DNA of 61,152 nt, counting the filler, from Basidiobolus ranarum (taxonomy: Eukaryota), in assembly GCA_040143965.1 (NCBI GenBank). It is 17 parts of 17 records of this genome, joined end to end, with 100 filler letters (N's around TTAATTAATTAA, not from the genome) between each part and the next. Parts side by side here need not be neighbours in the genome. Positions count along the whole stretch, not along the records: positions 43,279 to 46,776 come from JASJQH010009327.1; 16 more parts are not named here. One strand, given 5' to 3'. The position numbers were made by a program, and so were the translations under genes. Within the stretch, counting starts at the first letter, position 1. Each line of letters starts with the position of its first letter. The notes beneath the pieces are model-generated. The model made no database searches. It was not told the origin of the DNA and saw nothing but the letters and a program-made list of their open reading frames with translations. Positions 1 to 61,152 of this stretch are shown here, in pieces.

Positions 1-3000
1 CATCAATGTTTCTTCATCAATCTGCAACACTGTAGCCTTCAAAATTTTGTGCATTGGGAGTGGTAGAGTGTTCCAGAACTAGATCTACAGTTCCTCTCAA
101 ATACCTGAATATTTATTTTACTTTAGTTTTGTGCTCAGATCCTGGATTTTTGGGTTATTGGCTGACAGTTCCCACTGCCATACCAATGTCTGGACATGTT
201 CTAACCATTGTATACATTAAACCATCCACCATGGATTGATAAGGGAGCTCCTGGCTTTGATTTGAGTCATTTTTTGTGAAAGTGGCTGAAATTTTGATTA
301 ATTTGACATTAGGATTCATTGGTGTTGATACAGGCTTGCTATTCCCCATGTTGAAGTGTTCTAGATATCTAGGATTCATCCAGAATGATTCAGCATGATT
401 TTTGGATTGGGCTTATCTCTCTTGATTTGGATTCCAAGAAAATAACTTGATTCACCCACATCAGTCATCTGAAATTGGTTTGATAAGCTGCTTTTTGTCT
501 AATTAAGTGCTTCTGGATCATTTGAGGCTATGCTCAAGTCATTCACATATAGTGCCAAGAGAAGGATCCTATTTCTAGTTGTTTTGATGTAAATACTGTG
601 ATCTGCTATGCATTTTGGAAATCTTCTGATTACAAATAGGTATATATCTTGTTGTACCATGCCCTGGGTGCTTGCTTGAGTCCATATAGTGTTTTTGCAG
701 TTTACAGACTATATCATGGTGTTTTGGGTCAACAAGTCCATTTGGTTGCTCCATATAGATCTCTTCTTCTAGATTTCTACTCACAAAGGCTGTTTTTACA
801 TCCATTTAATGTAAATGAAGGTTATGGATGGCTGAAAGTGCCAGGATTGATCTAATGGAGCAAAACCTAGCTACTGGAGCAAAAGTTGCATTTAAATCAA
901 CTCCTGGTGTCTGGAAATAACCTTTTACATCTAATCTTGCTCTGTACCTTTATATGGTTCCATCAGCTTGGTTTTTGACTTTGTAGACCAATATGCAACC
1001 TTTTGCCTTTCTCCCTGATGGTAGAGGACTTAAAACTCATGTTTTATTGTCCTGAAGTGAAGAAAACTTATCAGACATTGCTTTTTCCCATAAGTTTAAT
1101 TCTGGACATTCCAGAGCCTGATCTAGAGTCTGTGGCTTGTCACAATATGCTGCATAAGCATATAAAACATCATGGAATTGTTCCACCAGTTTCCTGGCTT
1201 ATTTCTCCTTTGGGATTAACTTCTGGGCCCTGAATCTTTGTCTGATGTAATTGGGACTGGAATTTTGATTGAATAGGGCTCAGGTACAGCTGGAATTTTG
1301 TCAGACACTTCATGAATAGTGCTGATTGTTATTTCTTGAGCAAGAACGCTGATTTGAGGTGCAAAATCTGCTTTTTCATCAAAAATCACATCTCCAAACT
1401 TTGTTAACTTCTGATTTTTGGTATCAAACAGTATATAGGCCTTAGATCCATAACTGTTACCAATAAATATGCATTTTCTGCTTTTGGTATCCAATTTGGA
1501 GGGTTTTTGAGCTGGAATTAGGCAATATGCTTGCAACCAAAGATACTGAGAGGATCCACCCTTGGTTTTGATCCATATAGGGCTTTAAATGGAGTAGAAA
1601 TTTGTAGCAATCTTGTTGGGCATCTTTTTTTGATATATACTGGAGTTAAGTCAGATTCAGCCCAATACTGGTAATCTAACTTTGGATCATGTAACATTGA
1701 TCTTGTTATCTCCACTATGGTCCTACTAGGACATTCTGCAGCACCATTTTGCTGTGGAGTATAAGATATAGTAATTTGTTGCTTAATTCCAAGTTCAGAA
1801 CAAAAACTAGTAACATCTTTTGAGCAGTATTCTCAACTATTATCACTCTGTAGTACTGTTTTTTAGTGCTAATTCTTTCTCTGCCATTACTTTGTAATGT
1901 TTAAATGTAGCTAAGGCTTCAGATTTTGATTTGGGAAAGGATACCCATATATATCTTGTTTTGTCAGCAATAAAGGTCATAAAGTACCTTTTCCCATCTA
2001 ATGAGATATTGTTCATAGGCCCACATAGGTCAGAATTAAACAGGGCAAAATTATGAGTTAATATGATCTCTCCATAGCTTGAAAACGGCTGTCTGTGATG
2101 TTCTTCATATATGCAACCTTCACACAGATCCAATTTAATAATATTTTCAATTTCTGAGCCTGAAACACGCTGATTTTGGATCATTTGGGTCAGTTTTTGT
2201 TCCCCAATGTGGCATAATCTTTGATGCCATGTTTGGCATCTTATTTCTCCAGTTTTGGCCAAGTTTGCATGCTCAAAAGGCAATTAGTTGATTTCTAGCT
2301 TGTATATGTTTTGAGTTTTGATCCCAGTAGCTACTTTGGTATTATTCTGATACGTGATAGTATATACAACCTTACTGCAAACAATACTTAGTCCTTGAGT
2401 TGTTGCTTGCTTACTGAGAGTAGATGCTTGGCTATATTTGGTACATAGAGTACTTCATCCCATTTTGCAGATGCTGTAGCTGAATTTCAGTCAAAATTGA
2501 GTACTACTGTGCCTTTACCAACTGCATCTAGTGAATAGTTGTCACCTAAGTAGACTTTCCTTATTTAGATTGTTTCAAGCTGGAAAACCAATCTTTCCTC
2601 TTTGATATATTCTGGGAAGCTCCTGAACCCATGTACCACATTTTGAGTCTTCCTTAGTGGTTACTGATAGGGCAGACACCAATAGATGATCCCTATCAAT
2701 GCTTACTTGATTTGCTTGTTTCCATTGTAGCTTTTTGGCAAAAATCCTTTTCTGCAATCTTTGATAATGTAGCCTGATTTCTTGCAATACTTGCTGATGA
2801 TTGGTTTCCTATTAGGAGCATTATTATTGAAGCCTGTTGGAAGTTTTACAGCTCCAAAAAATGCCTGTTCTGCATCATTTTGCTGAGTATTAGATCTCCT
2901 TAATTCTTCATTCAAAAGCCTAGCACCAACAATTCCATTGTTAATGGCTCTGATCTTGATTCAAGGCCAATTATGAGGTTCGCAAACTTTTCTGGCCAGC

Positions 3001-3518
3001 TCCCAAGTGGTGTCATGACTAAGCCATCTTCATTTAGAGGTGCTCCAATGGATGAGAGCTGATCTGCCATAGCTTTTATCTGATATATGTGATTAAGCAT
3101 ATAATCATCAGAATTCATCTGAATTGAGAATAATTCTTGTCAAAGTTATAGCCTATTAGACATACTTGTAGTCTCACAGAGTCCCTCAAGTGTTTCCCAA
3201 GCATTTTGGAAGTTTTTGCTGATTTGATGTGCCTCAATTGACAGTCTCTAAGATGCAGATAAAGTACAGAGAGTGCTTTCCTCTGCTTCTTGTAAAAGGT
3301 AAGGATGGCTTCTGGTGATCTCATTGGCTCTATTTCTTCTTCTGTAACAAATCCCCAAAGATCCTTGTCTTCTAGCACCATTTCCATCTTGAACTTCCAA
3401 AGGTGAAAGTCTTCACCATCAAACTTTTCTGTGGATGTAAAAACATGGGTAATAGTACTGGTAGACATTCCTTCAACCACTTGCTTGGGGCTCATAACCT
3501 GCTAAAAGTGTTTAGGGG
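1..3518 (-). mobile_element. Degenerate Ty1/copia LTR retrotransposon: end of 5' LTR, PBS, gag, protease, integrase, RT
   Basis: Copia domain order on the minus strand: gag (EKFDGEDFHLWKFKMEMVL), GAG-pre-integrase (WHQRLCH...CEGC), integrase (SDLCGPM...YFMTFIAD; KLDTKSRKCIFIG), RT (MDVKTAF...LEEEIYMEQP; PYQSMVDGLMY...PDI). Broken by many stops and frameshifts. The PBS GGTTATGAGCCCC directly follows the LTR end near 3500. Confidence 0.95.
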
Positions 3519-3618
3519 NNNNNNNNNNNNNNNNNNNNNNNNNNNNNNNNNNNNNNNNNNNNTTAATTAATTAANNNNNNNNNNNNNNNNNNNNNNNNNN
3601 NNNNNNNNNNNNNNNNNN
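3519..3618. other. Artificial contig linker 44N-TTAATTAATTAA-44N (first of 16)
   Basis: The same spacer recurs about every 3.6 kb (7133, 10746, 14357, 17966, 21572, 25176, 28778, 32380, 35981, 39581, 43179, 46777, 50374, 53968, 57561). It puts stops in all six frames. Contig lengths fall from 3518 to 3492. Confidence 0.98.
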
Positions 3619-4530
3619 AGATTTTCAGATAATTGAGAGGTACTGTGGATCTATGCTTAAAGTACACATATTCTGGATCAAACTTTGATCTGATGGCATA
3701 TCCAGTTGCAAATTGGGCAAGAGATATTGAAGACAGGTGATCTACAACAGGATACTTATTTCTTTGCTGTATTGGAGCTATTTCTTGTATTTCAAACAGA
3801 CAACCTACCATAGCACTTTCAGCAACAGAAGCTAAATATATGGATGCCTGTGAAGCACCAAAAGAAGCAATACGGTTAAGAAAGCTCTTAACAGATTTGA
3901 GTTATCCACCAAATTCACCAACTACAACATTTCAAGATAAACAAAGTTCTATCAAATTACCCATATATCCCATGTTTCAGAATAGAAGCAAACATATAGA
4001 TATTAAGCATCACTTTGTTGGAGAGACTATAAAAAATAAGTTTAATGACTTAACTTATTGTTCTACAGAAGACATGTTTGCTGATATATGTACCAAACCA
4101 TTAGCTAGACCAAGATTTGAGAAATTTAGACCTTTAGACTGTAATTAGGATTAGTTTATATGACTATTTAGTTGAGGGAGAGTGTTGAAGTTAGCTGTGC
4201 CCAAACACCTATATAGTCATATATAGCTTAGTACTTACTTATCTTATAATTCACTAAGAAATTATTCATTATTCCAAATTGGAATTTACTTGGAGTATTT
4301 TTACCAACTTAGAAGTTGTCAGATACATAAATTTTTCAAACTTGTGCTAGAAGCCCCAAAATTAGCAAACATCTTCCTGGGACCTTCCTTAACACATTCT
4401 ACATGTTTGTTTGTCCACATTTTGACAAAACTATAAATGTCAGCTTTCTACTTTATAAATCAACAAGTGAAAACCACAAATTCCTCTAATTCTTCAAACC
4501 ACTTCAAACAGGCCCCCAAATACTACAACA
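3619..4530 (+). mobile_element. Copia RNase H 3' end with PPT and 3' LTR (family A, 4183-4530)
   Basis: RNase H motifs ([38 protein letters not shown]). PPT GAGGGAGAG, then an LTR bounded by TGTTG...CAACA. Confidence 0.92.
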
Positions 4531-5764
4531 AGGATTGTCTGGAAAGAAATACAAAAGATGACAAGCACACTCAATCAGGAAATGTTGTGACAACAAAAGA
4601 TTACTTGCTCATACCTGCTCTATCTATGACCACCAACAAGTATTCTCTGACTTGGTATATTGATTCTGGTGCCCCCAACATTTCACAAATGAAAAGCATG
4701 ACTTTGTGGATTATAAAGAAATTAAATTGGAAAGGTTTTCATGGGAGATGACTGCATATTGGATGATATTGCAATGGAAACAATTCAAGTCACTAAAACT
4801 GGAGCATCTGAAGAGGAAGCATATACTTTCATGGATGTACTACATGTTTTAGATATTGCTAAGAATTTAATATCTGTATGCAAGGCCACTTCAGCAGGGC
4901 TAGAATTTAATTTTGATAAGTCAGGATGCACCATCACTGATCAAAAAGGGAATTATTTAGCTTTAAAAGAAAAAAATCAGAACTTAAACAAGCTGAGACA
5001 TAATCCAAGAAATTTATGTGTAGATTTAAGTTATGCCAATCAAGAAACTATTCCATTATAGCATAACAGATTTAGCCATATTGGAATTGAACATTGGATC
5101 ACAATGATCAAAAAATGACCTAATTTCAGGAATTCAAATTAACCTCTCAACCAAAATGTAAAGTTGCAAGGGTAATATTTATGAAAAACAAGCCAGGCAA
5201 CCATTCAAGAGCTCTGGTTTAATCAAATCTGTCAAAAATTGGATCTAATTCATTCAGATATGTGTAGACCTATGCAATTTTAGCTGTTAGTGGATAAAGA
5301 TATTTAATCACATTTATAGATGATTATACAAGATACACTTGGGCCTACTTTATGGAAAGAAAACCAGAAGCTTGCTCTATCTTTAGAGACTTGAAAACAC
5401 TTGTGGAGACTGAAACTGAAACTAAAATCAAGAAAATAAATATTCAAAATGGTGGGGAATATACCTCAACACTATTTAAGCACTTTTGCAACATTCATGA
5501 ATTTAAGCAACAAACCACTGCCACCTGTTCACCATAATAAGATGGAGTTGCTGAAAGAGCCAACATGACAATATAGAAATGGCTAGATCTATGACAAATG
5601 CACAAAATTTATATCATAACTTTTGGGCTAAATTGGTTGCTACAGTCATGTATATGAAGAATAGGAGTTTTACTAAAAGCCTATATAACTCTACATCATA
5701 TCCAGCTTGGTTTGGACTTAAACCTGCTGTAAAACATTTGAGGATCTTTGAAATGCATTGGTTA
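4531..5764 (+). mobile_element. Second copia fragment (protease to integrase) next to the family A LTR, probably a nested insertion
   Basis: WYIDSGA protease motif, DVLHVLDIAKNLISV, and integrase fragments (NGGEYTS; MARSM...NFWAK). Confidence 0.88.
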
Positions 5765-5912
5765 CCCTAACAGAAATTTGAGGATTGTTATTGTAGAAAA
5801 ACCATCACAATTTTATTCCATTTTGGATTAATTGATTACTTACCATCATAAAATCATCAAGTTAGATTTGATTTTAATCCATTTTTCCAGTATCAGTGGT
5901 GAAATTTCAAGT
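5765..5912 (+). repeat. Dispersed repeat end starting CCCTAACAGAAATTTGAGG, probable DNA-transposon terminus
   Basis: Homologous copies at about 17647-17830 (+) and 54440-54628 (-). Each interrupts another element abruptly at this end. Confidence 0.6.
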
Positions 5913-5993
5913 TGCTTGTAAAGCTGAAATGCCAAAGTACCATACATTGATAGACTAGGTTATGTTCCCTGGCAATATAGGCATAGCATAAAA

Positions 5994-6066
5994 GGACTGG
6001 CAGCTCAGTGGTTAGAGCACCTTGCTAGAGTTAAGGAGGCCCCAGGTTCAAATCCTGGCCAGACCA
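5994..6066 (+). tRNA. tRNA-like gene or pseudogene, anticodon AGA, short variable loop
   Basis: 73-nt cloverleaf: acceptor GGACTGG/CCAGACC (one mismatch), D arm GCTC-AGTGGTTA-GAGC, anticodon arm CCTTG-CTAGAGT-TAAGG, T arm CCAGG-TTCAAAT-CCTGG, discriminator A. Position 8 is C rather than U. Confidence 0.7.
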
Positions 6067-6086
6067 ATATTTATCCCTAAATAATT

Positions 6087-6735
6087 TCAACAAAAGCCTG
6101 CTGGCACAAAAAAAACACCAGCAAGAACAGAGGACTTACTTGATGAGCAGTCTAGTAATCTACTATCCAATTTGGAAGGCATTGACATGTTGGAAACCAA
6201 CTCAAGTAATGATGAAGCATTAGTCCAACTACTAGATGTGTACCTTTCCAGCAATAGTGCATGGGAAGAAATTACAATCCCCCAGCTATTTACTAAATTA
6301 ATAGTTGAACAAAGTTCAACAGAAACACTGTCAAGAGCTTCAGCCTCCAACATGGTTACTTTATCAGCTACTGAACAACACTTCATAAAAAAATTGGATA
6401 GAATTAGTACAACAAGGGAATTGCAAGTAGAACACCATAATGATTTGTATGTGATCATATGTAAAAGCTACAAAGTTGCTATACTGGTCATGACAAGTAA
6501 TAATGCCACAATATTGCAATTAATGCAGCATTCTGAAGCAACTAGTCAACAGTTAGAGAGTGCCTCAACAATGATACAAGAGCTTCAAAATGCTGTACTT
6601 GAGCTCCAGCAACATGCTGCTCTCTCAATCCATTCTCATGTGGGACTTCAATCAATCCAACACCATGCTTATGAATGTGACCATGACAATCTAGCAGAGC
6701 AGAATATATATCAGACCATTAAGCCTACACAATAA
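6087..6735 (+). mobile_element. Repeated coiled-coil ORF linked to the CACTA/Tnp2-like transposon
   Basis: Near-identical to 53470-53967 (LDRIxTTRExQxEHHNDLY...ATILQLMQH). Its start also matches 50328-50373. Both of those copies lie divergently upstream of Tnp2-type remnants. Confidence 0.65.
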
Positions 6736-9700
6736 CACAAAATTGCTCGGTCATATGAAATTAGAAATATCATAGGAAAGCTGGTATAGTTGTTTTAGGT
6801 GGTAAGCAGCAACTATAACTATAATTTCCTAAGGGCTTTTGTGAGGTGTTCAAATGGTGCAATAACCACAGTTGTATAAGCCTGGGATGTACTGTAATAT
6901 GGGTCAGTCTCTTGCCTCTTGGGTCTTTGTGAAAGGGAATCAAGCCTCCAGAAATGTCTAAGGACTGATAAACCACAATGCAATGTCCAGCTTTCTGTTG
7001 AATAATATGCTGGTGCCTGACAAAAGAATATACTGGCTTCAGCGTCCTTTGAGAATGATCAGATAAAAAGGGTATATCCAATCAAAAACAACTGTAAACT
7101 CAGCCAGCAGGGTCTTGAATGAGGATGCACTANNNNNNNNNNNNNNNNNNNNNNNNNNNNNNNNNNNNNNNNNNNNTTAATTAATTAANNNNNNNNNNNN
7201 NNNNNNNNNNNNNNNNNNNNNNNNNNNNNNNNTACAGTATTAGTAATATCCCAATCATATGCATGTATTAATCAATCCATCTGGCCAGGTTAAAGATAGT
7301 ACAAAGTGAAACTGGAGGAGAAAATACGTAATATAGAAACACTCAACAAAATCAGATAAGTGATACAAATATACCAATCAGAGCAGTGATAAGATATAGT
7401 TGAAACCTGCTTCCCAAAACATTGTCCAGTTCTGTAGAAATAAAATGGATAAAATCTAGAAAATGTCTCAATGGTGAGTGTTACACAACAATTCCAATGA
7501 AGTCAATGCACAATATGTTCATGTAGATCATCATACTCAATCCCTGAGGTGGCCTCCAACCAGCAAAATATTGCCTATTCAGTTATTATACTTGGCAGCT
7601 CATCAATGCGCTATTATCACAGCTCAGCTTATCCGATCCAGCCTATTGGTGATGACTCTATTTTTACAACATGGCTGCTCCCCCAGTCACTAATGATCTA
7701 TTCACACTTGTTTCCATTAGACGCTTTATGCTCTCATTTGTTAGTGAATCTTCCAAAAATCCCATAAACAACAAAGTCAGCTCGGCGGTAGACATGTGTC
7801 ACAGTATTTCAAGATAGATGTGAAGTAATGTGCATGAAAGATACAGCACTGGACTATTTGAGTTGTATGGCTCTTAAACGTGAAGTGGCAACTTTGAGCA
7901 AGACGAACGAGTATTATAGGTCCCTAATAGAAAATTCAGTTAAGTATATTTATATTCCCACAAATGCCCAAGAAGCTGCTACCATGAATATATCACAGTA
8001 TTTATCGAGAAACTTGCACCATCGACATATTACAGTCTTTAATCCCCTAGGATGAGGCCTCACTTAGTTTATGAGTAAATTCTAATTCCAATGTATATTC
8101 TTATATCTGCCCTTATCCTTCGCTTATAGTCGCCAATGTATGGTTTCCTAGAAATTGTGGTAATCGATGGATATTATTGTGAAGTCCATTTACCCCTCTC
8201 TCGCACCAATTTATTGCAGATTAGCCGAGTCACCATTGATGAGACAGCTCTGTTTGACCATGGCTCAGTAGATCATAGTTTATCAAGTTGTGCACGGAAT
8301 TAGATGTTATTATTGACGAGATAGAATAAGTTGCTATAAATTGTGTATACAACAGTTGTGACTGAGTACTTATTCTGATAAATCTTATTATTACACTTCA
8401 ACTGAATTATACAAGGTAGAACGTGTATATACATATGTGTGTGGTGATGTTAGTATCCTATCCAGTATTTTTTGGGTCTGTTTACTCAAACAAAGGCAAA
8501 TTATTCGATTTCCAGTGTGGTAATGGAAACCAAATCGAATTTACCAGTCATTCTATCTTTATCATTTACATCAGTAGCCTCCTCATCTGTATATTGAATT
8601 ACTGTTTACCTCCTATAACTCGAGATGAAATACAAGCTAAAGTTTACAACAAACTCATGATTACTTGGATTCGGCAGTACTCGGAGAGGAAACTGCAATA
8701 GGAATAATCATCATTGGGCCATTTAATGGCTATATATGATCAAAATTGTGAGTTATTTTCATACCTGACTTCACCTACTTACACCTCGAGACAAACCTCC
8801 GCATATGGCAATTTCTATTCGGATCTCAATTCTCATAGTTACTCTAGTAGTACAAAATATTATATATTTCTACATAAATATCAGTTGAGTAAATATAAGT
8901 GGTAAAGGGGGAAGGGGCAAATAGCATCAAGCTAAAAAGGTGTGAAAGAGTAAAACAAACTATCTCATTCACCACAAGCAATATCAAAGCCACATATGTT
9001 GACTACTCTTATCTTTAGAGAGCAATGAATGCTGGAGAAAGAAATAGTATTAGCAGTATACCAATCATACATATGTTGCAATCAATCCATCAATCCAGAA
9101 TAAAAATGGAGCAGAGTGAAACTGGAGTAAAATATACGTAATATCAAAAATCTCAACAAAATCAGATTGATGACATAAGGCAACTTGAAACCTGCTTTCG
9201 AAGACAGCGTCCAATTATATACATATATTCCAGGAGCTGGCTGGAAAAAATCAAGACAATGCTGCAACTAATGACTAATTTACACATTCAAGATCAATGA
9301 ACAGATCATGACTTCAGGTTGATCCACAATAGGTCGAATGAAATTTGCATGGTCAAACAGTTTCACCCAAGGCCTAGAAAGGAAGAGTGTATGAAATTGG
9401 TATGGTATTCTACTCGCTAAACCAAGGTAAGTACCAATAACCGACAACGGACATACTGCGCAAAGTGGTTGCAGATAACTCTCGTTGATAGCCCTAACTG
9501 CTAGAGTTGAATGGGTTAGGGCTATGATAAAATAGTATTTGATCTATCACTATGCCAATACACTACACTTTGCTTATACACTGTACTTTGGTACTGATGT
9601 GCTAATCCTCTTTATTCCCATTCGGGGATCTTATTCGGATCATGAACTTGGGCTTAGTTAATTCCAAAATTGGTAAGGTCAGTTGTAGTTTTATATACAC

Positions 9701-10465
9701 CCGCATGGTCCAAGTTCCAAGTTTAATACCGAAAGTTCACATGGATTTTTCCATGGTTTACAGGTAACCAATAGAGCACAACGCAATAAAGCAACAGCCA
9801 CAACATCAACTCTAGGCCTGATCAATGTTTAGTTTACTGCTTATTCTAATATGGCCTTATTAAAAATATGGAGTCAGTTATCTGTTGTAATGGGCAGTTC
9901 GCTCGAGTTTGTTCTACAATTGGGTATTTGAATATGGCTTGAAAGATGCAGTATTACAGATGAAAAATGTTTCAGCTAATGTAAGGTTTTTGCCACTCTA
10001 GATGGATAATCTTCGTTATTGCTGAATACACATTATAATTGACGCGCGTATTATAGTGATAAGGTGCTACCGAATGTAGGCGCCCCTTAGCCATGAAAGG
10101 TGAATGTGAATTTGAGAGTGCTTGAGGTCATTATCTTAGGGTCATTCTCAAACTCAACTCACATCTAATACATCATCAGCGTTTTTGGGTAAAACCTTTG
10201 CTAATGGTTTTCTTTACCTAAATGGTAATACACAAATGGTAATCATAGAGACAGGAATCAGTTTTGTGTCTGTAGCTCTATTCACGATAGATCGCACCCT
10301 TCATTATGTTATTATTACATTTAATACAACACAATAGTTCAGGAAATGAATCAGTGTGAAGGAAAACAGCTGAAAGGAGTTCAAAGAATCTATCTATTCA
10401 GAAGGAAACTATAAAATGGGCTGTCTTCTCCGTTGGTACAAACATAACCATTACCAATCTCAAAA

Positions 10466-10745
10466 ATGTTAAGCAAGCATAGTATTCGTACATCTCCCTT
10501 TGTGCTAAATCTTATAAAGTAACACTATCTCTTTCATCTTCTCTTTTCCCACAGATATTGGTTTTTGTTAATATTAAACATTTTGTAGAATCCTTTCCGA
10601 ACCCAACTATTCCCATATGATAGCTTGGGAGCGGTCAGGCACCAGCTTTATCATTAAGGACTCGATCAAATTTGCCTCCCAAGTACTTCCCCAATATTAC
10701 GAGACTAGTAAATTAGCTTCATTCACTCGTCAACTCAATGTAAAT
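10466..10745 (+). CDS. HSF-type DNA-binding-domain transcription factor, 5' part (3' end lost at contig end)
   Basis: Not in the ORF track. Exon 10466-10518, GT-AG intron 10519-10588, exon 10589-10739, then GT. Spliced product MLSKHSIRTSPFVLNLIKILSEPNYSHMIAWERSGTSFIIKDSIKFASQVLPQYYETSKLASFTRQLN matches the HSF consensus (I.W...G.SF.I...F...vLP.yF.....SF.RQLN). Confidence 0.88.
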
Positions 10746-11017
10746 NNNNNNNNNNNNNNNNNNNNNNNNNNNNNNNNNNNNNNNNNNNNTTAATTAATTA
10801 ANNNNNNNNNNNNNNNNNNNNNNNNNNNNNNNNNNNNNNNNNNNNCTGTAGGGCTACCATCTCTCTTGATACCATGCCATATAGGCTTATCATTTTCTTC
10901 AAAAGTTTCTTCGTCGTAAGTATGTAACTGATGTTTCTTCTTGTGCTTCATGCTCACGTTGCTTTCTGTTTCTGATATATGTATCATAACTAAAGTTAAC
11001 TAAGATATTGAATAAAG

Positions 11018-12746
11018 ATTAATTATCCAACAATTACTTCACATGTCGAAGAGTCAACTTATAGAACGGTAGAAGCATTATCTACTTCGGTAGCCAAAAT
11101 CGCACTGGAGAAATGCCATGTTCCCAAAATCACTGTTAAAATAGAGAAGCCTAGTGCATTGATTTATGCTCAAGGCGCTGGTGTAGAAGTTACTCGTGAG
11201 CAATCAGACTTCCCCGGCAAAATCAATACTAATATTGACTCGGAGGAATGTTTGTCCAAGGTTTACCCCGCCAGGGATGAACATGTTAGTATTCTCGCTA
11301 TTGGTACAAATCTGGGGGATCGTGTAGCCAATATTAAATCAGCGTTGAAAACCTTTAATGAACATCCGAGCTGTAGAGTGGTAGATACATTATTCTTATA
11401 TGAGATGCCTCCGATGTACCTTACCGAACAGCCTCCTTTCCTTAACGCAGCTTGTAAGGTATGACTAAATCACGATAAGGATCAACGACAATCGTTTGTA
11501 ATTCCCTTTCACAAAACATACTGATCATTTACTATTTCTATTATCAGATCTATACCAAGTTGAATCCTATTGACCTTTTGGCACTTTGTAAAAGCATAGA
11601 AAAAATACTGGGAGAGTTACTGCCGTTCGTAATGGACCACGTCCCATTGATCTAGATATTCTATTCTATGACAATATGGAATACAAATCATCTACCCTGG
11701 AAATACCTCACCCACGGATCCAAGAGCGTGCATTTGTGTTAAAGCCACTTTGTGACATAGCCCAAGATTTTGAACATCCCAGACTTTTCCGTACATGTGG
11801 CCAACTCTTATCACAACTTGTTTATGTTCATCCAGAAGTTGAGCAAGAGATCCTAAAAGTCATGCCTATCGGTAACACTCTTTGGAATTGGAAACAAAAA
11901 ACTCATATCATGGGAATTCTTAATGTCACACCCGATAGCTTTAGCGATGGTGGTTTACATAATACCCTCGATTCAGCCATAGAGCACGCTGGGAGATTGA
12001 TCCAACAGGGTGCTGATATTATTGATATTGGTGATATGTCTACACGTGTGGGAGCTGACGAAATTTCAATTGATGAGCAAGTTGGAAGAGTGATACCTGT
12101 TATTAGAGCACTTCGCGAGAAAGGAATAACCATCCCTATATCAGTAGATACATATCGTGCGGAAGTTGCCGAACAGGCAATTGAAGCCGGAGCTGACCTG
12201 ATCAATGACGTATCCGGGGGAGCGCTAGATTCCAAGATGCTTGAAATGATGTCAAAGCTAAACGTGCCGGTTTGCTTAATGCATATCAGGGGTAATCTCA
12301 AGTTTATGGATTCCTTAATCGAGTATAAAAACAACAATGTTATCGCTGATATCGTTGAGAAGTTAAGCGAAAATGTAAAAAGTTGTATCAAACAGGGACT
12401 CTACCGTTGGAACATCATTTAAGATCCGGGCATAGGATCTGCCACAAATTCCGAACAAAACCTCCAGATTTTACGTCATTTACCGGACATCGTTAGTGCC
12501 GAAAACCCCTTGAAGGGCTTCCCCACACTAGTAGGCCCTTCTCGCCAAGGATTTATTGGTAAGGTAGCCGATAAATCAGAAGTCAAACAAAGAGTTTGGG
12601 GCACTGCAGCCACTTGTTCCGCTTCCATTACTGGTGGAGTTAATCTCCTTCGTGTGCATGATGTTGAAGAGATGGTTGATGTTGTTAAAGTTTCGGATGC
12701 GATTTGGAAAGCGAAGACGATTGAAACAAACCAATCAAGTCAATAA
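11018..12746 (+). pseudogene. FOL1: Trifunctional folate synthesis gene (DHNA-HPPK-DHPS), disrupted and 5'-truncated
   Basis: DHNA tail (TVEALS...VKIEKPSAL...GVEVTR), HPPK (IGTNLGDR; FLNAAC; NGPRPIDLDIL), DHPS (MGILNVTPDSFSDGG; ISVDTY; LINDVSGG; LLRVHDV). Intron 11459-11547. One-base frameshift near 11611 and in-frame TAA at 12420-12422 (NII*DPGIG). Confidence 0.9.
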
Positions 12747-13663
12747 GAATGATACTTATTACCTATTGCAGGGCTAATTGGGTAGTAAATATAAGCTCTA
12801 ATTCATTTATACACGCATTTTCCGTATTATTTTAACTCCAATTCATTCATGGCTTCCTCCATCTCCATGTTCATTCATTTGACCACTCATTTTATCGTAA
12901 ATACACTCATTTCCCAAAATAAAGTTACACGTGAGGTAGTACTCATTTTCAATGCAAGAACTAGCCAAGAGCTGACAACGAACAACTCAATACCAAGAGT
13001 TCACTTTTTATCTTCTTTGATCGTTTAAAGGTCACACATTGGATAGTGTGTACTATACGTTGAATTCATTATGTTCCGAACTCTATTATTACAATACAAA
13101 TTCAGAAACATTTCTCCCGAGGTTGGTAGATCTACCCAATTTTATAGAAAAAGCTCTTTAAAATTGATCGGTTAATATGGTCAACATAAATGGCACTCAA
13201 TAGAACATGCAAAATTCTATATGGACAGGGACACTGTGGTATTATTCAATTATCAGATATTCACTTGGGCATTTCGGTCTGCTTGTAAGGCTGGCAGGAA
13301 GGTGAGGAAAAGGACTTGAGAGTGCCATACGCATGGAGTCATATATGTGTGATGGTTTGTATACGCTTGCATTGTGTATTTTGGTGTATATACTCTGAGA
13401 TTTTCTTTTGGTTAAATGTGTACAATCATTTCAAGACATGGAAATTTTCGACAAAAAGTTATGTCAAACAGAAAAGGTTTGTGGAGGTGTTTTTAAGGAG
13501 ATAAAGATGTAACTGCTAATATGAAGATGATTGAGTTTGAATACAAATATAAAGTACCTTAGGCAGATTATGACTTGAAAAGGAAATAAAGGTAGCAGAC
13601 ATCCATTCAAAGACAAGGAACAGAAAATCGAGCTTGAAGTGGGGCTTGCCTCTGGACTCCCCT

Positions 13664-14356
13664 TTAGCCATTCATTGGAACTCTCCAGAGTGCTCTCTTT
13701 TGTGATTTTGGTGGTTTTCTTACCAAAGTAACTCTTCCACTTGCTTTAGCTCCAAATGCTAATACCACTGACTCTTCTCCATCCATTCTTTTCTTTCCAG
13801 CAGCTCGTTTCTTTTCTCTTCTAGATACCACTTCTTTGGCGAAATTATATCTATCCATGTCCGAGGGGATATGCAAATCCTGTGATTCGACTGCTCTCTT
13901 CAACCAATCAAAAGGTAATTCTACATATATTCCGATAAGTACCAAGTAATTCTCGCTGTCTCCACTGGTAAATGCCGCTGTTTGCTTTGGGAGCGTTCCG
14001 GTAAGATAATCAAAGCAACTTTCTTGTATATCCGCAGAATAAGTACCATATCTTACTTTATTGGTTTGATCTACGAACTGTGTATATGGAAGAATTGTTT
14101 CTTGGGAGATATTGTTCTTGATAATATCAGTTGCGATAGTACAGAGATCTTCCATTTGTAAAAAATAAGCAGCAGCCAATACATTCAACACGTTGGTTGA
14201 ACTAACTTGGAGTTGGGAGAACCCAGCGTAAAGGTGACCCAGTGCTATAACCAACCCTTCATCAGAGATATTTGGATCTTCAAAGTGAAGTGAAAGCTCA
14301 TGTGGATTCGGAGCAATTGTTAATAAATGATGAAAGAAAGGTGAGCGGGATAGAAA
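13664..14356 (-). CDS. BTB/POZ-BACK-like protein (germ cell-less-like), 5'-truncated
   Basis: Frame is open to the contig end: LSRSPFF...LHFEDPNISDEGLVIALGHLY...VLNVLAAAYFLQMEDLC...ELPFDWLKRAVESQDLHIPSDMDRYNFAKEV. Confidence 0.8.
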   Translation of the reverse strand, partial: FLSRSPFFHHLLTIAPNPHELSLHFEDPNISDEGLVIALGHLYAGFSQLQVSSTNVLNVLAAAYFLQMEDLCTIATDIIKNNISQETILPYTQFVDQTNKVRYGTYSADIQESCFDYLTGTLPKQTAAFTSGDSENYLVLIGIYVELPFDWLKRAVESQDLHIPSDMDRYNFAKEVVSRREKKRAAGKKRMDGEESVVLAFGAKASGRVTLVRKPPKSQKRALWRVPMNG

Positions 14357-14456
14357 NNNNNNNNNNNNNNNNNNNNNNNNNNNNNNNNNNNNNNNNNNNN
14401 TTAATTAATTAANNNNNNNNNNNNNNNNNNNNNNNNNNNNNNNNNNNNNNNNNNNN

Positions 14457-16887
14457 TCTGTCTAACTCTACACCATATCAAGCTTGGTTTGGAGTTAAAC
14501 CTGATGTAAAACATTTGAGGATCTTTGGATGCATTGCTTATGTCAAAATTATGACCAAAAATTGGTCAAAATTTGATCCAAAAAGTAAGAAATGCATATT
14601 TCTGGGTTATTGTACTCAAACTAGGGCCTACAGACTGTATGATACCAAAATTTCCAAGTTAATCAAGTCCAGGGATGTTTTGTTCAATGAAGTTGAAATA
14701 TTTTCACCCAAAATGACCTCAGATGATGAAAAAAATCAATTTTCTCCTGATACAATTAATCACATTGCTTCAAACAAAAATAATGAAGAAAATAGCGTTC
14801 CTGTGAACCCTTCAACCACAATTTGCCTACTGCAGTGCCCAATTCAATGCCAGGAGTTGTAGTACCTTTATTCCAAACCAGGAGATCAAATCAAATCTGA
14901 AATAGTCCTGATTAATATATCAATGAGTCCCAATATTGGGCCTATGCCTGCACAGCCCAAATACAAGAACCCCAGACTGTAAAAGAGGCCCTGAATGGCC
15001 CTCACATGAAATTTTGGAGATCTGCAATGGCTGCTGAGTACCAGGCTTTGATTGATAATCAAACTTGGATCTTAACCAACTTAACTGATGATAGAAAATC
15101 AATTGGCTGCCTATGGGCATTTAAAGTCAAATACAACTCTGATGGCAATAAAGAAAGGTACAAGGCTAGACTAGTAGCCAAAGGATTTTCTCAAATACCA
15201 GGAATAGACCATACAAATACTTTTGCTCCTGTAGCAAAGTTTATTTCAATTAGATTGATTTTAGCAATTTCAGCTAAATATCAATTTATGATACATCAAA
15301 TGGATGTTAAAACTGCTTTGTTGAATGGTGAGCTTGCTGAGGAGATCTATACAAACCAGCCAGATGGATTTGTGGACCCAGAAAACCCTAAAAAAGTCTG
15401 CAGACTCCAGAAAGCATTCTATGGCTTAAAATAATATCCAAGAGCTTGGAATAGCAAGATAGATTCTTTTTTGGAAACACTCAAATTCCAAAAGAGTAAT
15501 GCTGACTATAATATCTACTTCAGGCTAGATAAGTCAAACCCAGTTGTATTAGCCTTATATGCATATTACCTTATTATAGCAACCAATGACTTGCAGACTT
15601 TGGAAAAAACCAAATCCAGCATATCTGCCAAATTTGAAATGACTGATCTTGGTGAACTGACATACTATCTTAGAATCCAAATTAAGATTGATAGAACTAC
15701 CAAAATACTAACTTTAAACCAGTCTAAGTATATCCTAGATATACTAAAGAAGCTTAAAATGGAAGAATGTAACCCCATTGGAGACAAATCTTAACTTGAC
15801 CAAAAAAAGCTCAAATCAGATGTTTTTGGATTCAAATGAAAGCCAGGAATTTCCTTAACAGTCTATGGCTGGAAGCTTGATGAATATCAAGGTTGGAATA
15901 TAGCCAGATATTGCATATTCTGTGGGAGTTATGTACTAATATCTTCAAAATTATGGATCTGTTCAAATCAGAGCAGTTAAGTGGACTTTCTGATATTTGA
16001 AAGGTACTGTGGATCTATGCTTAAAGTACACATATTCTGGATCAAACTTTGATCTGCTGGGATATTCAGATGCAAATTGGGGAAGAGATATTCAAGACAA
16101 GAGATCTATAACAGAATACTTTTTCTTTGCTATAATGGAGCAATTTCTTGGAATTCAAAGAAACAACCTCCTGTAGCACTTTCAACAACAGAAGCTGTAT
16201 ATATGGCTGCCTGTGAAGCAACAAAAGAAGCAATATGACTAAGAGAATTCTTAACAGATAAGGGTTATTCTCAAAATTTACCAACTACAATATTTCTAGA
16301 TAATCAAAGTTTTATCAAATTAGCTAAAAATCCCATGTTTCAAAACAGAAGCAAACATATAGATATTAAGCATCACTTCATTAGAGAGACCATAGAGAAT
16401 AAGTTTATTGACTTAACTTATTGTTCTACAGAAGATATGATTGCTGATATATTGACCCAACCATTAGCTAGACAGATATTTGAGAAATTTAGACCTTTAT
16501 TAGGATTAGTTTATATGACTATTTAGTTCAGGGAGAGTGTTGAAATTAGCATTGCCTAAGCACCTATATAGTCATATATAGCTAAGTACTTAGTTATCTT
16601 ATAACTCACTATGATATTATCAATTATTCTCAATTGGAATTTACTTGGAATATTTTTACCAACTTGGAAGTTCTCAGATATATAGATTTTTTTCAAACTT
16701 GTGCTAGATGCCTTGAACTTTGCACACATGTTCCTGAGACCTTTCTTAACACATTCTACAAATTAGTTTACTTACATCTTGACAAAACTATAAATGTCAA
16801 CTTTCTACTCTACAGATCAATAAGTGAAAACCACCAATTCCTCTAATTTTGCAAACCACTTCCAACAGGCTCTCAAATACTTTGACA
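14457..16887 (+). mobile_element. Degenerate copia integrase C-terminus, RT and RNase H with 3' LTR (family A, 16538-16887)
   Basis: RIFGCIAYV...KFDPKSKKCIFLGY; RYKARLVAKGFSQIPGID; IHQMDVKTA; RSKHIDIKHHFIRE. PPT followed by an LTR TGTTGAAATTAGC...TTTGACA. Confidence 0.95.
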
Positions 16888-16889
16888 CT

Positions 16890-17640
16890 TATGATAGTGT
16901 TTTAGTTACTTGAGTCCTAAGAAAACATGATCACTAATATTGCAAAGAAGTAAGTAAATGTTTAAGATATCAATTGGTGACTTACATAGCTAGTCTGCAT
17001 CTCTATATACTTCCAAAATGAGTGATATATTGTACAATTTACTAAATTTAATTCTACAACATCTTGTTCCTTTCAGATAGTATATTATCTGTGTCACAGC
17101 TAGCCAATGTTCTTTTGCAGGATTCTCTATATATTTGCTTACTATGCTTACAGCTATAGCTATGTTGGGCAGAATAACAGCTTTTATATATGTAAGACTT
17201 CTAACTGCACTACAGCAAGGAATATATTTCATGATTTCAATATCTTCAGAGTTTTTTGATTCCATATCCCTAGTGAGTTTCAGCATACATAGTGGACTTC
17301 AAGGTGTTTTACATTCCAATATATTGAATCTGTTTAAAACATCTCCAATACATTTTCTGGTATAATAGACAGTGTTCAAAACTGAAATTTTAATGTATCT
17401 GCATTTGAAGACATTATGCCAGTGATCCAAGATCTTGCATTTCAAACTTGGTAGATAGCTGGGTCATAATTTGTTTCATTAGATTTCAAGAATTACTAAC
17501 TATTATACTATCATCAACATAGAGAGCAATTATGACAATAGATTTTCTTCCAATAAGTAAGTTCACAAGAGTCCATGCATTATTCTTGATTTGAGAGTAA
17601 ATATTATCATCAGTGACTTATACCCATTCTGTTGCTTTAT
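16890..17640 (-). mobile_element. Copia RT fragment from a diverged lineage
   Basis: IPCCSAVRSLTY...PNIAIAVSIVSKYIENPAKEHWLAV..IIYYLKGT, with an ALYVDD motif upstream. Confidence 0.8.
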
Positions 17641-17839
17641 TATTTCTCTAAAAGAAATTTGAGAATGGTTATTGTAAGAAAACTGTCACAATTTTAATCA
17701 ATTTAGGGTTGACCATTTAATTATCATCATAAAATTGACAAGTTAGATTTGATTTTAATCACTTTTTTCAACTTAAAGAGTGAAATTTCAAAATCTTGCA
17801 AAATAGTTGCACATGATTGACTATAGTATCAGAGAACTA

Positions 17840-17965
17840 TGTTGAAGTTTATTGTCTTTATCATATTTATTATCTCTATCCTTATACACCTAACTATTTC
17901 ATATATCACCTATAAGTTAGTTAACATTACTTAGTCAAATATCACTTAGCTGCAAATCGGAACAT
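17840..17965 (+). repeat. Family B LTR, 5' part
   Basis: Starts TGTTGAAGTTTATTGTC; reverse complement of 22190-22317. Confidence 0.8.
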
Positions 17966-18859
17966 NNNNNNNNNNNNNNNNNNNNNNNNNNNNNNNNNNN
18001 NNNNNNNNNTTAATTAATTAANNNNNNNNNNNNNNNNNNNNNNNNNNNNNNNNNNNNNNNNNNNNTCCCAAGACATATATTAGTTAGATCTGCTCTGCTG
18101 ATATATCCTGCTTAAACAGTTCTAAGATTCTGCACTTAACTGTTTCTTTGGTTCAGTAAAGTTCAAGACTTTTTATTCACTTTTCTCTTGGACACAACAG
18201 AAGCCTCCTTTCTACTTAGTCTATTGCAGTCACCCAAAGATTCCAACCAAATACTGGAACCACAAGAAGAAAGACTCAGGAGAGCATTCTCCATCATAGG
18301 AAGGGAGAATAGTATGATTGGCACATCATAGCAGCTTAAATATTAGTTGAGTTATGCAGTATTCAGTGTCATCAGTCTATTCATAGTAATCTCAGATCAG
18401 TATTATTAATACCATCACTCATTCATGAGCAAGATAACAATAAGTATTAATCAGCATTCACTTAACATTCCAATAGTTGGCCATGGAGGGTTACATAATA
18501 GTCTTATAATCATTGTCCATGGATGGATAGATGATTATATTCCTTGGTTGCACATTGGTCACTTGATCATTGGGACTGTGCCACTGCAACCAGTTTTGGC
18601 TGATTGCTGTGCCATATCAGGATGTCTAGGCCTATGTGTGTGCCATCCTATCATGATGTAGCTGTAAGTTGATAAAATAATGGAACTAGTAATGTGTATA
18701 TGAAACATTATTCATTGGCTCTGTTATTTTTTATGAAACTAGGTAAATAGCAACCCATCATTTAGTAGGTAGTTTATTCATAATCTGATTATTTAGCACT
18801 CAATTCTGCATTCATCCAATTGACAGATACATCTATCAGATCACTTTTACCAATTTTCA

Positions 18860-19870
18860 CTAATTTCTCAAAACTTCAAGCACTTTAAAGTAATGGTAGA
18901 GAGAGATTCAGCATAAAAAAAAGGAGTGATAATAGTAGAGAATACTGCTCTAAAGGCTTTGCCAGTTTTTGTACTAGACATAGGATTAAGCAACAAGCTA
19001 CTCTACCCAATACTCACCTGCAAAATGAAGTAGCGCAAAATGATCATTGCTAGATCAATATTAAACTATCAAAAGTTAGATTAGCAATTTTGGGCTGATT
19101 ATGTCCCCACTGCAGACTATATCTAAAACCAATTCCTGCACCATTGCTACAAAATTCTACTTTTTTTGAAGCCCTATATGGATCTAATCAAGTGTGAATC
19201 ATGTTGGGATCTTTGGTTACAAAGCTTTTTTCTAGTTCAAGCTCAATAATGCTCTCAATTGGAACCTAAAAGCAGAAAATGCATATTTCTTGATTGCTCT
19301 GATGAGTATAAGGTGTACAGACTGTATAATACCAAAAATCAGAATTTAATCAAGAGCAGAGATGAAATTGTTGATAAAAAAGAGATCTTTCACTTCAAAT
19401 CGCAATTGCAAATCAAGAAACCTGAATCAGCACTATTCAGGAAGTGTCTGACAGAACTCTAGGTGTATCTGAGCCCAATACTACTGAAATGCATGCCCCA
19501 ATTATATCAGAGGACAATTCAGGACCTGGTAGATAATCCCAAGGGAGGGATAAGCCAGGGAACTGGAGGAACATTTCAAATGCAGATGGCTATGCTTATG
19601 TAGCTCTGTGTGACAAGCCACAGACTCTAGAACAAGCTCTGGAATGTCTATAATCAAGATTATGGGATAAAACAATATCTGACAAACTTTCTTCACTTTG
19701 GGACAATCAAATGTGGATTTTAAGTCCTCTACCATCAGGAAGAAGCCCAATAGGTTTCCAATGGGTGTGTAAAGTCTCACCAGAGCTAATGCAACCACAG
19801 AAGGGTACAAAGCAAGATCAGTTGCAACAGGTTATTCTCAAACTTCTGCCGTTGATTCTTATGACACTTT
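18860..19870 (+). mobile_element. Decayed copia integrase to start of RT, interrupted by a family C LTR
   Basis: EPKSRKCIFLDCSDEYKVYRLY...LIKSRD; WILSPLPSGRSPIG.QWV.KV. Confidence 0.8.
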
Positions 19871-21571
19871 TGATAAAGTTGTGTAGTGGAATTGGAAGTG
19901 TTTTGGGCAAGACTCGGACTTGTGAATTAGACACTTGTGTTTTACTGAATTGAATGTGTCCTATTTATAATTTACTATGATATAGGTCTACTGGACATGC
20001 TTAGATCATAACAAACATGCCTGTTAAGCATGGGTTAAAATTTGAGGTAATTTGGAGAAAGTTTGAGAAAACAGTGAAAATTGGTATAAGCAATCTTCTT
20101 AATATTTCTATCAATTAGAGCAATAAGCACATGTTTTTGAATGACAGAGTTGAGTGCCAAATAATCAGAATATGAATAAACTAGTTACTAAATAGTGAGC
20201 TGCTATTTACCTACTTTCAACATTCCCACTTAACTAATTATTTTATATTTCTCTTCAACCTAACTTGTAACTTAATTATTCAAATTGTTCATTAGCTAAA
20301 GGTTTGGTTAAGATGTCAGCAATCATTTCTTTAGTTGGGCAACAGACAAGTTCAAAAATTTCAATCTCTATTACTTCTCTAACAAAGTCATGCCTAAAAT
20401 CTCTATGTTTGTTCTAACATGAAATGTTGGGTTTTTAGCTAATGTAACACAACTCTGATTGTCTTCAAATACAGTAATAGCAAGTTTTTGCATGTATCCT
20501 AAGTCTGTAAATAACTTCCTTAACCACAAAGCTTCTTGTGTAGTAACCAAGGCAGCCATATACTCTTCTTCTGTAGTGGAAAGTGTTATGACTGATTGCT
20601 TCTTACTATTCCAAGTTGTGGCTCCATAACCATAGGGAAAAGTGTACTCAGTTGATGATCTTCTTTCATCAAGGTTTCTTCCCCAGTCTGCATCACTGTA
20701 GCCTTCAAAATTTTGTGCATTAGGAGTGGCAGAGTATTCAGAACTTGATCTACAGTTTCTCTCAAATATCTGAATATTTGTTTTACTGCAGCTTTGTGCT
20801 CAGATCCTGGATTTTTGAGATATTGGCTGACAGTTCCCACTGCCACAGTAATGTTTAGATGTGTTCCAACCATTGTATGCATTAAACTACCCACCATGGA
20901 TTGATAAGAGTACTCCTGGCTTTGAATTGAGTCATTTTGGGCCAAATCAGATGAAATTTTAATTAATTTGACATTTGGATCCATTAGTGTTGATACAAGC
21001 TTTCTATTCTCCATGTTGAGCATTTTAGGATGTCTAGGATGTATCTAAACTGATTCAGCATCATTTTCTGATTGAGTTTATCTCTCTTGATTTGGATTCC
21101 AAGAAAATAACTTAATTCAGCCATATCAGTCATTTGAAATTGGTATGATAAGCTGCTTTTCATCTGATTAAGTGCTTCTAGATCATTTGTGGCTATGAAT
21201 AAGTCATCCACATATAGTGCCAAGATAAGGATCCTATTTCTGGTTGTTTTGATGTAAATACTGCAATCTGCTGCATAATTTTGGAATTCTAGTGATACCA
21301 AATAGGTATCTATCTTGTTGTAACATGCCCTGGATTCCTGCTTGAGTCCATATAGGAATTTTTGCAGTTTACAGACCATATCAGGATGTTTTGGGTCAAC
21401 AAATCCATCTGGTTGCTCCATATAGAAATCTTTTTCTAGATTTCCATTTGATGTAGATCAAGGTTATGAACAGCTGAGAGTGCCAGGATTGATCAAAATA
21501 GAGCTAAACTTAGCTACTGGAGCAAATGTTTCATTAAAATCAAATCCTGACACCTGGGAATAGCCTTTTGC
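19871..21571 (-). mobile_element. Copia RT and RNase H with PPT and 3' LTR (family C, 19871-20222)
   Basis: MEQPDGFVDP...LYGLKQ; LALYVDDL; YQSMVGSLM; EALWLRKL...FEDNQSC. PPT AAGTGGGAA, then TGTTGAAAG. Confidence 0.93.
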
Positions 21572-21671
21572 NNNNNNNNNNNNNNNNNNNNNNNNNNNNN
21601 NNNNNNNNNNNNNNNTTAATTAATTAANNNNNNNNNNNNNNNNNNNNNNNNNNNNNNNNNNNNNNNNNNNN

Positions 21672-22317
21672 AAGTTGTGAATCCTTCAAACTTTGACAAA
21701 TGACATTAAAGGCCTTCTTGTCTCTTTTCTTGTAAGCTTCCAATAAAGAAGGGTCAGAAGGTTCCTTTTCATATCCAGAGACTACATCCCAAAGCTCCCT
21801 GTCTTCCAGCATGATTTGCATCTTGAACTTCCAGAAATTGTAATTTTCTCCATCAAGCTTTTCAACACTTGAGCTAATAAAAGTGGTAGTAGTGGTTTCT
21901 GTCATGCTGTAAAGGTTAGAACATGGGGTTCATAACCTATTGGGATAATATGGGCTGTTTGGAGGAACTTTAGAAGAGTGGAGTTGTAATTAGCTTTGTG
22001 AGATAATTGTTTATTGTCCAGAAATAAAGCATTTATACATTTTGGTGGAAGTACTGAAAAGTAACACTGGGGTTGTGCTCAGAACATCTGTGGGAGTAAG
22101 ATGAGCTATCTTTGGGGCATTTTGGACAAGTTTGAAATTTCTAATATGGAATTGCTAATTCTCACATTATTCACATATATATATATAATTTATGCTCCAA
22201 TATGCAGATAAGTGATATTTGACTAAGTAGTGTTAACTAGCTTATATGTGATATATGAGATAGTTAGGTGTATAAAGATAGAGATAACAAATATGATAAA
22301 GACAATAAACTTCAACA
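21672..22317 (-). mobile_element. Copia 5' end: family B LTR (21938-22317), PBS and gag N-terminus
   Basis: LTR TGTTGAAG...CCCAATA, PBS GGTTATGAACCCC, gag VEKLDGENYNFWKFKMQIMLEDRELWDVV. Confidence 0.9.
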
Positions 22318-22550
22318 CCACTCATCTTTTATATCTCATTACACAAGCTCCTGAATATCTCAAGCAGCTGATTTACTTCTCCATGTATTAGTAATTATAT
22401 TCTCTTAAGAATAAAGCAAGTAAAACCCTAAAAAAAACTAAAAATCACTTTCATAAATTGCCTCCAATATTAAAGCCAACTCTGATTGTGTAAGATCCTC
22501 CAATAAAAAGTTAAAGAAACTTGAGAAACAGATATTACAGAGAGTGCTAG

Positions 22551-22912
22551 CTTGGGGCTCATTACCTGCCAAAGTATTTGGGAGCCTGTTGGAAGTGGGT
22601 TGGAGAATCAGAGAAATTGGTTGTTTTCACTTTTTAATTTATTGAGTGGAAGTTGATTTTTGTAGTTTTGTAAGGATGTAAACAAACTAACATGTAGAAT
22701 GTGTTTAAGAAGATACCAGGATCATGTGTGCAACGCTTGGGGCCTCTAGCACAAGTTTGAAGAATCTATACATCTGAGAACTTCAAAGTTGGTAAAATAA
22801 TTTAAGTAAATTCCAATTGAGAACATTAGGTAATATATTAGTAAAGTATAGGATAGCTAAGTACTAAGCTATGTATGACTATATAGGTGTCTAGTCAATG
22901 CTAATTTCAACA
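22551..22912 (-). mobile_element. Family A 5' LTR (22567-22912) with PBS GGTAATGAGCCCC
   Basis: Reverse complement of the LTR at 16538-16887, followed directly by a PBS like the one at 3487-3499. Confidence 0.85.
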
Positions 22913-22953
22913 TATATGACTATAGAAGCATTTAGGCCATGCTAATTACAACA

Positions 22954-23725
22954 AACAACCAAAAATAGCTTAAATCACACATTCTTGGATTCAAATGAAA
23001 GCCAGAAATATCCTTATCAATCTATGGTTAGTAGTATGAAGAATGTTGTGGTTGGAACATCACCCAATATTACATACTCAGTGGGAGTGATGTGCCAAAA
23101 TCTTCAACATTATTGAACTGATCTAAACATAGATATTGAAGACCAGAGATCTACAACATGATACTTATTTCTTTGCTGTAATGGAGCTATTTCTTGGAAT
23201 TCAAACAAACAACCTATGAGAGCACTTTCAACAACAGAAACAGACTACATGGCTGCTTGTGAAGCAACAAAAGAAGCAATATGGTTAAGAAAACTCTTAA
23301 CAGATTTGTGCTATTCTTAAAATTCACCAACTACAATATTTCAAGAAAATCAAAGTTGTATCAAGTTAGCTAGAAGTCCCATGTTTCATACTAGAAGCAA
23401 ACATATATATTAGACATCATTTTGTTAGTGAAACTATAGAGAATAAGCTTATTGACCTAGCTTATTGTTGTACAGAAGACATGATTGTTAATATATTAAC
23501 CAAACCATGAGCTAGACAGAAATATAAGATAGCTAGAACTTCCTTAGGATTAGTTTATATGACTATTTAGCTGAGGGAGAGTGTTGAAATTAGCATTGCC
23601 TAAACATCTATATAGTCATATATAGCTTAGTATTTAGTTATCCTGTATTGAACTAAGATATTTCTCTTAATTCTCAACTAGAATTTACTTTGAATATATT
23701 TACCAATTAGAAGTTCTTGGACACA
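22954..23725 (+). mobile_element. Copia RT and RNase H remnant with truncated family A LTR (from 23582)
   Basis: Nucleotide similarity to 15820-16680; PPT GAGGGAGAG followed by TGTTGAAATTAGC. Confidence 0.85.
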
Positions 23726-24937
23726 ACACAGCCACTGCAAACAAACCTTAAGCAACATCCAAGCTTGTGACTGATTAGGAAAGCAGCAAACTGAAAATAA
23801 AGACCTGATTCTCATAGGATAGAGTTAGGATCTTGATTAAGTTGAATTGGAACTATATAGTCAATGAGAAGCGATTTTAGCATAGATGAAAGTCATCTAG
23901 ATTTCCAAAGGTTTACCAGTGTCGAACATCTTGTTCATAGTAAAATCATCCAAGTTGAGGATTGCATAATTATCTAGAAAACAATATCCAAGCAAGCAAT
24001 AGAGGGCATTTTCAGAGTTCATTTGTATACTTACCAAAATTGTAAATGAACAAGAATACGACAGAGACCTAATCGATGATAATGTAGCAATCAGCAAATA
24101 TACCTTAAATTGGTCAAATCACTACTGGCAATCCCCCTATCATCTATGATAAGTAGCAAAGATACAAGTGATTATACGCCAGAATGCGATAGCTGAAGTG
24201 GGAACTTTAGGCAGATGTCATCTTGACCATGGAAATTTCGATACATTGACATTTGCATTGAAGTAGATCTCTTCCATGGTCACTCGGATATAAATTACCT
24301 AAAGCTACTGTGATGCATTTGCTACTATGGGTCTTGGCAGCTAACAGATCATCCCAAGACACTTGTAACAAGCGAGCAAGCGAGAACAGAGAATGCAATG
24401 AATGCCTGTACTGAATCCAAATTGTGCATTCAATGATGCCCATTCTTGTTTGAAGTAACGTAAGACCGAGATCTCAGTAGCGTATAAATAGACTACCAAG
24501 TGCTCATTGGTTCAACTCGGATTGGAACCCTTACCATAATTGGCATACTATTCAGATGATGTGGTGGGACAGGCTGTTGAGATAGCAGTGGTAGAAGCAA
24601 ATATAAGCAAATGCTCTGATTGATTGTGGTACAACGGAAATATTTGGGATTCACTGGAAATAGATCGTTGTTGCTAGTTGAAATCCTCCTGTCATTAGAG
24701 GGCTATATTTACGCTTCAGATGAAACCATCGACATTGTGCGCTCCATAGCAGCGTGAAAAATATTAATATCCATCTCTGGTTTTTGCACCATCATGTGTT
24801 CTAGATATCATTGATTAAGAACGTCATACCAATTATAGAGCACTCGAAGAAACTCCAGTCAGTATCGGATTACTTATTTAAAGCCAGCTGGTGCCCATCT
24901 GGTCCTCACTAACTTCTCATTATTATACAATCTGGTG

Positions 24938-25175
24938 ATGACTAGTAAAGGTTCACATCGAGTGAGAAACATAAGCATAGGGGTGGTGGTGGTGATTATT
25001 CTAGCGGTTGTGGGCGGACTGATTGGATATTTTGTTACACGCGACAAACACGCTTCTTCTTCCAATGCTATCACGTTGGATTCCAATTTACACATATCTA
25101 TTTGGGGAATCAACTACACGCCCTTGAACTCGCAATACCCATCTTGTGGAAGTAAACAGCAAGACATCACTGATG
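24938..25175 (+). CDS. Membrane-anchored GH17 beta-1,3-glucanase/transglucosylase (BtgC-like), 5' fragment
   Basis: TM helix IGVVVVIILAVVGGLIGYFV followed by NLHISIWGINYTPLNSQYPSCGSKQQDITD, resembling the G.dYTP...QYP.C...Q..vt.D start of BtgC-type GH17 domains. Cut by the contig end. Confidence 0.7.
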
Positions 25176-27518
25176 NNNNNNNNNNNNNNNNNNNNNNNNN
25201 NNNNNNNNNNNNNNNNNNNTTAATTAATTAANNNNNNNNNNNNNNNNNNNNNNNNNNNNNNNNNNNNNNNNNNNNATCGGAGTATATTCTTAACCTTGCG
25301 ACTTTTCATCAGGTATATTCTGGTGGTTCTCATTGCATTGTAAATTAGTAACAGCATCACTATATACAGCAAGAACTCCAAAGATTTATCATCTGTAGTT
25401 GAGCGCCACCAGCACTTATGGGTGTATAATATGAATATACTTTCCCTTTTATATAAAACCTTCGCTTAGAGAAGAGTCGTTAATATCTTCTTGCCACGAG
25501 TTATGACCTACGTACATGTAGTAGATTTTGCCTCGCCTTTGCCTTTAGACTGAAGGATTGCTTATTCTCAGTAATAAGGCGTATGTAAAACGGATTATGC
25601 ACATCTGCTGATATAGTCTAGATTATGATTTATAGCTTTGTGATAGCATTCAAATATTTATATAGTGAAGACGGCCTGACCGTTCTTTTCGGTACAATTA
25701 AAATATCCTTACGTGGTTTCTATTATTTGACTACTCAAGATAACGGAGTCAAAGTTATTCGAGCGTGTAATCGATCTGTCTGGTTGTGCTTCATTACTTG
25801 CGCCTGTTTTGATCTTCCCCAATGAGGATATTGTTAGTGTAGATTTTGAAAGTAATATTGGCAGAAAAGTATACCTAATATCAATTATGGAACTTGCTTG
25901 GATGTACAAGTACTTTCTTGATCTGTGTACTTCCCATCTAATATACTGACTTTGTTTTTAGTTAATTGTGTTTAATTTGCAAAAATATATTTATAATCGC
26001 TTTATTTCCGGAGATCACTTACCCTAAGTATTTCCGATGGTGTTAGGTATCATGACTGAACGGTGCTTTCTAAGTTGTCTCTTTTTACTTCCACTACGTC
26101 TCCCCTCTGCCTTTTAATTCCTATTCGATTGAAGAAGAATCATGAAAATATGATGAAAAGAGCCTCACAACAGCTTAAGCATACGATGGTGATTCCCGAC
26201 GTAGCGGTAACTATATATTATCAACAGTTGCACATCAAGGAAAAATGTACCCCCACTATCTCTATACCAGTCATATATCTAAAGTCAAGAAAAGCGTAGC
26301 CCATATCATCAGTAATACATTTCCTAAAATTCGATGAAAAGAGCATGTACAAAAAGGTATGTGGTTGACATGTCGGCATCTCTATAAAATTCTATTCTCC
26401 CGGAATGATAACGCCGACTTTGTACTGGTATCAATATTTTGGTATGGTGTTGAAGGATTAATTTTTATCCCTCTTCTTGTACAATCAAACTGTCCTTTGT
26501 TGCTTTCTGCTATCCAACTATCATTGTTTTGCCATGCACATTTCATATGCCATACATATATGGACTTGTGGTTACCATACCACTACTAACTTAACGCGTG
26601 TAGATTTTGGTCAGTATTCAACCTTTCACCTTGACTCTTGCGCCAAGTACAATTCAACAGCGGTCATTGTAGTTTTCGGCTTCAACATTGTTGCCTGCTG
26701 TATTTGCATTTGAATAACTGAGTTGCATATCGTCACTCAGAGTAGCAATTACTTATATACTCTTGATTTTCGAAATATATCATATAGGTGTTAATGTTGT
26801 AACCCGCTACTTCTAAACACATTACTTATAATTTTCATTTACCTTGAAAGTACTGGAGATACAGCGGTAAGTTACCTTCATTCCTGGAGTGACTGGATGA
26901 TTATTTTCTCTAATGATGCCCTATATAAGTCTTTATCTATCAAAAACGAATGATCCCCTGCCTCAGGATCGATGAAAATACAGTGGATGAATATATTCCC
27001 ATTGTCTCACAAGATCTAGGCTTGATCATTGTCAGATCTCCAACATAGTGGCAATCTTCTAAACAGAAGTAGAATATATGTTCTGTCCAGTTACTAAGAG
27101 AATGTTCCTCGAGGTACTCAACAGATTAATTTGCACCACCGTATCTCGTGCGCATATATATTCAAAGTTAGTTTCTTGATCGAGCATTCCTATGAACACG
27201 CAAGAAAAAGCAGGCGAAATAAGTGTTGCCTTCATCTTAGTATGAACGAAAATAATGCCATATTGATATAAAGTCTATTCTTCTCCTTAAACAGATTCTT
27301 TCTATATCCTCCGAGTTTATAATGAGTCATTTATCTAATTTCTTCTGCGAATTCCTTGAGAACCCAACAACCCCCCAGAAGTGTTATGATTTAGCCTACT
27401 TGTCGCTATTTTTTTCTTCTTCGGCCGTGCCTACATTTACTCTCGGACTGGTTCGTAAAACTGTTTGTTTTCATTTTTCAACACATCTACTGATATAACA
27501 TTAATTCTCGCAACATAG

Positions 27519-27842
27519 CTTTGGAACACCCTTCAAATCCTCGCGTATTGCAACAAACGCCCTCTACTATTCTTTTATGATTATGTTGCCTTATTACCAG
27601 CTTTCATCTGCTGTGTTCTGTTTTACAGATATAGAAATGACAAAGCAAGAGGTGTTCAAATTTATATACGATCGGTTTGGTGCTGCCTCACTATCACCAT
27701 CCTTTGCACCCTGACAAGTATTCATATCTTTTCAAATGAAGATTCGGTTTGCGAAGGCTTGAGTGACAACACTGAAATGGAAAAGCATACCAAATACCAA
27801 TACTTGTTTCTGATTTTATGGGCAAGTACTCTACTGATCTGA
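27519..27842 (+). pseudogene. Hydrophobic multi-TM protein exon or remnant of an unknown host family
   Basis: Open frame LWNTLQILAYCNKRPLLFFYDYVALLPAFICCVLFYRYRNDKARGVQIYIRSVWCCLTITILCTLTSIHIFSNEDSVCEGLSDNTEMEKHTKYQYLFLILWASTLLI*. In-frame homolog at 43279-43400; weak relative (RSVWLCFIT) near 25770. Confidence 0.45.
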
Positions 27843-27945
27843 ATTTTTCATCTATTTTGTTCACTCAACGTTCCGATAGATTTTTAGTGGTACTTCACTA
27901 GGGTTGAATTACCACTACTTTTGTCGTGCTATTGAATCTATCATT

Positions 27946-28362
27946 ATGCAACTGGAATTGAGCGACGCAGACAGAAAAACAGAGATTTTGGAAGCCCAAT
28001 TGAGCGACGTAAACAGAAAAATAGAGATTTTGAAAGCCCAAAACCTTCAGAAGAAAAATATCTTGAAAGCCAGAGTAGAAGAGCGTTTTAAACATGAATC
28101 GGCCGTCATCCAAAGAGAAAAGAGTGACATTGAGAGAAGAATTGAAATTTTGAAAGCCCAAATCTATCATAGTGTTAGCGACGTTGAAAGAAGAACCAAG
28201 ATCACCGAAATGAAAATCACCGAAATGGAATTGAGCGACATCAAGAGAAAAATCGAGATCAACAACAGAAGATTTGAGAATCTGACAGCCAGAATAGAAA
28301 ATTTCTGCTGTTTTCATAATCTTAAATCAGCATCTAATAGTAATGAGGAGAAGCAGTATTAA
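27946..28362 (+). CDS. Hypothetical coiled-coil protein with internal repeats
   Basis: Repeated LSDxxRK/RxEILxAQ units, visible at both DNA and protein level; no recognised domain. Confidence 0.4.
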   Translation: MQLELSDADRKTEILEAQLSDVNRKIEILKAQNLQKKNILKARVEERFKHESAVIQREKSDIERRIEILKAQIYHSVSDVERRTKITEMKITEMELSDIKRKIEINNRRFENLTARIENFCCFHNLKSASNSNEEKQY

Positions 28363-29789
28363 TGCATGCATTAGTCATTCATTAGTATGTGGTCTTGGCC
28401 TGTATATTTGACTCATGCTGTGTAACTTACCTATATTAAATATAAAAACTTATAAACCAGGTGTATACAATGCATCAACTTAATTTTACACTTGATATTT
28501 CTCCCTTGGTCTTACTGCTTAAGTACTGATTGTTTTCACTCTTAAAGCAGTGAAAACTTACTCTATTTCCCACCCAAGTAGATTCGACGGAATTCTTGTA
28601 TGACGTCAATTTTCTTAACAGAAGAATTGTCAGTCATGTAATCCAGGTATTATCTCAATTAAGCCCGCCATCCAGTATGTAATAAGTCCTGTTGAAATTA
28701 ATAAACATCCATTATGTAATACTGTTTATGTCCCTGCGTGAATTTCTATTTAGATTGACGTATAGCTTTGTGACAGTNNNNNNNNNNNNNNNNNNNNNNN
28801 NNNNNNNNNNNNNNNNNNNNNTTAATTAATTAANNNNNNNNNNNNNNNNNNNNNNNNNNNNNNNNNNNNNNNNNNNNGCACTTCAAATCAAACCCTGTTG
28901 GTCATCTACCTTCGAACTCAATTGTGTATTTGGATCGTCGCATTCCAATATCTGCATTCTTTGATGACACTTCGACATATTTTTTGGTCATTGTGCATAT
29001 TGCTTCCCGCCATATTTGCTCAGGTGTTAACGTAGCCATATCAACCGATATGACTGGCTTTGTTAAGTCTAGAGTTAAGACATGTTAAGAAAGAGTTAGC
29101 AAGCGATTAAGGTAAACAATAGATACGAGTAAACTTTATACACTTTTACTTGAGTGATTAATTATTAATTACAGGATATTCCAAGGTGTGCACCGAGTAT
29201 CATGTGTTTGTTCAATCCAGTTATTCAGCTAACTCTCTCAATATATTGTAGCCTCCATTTTGCCACAAATATGAGGTCGTAGTCAAATTGTTGTTGGCAT
29301 AGAGCAATCAGTTATCTGTCTAAATTCCATGTTCTAGAGCTAAGACACTAATACAATATCATCTCATGTAACCGGTACCATCAGCAGTGTAGCAGGTATG
29401 ATGTCTGAATCAATCTTTCGAAGAGATAAACTTGTTACTATTGTCGTTAATGATCTAGAAACATGATCTAGATACCTAATGTAGCAGGTTGCCGAGTTAC
29501 AAATTCATATACATGTTGAAGTTTGGTCCTCTGTAATTGCGTATTTAAATGGCTTTTCTGGATTTACCAACAAACTCAGCCACACTATATAGGCTTATAT
29601 TATCAACAAATGTTTGCATAACATTTAAACAGAGTACGCTGAGTTTGCATAACATTTAAACAGAGTACGCTGACAATGTTCCTTTTACAAATCACAAAAT
29701 ATAAAGCCAAGCCACATCCAATCGGTCAGGTCACATCAACATATTCTTCGTCATTTATTAGAAGTCCCTGGGACTTAATAAACTAACTC

Positions 29790-31260
29790 TACTTTAAGTA
29801 TTTTGTAATCGCTATATCTCGACACTACACCCTTCGTCACTTGTCAGTTGTATTTAACACTTAATGAAACGTGCTTTAAGTGTTTCCCGTGCCGGTCATT
29901 TCTTGGCACCGTACTCATCATCACTTATCAGTAGCGTCTAGCACTTTATAAACTCTCCTTTGAGCCTTTCCCGTTACCGGGCGTTTTTATCACCATACCC
30001 TTTGTCACTTGTCAGCAGTCCTTAAGACTCGTAAACTCTTTCACTTGTGTTTCCCATGCCTGCCGTTGGTTTTCACCATACCCTTTGTCACTGGTCAGCA
30101 GTCCTTACCACTTCGTAGACTCTTCTTTAGGTGTTTTCTATACCCTTCATTGTTGTCACCATACTCTCACTAATTTTTTAGGAGTCTTTAGCACTCAATA
30201 AACTCTTCTTGAAGTGTTTCATATACCGCTTAGTTTTTGACACCATGTTTTCTCTTCTTTCAATAGGTTTTCGCACTTTGTAGCACCTGCTTTGAATGTA
30301 TCCCAGCACTTTGTGGACTCTACTTTAAGTGCTTTCCATACCCATGGTTTCTTGGCACCATACTCTGTTTCCCATACCAGTAGCTTCTTGGCACCATACG
30401 CTTCGTCATTTGTCAGTAGTCTTTATCTACATACCTGCCGTTTCTTGACACCATTCCCTTTGGCATTTTCAGTGGTCTTTAGCTGCTCGTAGACTCTACT
30501 TTAAGTGTTCCCATACTTGTCATTTCTTGGCACCATACCCTTCATCGCTTGTCAGTAGCCTTCAGCACTGCCTAAACACTCTTTTAAATGTTTTCTGTAC
30601 GAGTTGTTTTATTATTACCGTACCCTTCGTCGTTTTCAGTAGTCTTTAGCACATCTTTACCACTTTATTAGCTTTCCTTTAAATGTTTCCCATACCCGTC
30701 GTTTGTGGCACCATACTCTTCATCATTTGTGAGTGATTTTAGCTCTCCGTATAATCTCCTATAAGTGTCTCCCATACCCGTCATTTGTGGCACCATACTC
30801 TTCATCGTTTGTCAGTGGTCTTTAGCTCTCTGTAAACTCTCCTTTGAGTATTTCCCATACCGCTTATTCCTTGGCACCATACCCTTTCGTTAACTTTCAT
30901 TGTTTCCAAGTAGTCTTTACCACTTCATAGCCTCTTTGATCTTTAGCTCTCCGTATACTACCCTATAAGTGTTTCCCATACCCGTCGTTTTTGGCACTCT
31001 ACTCTTCATCATTTGTCAGTGGTCGGTAGCACTTCATAAACTCTCCATTAAGTGTTTCACATACCCGCTGTTTGTTATCACCATACGCTTTGTCACTTGT
31101 CAGCAGTCTTTAGACTTAGTAGACTTTCCTTTAAGTGTTTCCCACATCCGACGTTTATTATCACCACACTGTTTGTCATTCGTCAGTAAGTTTTAGCACC
31201 TCATAGACTCTCCTCCAAGTGTTTCCCATACCTGTCGTCTGTGGTCACCTTACCCTTTGT
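29790..31260. repeat. Degenerate tandem array of roughly 17 units of about 84 bp
   Basis: Approximate consensus CCCATACCCGTCATTTCTTGGCACCATACCCTTCGTCACTTGTCAGTAGTCTTTAGCACTTCATAAACTCTCCTTTAAGTGTTT. Unit starts at 30689, 30771 and 30854, for example. Confidence 0.85.
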
Positions 31261-31731
31261 TTTTGCTTCAATTTTAACCCTATTATTAGTCTAATTCTCC
31301 AACCATATAGAATATTCTAGTAGTTTCTACCTATCACTAGCGCCGGTGGTCTTGTTGCTTTTAATCCAGAAATTTGTACGTATTTACAACAGTATATGAT
31401 CTAACAGGCTATTCCTTGATCTGTTAATAACATGAATATCGAAATATCCGATTGAAAAGCAATTTATTCACCTGAAAGATGATGAACAGAATATTTCAAG
31501 GTGTTAACAAAGTATCATACCGGGTTTAAATGATTTGCATAACATCGGGACAGAGTTTATAGCTAACTTTTATAATTAGCATTGGATCTATCTATACGCT
31601 AGTATATTGGTAGATGTTATGGTAAGCGCTAGTAGATGTTATGGTAAGCGCTAGTATAATGGTAGATGTTATGGTTAGTGTTGCTTATTCACTAAATCAG
31701 TGTTTTAAGTTTGATATACCGCCTATCTCAA

Positions 31732-31828
31732 TATAAATACTAACGAACATGAATGCAGAAGTATATAAATACTAACGAACAAGAATGCAGAAGTAAATAA
31801 ATACTAACGAACATGAATGCAGAAGTAT
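31732..31828. repeat. Three near-perfect 32-bp tandem units TATAAATACTAACGAACATGAATGCAGAAGTA
   Basis: Directly visible. The same contig also has a 31-bp duplication at about 29612-29673 and GTAGATGTTATGGT repeats at about 31600-31680. Confidence 0.9.
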
Positions 31829-32811
31829 ATTAAAGAATATATACAAATATGCATATCACACTTAGACCTACTCCTCATCTCAGTATTACTTGCTAAAGTT
31901 TCCGTGGCAGTTCCCTCTGCCAGATACTCTAATTGTCGTAGAAAATCAATGTTTTCAGAACAATTGCCAGATAAAAATTCCTCTGTTGAGCAACCAGCAA
32001 GTGTTGAAGGTCAACCAGAGCCAGTTCCATTGCTAAAGCAAGTATTCACTACTGTAACCCGGAAACATGATGACTTGAACAATTCGAATATCAATAGCCA
32101 AGGAAATTCTGACTACTTGATCATGTCCAAGGGAATGCTGCAAAAGCAGGCCATACTCCATAAATCAAGCAGAGACAATAGATCAAAGATTAAATCGGCC
32201 TTCATAGGCCATTGAACAAGAACCGCCCTCTTCACCAGATGAACTGGACGAGCCTAAATCTTCAGGCTCAAGGTGTAGAAGCTGTGATTGAAAATATAAT
32301 ACGTCACTTACTAATACATTTGCCCTCACCTAATGGTTACTTTGTAGTCATTAATATCCAATATGAAGCAATAAATTATNNNNNNNNNNNNNNNNNNNNN
32401 NNNNNNNNNNNNNNNNNNNNNNNTTAATTAATTAANNNNNNNNNNNNNNNNNNNNNNNNNNNNNNNNNNNNNNNNNNNNAGCATTGTAGCAGGAAAGTAT
32501 AGAGGAAAATCATTTTGTGGGCCTCAATCAAAGTTAGGCAAAGTAGTCAAAATCTTGATTAATTCTCAATACATCCATACTCAAAGATATTCATTGAGAG
32601 CTCTAGACTTAAGACACTATGAATAAAGCTTTCATTATCTTTTGAATGTGCAATAATATCTAAAAGTACTTTTCTTAAACATACCACATAAGTAAAATAA
32701 ACTATTTCCAAAATGGTAAATAACATTGTGCCGGATAGTGCACAATCATGCCAATTTGATCTGGCACACTCTTTAGCTGGCCTGATCTGGCTCAATAAAA
32801 TGGAACAAGTC

Positions 32812-33122
32812 TATTGTTTATTGTCCAGAAATAAAGCATATATACATTTTGGTGGAAATACAGAAAACTGACACTGGGGTTGTGTTCAGAACATCTATGG
32901 GAGTAAAATGAGCTCTCTTTGGGGCATTTTGGACAAGTTTGAAATTTCCAATATGGAATAGCTAATTCTCACATTATTCACATATATATATGATATATGT
33001 TCTAATTTGCAGCTAAGTGATATTTGACTAAGTATTGTTAGCTAACTTATATGTGATATATGAAATAGTTAGGTGTATAAAGATAGAGATAACAAACATC
33101 ATAAAGACTTTAAACCTCAACA
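32812..33122 (-). repeat. Family B LTR copy
   Basis: Collinear with about 22005-22317. Other partial copies at about 35828-35980, 36140-36196, 39681-39790 and 57661-57751. Confidence 0.85.
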
Positions 33123-34053
33123 TTTGTAGTCCCTAGTGTTGTGTCCAAGAGAAAAGTGGATAAAAAGTCCTGAATTTTTTGAACCAAAGAAACAGTCAAG
33201 TGCAGAATCTTGGAACTGTTGAAGCAGGATATATTAGCAGACCAGATCTATGTAATATATGTCTTGGGAATAGCAGTGGGTTGCTATGTTATGATAGAGA
33301 GTAGGTTTGCTAGGCTAGGTGTTCCATAAGTGCTAGTGGATACTAGGCTTGGACAGAAATGAAAGGGGAATGTTGAATTTGTTAAGGCACACTGAGAAGT
33401 GTTGAGATCCTATGTCCATTGAGACACACACCAAACCAAAAGGCTCAGTTAGCTTTATTTTTACTCTTTGATAGCAAAGTAAATTAGTCGGCATCAAGAT
33501 ATTATATGACTAATTCTGATACAAGAAAATGTGATTGGACAGATAGATAGATAGATAAGTGAGTCATGCATCAGCTGAAGTCTTGGCAGTAAAAGATCCA
33601 TGGTTTTGAATCTTGTGACTCATATTGACTTGTGTCTAGGCAGATAACTCAGAGTTTAATACTGATTGAATAATGATCATGTAATTGGTCATAGAATCTG
33701 ATAGAAGGGATAAGAGAATAGATAGTTAGTCATGTGATAAGTCACATGAAAGAGTCACTGGATAAGGTCAGGTGACTAGTTAGTGATGATGATACACTAA
33801 ATAGATATTCATGCAAGTTGTATAGATATGGCATAAGTTAAACAACTTCTTATGTTGGGGCACAACATCTAGCACCCCAACACTTGAACTTGCTGCAATA
33901 TATTACCTATTCAGCTGATTATGTTTCATCCTGCAATATCTATATAAGCTCTCTGCTTTCCTTGATCTGACTGAGGTCTGATCAATGCCAGTCATCAATA
34001 AAGATTCTTGCCAAAGATTCTTCCCTGTCCAGTCCTGTCTTGTCTGGCCTTGT

Positions 34054-34867
34054 GGCAAATTGGGAAGAGATATTGAAGACAGGAGATCTACAACAGGATA
34101 CATATTTCTTTGCTGTAAAGGAGCTATTTCTTGGAATTCAAAAAAACAACCTACCATAGCACTTTCAACAACAGAAGCTGAATACATAGCTGCCTTTGAA
34201 GCAACAAAAGAAGCAACATGGTTGTGAAAACTCTTAACCAATTTAAGTTATCCTCAAAATTCACCAAATACAATATTTTAAGATCATCAAAGTTGTATCA
34301 AATTAGCTAAAAATCCCATGTTTCATAATAGAAGCAAATATATAGATATAGGCATCACTTTATTAGTGAGACTATAGAGAATAAGTTAATTGACTTAACT
34401 TATTGTTCTACAGAAGACATGATTGTTGATATATTAATCAAACCATTAGCTAGACAGAAATTTGGAAAATTTGGACCTTAATTAGGTTTAGTTTATATGA
34501 CTATTTAGTTGAGGGAGAGTGTTGAAATTAGCATTGCCTAAGCACCTATATAGTCATATATAGCTTAGTACTTAGTTGTCTTGTAGTTCACTAAGATGTC
34601 ATCCATTATTCTTGATGGGAGTTTACTTGGAATATTTTTACCAACTTAGAAGTTCTCAGATATATAGATTTTTCAAACTTGTGGTAGAAGCCCTAAACTT
34701 TGCACGCATGTTCCTGGGACCTTCCTTAACATATTCTACATGTTTGTTTGCTTACATCTTGGCAAAACTGTTAATGTCCACTTTCTACTGTATAGATCCT
34801 CAGGTGAACAGCACCAACTCCTCTAATTCTCCAAACCAATTCCAAGAAGCTCCCAAATACTTTGACT
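34054..34867 (+). mobile_element. Copia RNase H with PPT and family A LTR (34520-34867)
   Basis: [13 protein letters not shown]...[25 protein letters not shown] homologous to 16538-16887. Confidence 0.92.
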
Positions 34868-37108
34868 GATTTGAGCCTATTTTCAAAAAACTGAAGACTA
34901 GGCATCACTTCAAAGGTTCTTGACTTGTTTTCTGTGGCATATCCTGGGTTTTGCAAGCAAATGGCAATTGAGCTACTATAGGCCTATTCACAAGACATCT
35001 CAAAAATGTACATAATTTTTGACTTGGAAAAGAGAAAATGGCAGCTAAAGTGGTGCTCAAGAAGCTGGAAGTTAGTAAGCCCAAGGGAAAAGTAAAGGAG
35101 CCTGTTGTTGTTGGCTCTACTGTCCCACTTGCTGATATTTTCACCCCATTATAAAGAGCTATATTTCCTGAGTTGGGCATCCATTGATTTTACCATGTAA
35201 CTAAAAACAACAGTTGGAGGAGTTCAAAAGTCAGAAGTGAATCCAACACCATGCACCTCTCAGCAAGCTGAAATTCCAACAAATAAAACTCATGGTGCTC
35301 CAACCTCACCTGGTATCTTTCAAAGTATTGAAAACAGCACCCAAACTTAAGGGGAAGCAAAACATTGCCCAGATACTACAAAGCACACTGAGCAGTGTCA
35401 CACTACAATGATGTAAAAATTAGTAAAAGTTCTTGAAGAGTACTTTCATAAGTATAAAGGGAAAGACATAGTGCAAGTAAGCATCAAGTGGTTCAGAAGA
35501 ATATTCAATTTGACATTCAGTCTGGTGTTAAATATGTAGATATCTGGGATGAACATAATATAAAGTGGCACAATATTGCAGGATATCTGCCAAAAAGCTC
35601 AGAGAATGTTAATTCAAGAACATTAAATCAATTGTAGGCTCTGATGGAGATAATGATATGATCTTATGTTAGATATGAGCTAAACCATGGGTATGAAGTA
35701 CTTAATAGCAATATTCAGGAGAATAAATCAAGGAAACTATTGATTTTGAAGGTGACAAATTAGCATTCAAGTGGTTAACATGTAAAGATTGGGTTATGCT
35801 TTTCATACATGCAATGATCCATAGTTTAATGGGAAAATATGGGCTGTTTGGAGGAACTTTAGAAAAGCAGAGTTGTGAATAGCTTTGTGAGATAATTGTT
35901 TATTGTCCAGAAATAAAGCATTTATACTTTTTGGTGGAAATACAGAAAACTAACACTGGGGTTGTGTTCAGAACATCTGTNNNNNNNNNNNNNNNNNNNN
36001 NNNNNNNNNNNNNNNNNNNNNNNNTTAATTAATTAANNNNNNNNNNNNNNNNNNNNNNNNNNNNNNNNNNNNNNNNNNNNTTAGACTAGTATTTAAGCTA
36101 AATAAAGTCCACACCATCTGGTGCTTTTCATCCCCCTAATACCCTTCACAACTCCACTTTTCTAAAGTTCCTCCAAACAGCCCATATTTTTCCAATACTA
36201 TCCCCCTGACTGTTTCCTTGGTTCAGTAGAGTTAAAGACTTTTTATCTACTTTTCTCTTGGACATAGCACTGATCATTATGGGATCATCTATAGCCAAGC
36301 CTGAACACTAAGAAGCAAACCAATCAAGGAAGCCACTTGATATTTTGAGAAGGAAAATCATTACCCACATTGGGGGTATCTACTAAAGTGTGATATGTGC
36401 AATTCAGGATTAGAGCATAAATGTCTGTTGTTGATAGAGTTAACTATAAAGGACTTTGAACCTAGCTCCATTACCCCCAATTCTCCACACCTGCAAGTCA
36501 AAATTCTTATGTCAGGTGTCTACGTTTGAATTTTTACTTAAAGCAGAACAAAACAAGAATTAGATATCTCAAATAGGAGATTAGTTAGCTCTTAAAGGAT
36601 TCTTTGTTTAAGTCTGTTACTGGTTTGAACAAAGATTACACCACCTAGTGTGCTTTCATCCCCCTCCAAGTCTAAAAAAATATGTTAAGAATACTGCCTT
36701 AAATATCGATTTATCAAAGTTATTACAAATCAAGTTCTCATCAGTTGGTGATTTTCGTCCTCTCTGACTTTACCACTACATACTTGAAGTACTAATTGCT
36801 CTAAAAACCTAACCGTATATGAATATCAATAACCAAGTATCTAATAGTATTGTTGGCGTTTAGCTCATTAGCATAGCGGAACACAAGAAATCCAAATGAT
36901 GCTCTTTGAATTGGCATTACAATCCATCAACCAATGCAAGAAGCTTCGTTACTCTTGTATCCTGCAGGATTTATCGAGCCTTTCATCAGAAACTCTGATA
37001 CACAAACACATAATATTTTATACTGATGGCTTACATGAAACTTTCTAACATTGAATTCACTAACAGATAACAATACTCACTGCTTTATCTCATCGAGTGG
37101 CATCAGTA

Positions 37109-38807
37109 TCAAGCAGAAGGGCCACGTGTAACATTTACCTCAGTGGTCTTCCCGAACATACTGTCAGTATAGCCAAGAACTTCATTTAACACACCCTCTT
37201 TGTATTCTGTCAAGTTCGCCTTTCCCATTGCGGTCGAGATCTTAGCGGCACTGCGAAGGAAGCGGTCTTGAGCGATGATCCAATCAGCACCAACCAGCTT
37301 TCGATCTCTCTTTTTAAATTGTCCATCCACTATGACATGCTCAATATCTCCTGTATTTGAGTGCAGCACAATGGCTGCGACAGCATCCTTCCATCCCAAC
37401 AGGCCTGGTCTATTGGTGTCGAAAACTACTAGATCAGCCTTTGCACCAACCTTTAAGACGCCAATATCATCTCTTCTCAGAGCAAGGCCACCATTCCTGG
37501 TTCCCATTAAAAAAGCTTGATCGACCGTCATACCGCTATTCGAGGGCATTCGGCCTTGCTCAATAACCATGTCATACATTGTAAGCCTCGTAGTTTGTAA
37601 ATTGATCCTCATCTGAGTAATGATGTCGGTGGAGAACGCAATATGGGTATCTACTCCAAGTGATCCCTGGTCCTGAATACTGTAACTATAGGGATGTCCA
37701 TGACCGTAATGCATCTCCGATTCGGAAGTTGTGGATATATATTGATTGGCTCTACGAAGAAGTTCTATTTCTTGTGGGGTAATGTAAGAAGCATGAGAGA
37801 ATATAATAGGTGTTTCAATATCCAAGAGGTTGTATTTGTCCAACACTTCTACGGAATGAAAACCATCTGGTAAAAGTATTAGCATAAATGTGATGAAATG
37901 CTCGGTGTGAATTAGGCCTGACATACCTTGAAATATTCCCCCCATATAGTGGGTTGTGATAAGTGATAGATTTTGCTTTCTGTTTTGATGTAGATGAGTT
38001 AGTGGGGAAATGATACGAAAGAAAGAATTCCATGATATCATACTTTGCGAAATCGAATATACTGACAACCTGTTCCTCGGGTAGGCTCAACTGATCATAT
38101 GCGAGGCCGATATTCACTCGGCCACCACTTAAGGGCTGATTTGTAGCCATTTCTGTAATCTGAGCAAGCTGCCACGATGTAGTATTTTTATCCAGTACAT
38201 ATGGGTTACTCTGAATGGGAACCGGTTGAACCGCGTAGCACCACCAAATGCGATTTCCACTATCAATAGAGGCTTGAAGCCCCGCCTGAGCTGTTTCCTT
38301 TGACCAGATATGATGTGCGTGATCTACAATGCTGGTTACGCCGGCATCAATAGCCTCGTACAGTCCCATGAGCTGTCCTATGTAGACATCTTCAGCATCG
38401 AATATTTGTGCAGCTGGACCGAATTGACTAAATGTGTACATATATTGGTCCAGAGCGGCATTTCCCCCCTGTGTACGGAAAGCAGTCTGCCAACCATGGC
38501 GATGCGTATCAACAAACCCAGGAGTGACAATTCGGCCTGTAACATTGACAATTTCGGTATGGGGAGGGATATCTGTGACGATGGCGCCGATTTCGGCTAT
38601 AGCATTATTGATGATTAGCAGAGAACCATGGATTACCTCAAGAGAAGCCGTTGTCTCATTGTAGGTAATGAAAGTTCCTCCTTGAAGAAGGATAGCAGTG
38701 TTAGTGGAGCCCTCAGATAATCCCTGTCTCTTGAGGATTGGAGAAGCCTGGGTTGCTAAAGAAAGGAGCGCTAGTATTGATTGAAGCGCGGCTAGTATTC
38801 TAAGCAT
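37109..38807 (-). CDS. Amidohydrolase-family metalloenzyme (MTA/SAH deaminase-like) with N-terminal signal peptide, three exons
   Basis: PGFVDTHRH metal motif, GVTSIVDHAH, FSHA, SEMHYGHG, LGVDT, IGVLKVGAKADLVV. Introns at about 38043-37980 and 37926-37867 (GT-AG). N-terminus MLRILAALQSILALLSLATQA. Confidence 0.9.
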
Positions 38808-39790
38808 TTTGATAAATATTGCACAGTAATTATTGAGATATTGCAATCACTTGAAACTTTAGAAAACTGTATGTACATACACCTGTATATATAGAGATGT
38901 ACCAAACAGTGCTGAAACTCCTAGTGAGCTTTGTCAGAAAGGCACTTGACTGACAAAGTCAATGAGTAATTGGATAAACTGCACCTCTAAAGAGCCGAAC
39001 CAAACGGCATCAGGAGCTAGGATTATCAAGCAAGGAGATTGTTTGGTTGGAAAAATCGGCAATGTTTATGCTAGTAAAGCCAGTCATGGTTGGTTTAGTC
39101 ACTTTTCTCTCGCTCACGATTGGTTGTACGCGCAGTCATATCATACGCAATTGATTACAAATAGTCACGAACTTTTTCATTTCCAACCGTATCTAATCAC
39201 ATTCCCTTTTCTGACACCGGGTATTCACTCAACTTATCCATATTTTATTTACGTTAAGCATTAACTATTGTCAGTAGTTCAAAGTGACTTTTTCCAAATC
39301 AGTAAGCCATAAGCTTACTAAATAAGCTGTCAAGGTTATTGCTTGCGCTTAAATCTACACAGGAAATTAATATTTATTGACTCCTCTTTCTGGAATAAAG
39401 TACTCCATTATAGCTCGGCCAATGGCCAAGAGGTTCTCACCAACCACAATCATGAATCTCAAAACCTAGCTAGTTCATACATATTTCCGAACACTGATAT
39501 ATAAAGGCTTTAACGATGGCTAGTTCTGGAATCCTTAAATGAATTATTCCAGGAAATAATGACTCTAATTATGAGACTTCNNNNNNNNNNNNNNNNNNNN
39601 NNNNNNNNNNNNNNNNNNNNNNNNTTAATTAATTAANNNNNNNNNNNNNNNNNNNNNNNNNNNNNNNNNNNNNNNNNNNNCTAAGTGATATTTGACTAAA
39701 TAATGTTGACTAACTAATATGTGATGTATGAAATAGTTAGGTGTATAAAGATAGGGATAACATATATGATAAAGACAATAAACTTCAACA

Positions 39791-40775
39791 AGTTCATGGT
39801 TGGTTGTTTAAGATATATCATGAATGGCCAGAGATTGCATATTCTGTGGTAGTTAAATTCCAGTTTCTTCAAAATTATGGATCTAATCAAATCATAGCAG
39901 TTAAGCATATTTTCAAATATTTGAAAGGTACTATGGATCTGTGAATAAACTATACATATGCTGGATGAAACTTTGAACCAAGACAATACTCAGATATAAG
40001 TTGGGGAATGGATATAGAAGACAAAAGAACTACAAAAGGATATATGTTTTATGCCATGATAGAGCTATTTCTTGGAATTCAAAGAAACAACCTGCTGTAG
40101 CACTTTTGACAACATAAGCAGAATACATGACTCTTTGGAAGCAACAAAAGAAGCAATATGGTTAAGAGCACTCTTAACCAATTTGGGAAATTCTCAAATT
40201 TCACCAACTACAATATTCAAGATAGTCCAAGTTGTATCAAATTAACAACATATCTCACATTTCATATTAGAAGAAAAAACTTAGATATTAGAAGTCATTT
40301 ATTAGAGAGACTATAGAGAATAAGTATATTGACTTATGGTACTACCAAAAACATGATTGCTGATATATTGACAAAACCATTAGCTTGACAAAAATTTGAG
40401 AAATTTAGACCTTCTGTACAATTAGCTTATATGACTACTTAGATGAGGGAGAGTATTCAAACTAGCATTGCCTAGACATCTTTATAGTCATATATAGCTA
40501 AGTAACTAGTTATTCCATATAGAACTATGATATAACCTCAAGAGGAATATACTTAGAAGTTCTCACATATATAGATTTTTCAAACTTGTGCTAGAGGACC
40601 CAAACTTTGCACACATGAGCCTGGAACCTTTCTTAGCACATTTTACATATTAGTTTGCTTGTATCTTGAAAAAACTATAAATGTTGACTTTCTACTTAAT
40701 AAATCAATTAGTGGAAACCACCAATCTCTCTAGTTCTCCAAACCACTTTCAACAGGCTCCCAAAAAACTTTAACA
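39791..40775 (+). mobile_element. Copia RT and RNase H remnant with family A LTR (40454-40775)
   Basis: PEIAYSV...AVKHIFKYLKGT, PPT GAGGGAGAG, LTR homology. Confidence 0.85.
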
Positions 40776-41097
40776 GCCCCAACTCCCAAAATACTACTCT
40801 TTGATATAAACAGAGAAATTAATGACTAATGCATCAAGGGTCATTGTTGTAGTGAAAAATCCTGGGTTTTAATGGTACATTTTGACTGATAATTATGATT
40901 AGATATGGATTATTTAATAGATCACATCAAAGAATCTCCAATTCTTACAATAACACTTCACATTTGAAATCTAGATTGGAATAAATAATACTGAAGTACA
41001 AATCCAAAGCGAAGTCAGATATATGTTAGGATACATAAGTATTATTATTTCAGAAATATTCAAGTTGCACTTCAAATTTCCAAAGCTATTCAAATTA

Positions 41098-41848
41098 ATC
41101 GATGGAATGAAGCCTCTTAATGGAAAACGGTTAAATGGCTTGTTTTGGAGAGCTTTGCACATGCTTGACAGTCTGGCACATGCCTTTATATGCTTGAGAG
41201 GGTTGCTTTTGCAGTCATAATAGAATGAGTCTTTTGCAAATCGATAATCTGTCAAATACGAGCCAAAAAGATTATGGATCATATCCAAATCGTTTGAGGA
41301 CAGAATTTTTTTAGATATATCTTCAATATTTCTTGACGAAATAGCCAGCTTGGCCTTCTTTATATGCTCTGTTGTTGTCTCTTTATAGCTGCCGTAATCT
41401 CTTTCTCGTTTCCCCGTTCTTCTTCATTTCACTTTCCAGCGCTTTGATTATTTCATTTTTCCTCAAGAGCAAGTTAGGAAATATTCTAAGTTTGTTTCCG
41501 AATTGAAGGCTAACCCCGTTCAGATAAGCAGTGACAATTTTTGGTTCGTATGAACAGTACTAAAAGCCCTTATCCCAATACTTGAGTATTAGATCTTTGT
41601 AACTCTTGCTTCTGTCGAAGCTTTCTGTTTATCTGGCTTGTAGTTATTGAGGAGTGACAAAAAAACTTCATTAAAAAAGCCAACATTAATGAAATCTTCC
41701 AGAGGAGACGCAGGATTATATATATAAACGTATTTGACACAAGAGTATGAACGTTAACCGCAAGTGACATGAGTAATGGAAAGTATTGTGGTTTCTACCC
41801 AATACCAGCGATTGAGCTTTTGGCTGCTATAATCTTTAGAGGTTCCAT
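41098..41848 (-). pseudogene. Fanzor1-like (eukaryotic TnpB homolog) N-terminal half, frameshifted, no RuvC part seen
   Basis: Joining frames gives MEPLKIIAAKSSIAGIG*KPQYFPLLMSLAVNVHTLVSNTF / LEDFINVGFFNEVFLSLL / SYKDLILKYW...KIVTAYLNGVSLQFGNKLRIF / KKAKLAISSRNIEDI...YRFAKDSFYYDCKSNPLKHIKACARLSSMC...FNRFPLRGFIPS. These resemble blocks I recall from fungal and viral Fanzor1 proteins (FF.EVFLSL; TAYlNni..hFG..LR; siYYD.k..P; FPLr...P). Confidence 0.65.
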
Positions 41849-43278
41849 AAAGAGAAGAGAAAAGGCGAATTGACATCTTTTTTAGTTTACAGGTAAAGAG
41901 TTTGTTAAGCATATACTCTCAAAAAATAAACTAATGAGTTACAGCAATGAATTACACAATTTGTCTACAATTTTTGTATGTTCACTTATCTCATAGTCGT
42001 CTTATTACGTTTGCATAGGTACTGAAGTTCAGCTGGATTTGAAAATTTTGACAGATTCATCGGTGACAAGGTGTAAGAGTGGTGGCTTAGGCACGAGAAT
42101 GAATACTAACATGAGAGTGTGTTGGGTGTATAAACAGGCAAGACTCTCTCTCCAAACTCAAACTCATCCACTTTGAAGAAATAAACATACCATACGTATT
42201 CTATTCCAAACAACAAACCCGATATATCCAGTAATTCCCAGTGCTGGTTAGGCTAAGAGTCAGCCAAAGTTTGCTAAGTTAATGGGTGATTGATTAATAT
42301 ACTGGGCAAAATTTCTTCTTGGTTATGAATGTTACTTTTCGTGTGTAAATGGAGCGTTATACACCTACGCACCCTACTCGCAATATGGTATTCATTGATT
42401 AGAAGGATCGCATTATTGGTGTGCGGCTGACCAGGATGCATAATACTATTCTTGGGTTGTATCTAATGAGTTCTTAACTGGAACTCAACTAATTTGCTTA
42501 ATTGAGGCAAGAGTGCCTAACAGGTTTCGAGTACCCAAAAGAAACTCATGAAAGAAGTCTTCTTCGATTGGCTCAAGTTAGCTACAAAATTGAAGCTAAA
42601 AGTATAACTGCATCGGTCCCACGTTACACCAAAACGAGCGTGGATGGATGGTTATTCCGGTTGTTGCGGTTATTGGGCTTATTGGGCTTATTGCAGCTAC
42701 GCATAAACCATTATAGAGGTAGTGCTGGGACCCGTTGAGCCAAACGCTCCCCTACAAACTCCACATAAAAGGTACGATTGATCCATGCACAATTAGGTCG
42801 GGATTCAACCAAAAGCTTGATACTAATATAGACACAGATATGGTTGAAAAGGGAGAGACCATATCCGGCTTCTTTTTTAGATCACTTAAGCTAAACTAGG
42901 ACATCCAATCTTCTGCTCAGAAGAGTAATGGCGCGTATGGTTTCAGCCTAGACGATGCCAATCGTGAGTGCACCCTGATCACAACTAATCCATGTTCATC
43001 CTCAATGCCGAATGATATGCCGGGAATTCTCCTGAGTCTCTGCAACACTCACGTACTCGCGTCCGTTGACTCGTTGGTTGACGTGGTTTGGAGAGAATCT
43101 TTCGATCACTGTCTGCCCGCACAGAGGCTTGATACCGATCTGAGAAAGATCTCTCGATGCGCCCGATTTGTCGCACGTNNNNNNNNNNNNNNNNNNNNNN
43201 NNNNNNNNNNNNNNNNNNNNNNTTAATTAATTAANNNNNNNNNNNNNNNNNNNNNNNNNNNNNNNNNNNNNNNNNNNN

Positions 43279-43400
43279 TCCTTTGCACCCTGGCAAGTAT
43301 TTATATCTTCCCGAATGAAGCTTCGGTTTGCAAAGGCTTGAGGAGCAACACTGAAATGGAAGAGAATATCAAAAATCAATTCGTGTTTTTGGTTTCATGG
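43279..43400 (+). repeat. Host-type sequence homologous to 27700-27821; flank of the viral-like segment
   Basis: Ungapped alignment, 102 of 122 identical by manual count, same open reading frame. Confidence 0.9.
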
Positions 43401-44367
43401 CGAACACATTATGGACGGCATCGTATTTACCCACAACAAACATTACCACAACAAAATCTACAAATGGAAACATATCGGCACCACCGTCGATCTAGAATGG
43501 AATCCTCTTACCCAAAAATTATCCTGTGGTAACCCACCCCAAGAATTTGACCCAGCAACATCTGGCATCACTAACGTCTTAGACCCCCAACATATCCTTG
43601 ACGTCACAGGTATCTACGAATTTAACATCCTCGAACAACATACCCTGATCTGCTCCAAAAAACGTCCTGACAGAGTTTACGGCAACAACTTAGCCATTGT
43701 CAAAAAAAATATCCAAGACGCCTTAGGCCCTACCCTTTTAGATGGAACACAACAAACTTTCTTCGACCTATGGATCAACATAATCCAAAATATTATGACG
43801 TACACCCCAAACTTTCCCACAGTAAATATCCTACATTTACCAAACTATCCTGACGTTAACACCAAGTACAACATTATTACCCTCTTCCAACTCGATCACG
43901 TCCCAGAACACTTCTCACAACTCCAACCCCTCTTACACCCAATCTCCAAAATTATTGGTATCACAACAAATTTCCCCCATATCCAACAAACCTTAGAAAA
44001 TTACGGCCTCGTCTGCAGATACCAAAGACCCATAGATCTATCCCTCTTCGCCCCAGATACAGAACTTAAACTTCTACAAACTCACACTATCTACGAATTC
44101 TCTAAACCAAACGTCTCCTGGCTTAAATGCAAAGAAACACAACCCCTCCCCGCACATTCTCCTCCCCCTAACATAATCTTCCTCGACACCACACATTCAT
44201 GGGAACCAAAAAAATTATCCAAACCTAAATCTTATTCCAACAAATATATCTTCACCACTCAACACCAAACACAACCTTTCACGATAGACCAACTAAATCT
44301 CTTCCCTCACAATCACCCCCTCGTCCAACAAGCCCTACTTAGACTCAACCATAAATATATTTTTTAA
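43401..44367 (+). CDS. Viral-type mRNA capping enzyme, C-terminal part (guanylyltransferase motifs IV-VI plus reduced methyltransferase-like region), 5'-truncated
   Basis: MDGIVFT (motif IV), IYKWK (motif V), TVDL, IYEF and KRPDRVYGN (motif VI-like OB fold). Downstream KYNIITLFQLDH...LLHPISKIIGITT...LENYGL resembles cap N7-methyltransferase core segments. No introns. Confidence 0.75.
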
Positions 44368-44464
44368 AAACCCTTTTCTTCAACCCTTTTGAATCTATTT
44401 CCCAAATCTATTATTCATACTAACTACACGTATCGCACGCCAATCCCCACCCCGCATACCCATT

Positions 44465-45301
44465 ATGTCCCAAACCATCCTCGGTAAAAAATTTGTTAAA
44501 AAATTACCCCCCATAGACGGACGTGGTATAATTATTCAACACAGCGGGAACCGAATGTATTCCAAATTTGACAACCTAAACGCATTCCAACATTGGTACC
44601 TTAACCTTAAACCAACCCAACGTGTCTTCGCCGAAATTATCGGTACCGGCCCCCAAAAATTTAGATTAGATCTCGACGGTGATATCGTCGACCCCAAACT
44701 CCTTATCCAAGACGTCACAAACTTTTTCGAACTTATGGGCCATGGCACCCCCACCATCCAATTTTACGATATCTCCTCTCCAAACAAACTGTCATATCAT
44801 CTAATAGTCTCCTCCCATTACTTCCTTAATAATATATCTTGCAAAATTTTTGTCGACAGCTTAATGCAATATGCCAAAACTTCCAAATGGACTCTTAACG
44901 CCGACACTGGCGTCTACAAATCTGTCCAAGGTTTCCGACTCGAAGGCAGCACCAAATGGCAACAAAACCGATGGAAATACCTCTTCGGTACCCAACAAAT
45001 TAACAAACGATATTTCTGTGACGGACTTCTGGGCATCGTTAATCCCCAAACTATGCGCCTAATAACTATCCCCCACTCCCAACTCCAAAAACATCTCTCT
45101 TCCCATAAATCCTCCTTGGGCATACCCTCCCACTCCATCCCAACCGGCTTCAAGATTAGACAAACACTAGACAGTGGCCTAATAACATTAGACCGTATTA
45201 AACCAACCTTTTGTGAATTATGCAATAGAACCCATGAACACGAAAATGCATACATGATCGATAACAAATTTATTTGTTTCCGTTTCTCCACTAAAAACTA
45301 A
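44465..45301 (+). CDS. Archaeo-eukaryotic primase (NCLDV/herpes/PrimPol-like) with C-terminal Zn finger, complete 278 aa
   Basis: FAEII, motif I FRLDLD, motif II KLSYHLIV, motif III ADTGVYKSVQGFRLEGSTK, Zn finger FCELCNRTHEHENAY...FICFR. Confidence 0.85.
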   Translation: MSQTILGKKFVKKLPPIDGRGIIIQHSGNRMYSKFDNLNAFQHWYLNLKPTQRVFAEIIGTGPQKFRLDLDGDIVDPKLLIQDVTNFFELMGHGTPTIQFYDISSPNKLSYHLIVSSHYFLNNISCKIFVDSLMQYAKTSKWTLNADTGVYKSVQGFRLEGSTKWQQNRWKYLFGTQQINKRYFCDGLLGIVNPQTMRLITIPHSQLQKHLSSHKSSLGIPSHSIPTGFKIRQTLDSGLITLDRIKPTFCELCNRTHEHENAYMIDNKFICFRFSTKN

Positions 45302-45350
45302 TAGAATCCTTTTTTAAAACACCTCCCCCATCCCCCCATCTTAACATACC

Positions 45351-46776
45351 ATGGAAATTAACCTCTTCTCCGACGAACAAATCCTCAAACTTGCCGACTT
45401 CTGTCTTAACGAACATTGGGATATATACGATTCCAAATTCGGCCCCCGTACCCATGGAGATACATGCACCAAATGCAAAAAACATTGCAGTGGACACTAT
45501 GCATATCTAGACATAGGAAAATATATCTGCCACCCACTGTTCACAAAAGACCTCGAATTAAAACTTAACAACATGTGCATCTCCTGTGGACTTAATATCT
45601 CCAACCCTGATGAAACTAAATGCCCCGAATGCAAAACTAAAATCTCTCGTAACTATTACGTCACAAAAGATGGTACCGTTTTACGCAAACCCACCTCCAA
45701 ATCCTCCAAAGACTCTGGCACCAAAATATCCCTGGACAAAATTCGATCTTCCCTACAAAAAAACTTCGACCGTCACAACAACTCTAACCTCACCAACTAC
45801 ATAATTAGATACATCATCATCCCCCCCATCCAAACTCGATCCCCCGAAGATCCCGAATATATGTCCGATTTCTCAACCAAGTACACCAGACTAGTTAATT
45901 ACACCAAAAATAACGATACCTCTAACATCTACCATACTTACTCCAAAATTGTTGGCACCAAACGAACAGAAGGTATGGGCAAATTCTTCTCCGGAAAAAA
46001 TGGTATCTTTCGCGATATTATGTTAGGCAAACGTACGGAAAGATCTGCCCGTAGCGTTATCACCGGAGATCCCTATCTAGATTACAATACTATCTTCATC
46101 CCCAAATACATCTCTGACAACATTCGTATCCCCATCCGTATTCACAAATACAACATCAAACACTTCTCCAAACAAAAAAATATCTTTTTCCCCAACGGCG
46201 ACTCCCCAATCGATGACCCAGACTTAATTTTTATAAACCAAAATTACGAAAGATTATTATCAGATAACGACGAAGTTATTCTTAACCGCCAACCTTCCCT
46301 AACTAGCACTTCCGTCCTGGGATTTAAAGTTAAAATCCGAAAAGATAACATCAAAACCATCTCTATTAATCCCCTGGTAACCCCATTCTTTAACGCAGAT
46401 TTCGATGGCGACGAGATGAATATTTTTGTTATCCCAAACATAGAACACGAATTTAATATGTTACTTGAAGTCACAAACACCAACCCCCCGTCCCCTATTC
46501 AAGATACTATCACAGGGTCCTATCTTATGACTCTGAATGATGAAGCAATACCTCCCGAAATTTTCATGGATTGCTTCTTATTATCCAAAAAAACAGTCTT
46601 TCCAAAAAATATACGCTTTTCTGGCAAAAACTTATTTCGTCTGGCCATACCAACAAAATGCGATACTACCTTATACAACAGCGAAATTGTCACCAAATCT
46701 GTTTTAAATCATATCCTAAAAAAATTAACTTCCAAACAAGGCGTAGAGTTTGTTTCTAACCTCCAAAAAATCTGCA
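45351..46776 (+). CDS. DNA-directed RNA polymerase largest subunit (RPB1/beta-prime-like), compact viral type, 3'-truncated
   Basis: Zn clamp CTKCKKHCSGHYAYL...HPLF...CISCG...CPEC; GKNGIFRDIMLGKRTERSARSVITGDP; VILNRQPSL; catalytic FNADFDGDEMN; PIQDTITGSYLMT. No introns. Confidence 0.95.
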
Positions 46777-47539
46777 NNNNNNNNNNNNNNNNNNNNNNNN
46801 NNNNNNNNNNNNNNNNNNNNTTAATTAATTAANNNNNNNNNNNNNNNNNNNNNNNNNNNNNNNNNNNNNNNNNNNNTTATAGAGTTCTTCATACCCAAGG
46901 TTCAGCTCATATCCAACATGGGTTTGTATAAATATCACCATTAAAGCCCATCATTGTATTAACATTGCTGAATCAACATCTTCTTGCTATCTGGCAGATA
47001 CCCTGCAATAATGTGCCACTATGTATTAAGTTCTTCCCACATATCTGCACCATCAACACCAGACTGAATGTCAAGTTGAATGTTCTTCTTTAGAAGCCAC
47101 TTTATGCTTACTTGTACTGCATTTTTCCATTCATACATTTGAAAATACTCCTCAAGCACTTTTACAATTTTCATTCATCCTTGTAGGGTGACACTACTGA
47201 GTGTTCTTTGCAGTGTTTGTGTGGCTTTCTGCTTGCCTTTAAGCTTGAGTCTAATTTAATCACTTTGAAAGTACCAGTTGAGGTTGGAGAGCTACGAGTT
47301 TTATTTGCTGATATTTTGGCTTCCTCCAATACCAAAGTTCTCACCATAAAGCTGATGGAATCACCAATATACCTCTATGAAAAATATGGGAAGGAATACC
47401 AGAGGAAAACCAGAGAAAACACAAATATGGAGGTAGTAATACCATAAGATAATTGGAGGAAAAAAAGATTGGTAGAGATACCATAAGATAGTTGTTGCAA
47501 TACCAGCATAATACCATTATAAAACAATAAGAAAATGGT

Positions 47540-48260
47540 ATGAAATGCAAATCTAATTTTTTTTGTTAGGGATACTTGATGGGTATCACTACCAGAATCT
47601 GAAATGTCCAAGTTTCCTTGAGAACATGTATAATCATGCATTTGCATTGGCTCAGGATTGTTTCTTGCTAAACAAATATACCGTTGGAAAGGCTTGCTGG
47701 CCAATAATATTAATCAACTTGAATCTTCCTCCTTCTGAACAGTATAAGAGTCTTAACATTTTGAAACTATCCATCATATCTGGACCTAAATCACCACTTC
47801 TTATAGATAGCTTCTTGAAGCCTTTGATTGTGGAATTTGAATGGTTATATAATGGGGTTCAGATGGGTGAATGTTTTATTAAAGCTAATATCATTGTATG
47901 TATTGGTGATACTGCTGCCATTTAGTAAACTTGGAGGTTTTGACAGGCACACTGTACTATCTTGCTGCAGGTTTTGTCAAATCAATGGAGTCAACTCAAT
48001 CAGGCATATGCATTACTACTATCCAAATACACAACTAACCTTCATGATTTTACCATCTAGAGCCCAGTCAGATTTCAACATGATCACTGATATCAATTCA
48101 CCAAATAGTCAGTCTAACATCAAACTTGGTATTAGCCATAATCCTAAGATTATATTACTAAAGGGGCTCAGCTGGAGCCAAAGCTTCCCATTAGGCACTA
48201 TGTACTTACAATTCAACAACATTCCAATATTACTCACTCAGCTATATACTGGCAAATGCA
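47540..48260 (+). mobile_element. CACTA/EnSpm Tnp2-type transposase remnant
   Basis: ALAQD...WPIILINLNLPPSEQYK...IISGPKSP...DSFLKPLIVE...GDTAAI..LGGF..H...CCRFC: the NLPP / GPk.P / FL.PLv.E / D.pA..k.g / C..C pattern of Tnp2-family transposases. Confidence 0.8.
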
Positions 48261-48429
48261 GTAAGAAAGAGCCAATCAAGATAGGGATAACCACATACAA
48301 CTCCCAATGTTGCCAACTCTTATCAGGCAGTAGTTTTTCAAGATTCAACTTGAATATATATAAATTCAATACTTCCAGTCTTTGCATTTGAAGAAGTGCC
48401 CAGGTCAGTGGATATTGATGGGAGTCCTG

Positions 48430-50373
48430 CTAAAAATATGATGGTATCTTGATATTTTCAAGCATTTTCCCAATCAATTCAAACTTTGATCCTATCTCAA
48501 ATGGCTCATTGATATTGAACTTTCCACTGTATAGCTGAGTGAGTAGTATTGGAATGTTGTTGAATTGTAAGTACATAGTGCCTAATGAGAAGCTCTGGCT
48601 CCGGCTGATCACCTTTAGCAATATAATCTTAGGCTTATGGCTAATACCAAGTTTGATGTTAGACTGACTATTAGGTGATTTGACATAAGTGATCATGTTG
48701 AAATCTGACTAGGCTCTAGGTGGTAAAATTGTGAAATTTAGTTTTGTATTTGGATAGTAGTAATTTACATGCCTGATAAAGTAGACTCTATTGATTTTAC
48801 AAAATCTACAGCAAGATAGTGGCTTGTGCCCACAAAAACCTCAAAGTTTACTGATGGCAGGTGTGTTGCCAATACATACAATGATATTAGCTTTAATATA
48901 ATATTCACCCATCTGCACCCCATTAGTTAACCATTCAAATTCTGCAATCAAAGTCTCCAAGAAGCTATCTATAAGCACTGCTAATTCAGGGCCAGATATG
49001 ATGAATAGTATCAAAATATTATAACTCTTATACCATCCCAATGGAGGAAGATTTAAGTTGATTAAAATTATTGGCCAGGAAGCTTGTTCAACAGTATATT
49101 TGTTTATTGAGAAACCATCCAGAGCCAATACAAATGCATGACCATAAGTGTTCTCAAAGAAAACTTGACTTTTTGAATTTTGGCAGTGATATCAATCAAG
49201 TATATTGGTAATACCATCAGCTTTATGGTGAGTACTTTGGCATTGGATCAATTAACTATATTTGGTGATTTCATCAAAACTTCAAGACAGGGAATCAATT
49301 GTATGTAAGCCAAATATAATTGATATTTACCTGATTCAGTGTTTGCCAATTGTGTGCAAACAGTATATGACTTCAGGCTTTTCAGACACAGGTGAAAGCC
49401 AAATAACCATTTGGACATGAAGGTAGCTTAATTACTGAAGGATTTCAAGTAATATCATTGACAAGTGTTTTCCACTTGTACCAGATCTGTGGAAAGCAAC
49501 AGTTGCCAATAAACTGTGGTAAAAGTGTAAGAAAACCAACAAACACCTGGTTACTAAGATTGGCTTGAACTCTCCACTCCTGAATGATCAAAGCTGCTTC
49601 CTCTATAGTAGGTGTTATGAGTGGACTAATACTTGCTGATAACAAAGAGTCTGTATCAAATCCAATGTCTTCTTCTTCAGCTTTGGATTTACTTCCCTCA
49701 GTACTGGAAAAACCAAGGTCAACATCCAGCAGAATGTCCTCAAAGTTGTTTGGACTGACCGGTTTGACCAAAGTTTCATTTCTGGCAACATCATTCTGGT
49801 CATATAACTGAGGTGACTCTACAGTATCTTGACTTTCATCAGTGTTACCAACACTTTGAGGCAAAGCACAGCTAGTGGACTCAGTGGGCAAAGCCAGATT
49901 TGATTTTGTGCCCTTATTACTGTTTATATTCACCAGGCTTTGTGCAGCTGGTGGCTTTGTACAGTGACTGTGCTAGTGATTATTATTTCTATAAAACCTT
50001 TGGCTTTCATAGCACAAGAATTTGTGACAAAAATAGTAGGGCTTCTTTAAATGTTTGTTTTGTGACATGACAAGGATATTATGGAAAAAAGAACATCTCC
50101 TACATGAGGGTGGTATTTTAGGTATAGCCCATCAATATCATCAGCTGATTCTGAGACGGTGTCATAGATGAGTCATCAGGGGATTTACAAGATATTTCTG
50201 GTAATTGATTGCAATTTTGGCTTATTATAAGCTGTTTCTGAGCAATTTTTTACACCAACTTTACCATCTGAAAATTTCAATACCATTCAAAAAGCATTCA
50301 AAATCAAAATGAAAATTGACTTCCAAGCCAAAGCCTGCTGGCACCAAGGGAAAAAAACCAGCAACAACAGAGG
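48430..50373 (-). mobile_element. Second Tnp2-type transposase copy, with upstream low-complexity N-terminal region
   Basis: ALDGF...WPIILINLNLPP...SGPE...DSFLETL...GNTPAISKL. Reverse complement of 47560-48258. The 49445-49933 region matches 52730-53133. Confidence 0.8.
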
Positions 50374-52099
50374 NNNNNNNNNNNNNNNNNNNNNNNNNNN
50401 NNNNNNNNNNNNNNNNNTTAATTAATTAANNNNNNNNNNNNNNNNNNNNNNNNNNNNNNNNNNNNNNNNNNNNATAGTGTTTCATGTTGGAGCAAGTCAT
50501 CTATCTTGAGGTTTGTGTTTTGCAGTTATTGCCTCTTGAATAACAGTAAAAGCTTCATCCCTTTTGACTGGCCATAGCATTGTTGCATGTTGAAAGGTAT
50601 TGGAGCAAGTCATCTACCTTGAGGTTAGTGCTTGACTGAGATGCTTTCATCAAACTTGATGACAGCAATAATAACTCTTTCTACTGGCCATTAGCTCTGT
50701 AGCATGTCAGAATGCATTGAACATATCTCTATCTTAAGGTTTGTGTTTGACTGGTGTGGCTTCTTCAGGCTCAAAAAGAGCTTCACTATCTCTTGCAAGC
50801 ACACTTTGTCTTGTTCTCATTGGTGTATGCATTATAACAGATTGCTGTCTTAGTAGTTTGATCTTAGATGGCAGAGCCACATCCAAAAAGTGGAAGTTTC
50901 AAAATTCTTAGTTTGCCTTTGTTACCATTGTGTGGTAATGTGCATTAAACTGATAAGCCCATTTGGTGGCATTCTCCTTGGAGTTAACTCTTTCCACATA
51001 TAAAAAGCTCACTTGTTTGTTCAGTTGAATCAACTAGATTGCATGCAAAGATTCTAGAGAAACCTCTTGATGATTCTTAATTGACTACTAGTTCTTTGCC
51101 AACAACAGGTGAAACAGCACGGACTTTACAAAGCTGGCATTGTTTTTGATGTGTACTACTGGGTGATACATCAACTTGTTGTGCTCTTGCCCTTTATGGG
51201 GAAGTTAGATCAATACCTGGGGTGAGTTATGTACATGCATCTTTTGATAATAGATACCTCCTCAGGTATTTCTTTGATTTGGAGTGATCAAGTAGATGTG
51301 GGCAATAGTCAGAACTGCACAAATTTGCCTTCCAAACATCTTCTGATTGAATAAATTGTCTTGGTTTTCTCTTTAAATCTTTGTTGATTACTTTTGCCAC
51401 AGTGTCCTGAGATGTTGTTTTGAACTCTGCAACCTCTATCAACAGTTGCTGCCAAGTCTCATTGGGCAGTGGTAGATATATATTAAGAACATCTTTTGTT
51501 TCTAAAGGGGAGGCTGAAATGGTTGATTTTGGTACATGGAGGCAAAAACACAATAAGTATTATAACTTTGCAGACTCATAATATAAAATCATGTCTTTTA
51601 AGTCATGTGCTTTATCCTCATGAGTATCATTATATATTTTCTAGCAGACCTCTGAAGGCATGAAGTTATTGTATTCTCTCTAAAGCAGTATCAAAGTTGC
51701 TTCCACTTTTGTTGGATGACCCCTTCTGTAACTGCTGTCAGGTTAATCATAGGCTCTCATATAATGGCACCATGTATACTTATAATGTTAGACTTCATTG
51801 GTTTCAATCAGAATTAGGGATTTTGGTATATTATTGGATAAAATGTGAAAGTTAATTTTCTATAGTGTGATCAAGCATGACTCATTTCCCATTTAGCTGT
51901 TTTGATACATATGTCTAATAATTTGATTCAGATCATAATACACTTAACTTTGTTGATGTGGTTAAATAACTTTGCATTTATACAAAATCCAAATAATTAT
52001 GATAATCAACACAAGCAACAATTTATCATAAACAATATAGGGAATATTACCAAGATAATAAAAATACATAGATACATATCATATGCAAACCAAATTGAT

Positions 52100-53967
52100 C
52101 TAAATTGTGCCAGCCCAATTGGAAATAAGTAGCATGCTCTCCATCTTCTCTAAATGGTCATTCCTTATTAATCCAAAAGCAACTACAGGCTTTCCTATCA
52201 CCACGTTAGGAGCTGTATCTGAGACATACTGTGGCTTATATTCATCCATATCTACCAGGAAGTGGTTGGCAATTTTATTTTTTTACCACAAAAACTATTA
52301 CCAAATCTGATTCCAATGTACTATAATTAGTAGTAAAAGTGGGAGAAGCTCCCAAAATAGGACATAAATAAGTGAAACGTGTCTAACATCAGTGATGAAT
52401 GATGTTGAGGGTGCCTGGGACAAGCAATTTAGAAACTGAAGTTGGCTTCCTAAAGAGATATAGCATTGATGGGAAGCTCTGGCTCCAGCTGATCCCCTAG
52501 AGCAAAATAATCTTTGGCTTATGGCTAATACCAAGTTTGATGTTAGATTGACTATTTGATGAATTAATATCAGTGAGAATGTTGAAATCTGACCTGACCT
52601 TGATGGTAAAACCATGGAGCTTAGTTTTGTATATGCATGGGAGTAATGTGTATGCCAGATAGAGTAAACTCCATTGATTTCACAGATTCTATAGCAAGAT
52701 AGTGCATTGTGCCTGCAAAAATCTCAACAATCAGAGCTGCTTCCTTTACTGTGAGTGTTATGAGTGGACTAATGCTTATTGATAATAAAGAGTCTGTAAC
52801 AAAATCATTGTCTTCTTCTTCAACCCCTCATATACTATCATTAGTACTGGAATAAACAAGTTCAACATCTAGCAGCATGTGCTCAAAGTTGCCTGGATTT
52901 ATTGATTTGACCAAAGTAAAATTACTACCTACATCATTTGGGTCATGTAACTGTGGTAGCTCCACAGTATCTTGACGTTTGGCAGTGTTACCAAAACTTT
53001 GAAGCAAAGCACAGCCAGTGGACTCAGTGGGCAAAACTACATTCAATTTTGTGCACTTATTATTGTTCATATTGACCAGGCTTTGTGCAGCTGTTGGCTT
53101 TGTACAGTGACTGTGCTTATGATTATTTTTCAATGAAGCCTCCTGCTTTCATAGCACAAGAAGTTGTGAAAATAATAGCAGGGCTTATTATAATGCTGGT
53201 TTTGTGGCATGAGAAGGATATTGTAGAAAAAAGAACACCTCCTATGTAAAGGTGACATATTAGGTATAGCCTAACAATATCATCTTATGATTCTGAGATG
53301 GTGTCACAGATGGGTCATCAGGGGATTTAAAAGATATTTCTGGTAATGGATGGCAATTTTGGTATATTATAAGCAGTTTCTGAGCAATTCCTTTACACCA
53401 AGCATACAATCTGAGAACTACAATGCCATTTAAAAAGTGTCCAACATCTAAATCAAAATTAGCATCCAAGCAAAAGCCTGCAGGCATGAAAGAAAAAAAA
53501 CCAGCAAGAAAAGAGGACTTAATTGATAGCAGTCTAGCAATCTGCTATCCACTTTACAAGGCACTTACATGCCTGAAACTATCTCAAGTAATGATGAAGC
53601 ATTAAGAAACTTACCAGATGTGTTTAATTCCAGAAATAGTGCAAGTGAAGAGATTGTAAGCCCACAATTTTGTAGTAAATCAGTAGTTGAGCAAAGTTCA
53701 CAGAAACACTGACAAGACCATCAACTTCCAAAATGGCAACTTTGCCAACTATCGCACAATCCTCTGTAGAAAATTTGGATAGAATTATTACAACAAGGGA
53801 GTTCCAGGCAGAGCACCATAACGATTTGTATGCAATCATTAGTAAAAACTACATAGCTGCTACACAGGCCATGACAAGCAATGAAGCCACAATATTGCAA
53901 TTAATGCAGCATTTGGAAGTAACTAGTCAACAGTTAGACAGTCCCTCAACAATGATACAAGACCTTC
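52100..53967 (-). mobile_element. Third, internally deleted copy of the Tnp2-type element with the divergent plus-strand ORF
   Basis: 52480-52730 matches 48580-48840; 52730-53400 matches 49590-50270; 53470-53967 matches 6087-6585. Confidence 0.75.
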
Positions 53968-54067
53968 NNNNNNNNNNNNNNNNNNNNNNNNNNNNNNNNN
54001 NNNNNNNNNNNTTAATTAATTAANNNNNNNNNNNNNNNNNNNNNNNNNNNNNNNNNNNNNNNNNNNN

Positions 54068-54265
54068 GTCCCAGGAACATGTGTGCAAAGTTTGGGGCTT
54101 CTAGCACAAGTTTCAAAAATCTATATATCTGAGAACTTCTAAGTTGGTAAAAATATTTTAAGCAAATTCCAATTGAGAATAATTGATAATATCATAGTGA
54201 GCTATGAGATAACTAATTACTAAGTTATATATGCCTATATAGGTGTTTAGGCAATGCTAATTTCA
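54068..54265 (-). repeat. Family A LTR fragment
   Basis: Reverse complement of about 16540-16740. A further diverged copy lies at about 59150-59480. Confidence 0.85.
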
Positions 54266-54629
54266 ATAGATACACACTTGTTGGATATGAGCTAAACCTT
54301 GGGTATCAAGAACTCTATAAGAATATTCAGGAGAATATATTACAGAAACTAGGAATTTTAAAGGTGATGAATTAACATTCAAGTGGTAAATGTGTAAAAT
54401 TTGAGGTACATTTTTTTGCACATGTTTTGATCCATAGTTTGTTGAGATTGTAGCCAATCATGTGCAACTATTTTGCAAGATCTTGAAATTTCACTCCTGA
54501 AACTGAAAAAATTGATTAAAATCAAATCTAACTTGATGGTTTTATGACAATAAGTAAACAGTTAATCCCAAATGGATTAAAATTGTGATGGTTTTCCTAC
54601 AATAACAATCCTCAAATTTCTGTTAGGGC

Positions 54630-55350
54630 TCTCAATACATCTTATCATGGATGCCAAAGACTTCTCAAGTGGTTTGTGATACCAGTTGTGGAATATGGAG
54701 TATATCTGCTCCCACTCAACCAGAGAGACTATTCAAAGCTTGATAGATTCATCAGCTATTGCCCCAGGCTGCTGATGTCTGACTTGACTGTGACTTCCTA
54801 AAATCATGCTCTAAATGGGACATTTAGATTCTTCCCATCTCATATCAGAATAGTGCAACTGAGGGCTAGACTTTTACTCCTACTAAATGACTGCAGAAGT
54901 TCACTGGTCAAGAAGTTGCTAGCCATGCCATCTTCAAATCCACTATCATGCTGGAAATTAATACAAGATGACCCTCTTATTTCTGAACTAGCTTTACAAC
55001 TGCATGAAACAAGACAGCCCAAAATTGTTGCTATGGACTTCCAGCTAGATCTTTGGAAGCAATATCTTGCCTCCAAGACACCTTTTTTGATCCCCATTAT
55101 TTGAGGTTTTTGTCCTATTCTCCATTTGGTTTGTACTGAGGATCTTCCTTTCTGCTTACCACAGGTGCCCCTTAACACTATATTTACATTCTCAGAGCTG
55201 GATTACATTGGCCATCAAGTCAAGTATGGATACAATCCAGTTTTGTCACCATATCTTAAAAAATTGATGTCTTGATTGTCACTTTGTTTAGATTAAAATA
55301 TAAGTTAGATAAAGTCCACACCACCTGGTGCTTTTCATCCCCTAACCCTG
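54630..55350 (+). mobile_element. Non-LTR retrotransposon (LINE-like) 3' fragment
   Basis: RLLKWFVIPVVEYGVYLLPL...KLDRF..YC.RL resembles the post-RT v.P.lEYg region of LINEs. The end TAAAGTCCACACCACCTGGTGCTTTTCATCCCCTAACCCT recurs at about 36100-36144. Confidence 0.5.
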
Positions 55351-55443
55351 ACCATACAATTGTTTACAACAGATAGTACTTATGGGATTCTAGTGAGACA
55401 TTTATTGGTTTAATTGATACTATGAGTAACAATAGTACCTGGC

Positions 55444-57239
55444 CTATTGTGCCAAAGTTTTAACAGGAGTTCTCGGTAGAGTTCCTTTCATTTCAGCAAT
55501 AACATAAGCCCATATAGCCATGGTTGCCGCATTTGCTGGCAAATCCGAGGCATCTAAAGCCTCCATTCGGTCACCTGCAGTATGATGATGATTGAAGTAC
55601 TTATCTTTGAAGGCATCACCTGCGGTAAAACTAGCTCTACCGTCGGAGGTAACGAACCCAACACAAGGTACGCCAGCTCGGGAGAGGATGTCTACATCTG
55701 CTCCAGATTTACCATTTACGACATTCCCCGCAGTGAAGCTTGAGAGGTACTTTGCTCCGATTTTACTAAGAACATGCTGGGCCTTGCCATTATCTTGAAC
55801 CAGTATTCCCCAGGGCTTATAATTACCCAAGTCAGATTCCATAGCAAATACATGCTTGCCAACCTGATTTTTATATTTTTCAAAATAGGTCCGTGCGCCA
55901 GTTGCTCCATACTCTTCATTCACCCAAAAGACAACTCTCACTAGTGATTTCAAGTCAATATCTATGCTTTACCCATACATAATGTAATGGCACTTACCAG
56001 TTCTACGCGGTGGAGTAGGTAATTGAGAAATGAGGCGAAGAGCTTCCCAACCAGTAAAAGCGCCACCACCATCATCTAAGGCACCAACACCAACATCCCA
56101 TGAATCTATATGCCCGCTAATGAGTACAATTTCGTCGGGCTTCTCGCGACCTTTGACATCAACAATAATATTACGAGAAACTTTTGATTTAGGTGTGTAA
56201 GTATTGTGTAGGCGTAGGTTCACACGTGGGCAGGGGAAATTTATCTTGTCGGCATATTGTGCTTCCTCAGATATTGATCGGTTATACATACGACCAAGCA
56301 GATTGGCATCTTCCACAGTGATGGATGCAGCAGGAATGCTAAAGATATGTTTAGCTATGATTTTTCAGAGAAAAAGTGGTTGGATGAAATGATCTACTAT
56401 ACTTGGCTCTAGTACTAGCACCTACATGAACGGTATTTAGAGAATACGGAGTAACTGATCTAACCAATACAGCAATGGCTCCATATTTCTCTGCATTTAC
56501 AGCTCCATTTACCCGGTAACCAACGCTTTCTCCATAGGAGATGAAGGGATTATTGAATAAGACCACTTTCCCTTTTACTGTGTCCTTTACTTCCTCAAGT
56601 TCGTTAAAGCTGCTGACTACTACGACATCAGCAGTTAACCCGTTACCATCGGTGCTAACTGATCGACCCAGTCCCTTGACGTCCAATTCAACTATACCAC
56701 GGGTGGGAGTAAATAATTTCAGCGATTCTTCTTGACGATGCCATACATCAATCTTAACTTTGGTTAGAATCAATGAAGTAGTTGTATTTTCCAAAACATA
56801 ACCCAACCTTGACATTTTGAGTAGTAACTATGAGATTCTTATCCTCCTTTTCGATCGTACGAATAATCCAATCGATTGACTAGCATGATAGTGTTTGCTT
56901 AGAGTTATTGAAGCTGAGATATACAATGACTAATGCCTACATCTTCAAGATTTTTAGAACCTGGAGGTCTGGCACCATAAAGATCAGTCATTTCCGCTAG
57001 CCGGTTCCAAACATTACTACATGATTATACAAGGAAGAGTTAATGGTCATTCCAAGAAGGCAGGCACAAAAGTGAGAATACTTGGATTTCAAGCCTGTCT
57101 CCTTCAGCTGTTCGACAGCTCTAGAAATGTATTCTTCGCTGGTGTGAGCTAAACTGTAGGCATTGCGGGTGTGATCAGTAGCAGCTAACACATAGAGCGC
57201 ACCCACACTAACGGAGAATATTTTTGAAATGTAAGTCAT
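55444..57239 (-). CDS. Carboxypeptidase Q-like M28 metallopeptidase with PA domain and signal peptide, multi-exon
   Basis: VWNRLAEMTDLYGARPPGSKNLE; PA domain VKGKVVLFN...GAIAVLVRS; Zn ligands SGHIDSWDVGVGALDDGGG, VNEEYG, MESDLG, YFNHHHTAGD. Short GT-AG introns separate the ORF pieces. Confidence 0.9.
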
Positions 57240-57751
57240 AGTTTCTCGGTTCTCAAAATGAATTGGAAAGCAGTAGATTCTTTGGAAGTACTTTATATTA
57301 ACGTGACTAATTTATGCATCCATTATTATTGGCGGCCATTTTCCTAGATTGGTAGAGCGTCGTTATATGTTTTTCCTTTCTACCGTTTAAGAAAACGGTG
57401 TTTGCGTATTACAATCAACTGTTGTCTCTTTCTGACTGTAACTCATACCGACTTATTGAAATCATGTGCATCAGTTACCTATCAAAGACTCAGCATTTCA
57501 TATATTATGAACAGTAACACACTGTGCTCATTCTCAAATAGCACACATTGTTCGGCTACTNNNNNNNNNNNNNNNNNNNNNNNNNNNNNNNNNNNNNNNN
57601 NNNNTTAATTAATTAANNNNNNNNNNNNNNNNNNNNNNNNNNNNNNNNNNNNNNNNNNNNCTTTATTTCTTGACAATAAACAATTATCTCACAAAGCTAT
57701 TCACAACTCCACTTTTCTAAAGTTCCTCTAAAAAGCCCATATTTTCCCAAT

Positions 57752-58589
57752 AAAATACACATATTCTGGATCAAACTTTGATCTGATGGGATATTCAGAT
57801 GCAAGTTGAGGAAGAGATATTGAAGACCAGAGTTCTACAACTGGATACTTATTTCTTTGCTATAATGGGGCTATTTCTGGAATTCAAATAAATAACCTAC
57901 TATAGCACTTTCAACAACAGAAGCAAAATACATAGCAATATGGTTAAGAAAACTCTTAACAGATTTAGGTTATTCTCAAAATTTACCAACTGCAATATTT
58001 CAAGATAATCAAAATTGCATCAAATTAGCTAAATATCCCATGTTTCATAATAGAGGCCTACATAGAGATATTAAGCATCACTTCATTAGAGAGACTATAG
58101 AGAATAAGTTTATTGGCTTAACTTATTGCTCTACAGAAGACATGATTGCTGATATATTAACCAAACCATTAGCTAGACAGAAATTTGGGATATTTAGACC
58201 TTTATTAGGATTAATTTATATGACTATTTAGTTAAGGGAGAGTGCTGAGATTAACATTTTCTAAGCTCCTATATAGTTATATATAGCTTAGTACTTAGTT
58301 ATCTTACATTTTGCCAAGATATTATCCATTATTCTCAATTGGAATTTAGTTGGAATATTTTACCAACTTAGAAGTCCTCAGATATATGTACTTTTCAAAC
58401 TTGTGCTAGAAGCCCCAAAATTTGCACACATGTTCCTGGGACCTTCCTTAACACATTCTATGTGTTAGTTTGTTTACATGTTTATAACAATATAAATGTC
58501 AACTTTCTACTTAATAAATCAATGAGTGAAAACCACCAATTCCTCTAATTCTCCAAACCACTTCCAACAGGCTCCCAAATACTTTAACA
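57752..58589 (+). mobile_element. Copia RNase H with family A LTR (58243-58589)
   Basis: DIKHHFIRETIENKFI..TYCSTEDMIADILTKPL; PPT AAGGGAGAG; LTR homology. Confidence 0.9.
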
Positions 58590-61152
58590 AATATGTGCAT
58601 ATGCAGAGATCAAATATATCAAGATACCAGCATTTTTTGATTTATATTATGGCTGGAATATGTGGCCTAAAATATGTAAATAAAGATATTCAAGTATACT
58701 AAAATTGATAAAGTAGTAGCCCAATTAAATGCTGGCCAGAAAAGGTATCTTTGCTAAATTTGTATGATTTAAAAATGTATGCCAGATATTTAGGATAATT
58801 ACTGTAACATAACTAAATACCATCAGAATACTGATATGATACCACCTATGGGCCATTATTAAATCTGGCAAAATATCAGCTGACAACTTTGTGATGGTTC
58901 TCTGATGGGATTACTGCCTGAGAGGGTGGATGCAATCCAGATCAAATTAATTTTACTTTTGTTTGGAAAAGTTGATGGTACATGGTCAATTTGATCAGTA
59001 TCCAATCAGAATGACTAAAGATAAGTAATCACAGGGACTTGGCACATGCCTTGTTGCTTCCTTCACAACATTTGCATATCTTAGGCCCTTGCCATAATCT
59101 CTGTTTTCATAGAATAATAATGTATTGTTGTCGAGTTGTAGAGTTCTTGCTGTCGAAGTATTTTAGGAGTTAATTAGGAATAGTTTGGAGAACTAGAAGA
59201 ATTGCTAGCTTTTACTTTTTGATTTATTGAGGAGAAAGTTGATATTTATAGTTTTGTCAAGCAGTAAGCAAAAGAGCATGCTAAATGTGTTAAGGGAGAT
59301 CCCGCGAGCTTGTGTGCAAAGTTTGGGGCTTCTAGAACAAGTTTGGAAAGCCTGTATATCTTTAAACTTCTGAGTAAGTTCCGATTGAGACTGGTGGGTA
59401 ATATCTCAGGGAAGTATGCAATAACTGAATACTAAGCTATATATGACTATGTAAGTGTTTAGGCTATGCTAACTTGAAAGCTTGTAACACCAACAGGATC
59501 GAAAATTGTGCATGAAAGAATAAATCAAGAATCTACCAGGAGGTACTAATCGCCGGCCCCTTGACTTGAACTGGGATGTATGAGAAAGCTAGGGTTTTTA
59601 GGAGAGTCTTGAAGTCATATATTGTCGTCAGCTGTTGACTATACTAATATTGTATTTCTAGTATTTAATTAGAATTAAATTATGAGCACGAAGTCTATAC
59701 CATATATACTATATAGAAGTATAGGATATCGATATTTACATAATAACACTTAGATTTGTTTGTCAAATACTCGGTTGTATATAGAAATCCTATATTCTTT
59801 GTAAGCAGCGAAATCGATAATTGTGAACCAATGACTGGGCGATAGTAGCAAGCACCCTATTCGGACGGGTTGATACCCAGTGAGAATGATTAGCGGCGAA
59901 ACAATCGTTACATCTTCGTATCATGTGGCTATCTGTTAGGTGTTCCTGAATAGTTAGGAATGGTGAAAAAAGCGACTTCTCTAGTGGTCGGATAAATGGA
60001 ATTTCTATACACAAAAGTATTTGGTTGGACTTGCCATATTTGGGATCAAGATTAGTCCTCTATGGTAGATAAACCAATCAAGAAGCTCTATCAAATCAAT
60101 GCTAGCGACCAGAAATAAAGTTGATCGAGGACAAGTGATCTAGTGAAATGAATACAGTCAACAATGCTTCCATAGCAAGATTCCCAGATCTCAGACATGC
60201 GATACCTCCTATTAGCCTTTAATAAGGTAATAGCTACAAATAGAGCGGAGAATCATTACTGTTTTTAGGATTCACAGAGCTTGATCAGCCACTGATTTGC
60301 TATATCGTCGATCATAAGAAAACACAATGGCATAAGCACTACTTGACTGTATGTTGTGACTTAGAGCAATGAAGGACTGATTCGTTAGGTTTGTCGCGCA
60401 GTCCAATAAGGAAATAACTCCAGTCAAGTTTAAGCGAACAGGCGAGCGGAAGCCCACCCTCTCCTACTAGCCGCATCTGCAGTACTCTCTGGTTTCTCAG
60501 CCCAGTTGCTCATACTCTTAGACTCGTTTGTGGGTTGCAAGGAAGAACCCCATTCTGATATTATTTGAATCTTTCAGCATAGTTTGCTCGTTAATCTCAA
60601 TCGTCTTACGTAGCCATTTCAATATTATCGAAGCAAGACATCATTGGTAGTCGGATTAAAGTTGAGGCCCATTTTTACTGATCGAAGTCAAACTGGTCCT
60701 TGTCATCAACAAATCCACTTAGCGAACCCGATTTCTCCATATCCAATCAGTAGTTCCCGACCTGTCAATCTCTGAGCTCGATTCTGAAATAGCGCCATTC
60801 AGGTGGACCGCGGACTAGGAATGTTCTAATGATGAAACCGAGGGTAGAGTACATTCTAAGCAATTTATAAAGTTAGTATAAGAGGAATCACTTTGCAATT
60901 CACTTTCTCATCCAAGTTTCACTTCTAAGTTTTGGTCTTAAAATCGCTGCTTTTATTCGTTATATTGGGCAGTATTAGTATCGCACATGGAAAATACTCA
61001 AGGAACCAGGTGTACAGACACAAACGCATCCTACTCATCAACTCATATAAACCCATATCTAATGCCCGGTTTCGATGAAACTTCCGTATACTCTTTTTCA
61101 AATTTACCAGCAGAACCTACATCCTCTATTGCACACCCTGCAATTACCGATC

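What the first reader, a model, noticed from the sequence alone, without database searches (positions are those of the whole stretch)
41098..41848. Cryptic Fanzor1-like RNA-guided nuclease remnant split across several frames
Seen: four peptide blocks in shifting minus-strand frames, which the ORF track shows only as unrelated short ORFs. Known: Fanzors are eukaryotic TnpB homologs carried by transposons and giant viruses. From memory, these blocks match fungal Fanzor1 N-terminal regions. Similarity stops after FPLRGFIPS, so the RuvC half and omegaRNA appear lost. Inference: this genome has hosted a Fanzor family, and intact copies with their own TAM and omegaRNA may exist elsewhere.
Basis: partly seen in the sequence, partly recalled or inferred. 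Interest (0 to 1): 0.7.

Follow-up and report, generated by a model that had tools for sequence, protein, structure and literature searches.

The report
Dead Fanzor1 gene fragment in Basidiobolus
This is a broken, front-part-only leftover of a Fanzor1 RNA-guided nuclease gene in a Basidiobolus fungus; such leftovers are ordinary, but it is so similar to copies in the distantly related mould Rhizopus that the mobile element probably jumped between the two fungal groups.

Summary
Window 41848-41100 (minus strand) is a decayed copy of the first ~277 codons of a Fanzor1 (Fz1) gene. It has 2 in-frame stops, 4 frameshifting indels and 4 in-frame deletions. Homology ends abruptly after the ...FIPS codon at 41100.

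The 108-aa piece hits solved Parasitella parasitica Fanzor1 (9cf0, E 5.7e-12). It also hits Rhizopus proteins (E to 2.4e-37, 64-71% identity), whose full-length form matches 9cf0 at E 1.6e-140.

A metagenome contig (L001) encoding the Rhizopus-type protein shows the near-intact element: 2.86 kb, 135-nt terminal inverted repeats, one Fz1 gene. The window keeps about 30% of it. It has no inverted repeats, no RuvC/zinc-finger half and no 3' end where the guide RNA would lie. It cannot work.

A flanking gene places the window in Basidiobolus (93% to B. ranarum). Yet the fragment is about 82% identical in ungapped DNA to the Rhizopus element (third codon positions 71%; dS 0.45-0.65; dN/dS ~0.19). 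This points to horizontal transfer between fungal phyla, though an AU tree test was inconclusive.

Whether intact copies exist elsewhere in this genome could not be tested. Interest is low to moderate.

The parts
41100..41884 (-). Core of the remnant: DNA homologous to positions 2184-3051 of the Rhizopus-type Fz1 element L001. This covers 36 nt of leader plus the first ~277 codons of the gene.
   Evidence: blastn gives 73.5% identity over 871 columns including gaps, E 3e-162. Ungapped identity by codon position is 86-88 / 88 / 71-72%.
41846..41848 (-). Retained ATG start codon (MEP.LKII...). It is the same start as in B. ranarum P0008 and in the L001 reading frame.
41747..41848 (-). Coding segment 1, with an in-frame stop at 41797-41795 (TAG where L001 has TGG).
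41610..41744 (-). Coding segment 2 (...LEDFINVGFFNEVFLSLLNNYKPDKQKASTE). It is reached through a frame change near 41746, where the window lacks 21 + 10 nt present in L001.
41413..41607 (-). Coding segment 3. It is reached through a 1-nt deletion near 41609. It contains an in-frame stop at 41562-41560 (TAG where L001 has CAG) and a 45-nt (15-codon) deletion.
41381..41410 (-). Coding segment 4 (10 codons), lying between a 1-nt deletion near 41412 and a 2-nt insertion near 41380.
41100..41378 (-). Coding segment 5 (93 codons, ...FPLRGFIPS). It is the best preserved block and includes the stretch that aligns to residues 698-783 of the tagged PpFz1 chain 9cf0_P.
41885..41975 (-). Possible further leader remains. 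This is a weak patch collinear with L001 2089-2124 and is not significant on its own.
   Evidence: blastn E 2.7; MAFFT alignment columns ~385-430
40776..41099 (.). DNA behind the 3' breakpoint. It is unique in the window and has no Fz1, Pfam or Rfam match. A BLAST extension to ~41007, seen with 6 queries (3 of them as far as 41004-41007) out of 81, is not supported by the profile search.
39824..40775 (+). Fragment of the 3' part of a copia-type LTR retrotransposon. Its 3' end faces the truncated end of the Fz1 remnant. Related copies lie at 15900-16887, 34062-34866, 57749-58589, 3621-4520 and 23129-23661.
   Evidence: copia-type Pfam domains in the fuller copies

Best explanation
The stretch is a dead fragment, cut at both ends, of a non-autonomous DNA transposon with terminal inverted repeats whose only gene is a Fanzor1 (Fz1) RNA-guided endonuclease. 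The element is of the family that is abundant in Rhizopus arrhizus/delemar. In an intact element (reference: contig L001) 135-nt inverted repeats enclose about 360 nt of leader, a gene of roughly 700 codons with one short intron, and a short tail. By analogy with characterised Fz1 systems, the guide (omega) RNA is made from the 3' end of the gene and the right end of the element, and the protein's RuvC and zinc-finger (TNB) half cuts DNA next to a short target-adjacent motif. The window keeps only 36 nt (perhaps ~130 nt) of leader and the first ~277 codons. By inference these are the N-terminal, REC and part of the WED region, which bind the guide-target duplex and the target-adjacent motif. 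They are broken by 2 nonsense changes, 4 frameshifting indels and 4 in-frame deletions. Both inverted repeats, the catalytic half and the guide-RNA region are gone, so the fragment can neither cut DNA, make a guide, nor move. It lies in a transposon-rich intergenic stretch of a Basidiobolus chromosome. Its synonymous divergence from the Rhizopus element is low, and most of that divergence accrued under purifying selection. This suggests the family entered the Basidiobolus lineage, or left it, by horizontal transfer long after the two phyla split. It was active for a time and this copy then decayed. Shown: homology, lesions, truncation, host assignment and divergence values. Inferred: domain assignment, guide-RNA position, horizontal transfer and its direction, and the cause of the truncation.
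For: Identity as Fz1:
- Searches give PDB 9cf0/8gkh matches to the piece itself, to its Basidiobolus paralogue and to its full-length Rhizopus homologue.
- 22 of 22 long family members carry the RuvC half.

Decay:
- Searches (protein level; DNA level against L001) agree on 2 stops, 4 frameshifts and in-frame deletions of 3, 21, 45 and 3 nt.

Truncation:
- No match to the L001 left repeat, leader, 3' 1.3 kb, tail or right repeat anywhere in the window, except short chance-level hits.
- No RuvC half by tblastn or by profile.

Reference element:
- L001 has inverted repeats at 1721-1855 and 4446-4580 (135 nt, 89% complementary).

Host:
- The amidohydrolase ORF 2.3 kb away is 93% identical to B. 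ranarum and 75% to B. meristosporus. The only Mucoromycota protein among the 120 listed hits is 50% identical (Bifiguratus).

Transfer:
- Third-position identity is 71-72% against 27% expected at random, and the 35 aligned leader bases are 83% identical.
- NG86 gives dN 0.125 and dS 0.654; LWL85 gives 0.122 and 0.446, over 238 codons.
- Window and P0008 are 68-71% identical in protein to R. delemar/arrhizus copies. Those copies are only 51-61% identical to the Fz1 of other Mucorales, including R. microsporus.
- In the trees, window + P0008 form a clade (100/97) placed beside R. delemar P0001 inside the R. delemar/arrhizus group.
- All other named close relatives are Mucorales.
- PMC10432273 (passages read) already proposes spread of Fz among eukaryotes.
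Against: - The AU test does not reject a tree that keeps all 17 Mucorales rows together (p 0.53). The long Syncephalis branch can attach to the Basidiobolus pair, so nesting inside Mucorales, and hence the direction of transfer, is not shown.
- No host-gene dS between Basidiobolus and Rhizopus could be computed as a control. That synonymous sites between these phyla are saturated rests on general knowledge, not on a call.
- L001 is an unnamed metagenome contig. Its Rhizopus origin is inferred from a 99.6-100% identical protein named Rhizopus arrhizus / R. oryzae.
- Two of the four frameshifts lie in short homopolymer runs and could be assembly errors. L001 itself has a +1 shift in a T run.
- No inverted repeat or target-site duplication was found in the window, so the remnant's status as part of a transposon rests on L001 and on PMC3627910.
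- The rest of the genome could not be searched.
Confidence: 0.85

Rival explanations
1. The frame changes are introns or assembly errors, and the locus is an intact, possibly expressed gene for an N-terminal Fz1-like protein, such as a domesticated DNA-binding fragment.
For: Two frameshifts (near 41412 and 41380) lie beside short G/A runs. B. ranarum P0008 is also an N-terminal-only gene model of 247 aa. dN/dS of 0.19 shows past constraint.
Against: The frame changes are 1-, 2- and 10-nt indels inside conserved coding sequence, with no intervening intron-sized DNA. There are two substitution-type stops (TGG>TAG, CAG>TAG). The first comes 17 codons after the ATG. There are also 21- and 45-nt deletions of conserved residues. 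The low dN/dS is expected if most divergence predates inactivation.
Confidence: 0.03
2. The family is an old vertical resident of both phyla, or of a common ancestor, and its similarity to Rhizopus copies reflects slow evolution rather than horizontal transfer.
For: The AU test does not reject Mucorales monophyly (p 0.53). Fz1 occurs in many early-diverging fungi (PMC10432273; PMC3627910 Table 1). Syncephalis has distant members.
Against: dS is only 0.45-0.65, third-position identity is 71-72% and non-coding leader identity is 83%. The cross-phylum protein identity (68-71%) exceeds the identity between R. delemar copies and those of other Mucorales (51-61%). A flanking host protein reaches only 50% to the best Mucoromycota hit.
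Confidence: 0.15
3. The Fz1 fragment arrived as cargo of the giant-virus-like insertion that lies 1.5 kb away (43342-46775). It belongs to that endogenous viral element rather than to an independent transposon insertion.
For: The neighbouring block encodes an AEP primase of the giant-virus C962R type (atlas score 0.96, 10 of the ten best family-bearing hits agree). It also encodes a highly divergent N-terminal half of an RNA polymerase large subunit. This fits the 'fundsalphavirus' endogenous elements reported in Basidiobolus and several Mucoromycota and said to spread by cross-species transmission (PMC7017919, passages). Giant viruses are known carriers of Fz1 (PMC3627910, PMC10432273).
Against: The viral block has an extreme GC skew (-0.28 to -0.66 from 43500 to 47000) that stops before the Fz1 remnant, where skew is about 0. 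The 1.5 kb between them has no viral or Fz1 signal. The closest Fz1 relatives sit in a repeat-bounded transposon in Rhizopus-type DNA (L001), not in viral context. No relative of P0004 was confirmed in the viral contig collection. The region is a general dump of transposon fragments.
Confidence: 0.1

Closest known systems
Rhizopus arrhizus/delemar Fz1 'transposase' proteins (P0001-P0007) and the element on contig L001
   Same: It belongs to the same family. Protein identity is 64-71% or 74% when frameshifts are followed. DNA identity is about 82% without gaps over 41100-41884. It shares the same start codon and leader.
   Different: The window copy lacks both 135-nt inverted repeats, most of the leader and the 3' 1.5 kb (RuvC, zinc finger, tail). 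It carries stops and indels and lies in a different fungal phylum.
Parasitella parasitica Fanzor1 (PpFz1; PDB 9cf0-9cf3; PMC11423790)
   Same: It is homologous across the part retained here. P0008 aligns to chain residues 512-755 and the window piece to 698-783. PpFz1 is a shown omega-RNA-guided DNA endonuclease with REC, WED, RuvC and TNB domains (passages read).
   Different: Identity is only roughly half that seen with the Rhizopus family. The window has no RuvC, TNB or RuvC-insertion domain and no omega RNA region. My estimate that the break lies just before the WED-RuvC loop (PpFz1 about residue 410) is inferred from the paper's R448 and the tag offset. It was not measured.
Fanzor1 families of Mucoromycota in PMC3627910 (ROr, MCi, PBl elements)
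   Same: They are Fz1 genes carried by non-autonomous DNA transposons with inverted repeats in Rhizopus, Mucor and Phycomyces (Table 1 and text passages).
   Different: [quoted passage not shown] L001's ends (TATAGTG...) show no 9-bp duplication and could have a TA duplication instead. Which ROr family L001 corresponds to was not determined. Basidiobolus is not in that paper's Table 1.
Spizellomyces punctatus Fz1 (8gkh) and its degenerate 'ghost' loci (PMC10432273)
   Same: It is a more distant member of the same Fz1 branch (P0004 vs 8gkh E 3e-50). That paper mentions ghost loci as sources of guide RNAs (passage).
   Different: The window fragment keeps the 5' part, not the 3' end that would encode a guide, so it cannot act as a guide-only ghost locus.

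Membership tests
Fanzor1 (Fz1) | Significant sequence homology to experimentally characterised Fz1 proteins | tested here: met
   Window piece vs PpFz1 9cf0: E 5.7e-12. P0008 vs 9cf0: E 3.1e-40. P0004 vs 9cf0: E 1.6e-140, and vs SpuFz1 8gkh: E 3e-50.
Fanzor1 (Fz1) | RuvC nuclease domain with the D...E...D triad (motif D-X-[TS][TS]-X-X-C4 finger-X-RD of PMC3627910) | tested here: not met
   It is absent from the whole window. It is present in the homologues (22 of 22 long members). The locus is therefore filed as a remnant derived from an Fz1 gene, not as a functional member.
Fanzor1 (Fz1) | C4 zinc finger / TNB domain between RuvC-II and RuvC-III | tested here: not met
   It is absent from the window. 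It is present in P0004 (CPSC...C..C).
Fanzor1 (Fz1) | Omega RNA encoded at the 3' end of the gene and the right end of the element | tested here: not met
   There is no match to L001 3052-4580 in the window and no Rfam match at E<=1 except a sub-threshold snoRNA hit. Whether Rfam holds an Fz1 omega RNA model was not checked.
Fanzor1 (Fz1) | N-terminal REC/WED region collinear with Fz1 | tested here: met
   Window 41848-41100 is collinear with P0008 1-246 and P0004 8-168, which align to PpFz1 chain 512-790. Domain names are inferred from PMC11423790.
Non-autonomous DNA transposon with inverted repeats carrying Fz1 | Terminal inverted repeats and target-site duplication | tested here: not met
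   None is present in the window. The reference L001 has 135-nt repeats, but its target duplication is unresolved.
Endogenous 'fundsalphavirus' (giant-virus-like) element, considered for the neighbouring block and as a carrier | Shared genes listed in PMC7017919: split RNA polymerase subunit 1 (RP1n/RP1c), D5 helicase-primase, SAM methyltransferase, RPB2/RPB5, SNF2 helicase, DNA polymerase | tested here: inconclusive
   An RP1n-like ORF lies at 45345-46775. An AEP primase-like ORF lies at 44393-45301 (a feature search only). For ORF 43342-44367 there are only weak leads (capping enzyme 0.82; methyltransferase folds at TM ~0.3). No DNA polymerase, RPB2 or helicase was found in the window. No tree was built.

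The most novel reading that the evidence does not exclude
A repeat-bounded Fanzor1 transposon family crossed between Mucorales (Rhizopus-like) and Basidiobolus, two different fungal phyla. It was carried by a 'fundsalphavirus'-type giant virus of fungi, a fragment of which lies 1.5 kb from the remnant. That would make this locus a physical trace of virus-vectored spread of RNA-guided nucleases between fungi. Cross-phylum transfer by any route I put at about 0.75. The virus-vectored version is the figure given here.
Probability: 0.1. Interest if true: 0.6.

Novelty: new member of a known kind. Interest (0 to 1): 0.3.

Why it matters
The fragment itself is ordinary. Fz1 genes and their debris are known to be common in early-diverging fungi (PMC3627910, PMC10432273), and this copy has no nuclease, no guide RNA and no transposon ends, so it offers nothing for genome-editing discovery.

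Its value is as a marker in two ways. First, it shows that Basidiobolus has hosted the Rhizopus-type Fz1 family. I found no paper holding both 'Fanzor' and 'Basidiobolus'. Second, its unsaturated synonymous divergence from a Rhizopus-type element gives a concrete, testable case of transposon transfer between fungal phyla. Its position beside a giant-virus-like insertion offers a candidate vector. If intact relatives exist elsewhere in the genome, L001 shows what to look for.

Tried and rejected
- Pfam on the four ORF pieces gave 0 families at E<=1. On six homologues including full-length P0003/P0004 it gave nothing relevant at E<=0.01. The precomputed family PF26935 listed was not found by this Pfam copy, and I do not know its name.
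- Whole-genome search: no genome is held.
- Earlier notes of this scan held nothing on this genome or sequence. The word search returned only other genomes.
- Repeats in 40700-43170 were only short, chance-level pairs.
- Rfam on 38800-43400 gave one sub-threshold snoRNA hit.
- The viral contig collection held no confirmed relative of P0004 or of the RNA polymerase ORF. These were single-sequence queries, which reach close relatives only.
- Some BLAST alignments continue past 41100 to about 41007 after an 11-codon gap. I rejected this continuation because the C-terminal profile and the L001 DNA do not support it.
- Strict regular expressions for the RuvC motifs found all three in only 3 of 22 long proteins. 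The patterns were too narrow and many gene models are cut short. A profile search replaced them (22 of 22).
- The AU test for nesting within Mucorales was not decisive (p 0.53). In that tree I kept only the 20 named rows plus the window out of 69. P0018 and P0034 dropped out earlier because fewer than 75 aligned residues remained.
- A 26-30-nt match of L001 3990-4019 to four copia-type copies (best E 4.5e-4) was judged chance or low complexity.

Full report
**What is there.**

The window is AT-rich (GC about 0.35) and looks eukaryotic. No whole genome is held for it. Pairs of 44-N runs recur about every 3.6 kb. I took these for an artefact of how the window is presented.

Between 41848 and 41100 the minus strand carries short stop-to-stop ORFs in different frames. 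A frameshift-aware alignment that I scripted joins them into one collinear match.
- Against Basidiobolus ranarum protein P0008 (247 aa), 161 of 219 aligned residues are identical from window 41848 to 41184.
- That alignment has two in-frame stops and four frame changes.
- Against Rhizopus P0004, 116 of 157 residues are identical for residues 8-168.

The ATG is at 41848-41846 and the last homologous codon ends at 41100.

**It derives from a Fanzor1 gene.**

The 108-aa piece (41423-41098) found 8 proteins at E<=1e-3 among longer proteins. Seven are from Rhizopus delemar/arrhizus (E 8.8e-33 to 2.4e-37, 64-71% identity) and one is from B. ranarum. An exhaustive HMMER search found 73 cluster representatives, 13 of them at E<=1e-10. 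One, P0047, is a repetitive false positive.

Matches to solved structures are:
- P0004 (577 aa) vs tagged Parasitella parasitica Fanzor1, PDB 9cf0: E 1.6e-140;
- P0004 vs Spizellomyces punctatus Fanzor1, 8gkh: E 3e-50, with alignment through the RuvC and zinc-finger stretches;
- the window piece itself vs 9cf0: E 5.7e-12;
- P0008, which covers all the blocks, vs chain residues 512-755: E 3.1e-40.

All 22 of the 22 family proteins of at least 450 aa match a profile seeded with the C-terminal half of P0004. My first attempt with narrow motif patterns found all three motifs in only 3 of the 22 and was replaced.

Pfam did not recognise the pieces or the homologues.

PMC11423790 (passages read) shows that PpFz1 is an omega-RNA-guided DNA endonuclease. 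Its REC and WED domains recognise the target-adjacent motif and the guide duplex, and its RuvC and TNB domains cut. From that paper's residue R448 (the WED-RuvC loop) and the tag offset, I infer that the window's homology ends just before that loop. The retained part would then be the N-terminal, REC and partial WED region. This is an inference, not a measurement.

**It is dead and cut at both ends.**

tblastn with 81 family proteins gave 107 matches, all inside 41004-41842 and none elsewhere at E<=0.01 (for the first eight). A profile of the region behind the FPLR..IPS motif, built from 29 proteins, found nothing in the six-frame translation of the window (best E 0.72).

One scan of metagenome contigs returned L001 (4815 b). 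It encodes a protein 99.6-100% identical to P0004. L001 shows the near-intact element:
- inverted repeats of 135 nt at 1721-1855 and 4446-4580, 89% complementary;
- a leader, then an ATG near 2220;
- a +1 shift in a T run near 2425;
- a 50-nt intron at 4039-4088 and a stop near 4361.

No transposase gene lies between the repeats. The outermost TA of each repeat could be a TA target duplication, and no 9-bp duplication is seen.

Window 41884-41100 aligns to L001 2184-3051 (E 3e-162). Compared with L001, the window differs as follows:
- it lacks 3, 21, 10, 1, 45, 1 and 3 nt at separate sites;
- it has 2 extra nt at one site;
- it has TAG for TGG at 41797-41795 and TAG for CAG at 41562-41560.

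An eighth gap, 1 nt near L001 2425 where the window keeps the frame, is L001's own +1 shift in the T run noted above and is not a lesion of the window.

The left repeat, most of the leader, the 3' 1.3 kb, the tail and the right repeat have no counterpart anywhere in the window. A weak collinear patch suggests that leader homology may reach about 41975. The window thus keeps about 868 of 2860 nt of the element.

An apparent continuation of a few BLAST alignments to about 41007 is not supported.

**Surroundings.**

The remnant lies in a stretch full of transposon debris.
- *39824-40775 (+):* a fragment of the 3' part of a copia-type retrotransposon, with five further copies in the window (Pfam).
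- *40776-41099:* unique DNA.
- *47557-47925 (+) and 48841-49191 (-):* CACTA-type transposase fragments.
- *37109-38846 (-):* an amidohydrolase gene whose product is 93% identical to B. ranarum and 75% to B. meristosporus.

The amidohydrolase places the window in Basidiobolus, phylum Basidiobolomycota. What removed the 3' part of the Fz1 gene is not shown. A deletion linked to the neighbouring retrotransposon fragment is plausible but remains an inference.

**Origin.**

The closest relatives apart from P0008 are all from Mucorales: Rhizopus, Helicostylum, Phycomyces, Spinellus, Thamnidium and Pilaira. A distant family occurs in Syncephalis.

- *Protein identity:* over the 108-aa region the window and P0008 are 68-71% identical to R. 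delemar/arrhizus copies. Those copies are only 51-61% identical to the Fz1 of R. microsporus, Phycomyces, Spinellus or Helicostylum.
- *Trees:* window + P0008 form a clade (100/97), placed beside R. delemar P0001 (91/84) within the R. delemar/arrhizus group (69-row quick tree).
- *AU test:* it does not reject holding the 17 Mucorales rows together (p 0.53). The long Syncephalis branch can attach to the Basidiobolus pair, so nesting and direction are not established.
- *DNA identity:* the DNA is more telling. Ungapped identity to L001 is 86-88% at first and 88% at second codon positions. At third positions it is 71-72%, against 27% expected at random. Identity is 83% over the 35 aligned leader bases.
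- *Substitution rates:* NG86 gives dN 0.125 and dS 0.654. LWL85 gives 0.122 and 0.446, over 238 codons.

Synonymous sites are thus far from saturated between members of two fungal phyla. By contrast, a flanking host protein reaches only 50% identity to the one Mucoromycota protein among its 120 listed hits.

I read this as horizontal transfer of the element (about 0.75), followed by a period of activity under purifying selection (dN/dS about 0.19) and then decay of this copy. The missing control is host-gene dS, which I could not compute.

PMC10432273 (passages) already states that Fz probably moved among eukaryotes. PMC3627910 (passages and Table 1) lists Fz1 families in Rhizopus, Mucor and Phycomyces, some with MuDR-like ends. 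No paper in the library holds both 'Fanzor' and 'Basidiobolus'.

**The neighbour.**

About 1.5 kb away, from about 43340 to 46775 on the plus strand, three long ORFs lie in a block with extreme GC skew (-0.28 to -0.66).
- *ORF 44393-45301:* it resembles giant-virus AEP primases of the C962R type (feature score 0.96).
- *ORF 45345-46775:* this is the N-terminal half of an RNA polymerase large subunit (Pfam Rpb1 domains 2 and 3). It is only 23-31% identical to anything in the database and about equally distant from archaeal and eukaryotic enzymes. Homology ends at the N run at 46777.
- *ORF 43342-44367:* only weak leads.

This fits the endogenous 'fundsalphavirus' elements reported in Basidiobolus meristosporus and B. 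heterosporus and in several Mucoromycota. Those elements have a split RNA polymerase subunit 1 and a helicase-primase, and retrotransposon sequences nearby (PMC7017919, passages).

A virus group shared by both phyla is a conceivable vector for the Fz1 family. However, the skew stops short of the remnant, nothing links the two blocks, and no viral contig held a relative of P0004. I give that reading about 0.1.

**Verdict.**

The object is a non-functional remnant of a known kind of element in a lineage where it had not been noted in the papers I could search. It comes with a reasonably strong sequence signal of cross-phylum transfer. Whether intact copies exist elsewhere in the genome remains untested.

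Noticed in passing
window 43342-46775 (+): This is a giant-virus-like block of three long ORFs. The first is unknown (weak capping-enzyme or methyltransferase leads). The second is an AEP primase of the C962R type. The third is a very divergent N-terminal half of an RNA polymerase large subunit with the NADFDGD motif. The block fits the endogenous 'fundsalphavirus' elements described for Basidiobolus and Mucoromycota in PMC7017919.
   Followed up: partly
window 43500-47000: This block has an extreme strand asymmetry (GC skew -0.28 to -0.66, A over T) although its ORFs of 341, 302 and 477+ codons stay open. The cause is unexplained. It could be native viral composition or one-strand deamination.
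   Followed up: no
window 11012-12743 (+): A FolB-HPPK-DHPS (FOL1-type) gene has an in-frame TAA at 12420-12422. It lies just before the DPGIG stretch of the pterin-binding domain, between Pfam profile positions 168 and 170. This suggests a pseudogene copy, a sequencing error or a strain-specific nonsense change.
   Followed up: partly
window 1219-5058, 14458-16887, 20374-21929, 23129-23661, 34062-34866, 39681-40775, 57749-58589: There are many decayed copies and fragments of copia-type LTR retrotransposons (gag, integrase SH3, RVT_2). One 1-kb 3' segment is repeated at least six times at 74-79% identity.
   Followed up: partly
window 47557-47925 (+) and 48841-49191 (-): Two fragments of a CACTA/EnSpm-type transposase (Pfam Transposase_21) lie in inverted orientation just behind the virus-like block.
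   Followed up: no
window, every ~3.6 kb (e.g. 39581-39624 and 39637-39680; 43179-43222 and 43235-43278): Regular pairs of 44-N runs occur throughout the window. They look like a presentation or masking artefact, not assembly gaps. One pair hides the start of the virus-like block and another hides the end of its RNA polymerase ORF.
   Followed up: no
L001 1-4815: The Rhizopus-type reference element (135-nt inverted repeats, single Fz1 gene) itself has a +1 frameshift in a T run near 2425, which is why the database protein P0004 starts 116 codons late. Upstream, at 1-906, lies an open-ended 301-aa ORF that I did not examine.
   Followed up: partly
protein P0013 (83 aa, on a 538-base contig): This Fz1 N-terminal fragment, 49% identical to the window piece, is labelled Klebsiella pneumoniae in its source. 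It is most likely fungal contamination in a bacterial assembly.
   Followed up: no

Follow-up and report, generated by a model that had tools for sequence, protein, structure and literature searches.

The closest described counterparts of the locus analysed here are the fundsalphavirus elements, NCLDV-like endogenous elements of Basidiobolus meristosporus and B. heterosporus, for which the published description reports a split RPB1, encoded by separate N- and C-terminal genes, together with a D6/D11-like SNF2 helicase and RPB5, mentions that some of the elements have retrotransposon sequences nearby, and bases endogenisation on premature stops and frameshifts (Gong, Zhang & Han 2020, PMC7017919). 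The main text of that paper contains no B. ranarum, no capping enzyme and no base-level host junction. Integrated giant viruses with defined host junctions have been described as Mycodnaviridae in Allomyces (PMC13533422), and a 1.5-Mb viral region has been described in Rhizophagus irregularis (PMC10640383); as presented in the main accounts, these cases are supported by long reads and comprise complete viral genomes bordered by inverted terminal repeats. The existence of giant-virus elements in Basidiobolus and of integrated giant viruses in fungi is, from these sources, already known (PMC7017919, PMC13533422). A further point of comparison is provided by the zymocin-type helper/killer virus-like elements (VLEs), which are cytoplasmic, linear and extrachromosomal and have been found in Zoopagomycota (Heneghan, Salzberg & Wolfe 2026, PMC13348850). 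According to the main text of that report, which makes no mention of Basidiobolus, VLEs encode a capping enzyme and an RNA polymerase that derive from Nucleocytoviricota, have protein-primed DNA polymerases and terminal repeats as their defining features, and are themselves without host junctions.

Here we describe a 61,152-nt stretch of DNA (the window) in which a viral-type block on one contig, contig 13, starts immediately after 122 nt of host-type sequence. Like the B. meristosporus and B. heterosporus elements, the nearest relative of the block, the IMG/VR contig L001, has a gene neighbourhood with split RPB1, RPB5 and SNF2 helicase; unlike those elements as described in the main text (PMC7017919), the block has three intact frames. 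With the published accounts of Allomyces and Rhizophagus it shares giant-virus DNA joined to fungal DNA, in our case as a candidate joint, but contig 13 differs from these cases in being a 3.4-kb fragment that breaks within a core gene, has a flank of 122 nt and is represented by contig sequence alone (PMC13533422, PMC10640383). The combination of a capping enzyme with an RNA polymerase is common to contig 13 and the VLEs, whereas neither of the features by which the latter are defined in the report's main text is found on contig 13 (PMC13348850). We found no literature on a B. ranarum element or on a base-level junction in the genus, in a search of the main texts of published papers.

The window and its contigs

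The window is made up of 17 contigs of 3492-3518 nt each, arranged by descending length and joined by N44-TTAATTAATTAA-N44 spacers. Contig 13 occupies positions 43279-46776, and contig 8 (25276-28777) holds a partner copy of the host-type sequence that flanks the viral block. Since 43279 is the first base of contig 13, the left limit of this flank is a contig end and not a biological boundary. Database entries assign proteins encoded by contig 13 and its relatives to Basidiobolus ranarum, with the locus-tag prefix K7432. The remaining contigs look eukaryotic, being AT-rich, intron-bearing and rich in repeats, and their Pfam content includes copia-type gag and reverse transcriptase fragments, a FolB-HPPK-DHPS gene, an amidohydrolase and an M28 peptidase. 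Dispersed repeats with 65-95% identity, largely pieces of copia-type retroelements, are common to 12 of the 17 contigs (1, 2, 5, 6, 7, 10, 11, 12, 14, 15, 16 and 17), and several contigs end inside a repeat copy (contig 6, 134 nt; contig 11, 55 nt; contig 12, 110-115 nt; contig 14, 42 nt; contig 16, 199 nt; contig 17, 92-97 nt). The 3.5-kb contigs of the window are mostly repeat-bounded fragments. The features that matter for the junction are collected in Table 1.

Table 1 Features of the viral block on contig 13, its host-type flank and the related copy on contig 8 (positions are those of the window).
Feature	Position	Strand	Description
Contig 8 copy, exon A	27519-27821	+	Open for 101 codons, hydrophobic, last codon TGG
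Contig 8 copy, putative intron	27822-27879	+	58 nt, GC...AG, phase 0; suggested by the P0004 alignment across the joint
Contig 8 copy, exon B	27880-28362	+	Rest of transmembrane helix, coiled-coil-like tail with EILKAQ-type repeats, stop codon
Host-type flank, last 122 nt of exon A	43279-43400	+	102/122 identical to 27700-27821
Single base C between host and viral similarity	43401	+	Possibly the last base of a viral Tyr codon, or filler
Viral-type mRNA capping enzyme, 3' part	43402-44367	+	37 aa 100% identical to P0003; 78% identical to P0002
ORF2, conserved viral protein, 278 aa	44465-45301	+	Homologues in L001 and L002
RPB1 N-part, viral-type RNA polymerase largest subunit	45351-46776	+	Pfam RNA_pol_Rpb1_2, E 1.4e-29; frame exits at the contig end

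A giant-virus-derived block on contig 13

The most informative gene of the block is the RPB1 N-part, annotated as K7432_016063, which contains the zinc motifs, domain 2 with NADFDGDEMN and the start of domain 3. Its best non-self relative is 42% identical. Among polymerases of solved structure, cellular and viral ones alike are remote, the nearest being Rpo1N from archaea (E 2e-25), followed by Pol II of yeast (~4e-21); with matches as remote as these, the protein is too distant to be the fungus's own RPB1. As a single-sequence query against IMG/VR it gave no match. With an alignment as query, IMG/VR yielded 593 candidate stretches, of which 456 proved to encode relatives; these sit on contigs of 17-400 kb, some of which are labelled as giant-virus MAGs.

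The neighbouring ORF2 is recognisable by invariant motifs (QKFRLDxD, SYH, FRLEGSTK and C..CNR.HEHENAY) and has homologues in two IMG/VR contigs, L001 (11929-12762) and L002 (11934-12785), where it lies directly beside the 629-aa N-part gene of a split RPB1. Identity by tblastn is 35% and 33%, respectively (E 3e-36 and 3e-33), and 35-36% in the alignment. ORF2 has no match in Pfam, in PHROG or in the PDB, the last searched both by sequence and by profile, and its AlphaFold model is too poor for use (mean pLDDT 41). The DxD, SxH and Cys-His motifs could, as we see them, recall a primase, a resemblance that we do not put forward as an identity.

In L001 and L002, homologues of both the capping gene and ORF2 are found within 10 kb of the RPB1 N-part, and the capping homologue is uninterrupted (P0002 residues 21-477, E 3e-28; for P0002, see below). 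L001 also carries an SNF2-type helicase, a UDG and RPB5. The 3.5 kb of contig 13 contain no family-B DNA polymerase, no major capsid protein and no A32 ATPase. With its viral-type RPB1 and with linked genes that are conserved in viral contigs, the block is, judged by homology, a fragment of a 'fundsalphavirus'-type giant-virus-derived element.

The flank belongs to a small family of intron-bearing host-type genes

The flank aligns with contig 8 without gaps (83.6% identity, blastn E 7.9e-33), and there is no second match to it within the window; the next-best match for the first 400 nt of contig 13 has an E value of 0.24. When the gapless comparison is lengthened, the number of identical positions hardly rises (103/125, 104/130 and 105/140), so the similarity between the two copies stops at 43400/27821. 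The frame that starts at 43281 is hydrophobic (LCTLASIYIF...FLVSW) and is open in both copies, continuing on contig 8 for 107 codons (27519-27839). A third copy is K7432_017934 (P0004), a B. ranarum protein of 92 aa encoded on a 1618-bp contig, whose residues 1-37 match 43290-43400 with 68% identity (tblastn E 2e-13). The same protein gives a view of the gene structure: its residues 4-37 match 27720-27821, and residues 38-67 match 27880-27969 in a different frame, so that excision of the intervening 58 nt turns residues 4-67 into one gapless block across the joint (39/64 identical). The part after the joint scores 55, compared with 23.9 +/- 4.1 for shuffled sequences, and none of 500 shuffles reached 55. 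We read the 58-nt gap in the contig 8 copy as a probable phase-0 spliceosomal intron. Its donor, GC rather than GT (GCAAGT), may mark a rare intron class or else a T that changed to C as the copy decayed.

Relatives of this family are scarce. A search with exon A of contig 8 against 1.84 billion representatives, covering all lengths at the 50% cluster level, returned two hits, one of which is a true relative (P0004). The other, P0005, is a 1972-aa repeat protein with 30% identity that we dismissed as a spurious match. A search with P0004, confined to proteins of near length, returned only P0004 itself. The family thus has no relative outside B. ranarum in either search, and it corresponds to no Pfam family. 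The flank and the contig 8 copy differ at 11, 5 and 4 sites in codon positions 1, 2 and 3, respectively, with 15 non-synonymous and 2 synonymous codon differences, which argues that the copies are not under purifying selection. From these sequence features we read the family as small, fast-evolving, intron-bearing membrane-protein genes, of which three copies have been seen (the flank, the contig 8 copy at 27519-28362, and K7432_017934).

Composition also sets the flank apart from the viral block. Its base counts (A35 C22 G27 T38) differ from those of the other 3,376 nt of contig 13 (A1155 C984 G379 T858; chi-square p 2e-4) and do not differ from those of contig 8 (p 0.53). Across 1.5 Mb of sequence from 80 related viral loci the flank family gave no hit, where contig 13, as a positive control, yields 160 HSPs; the conserved 40-nt core of the flank also has no match in IMG/VR, but this negative is uninformative. 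We considered, and dropped, the idea that the flank derives from a small RNA or a SINE; Rfam shows nothing at this position. A preliminary description of this DNA had noted the gapless match of 102/122 and the shared hydrophobic frame, both of which are reproduced here, and had called the flank host-type, on which we agree: it appears to be the end of an exon of an intron-bearing family with host-like composition, and the other copies lie on non-viral contigs. The same description had raised the possibility that the family as a whole is viral, for which the absence of matches in the 80 loci and the spliceosomal-type intron offer no support. Within the limit of three copies, the intron, the composition and the absence from viral loci support a host-type flank, and we take it to be, presumably, nuclear host DNA.

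Capping similarity starts where the host-type exon ends

The capping part of contig 13 runs from a point just ahead of nucleotidyltransferase motif IV (DGIVF) through KWK to the stop codon. KxDG is not found on this contig, and is present on other contigs as SAKIDGER in K7432_018470 (P0003) and as SAKVDGER in K7432_009864 (P0002). The former, a partial protein of 381 aa, is encoded in the same assembly on a contig of 1171 bp and ends in 37 residues (EHIMDGIVFT...EWNPLT) that agree at every position with the translation of 43402-43512; the latter has 517 aa and is encoded on an 11-kb contig. The assembly therefore contains at least two capping-gene lineages (P0003/P0001 and P0002, which is 78% identical to contig 13), making multiple copies plausible. 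Against a cut-off of 29.6 bits for PF01331, P0002 passes with 31.6 and P0003 falls just below with 28.7; the P0003 match covers residues 203-367 and includes the shared EHIMDGIVF...KWK part. The contig 13 fragment has no Pfam match at E <= 0.01. With neither KxDG nor a profile match above threshold, the contig 13 ORF is by its sequence identity a gene fragment, and would not be a functional member of the family. One finding complicates the picture: the C-terminal part taken alone has no match in the 80 viral loci, which suggests that the last ~200 residues of the capping enzyme are poorly conserved, and a search of the PDB with P0002 gave nothing meaningful. P0002 itself tracks the window protein (43411-44367) as far as ...YTPNFPT, then diverges totally and ends early; this divergent end could reflect a frameshift, decay of the copy or an artefact of the gene model.

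P0003 reads across the breakpoint without a mismatch, so that two sequences in the assembly continue the viral block to the left, one intact and the other host-type. The preliminary description had stated that the triphosphatase and KxDG half of the gene is absent: it is indeed not on contig 13, but it is present in the assembly, on the 1171-bp contig. The description had also reported an abrupt switch in composition just before capping motif IV, and this is borne out by the chi-square comparison given above and by the start of capping similarity at 43402, with the E of EHIMDGIVFT. All three copies of the family have TGG as the final codon of exon A, and on contig 13 the similarity to the host family stops with this codon (43398-43400), leaving 0-1 nt between the host and viral parts. 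Just before 43402, where contig 13 reads Gly, P0003 and P0002 have Tyr, and the 20 residues upstream of 43402 in the capping frame have no match to anything. This frame is closed by an in-frame TGA at 43339-43341 and opens at 43342. The host frame continues into the viral DNA for 44 codons in another register, up to a stop at 43530-43532. An in-frame host-viral fusion protein is ruled out, because the host frame is out of the capping register and then stops, as is a 3' splice site at 43400/43401, because no AG precedes the joint. Metagenome contigs contain no match to the 30-mer on the right side of the joint, a negative that carries no information.

Strand bias and intactness of the viral block

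The viral frames are open for 341, 302 and 477 codons, and the truncation at 43401 is the only damage. Contig 13 has a GC skew of -0.425, compared with -0.168 to +0.093 for the other 16 contigs. In all three viral ORFs, third codon positions contain 3.5-5.4% G and 40-42% C, and the spacers at 44368-44464 and 45302-45350 contain 5% and 2% G, respectively. Composition is balanced, with no such strand asymmetry, both in host genes of the window and in L001-L003, the viral relatives. Replicons that remain single-stranded for a long phase typically show a one-strand bias of this kind. The block shows no decay, and its intact frames and host-unlike composition are at odds with long nuclear residence; the better fit is a recent arrival, or an active replicon that coexists with integrated fragments, and not an old fossil. 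That the block comes from contamination with an unrelated free virus is improbable on grounds independent of the joint: the 11-kb contig holds a paralogue with 78% identity, and this type of element has been published from the genus. The junction is the only evidence of integration in the window.

Possible origins of the join

The most likely reading, which we hold with about even confidence, is that the joint is real and that a truncated or rearranged viral copy lies beside host-type DNA. We infer from the contig sequence, rather than from mapped reads, that such a join may exist in genomic DNA. The capping gene would have been broken within its nucleotidyltransferase domain and joined, with at most one filler base, to 122 nt or more of the end of a host exon, and the junction would be the scar of illegitimate recombination or of integration. 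This truncated copy would coexist with a second, near-identical copy in which the capping gene is intact (on the 1171-bp contig). With host and capping frames out of register, the junction would have no function of its own. A real adjacency could also explain why the contig stops 122 nt into the host gene, since contigs here regularly end soon after entering multi-copy sequence; repeat-internal ends are common in the window, and the start of contig 13 would follow this normal pattern. Against a real joint, P0003 already continues the viral sequence intact, so that a host-type continuation is not required to explain that sequence and may be superfluous, and the intact frames and G-poor third positions misfit a long nuclear residence. 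Moreover, the flank measures only 122 nt, and because its nearest other copies are only 84% (DNA) and 68% (protein) identical, its source copy has not been seen. Less likely, but the main rival, is a chimeric contig end, arising from a chimeric read or library molecule or from a graph mis-join, in which case the true left side of the block would be the intact capping gene. The seamless passage of P0003 through the breakpoint, with 100% identity over 37 aa, would be expected from such an artefact, as would a flank of about one read length or one large k-mer at the very end of a contig, and a viral block without any host influence on its frames or its alien composition. A de Bruijn mis-join, however, would need a word common to both sides, and the joint shows none. 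The overlaps of 122 nt and of 111-114 nt (the latter for the 1171-bp contig, judged from the end of P0003) also appear to misfit a single k; being inconsistent, these k estimates were not counted as evidence. Repeat-internal contig ends, moreover, are the rule in the window. The break at the last base of the exon is a coincidence that is left unexplained by random breakage, and so speaks against a real joint, and equally by a random chimera.

It is improbable, although conceivable, that a real join is carried by an extrachromosomal, replicating genome, viral or virus-like, or by a defective variant of one, that captured a piece of a host gene, which would constitute host-to-virus capture and not endogenisation. 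The intact frames are consistent with this, as is the extreme strand asymmetry, which extends to the spacers and is lacking in host genes and in L001-L003, and linear cytoplasmic virus-like plasmids with capping and RNA-polymerase genes have been described in Zoopagomycota (PMC13348850). However, the gene set of L001 is that of the published endogenous fungal elements (PMC7017919) and not, as far as the main texts describe them, that of the helper plasmids (PMC13348850); in addition, the flank is free of the skew of the block, so any capture by a replicon would have to be very recent. The least probable reading is that the 27700 family consists of viral paralogues, in which case there would be no host-virus junction. 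Its orphan status, with a single true relative among 1.84 billion representatives that is likewise from B. ranarum, and its fast evolution (15 non-synonymous vs. 2 synonymous codon differences) could be taken in this direction, but the contig 8 copy has a spliceosomal-type intron, neither this copy nor the flank shows the viral strand skew, there are no matches in the 80 viral loci or in IMG/VR, and the join destroys a capping gene that is whole in the relatives. Finally, the lack of an explanation for the exon-end break keeps an RNA-mediated origin alive at low probability. Reverse-transcriptase template switching could have joined the exact 3' end of the host 5' exon to an internal point of a viral transcript, followed by insertion; the host end would be that of a splicing intermediate or of a processed transcript, and the enzyme could be supplied by copia-type elements. 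Such template switching would account for a break at the last base of the exon. Chimeric retrocopies formed by reverse-transcriptase template switching are known, for example the mammalian U6-L1 chimeras, in which, as would be the case here, one RNA contributes its exact 3' end and a second RNA an internally truncated copy. Unlike those chimeras, contig 13 bears no mark of reverse transcription, with no poly(A) and no target-site duplication, and it has kept three genes together with their spacers, so that the likeness serves as an analogy for the exon-end coincidence only. The fuller version of this idea, in which a giant-virus-derived replicon that replicates itself now, or did so recently, carries a strand-displacement footprint as well as an RNA-made joint produced by template switching, appears very improbable.

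To return to the reading that we consider most likely, a real joint would show, to the base, where host and virus meet in one of the giant-virus-like elements of Basidiobolus. At least one copy would then be linked to host-type DNA while a sister copy retains an intact capping gene, which would point to a recent, still-changing relationship rather than to an old fossil. The intact frames, combined with the extreme strand bias, raise the question of an active replicon in the fungus. If, on the other hand, the joint is chimeric, it would call for caution in taking the contig-end flanks of fragmented assemblies as integration sites.

Other observations in the window

Three genes on the remaining contigs are each interrupted by a single in-frame TAA, located inside the DHPS domain (12420-12422, + strand; RWNII*DPGIG), inside a copia reverse transcriptase (15432-15434, + strand; GLK*YPRAW) and inside the M28 peptidase (55969-55971, - strand), and in each case the Pfam match runs on past the stop. 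The stops in DHPS and in the reverse transcriptase presumably occupy positions where the family consensus has differing residues. Decaying gene copies would be a more likely explanation for these TAA codons than an altered genetic code. In strand bias, contig 9 (28878-32379) ranks second among the contigs of the window (GC skew -0.168, AT skew -0.118), and its sole long ORF has no Pfam match. The only Rfam match in the window is a tRNA gene at 5994-6066 on the + strand (RF00005, 54.8 bits).

Follow-up and report, generated by a model that had tools for sequence, protein, structure and literature searches.

A contig of Basidiobolus ranarum probably carries a genome fragment of a Nucleocytoviricota-like DNA virus lineage

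A short contig from Basidiobolus ranarum carries, in tandem, part of a capping-enzyme gene, a gene for a predicted PrimPol-type primase and the first part of the gene for the N-terminal half of a split largest RNA polymerase subunit. We conclude that the contig is probably a genome fragment of a Nucleocytoviricota-like dsDNA lineage, that of the published fundsalphaviruses, in a Basidiobolus-type fungus, and most likely one of several integrated, partly broken copies. Three members of the Nucleocytoviricota core set lie in the window, the 61,152-nt stretch of assembly GCA_040143965.1 that was analyzed; PolB, D5_N + helicase, RPB2, and RPB5 are encoded on relatives' contigs. Newly noted features are the palindrome TTTTTAAAA, found where genes end, and a base composition that is extreme, unlike that of the host, and strand-asymmetric.

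Results

A single contig with viral-like genes

Seventeen unrelated contigs of ~3.5 kb have been joined artificially to make up the window, whose viral-like genes are confined to one of them, at positions 43279–46776 (JASJQH010009327.1). The spacers, composed of 44 N, TTAATTAATTAA and another 44 N, separate this contig from the previous one at 43179–43278 and from the following one at 46777–46876 (both unstranded); thus, there is no linkage between the viral-like genes and their neighbors across the spacers. For the same reason, the contrast with spliced, dispersed host genes that had been drawn in an earlier, sequence-only reading can be given no weight as regards linkage. A tblastn search of the window with 15 family proteins produced matches in this contig alone, from 3 of the 15 queries.

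The three ORFs all lie on the + strand, at 43411–44367, 44465–45301, and from 45351 onward, separated by 97 and 49 bp exactly as first described. Calculated from the composition of the contig, 5% of codons are expected to be stops, so ORFs of the lengths seen are not due to chance. The first 122 nt of the contig (43279–43400, unstranded) form a non-viral flank of ordinary composition (G 21%), which is 84% identical, without gaps, to positions 27700–27821 in another contig of the window. At ~43400 the capping gene is broken mid-frame and fused to this host-type repeat; at the other side the sequence runs to the contig end. The flank might conceivably have arisen as a chimera during assembly, but integration, rather than an episome, appears most likely.

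Half of a split RNA polymerase subunit

The N-terminal-half gene of the split largest subunit ('RP1n', here RPB1n) occupies 45351–46776 on the + strand, where its first 475 codons are followed by the contig end. The ORF matches Pfam RNA_pol_Rpb1_2 (PF00623) with an E-value of 1.4e-29 (103.9 bits vs a cut-off of 25.3) and contains the catalytic loop FNADFDGDEMN, aligned to archaeal Rpo1N, which confirms the identity originally proposed from the NADFDGD motif. Owing to the contig end, the window copy is ~132 aa shorter than its relative P0128. The two relatives scanned with Pfam, P0128 and P0131, end 55–57 positions into Rpb1 domain 5, and full-length relatives among the best 40-odd matches mostly measure 520–770 aa. 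No gene for the C-terminal half was found in the relatives' contig sequence examined.

Of 1.84 billion representatives, 43 match RPB1n at E ≤ 1e-30, and the best named matches are Lymphocystis and pithovirus. The sequence-only reading had left the placement of RPB1 to a phylogenetic tree, in which 26 sequences of RPB1n halves group into one clade (SH-aLRT 100) that lies outside all eukaryotic and archaeal polymerases sampled. The clade joins beside Pithovirus LCPAC101 on a long separate branch (0.65 + 0.14 changes per column). With P0001 as the query, IMG/VR yielded distant giant-virus RPB1 genes only; the single metagenome scan with this query was dominated by the DFDGDEMN pattern and missed the 26.7-kb contig of P0001 itself.

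A predicted PrimPol-type primase

ORF2 (44465–45301, + strand) is complete and encodes 278 aa, ending in a Cys/His cluster. Profile and fold comparisons identify its product as a predicted archaeo-eukaryotic primase (AEP) of the PrimPol/NCLDV-herpes group. Residues D69/D71, S110/H112, and D147, which correspond to AEP motifs I, II, and III, are unchanged in 10/10 homologs, as are C250, H257, and C271 of the cluster; C253 and H259 are present in at least nine of the ten. A profile built from these homologs aligned with human PrimPol in the PDB (E 3.1e-15) across all three motifs and also matched pox OPG117 (7e-4). With the fold model (pLDDT 75), Foldseek found 39 chains at E ≤ 0.001 and TM-scores up to 0.59, with pox E5/D5, PrimPol, HSV UL52, and ASFV PrimPol among the matches; an earlier model made from three sequences (pLDDT 44.5) was set aside. 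By Atlas features, ORF2 scores 0.96 to AEP_C962R clusters. The profile match, the fold, the invariant motifs, and the Cys/His cluster agree with the AEP primase carrying a Zn finger that had been recognized initially. RPB1n adjacency in relatives had also suggested that ORF2 is the lost C-terminal half of RPB1, a candidate rejected because profile and fold lead to an AEP primase.

The Pfam AEP_C962R threshold was missed (no match for ORF2, E 0.007 for one homolog), and a PDB sequence search with ORF2 alone found nothing at E ≤ 10. An HMM of three ORF2 sequences had no match at E ≤ 10 among 6741 ORFs from 160 RPB1-centered loci, and the same three-sequence alignment matched nothing in IMG/VR.

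ORF2 is 73% identical to a protein encoded on a 154,422-bp contig of B. meristosporus, which also bears an RPB1n fragment 73% identical to that of the window. Intact orthologs at ~73% identity come from three sources, two of which are other or unnamed Basidiobolus species, and homologs are present in giant-virus bins, one of them of 1.45 Mb. When substitution-only drift to 73.5% amino-acid identity was simulated, ORF2 remained free of stops in 10–17 of 1000 runs.

A truncated capping-enzyme gene

The capping-enzyme gene (43401–44367, + strand) is represented by its 3' ~60%, which encodes guanylyltransferase motifs IV–V, an OB-like part, and a methyltransferase-like C-terminal domain without a recognizable SAM motif. 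ORF1 as listed (43411–44367, 318 aa) starts at an ATG at 43411 that corresponds to an internal Met. The coding sequence begins at motif IV (DGIVF), continues to motif V (KWK), and aligns with the B. ranarum proteins P0125 and P0126; identity to P0126 begins at codon 43397. The first ~345 codons, and with them the N-terminal domain and the catalytic KxDG lysine of motif I, are missing from the window copy; KxDG is retained in P0125 and P0126 (AKVDGER and AKIDGER). ORF1 alone matches neither Pfam nor, at E ≤ 10, the PDB in a sequence search. Its homolog P0125, to which it is 79% identical, reaches PF01331 with 31.6 bits (cut-off 29.6), and P0126 falls just under with 28.7. Motifs IV and V and the PF01331 homolog agree with the proposed identity as a capping enzyme, of whose gene ORF1 comprises only the 3' part.

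Two B. ranarum proteins match ORF1 at 79% and 100% identity and each other at 83%, indicating several diverged copies in this species. P0125 stops early compared with ORF1.

Gene-end palindrome and base composition

The TTTTTAAAA palindrome is present at 25 of the 25 listed gene ends, both of those in the window included. The first window copy (TTTTTTAAAAA, 44360–44370, unstranded) overlaps the ORF1 stop codon, and the second (TTTTTTAAAA, 45310–45319, unstranded) lies 9 nt past that of ORF2. Matches to TTTTTAAAA number 14 vs 0.28 expected in L163 and 10 vs 0.02 in L172. Over the whole window they are not in excess (3 matches vs 3.2 expected), so in the window only their positions are informative. 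We infer that this T5A4-5 palindrome probably marks the formation of transcript 3' ends.

The viral-like ORFs are strongly strand-asymmetric, with G at 3–5% and C at 40–42% of third codon positions (G3 and C3), unlike the host. ORFs on the other pieces of the window show C3 of 12–25% and G3 of 15–21%, values that rule out host codon adaptation as the source of a C3 of 40% and a G3 of 4%. RIP-type mutation is ruled out as well because C is enriched instead of lost.

Relatives of the three genes

The closest homologs of the three genes, at 73–100% identity, are from B. meristosporus and B. ranarum; environmental relatives reach just 33–50%. In two relatives from IMG/VR the ORF2 homolog directly follows RPB1n (E 4e-38 and 5e-42). 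The contigs of the IMG/VR relatives also encode PolB, D5 (D5_N + helicase), RPB2, RPB5, an SNF2 helicase, a capping enzyme, and UDG. One RPB2 measures 820 aa, and one PolB matches Pfam PF00136 (E 6e-83), with the protein-primed type not among the matches listed. The RPB1 clade, the giant-virus bins, and the neighboring PolB, D5, RPB2, RPB5, and SNF2 helicase genes support the original view of a virus-type information module as opposed to ordinary host genes. In the metagenomic relatives dN/dS is 0.04–0.08, implying that the lineage at large is alive.

Among the relatives' contigs seen, the longest spans 35 kb. In ~32 kb of it, and in the 17-kb contig of another relative, Pfam detected neither a capsid protein nor an A32 ATPase or VLTF3. 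An IMG/VR flag for inverted terminal repeats had suggested that the 17-kb record is a complete genome; this reading was rejected because the supposed terminal repeat is also found inside the record, and because the 35-kb contig contains a collinear stretch and runs on past PolB to RPB2 and D5. An Atlas look-up of a relative's 1138-aa protein gave a best score of 0.77 and no lead, and PDB sequence searches with the 705-aa and 775-aa proteins returned no matches.

Discussion

The three genes would be part of a replication and transcription machinery that does not depend on the host nucleus. The N-terminal and C-terminal halves of RPB1, a compact RPB2, and RPB5 may assemble into a viral RNA polymerase, the transcripts of which would be capped by the triphosphatase-guanylyltransferase-methyltransferase-type enzyme and would acquire their 3' ends at the T5A4-5 palindrome found at every gene end. 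The small PrimPol-type AEP may prime DNA synthesis for the viral PolB.

Intact genes, non-host composition, and viral-type gene-end signals are also compatible with a virus that is recent or even still active. The fungus could now host a persistent or latent infection, in which a virus or virus-like episome replicates either as a free molecule or as a provirus capable of reactivation: all three frames are open with catalytic residues retained, drift alone seldom leaves ORF2 intact (10–17/1000 runs), the strand-asymmetric composition is difficult to maintain for long in a chromosome, both gene ends still have the family palindrome, and the metagenomic relatives have low dN/dS (0.04–0.08). However, the capping gene is broken mid-frame at a host-type repeat, the B. 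meristosporus homologs reside on a 154-kb contig, P0125 stops early, copies of this kind carry stops and frameshifts (PMC7017919), and Pfam showed no capsid or packaging genes on the relatives' contigs (~32 of 35 kb, and 17 kb); on balance, we regard ongoing replication as unlikely. A more specific proposal, which we consider distinctly doubtful, is that an extant dsDNA virus, or a provirus that can be reactivated, exists in Basidiobolus and belongs to a compact, Pithovirus-related lineage whose RNA polymerase is split and minimal, whose PrimPol primase stands alone, and whose genes end in T5A5 signals; the extremely A+C-rich coding strand would be the record of long asymmetric, single-strand-exposing extrachromosomal replication. 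If true, a non-zoosporic fungus would harbor a dsDNA virus that replicates.

The intact ORF2 orthologs from three sources (~73% identity) and the low odds of a stop-free ORF2 under drift would also fit viral genes domesticated by the fungus, i.e. an ancestral insertion kept for a host function such as PrimPol in DNA damage tolerance. Yet one species holds several diverged copies, the gene next to ORF2 is truncated, the composition is not host-like, virus-type gene-end signals are kept, no host role is evident for half an RPB1 or for a capping enzyme that lacks its N-terminal part, and no co-speciation signal was seen for fundsalphaviruses at the phylum level (PMC7017919), making domestication highly improbable. 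The contig might instead derive from a virus of another co-sequenced organism, being short, unplaced, unlike the rest of the window in composition, and related to sequences in environmental metagenomes; but its nearest homologs (73–100%, vs 33–50% for environmental ones) come from Basidiobolus assemblies that were deposited separately, in one case from a 154-kb contig, and the repeat at its start occurs in another contig of the window, so that contamination is hardly credible. The killer plasmids of yeast themselves encode an RNA polymerase, a capping enzyme, and a helicase. A similar capsid-less, plasmid-like cytoplasmic element that forms no virions would be consistent with the compact polymerase subunits (RPB2 of 820 aa, RPB1n of 570–690 aa), with the capsid gene not found by Pfam in ~32 kb of a relative, with the inverted terminal repeats flagged in one IMG/VR relative, and with a survey of 40 non-zoosporic fungi in which no NCLDV capsid gene was detected (PMC13533422). 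We nevertheless deem such an element extremely unlikely: the flagged repeat also occurs within the sequence, the collinear match of the 17-kb record to a longer contig that extends past it marks this record as a fragment, PolB is of the PF00136 type (E 6e-83) with no protein-primed type among the matches listed, and large uncharacterized proteins (1138–1257, 705, and 775 aa) could be structural.

We thus favor an integrated, partly broken copy of a fundsalphavirus genome. Given the ~32 kb of a relative without a capsid gene and the capsid survey cited above, we use 'virus' here on the grounds of genes for replication and transcription only. The contig adds a clean, mostly intact example of a lineage previously reported in Basidiobolus. 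To our knowledge, DNA viruses of non-zoosporic fungi are known only as genomic fossils. The lineage-specific PrimPol-type primase is a sharper search probe than RPB1, the gene-end palindrome, common to the contig and free metagenomic relatives, is a usable handle, and the compositional signature tells viral from host DNA in Basidiobolus assemblies. With these tools it becomes practical to collect all Basidiobolus copies and to ask if any is complete, expressed, or extrachromosomal. For annotators, gene neighborhood across the spacers in chains of unplaced contigs is meaningless.

Comparison with known systems

The suggestion of a possibly undescribed lineage is not supported, as Gong, Zhang, and Han (2020; PMC7017919) reported endogenous 'fundsalphaviruses' from two species of this genus, B. 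meristosporus and B. heterosporus. Their RPB1 is split into N- and C-terminal genes, their gene list comprises D5, SNF2 helicase, SAM methyltransferase, RPB2, RPB5, and PolB, and they were called Pithovirus-related. The copies lie within long fungal contigs, some close to retrotransposons, and carry stops and frameshifts. Of the papers retrieved by literature searches on Basidiobolus and giant viruses, endogenous viruses, or fundsalphaviruses, this one alone treats the subject, and it reports only endogenous copies for the genus. The contig family resembles fundsalphaviruses in host genus, split RPB1, accompanying genes, and Pithovirus affinity; we tentatively equate the two by host genus, split RPB1, and gene content as compared with the published description. 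In contrast to the contig family, the fundsalphavirus list includes neither a separate PrimPol-type AEP nor the guanylyltransferase part of a capping enzyme, and the paper makes no mention of gene-end motifs or base composition.

Among Pithoviridae and other Pimascovirales, the RPB1 of Pithovirus LCPAC101 is the first branch beside the contig family, which differs in its split, much shorter RPB1, its long own branch, and the lack of any capsid gene seen. Palindromic transcript ends, the 'hairpin rule', are described for Mimivirus, Marseilleviridae, and, probably, Pithovirus (PMC5413956).

ORF2 resembles human PrimPol, pox D5/E5, HSV UL52, and ASFV C962R in fold, and the first two also by profile; unlike these, it is a stand-alone protein of 278 aa without a helicase, and its Cys/His cluster (CxxCxxxHxH...C) is a variant of its own.

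Trifunctional capping enzymes are known in large DNA viruses, namely mimivirus, poxvirus, and ASFV. Full-length ORF1 homologs likewise consist of an N-terminal domain and a KxDG guanylyltransferase (PF01331); the N-terminal domain has no Pfam match and is, by its motifs, a putative triphosphatase. Metagenomic ORF1 relatives have a C-terminal domain with ILDIGTGQGAD, whereas this glycine-rich SAM motif is replaced in the Basidiobolus copies.

Mycodnaviridae, giant viruses of zoosporic fungi placed near Algavirales and Imitervirales, possess capsid genes according to PMC13533422. As portrayed there, they are, like the contig family, fungus-associated Nucleocytoviricota, occurring both as endogenous copies and as infections.

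Three viral-type genes on a single contig

Rather than one chromosome stretch, the window is a set of contigs chained together artificially: 17 pieces, sorted by descending length from 3518 down to 3492 bp, make up its 61,152 bases and are split by 16 identical spacers, each composed of 44 N, TTAATTAATTAA and 44 N. Because the pieces were joined artificially, adjacency across spacers is void and neighboring pieces are uninformative on genomic context. The viral-type genes sit on one piece (43279-46776, 3498 bp), where, as the sequence-only reading had reported, three co-oriented ORFs are separated by 97 and 49 bp: ORF1 (43411-44367, 318 aa), ORF2 (44465-45301, 278 aa), and ORF3 (475 aa, from 45351 up to where the contig ends). 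The viral nature proposed in that reading was borne out, with the capping-enzyme, AEP primase, and RPB1 identities all upheld. Other pieces carry ordinary host or transposon content, namely an HPPK plus pterin-binding folate-synthesis gene (11012-12419, E 1.3e-52), two copia-type reverse transcriptase fragments (14916-15431, E 7e-43; 20987-21457, E 5.5e-33), and, at 55447-56827, a peptidase of the M28 family that includes a PA domain. Near-duplicate ORF pieces in opposite orientation, at 47563-48391 (+) and 48430-49128 (-), have a transposon-like appearance; a Pfam scan of one of them gave no match.

ORF3 matches Rpb1 domain 2 in Pfam (E 1.4e-29) and contains the catalytic FNADFDGDEMN. The protein is strongly divergent: its best solved relative is archaeal Rpo1N (E 1.9e-25), with yeast Pol II at ~4e-21, and only 43 proteins reached E<=1e-30 when all 1.84 billion representatives were scanned. 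Full-length relatives are mostly 520–770 aa long, and both Pfam-scanned family members enter Rpb1 domain 5 by only 55–57 positions. The shortness of these proteins, together with the stop codon and gene-end motif that directly follow in the IMG/VR relatives, argues that the largest subunit is split in this family. ORF3 is the gene for its N-terminal half (RPB1n), minus the last ~132 codons. In a 53-sequence RPB1 tree (IQ-TREE, LG+C20 PMSF, short search), one clade unites 26 family members including the window (SH-aLRT 100), which pairs with two sequences (support 99). This clade lies outside the fungal Pol II-type, one Pol I, six archaeal, and eleven giant-virus-bin sequences sampled; on this tree, exclusion of the family, the window included, from all sampled cellular clades is firm. 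The clade adjoins Pithovirus LCPAC101, a putative sister that we treat as a lead only, because cellular sampling is thin (4 eukaryotic rows) and branches are long.

ORF2 alone had no match in Pfam or the PDB. It is 73% identical to a B. meristosporus protein and, equally, to a Logan-derived protein, 33–35% to two proteins on IMG/VR contigs, and 24–28% to five proteins from giant-virus bins or contigs (one bin of 1.45 Mb). D69, D71, S110, H112, and D147 are invariant in 10/10 family sequences, as are C250, H257, and C271; C253 and H259 are nearly so. A profile of the ten sequences finds human PrimPol (E 3.1e-15, covering motifs I–III) and the poxvirus D5/E5 primase (E 7e-4). An AlphaFold model from nine sequences (pLDDT 75.2, pTM 0.68) matches 39 chains at E<=0.001 with TM <=0.59, and its fold resembles mpox E5, vaccinia D5, PrimPol, HSV UL52, and ASFV PrimPol. 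Protein-atlas features (0.96, AEP_C962R clusters) agree with a primase identity. Profile and predicted fold identify ORF2 as a stand-alone PrimPol-type AEP.

ORF1 itself matches neither Pfam nor PDB entries. Its B. ranarum homolog P0125 (517 aa, 79% identical) scores 31.6 bits against PF01331 (cut-off 29.6), and the first 36 residues of ORF1 are identical to the end of a second B. ranarum homolog, P0126. A 488-residue alignment (E 2e-30) links P0125 to a protein of 592 aa from an IMG/VR relative, and the latter protein runs on into a methyltransferase-like domain with ILDIGTGQGAD. The window thus carries the capping enzyme only from motif IV on, with motifs IV–V, an OB-like region, and the C-terminal domain. 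By its motifs, the enzyme's N-terminal domain is a putative triphosphate-tunnel triphosphatase. Comparison of 43800-43900 (ORF1 residues ~115–145) with 3500-5278 of L163, the 17-kb IMG/VR record, shows the glycine-rich SAM motif replaced in the Basidiobolus enzymes, which have FFDLWINIIQN or FFKLWINEIQN where relatives have ILDIGTGQGAD. The methyltransferase domain or activity may be lost or inactive in the Basidiobolus sub-lineage.

Metagenomic relatives, gene ends, and composition

On both IMG/VR contigs, one of 17 kb and the other of 35 kb (~32 kb of it covered), RPB1n is followed immediately by the ORF2 homolog, with a convergent UDG. These contigs also encode PolB, RPB5, an RPB2 of compact size (820 aa), a capping enzyme, helicases of the SNF2 and D5 types, and several large proteins. 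Among the conserved large proteins, the one of 1138/1257 aa (L163 9523-12939; 5616-9386 on another relatives' contig, L162) has a borderline B_lectin match; two more have 705 aa (L162 15230-17344) and 775 aa (L162 17781-20105, DUF5757). Each of these may be a structural protein or may supply the missing C-terminal half of RPB1. Between the two IMG/VR relatives, dS is 0.64–0.77 and dN/dS is 0.04–0.08, the latter indicating that the metagenomic lineage is under selection. IMG/VR flags inverted terminal repeats on L163 (1-145 and 17025-17169; 145 nt, 95%). The terminal sequence is found again at 12919-12975, and shared GGTAAAGGTACC-type repeats abound in intergenic regions; L163 is thus not a complete genome but a fragment whose ends lie in such intergenic repeats.

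The T4+A4+ palindrome occurs at only two sites in the whole window, one overlapping the ORF1 stop and the other 9 nt past the ORF2 stop. Relatives are enriched in it (14 matches vs 0.28 expected; 10 vs 0.02), and it lies -8 to +60 nt from the stop codon in 25/25 listed gene ends, including these two. Motif matches show no excess across the whole window (3 vs 3.2 expected), so that here only their positions count. Because palindromic transcript ends are known from Mimivirus, probably Pithovirus, and Marseilleviridae (PMC5413956), the palindrome, a new detail for the lineage, most likely serves the viral transcription system as a 3'-end signal.

Equally new is an extreme, strand-asymmetric base composition. 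The coding strand of the viral part has A 34, C 29, G 12, and T 26%, third positions have 3–5% G and 40–42% C, and both intergenic spacers have 2–5% G; the 16 other pieces have GC skews of -0.17 to +0.09, and their ORFs a C3 of 12–25%. GNN-coded residues make up 16–20% of all Basidiobolus-derived family proteins vs 24–31% in relatives, which argues that the bias is old and sub-lineage-specific. It resembles one-strand deamination in asymmetric replication, a candidate cause that is inseparable from a transcription-linked one because all genes are co-oriented.

Integrated copy or replicating element

The contig opens with 122 nt (43279-43400) that are 84% identical, gap-free, to 27700-27821 on another piece and have ordinary composition (G 21%). 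Repeat similarity ends at 43400 and capping-enzyme identity begins at 43397, so that a host-type repeat is fused mid-frame to the viral gene at ~43400. About 60 nt separate the repeat copy at 27700-27821 from a downstream coiled-coil-like ORF of 160 aa, for which Pfam gave no match.

We consider it probable that the window copy is integrated in the fungal genome. The mid-frame junction, the main support for an integrated and broken copy, comes from one short flank of a small contig and is not proof. Integration is further favored by a 154-kb B. meristosporus contig bearing both ORF2 and RPB1n homologs, by two B. ranarum copies that are 83% identical to each other, by the early end of P0125, and by the published stops and frameshifts in copies of fundsalphaviruses, an endogenous giant-virus-related lineage in fungi (Gong, Zhang and Han 2020, PMC7017919). 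An element replicating at present, the more interesting possibility, seems unlikely against these observations; it would account for the open reading frames, the invariant catalytic residues, the retained regulatory motifs, and a composition without drift toward that of the host, and drift simulations of ORF2 stayed stop-free at the observed divergence in only 10–17 of 1000 runs.

Relation to fundsalphaviruses

The sequence-only reading had suggested a possibly undescribed lineage, yet endogenous fundsalphaviruses are published from 14 fungi, B. meristosporus and B. heterosporus among them (PMC7017919); a literature search on Basidiobolus and 'fundsalphavirus' returned nothing else on topic. 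Their common genes are D5, SNF2 helicase, SAM methyltransferase, RPB2, RPB5, and RPB1 as separate N- and C-terminal genes, and PolB places them near Pithovirus (PMC7017919). The lineage was thus previously described in Basidiobolus, and the window copy adds another member. We equate the two because, compared by description, fundsalphaviruses and the window family are alike in Basidiobolus host, split RPB1, and gene content.
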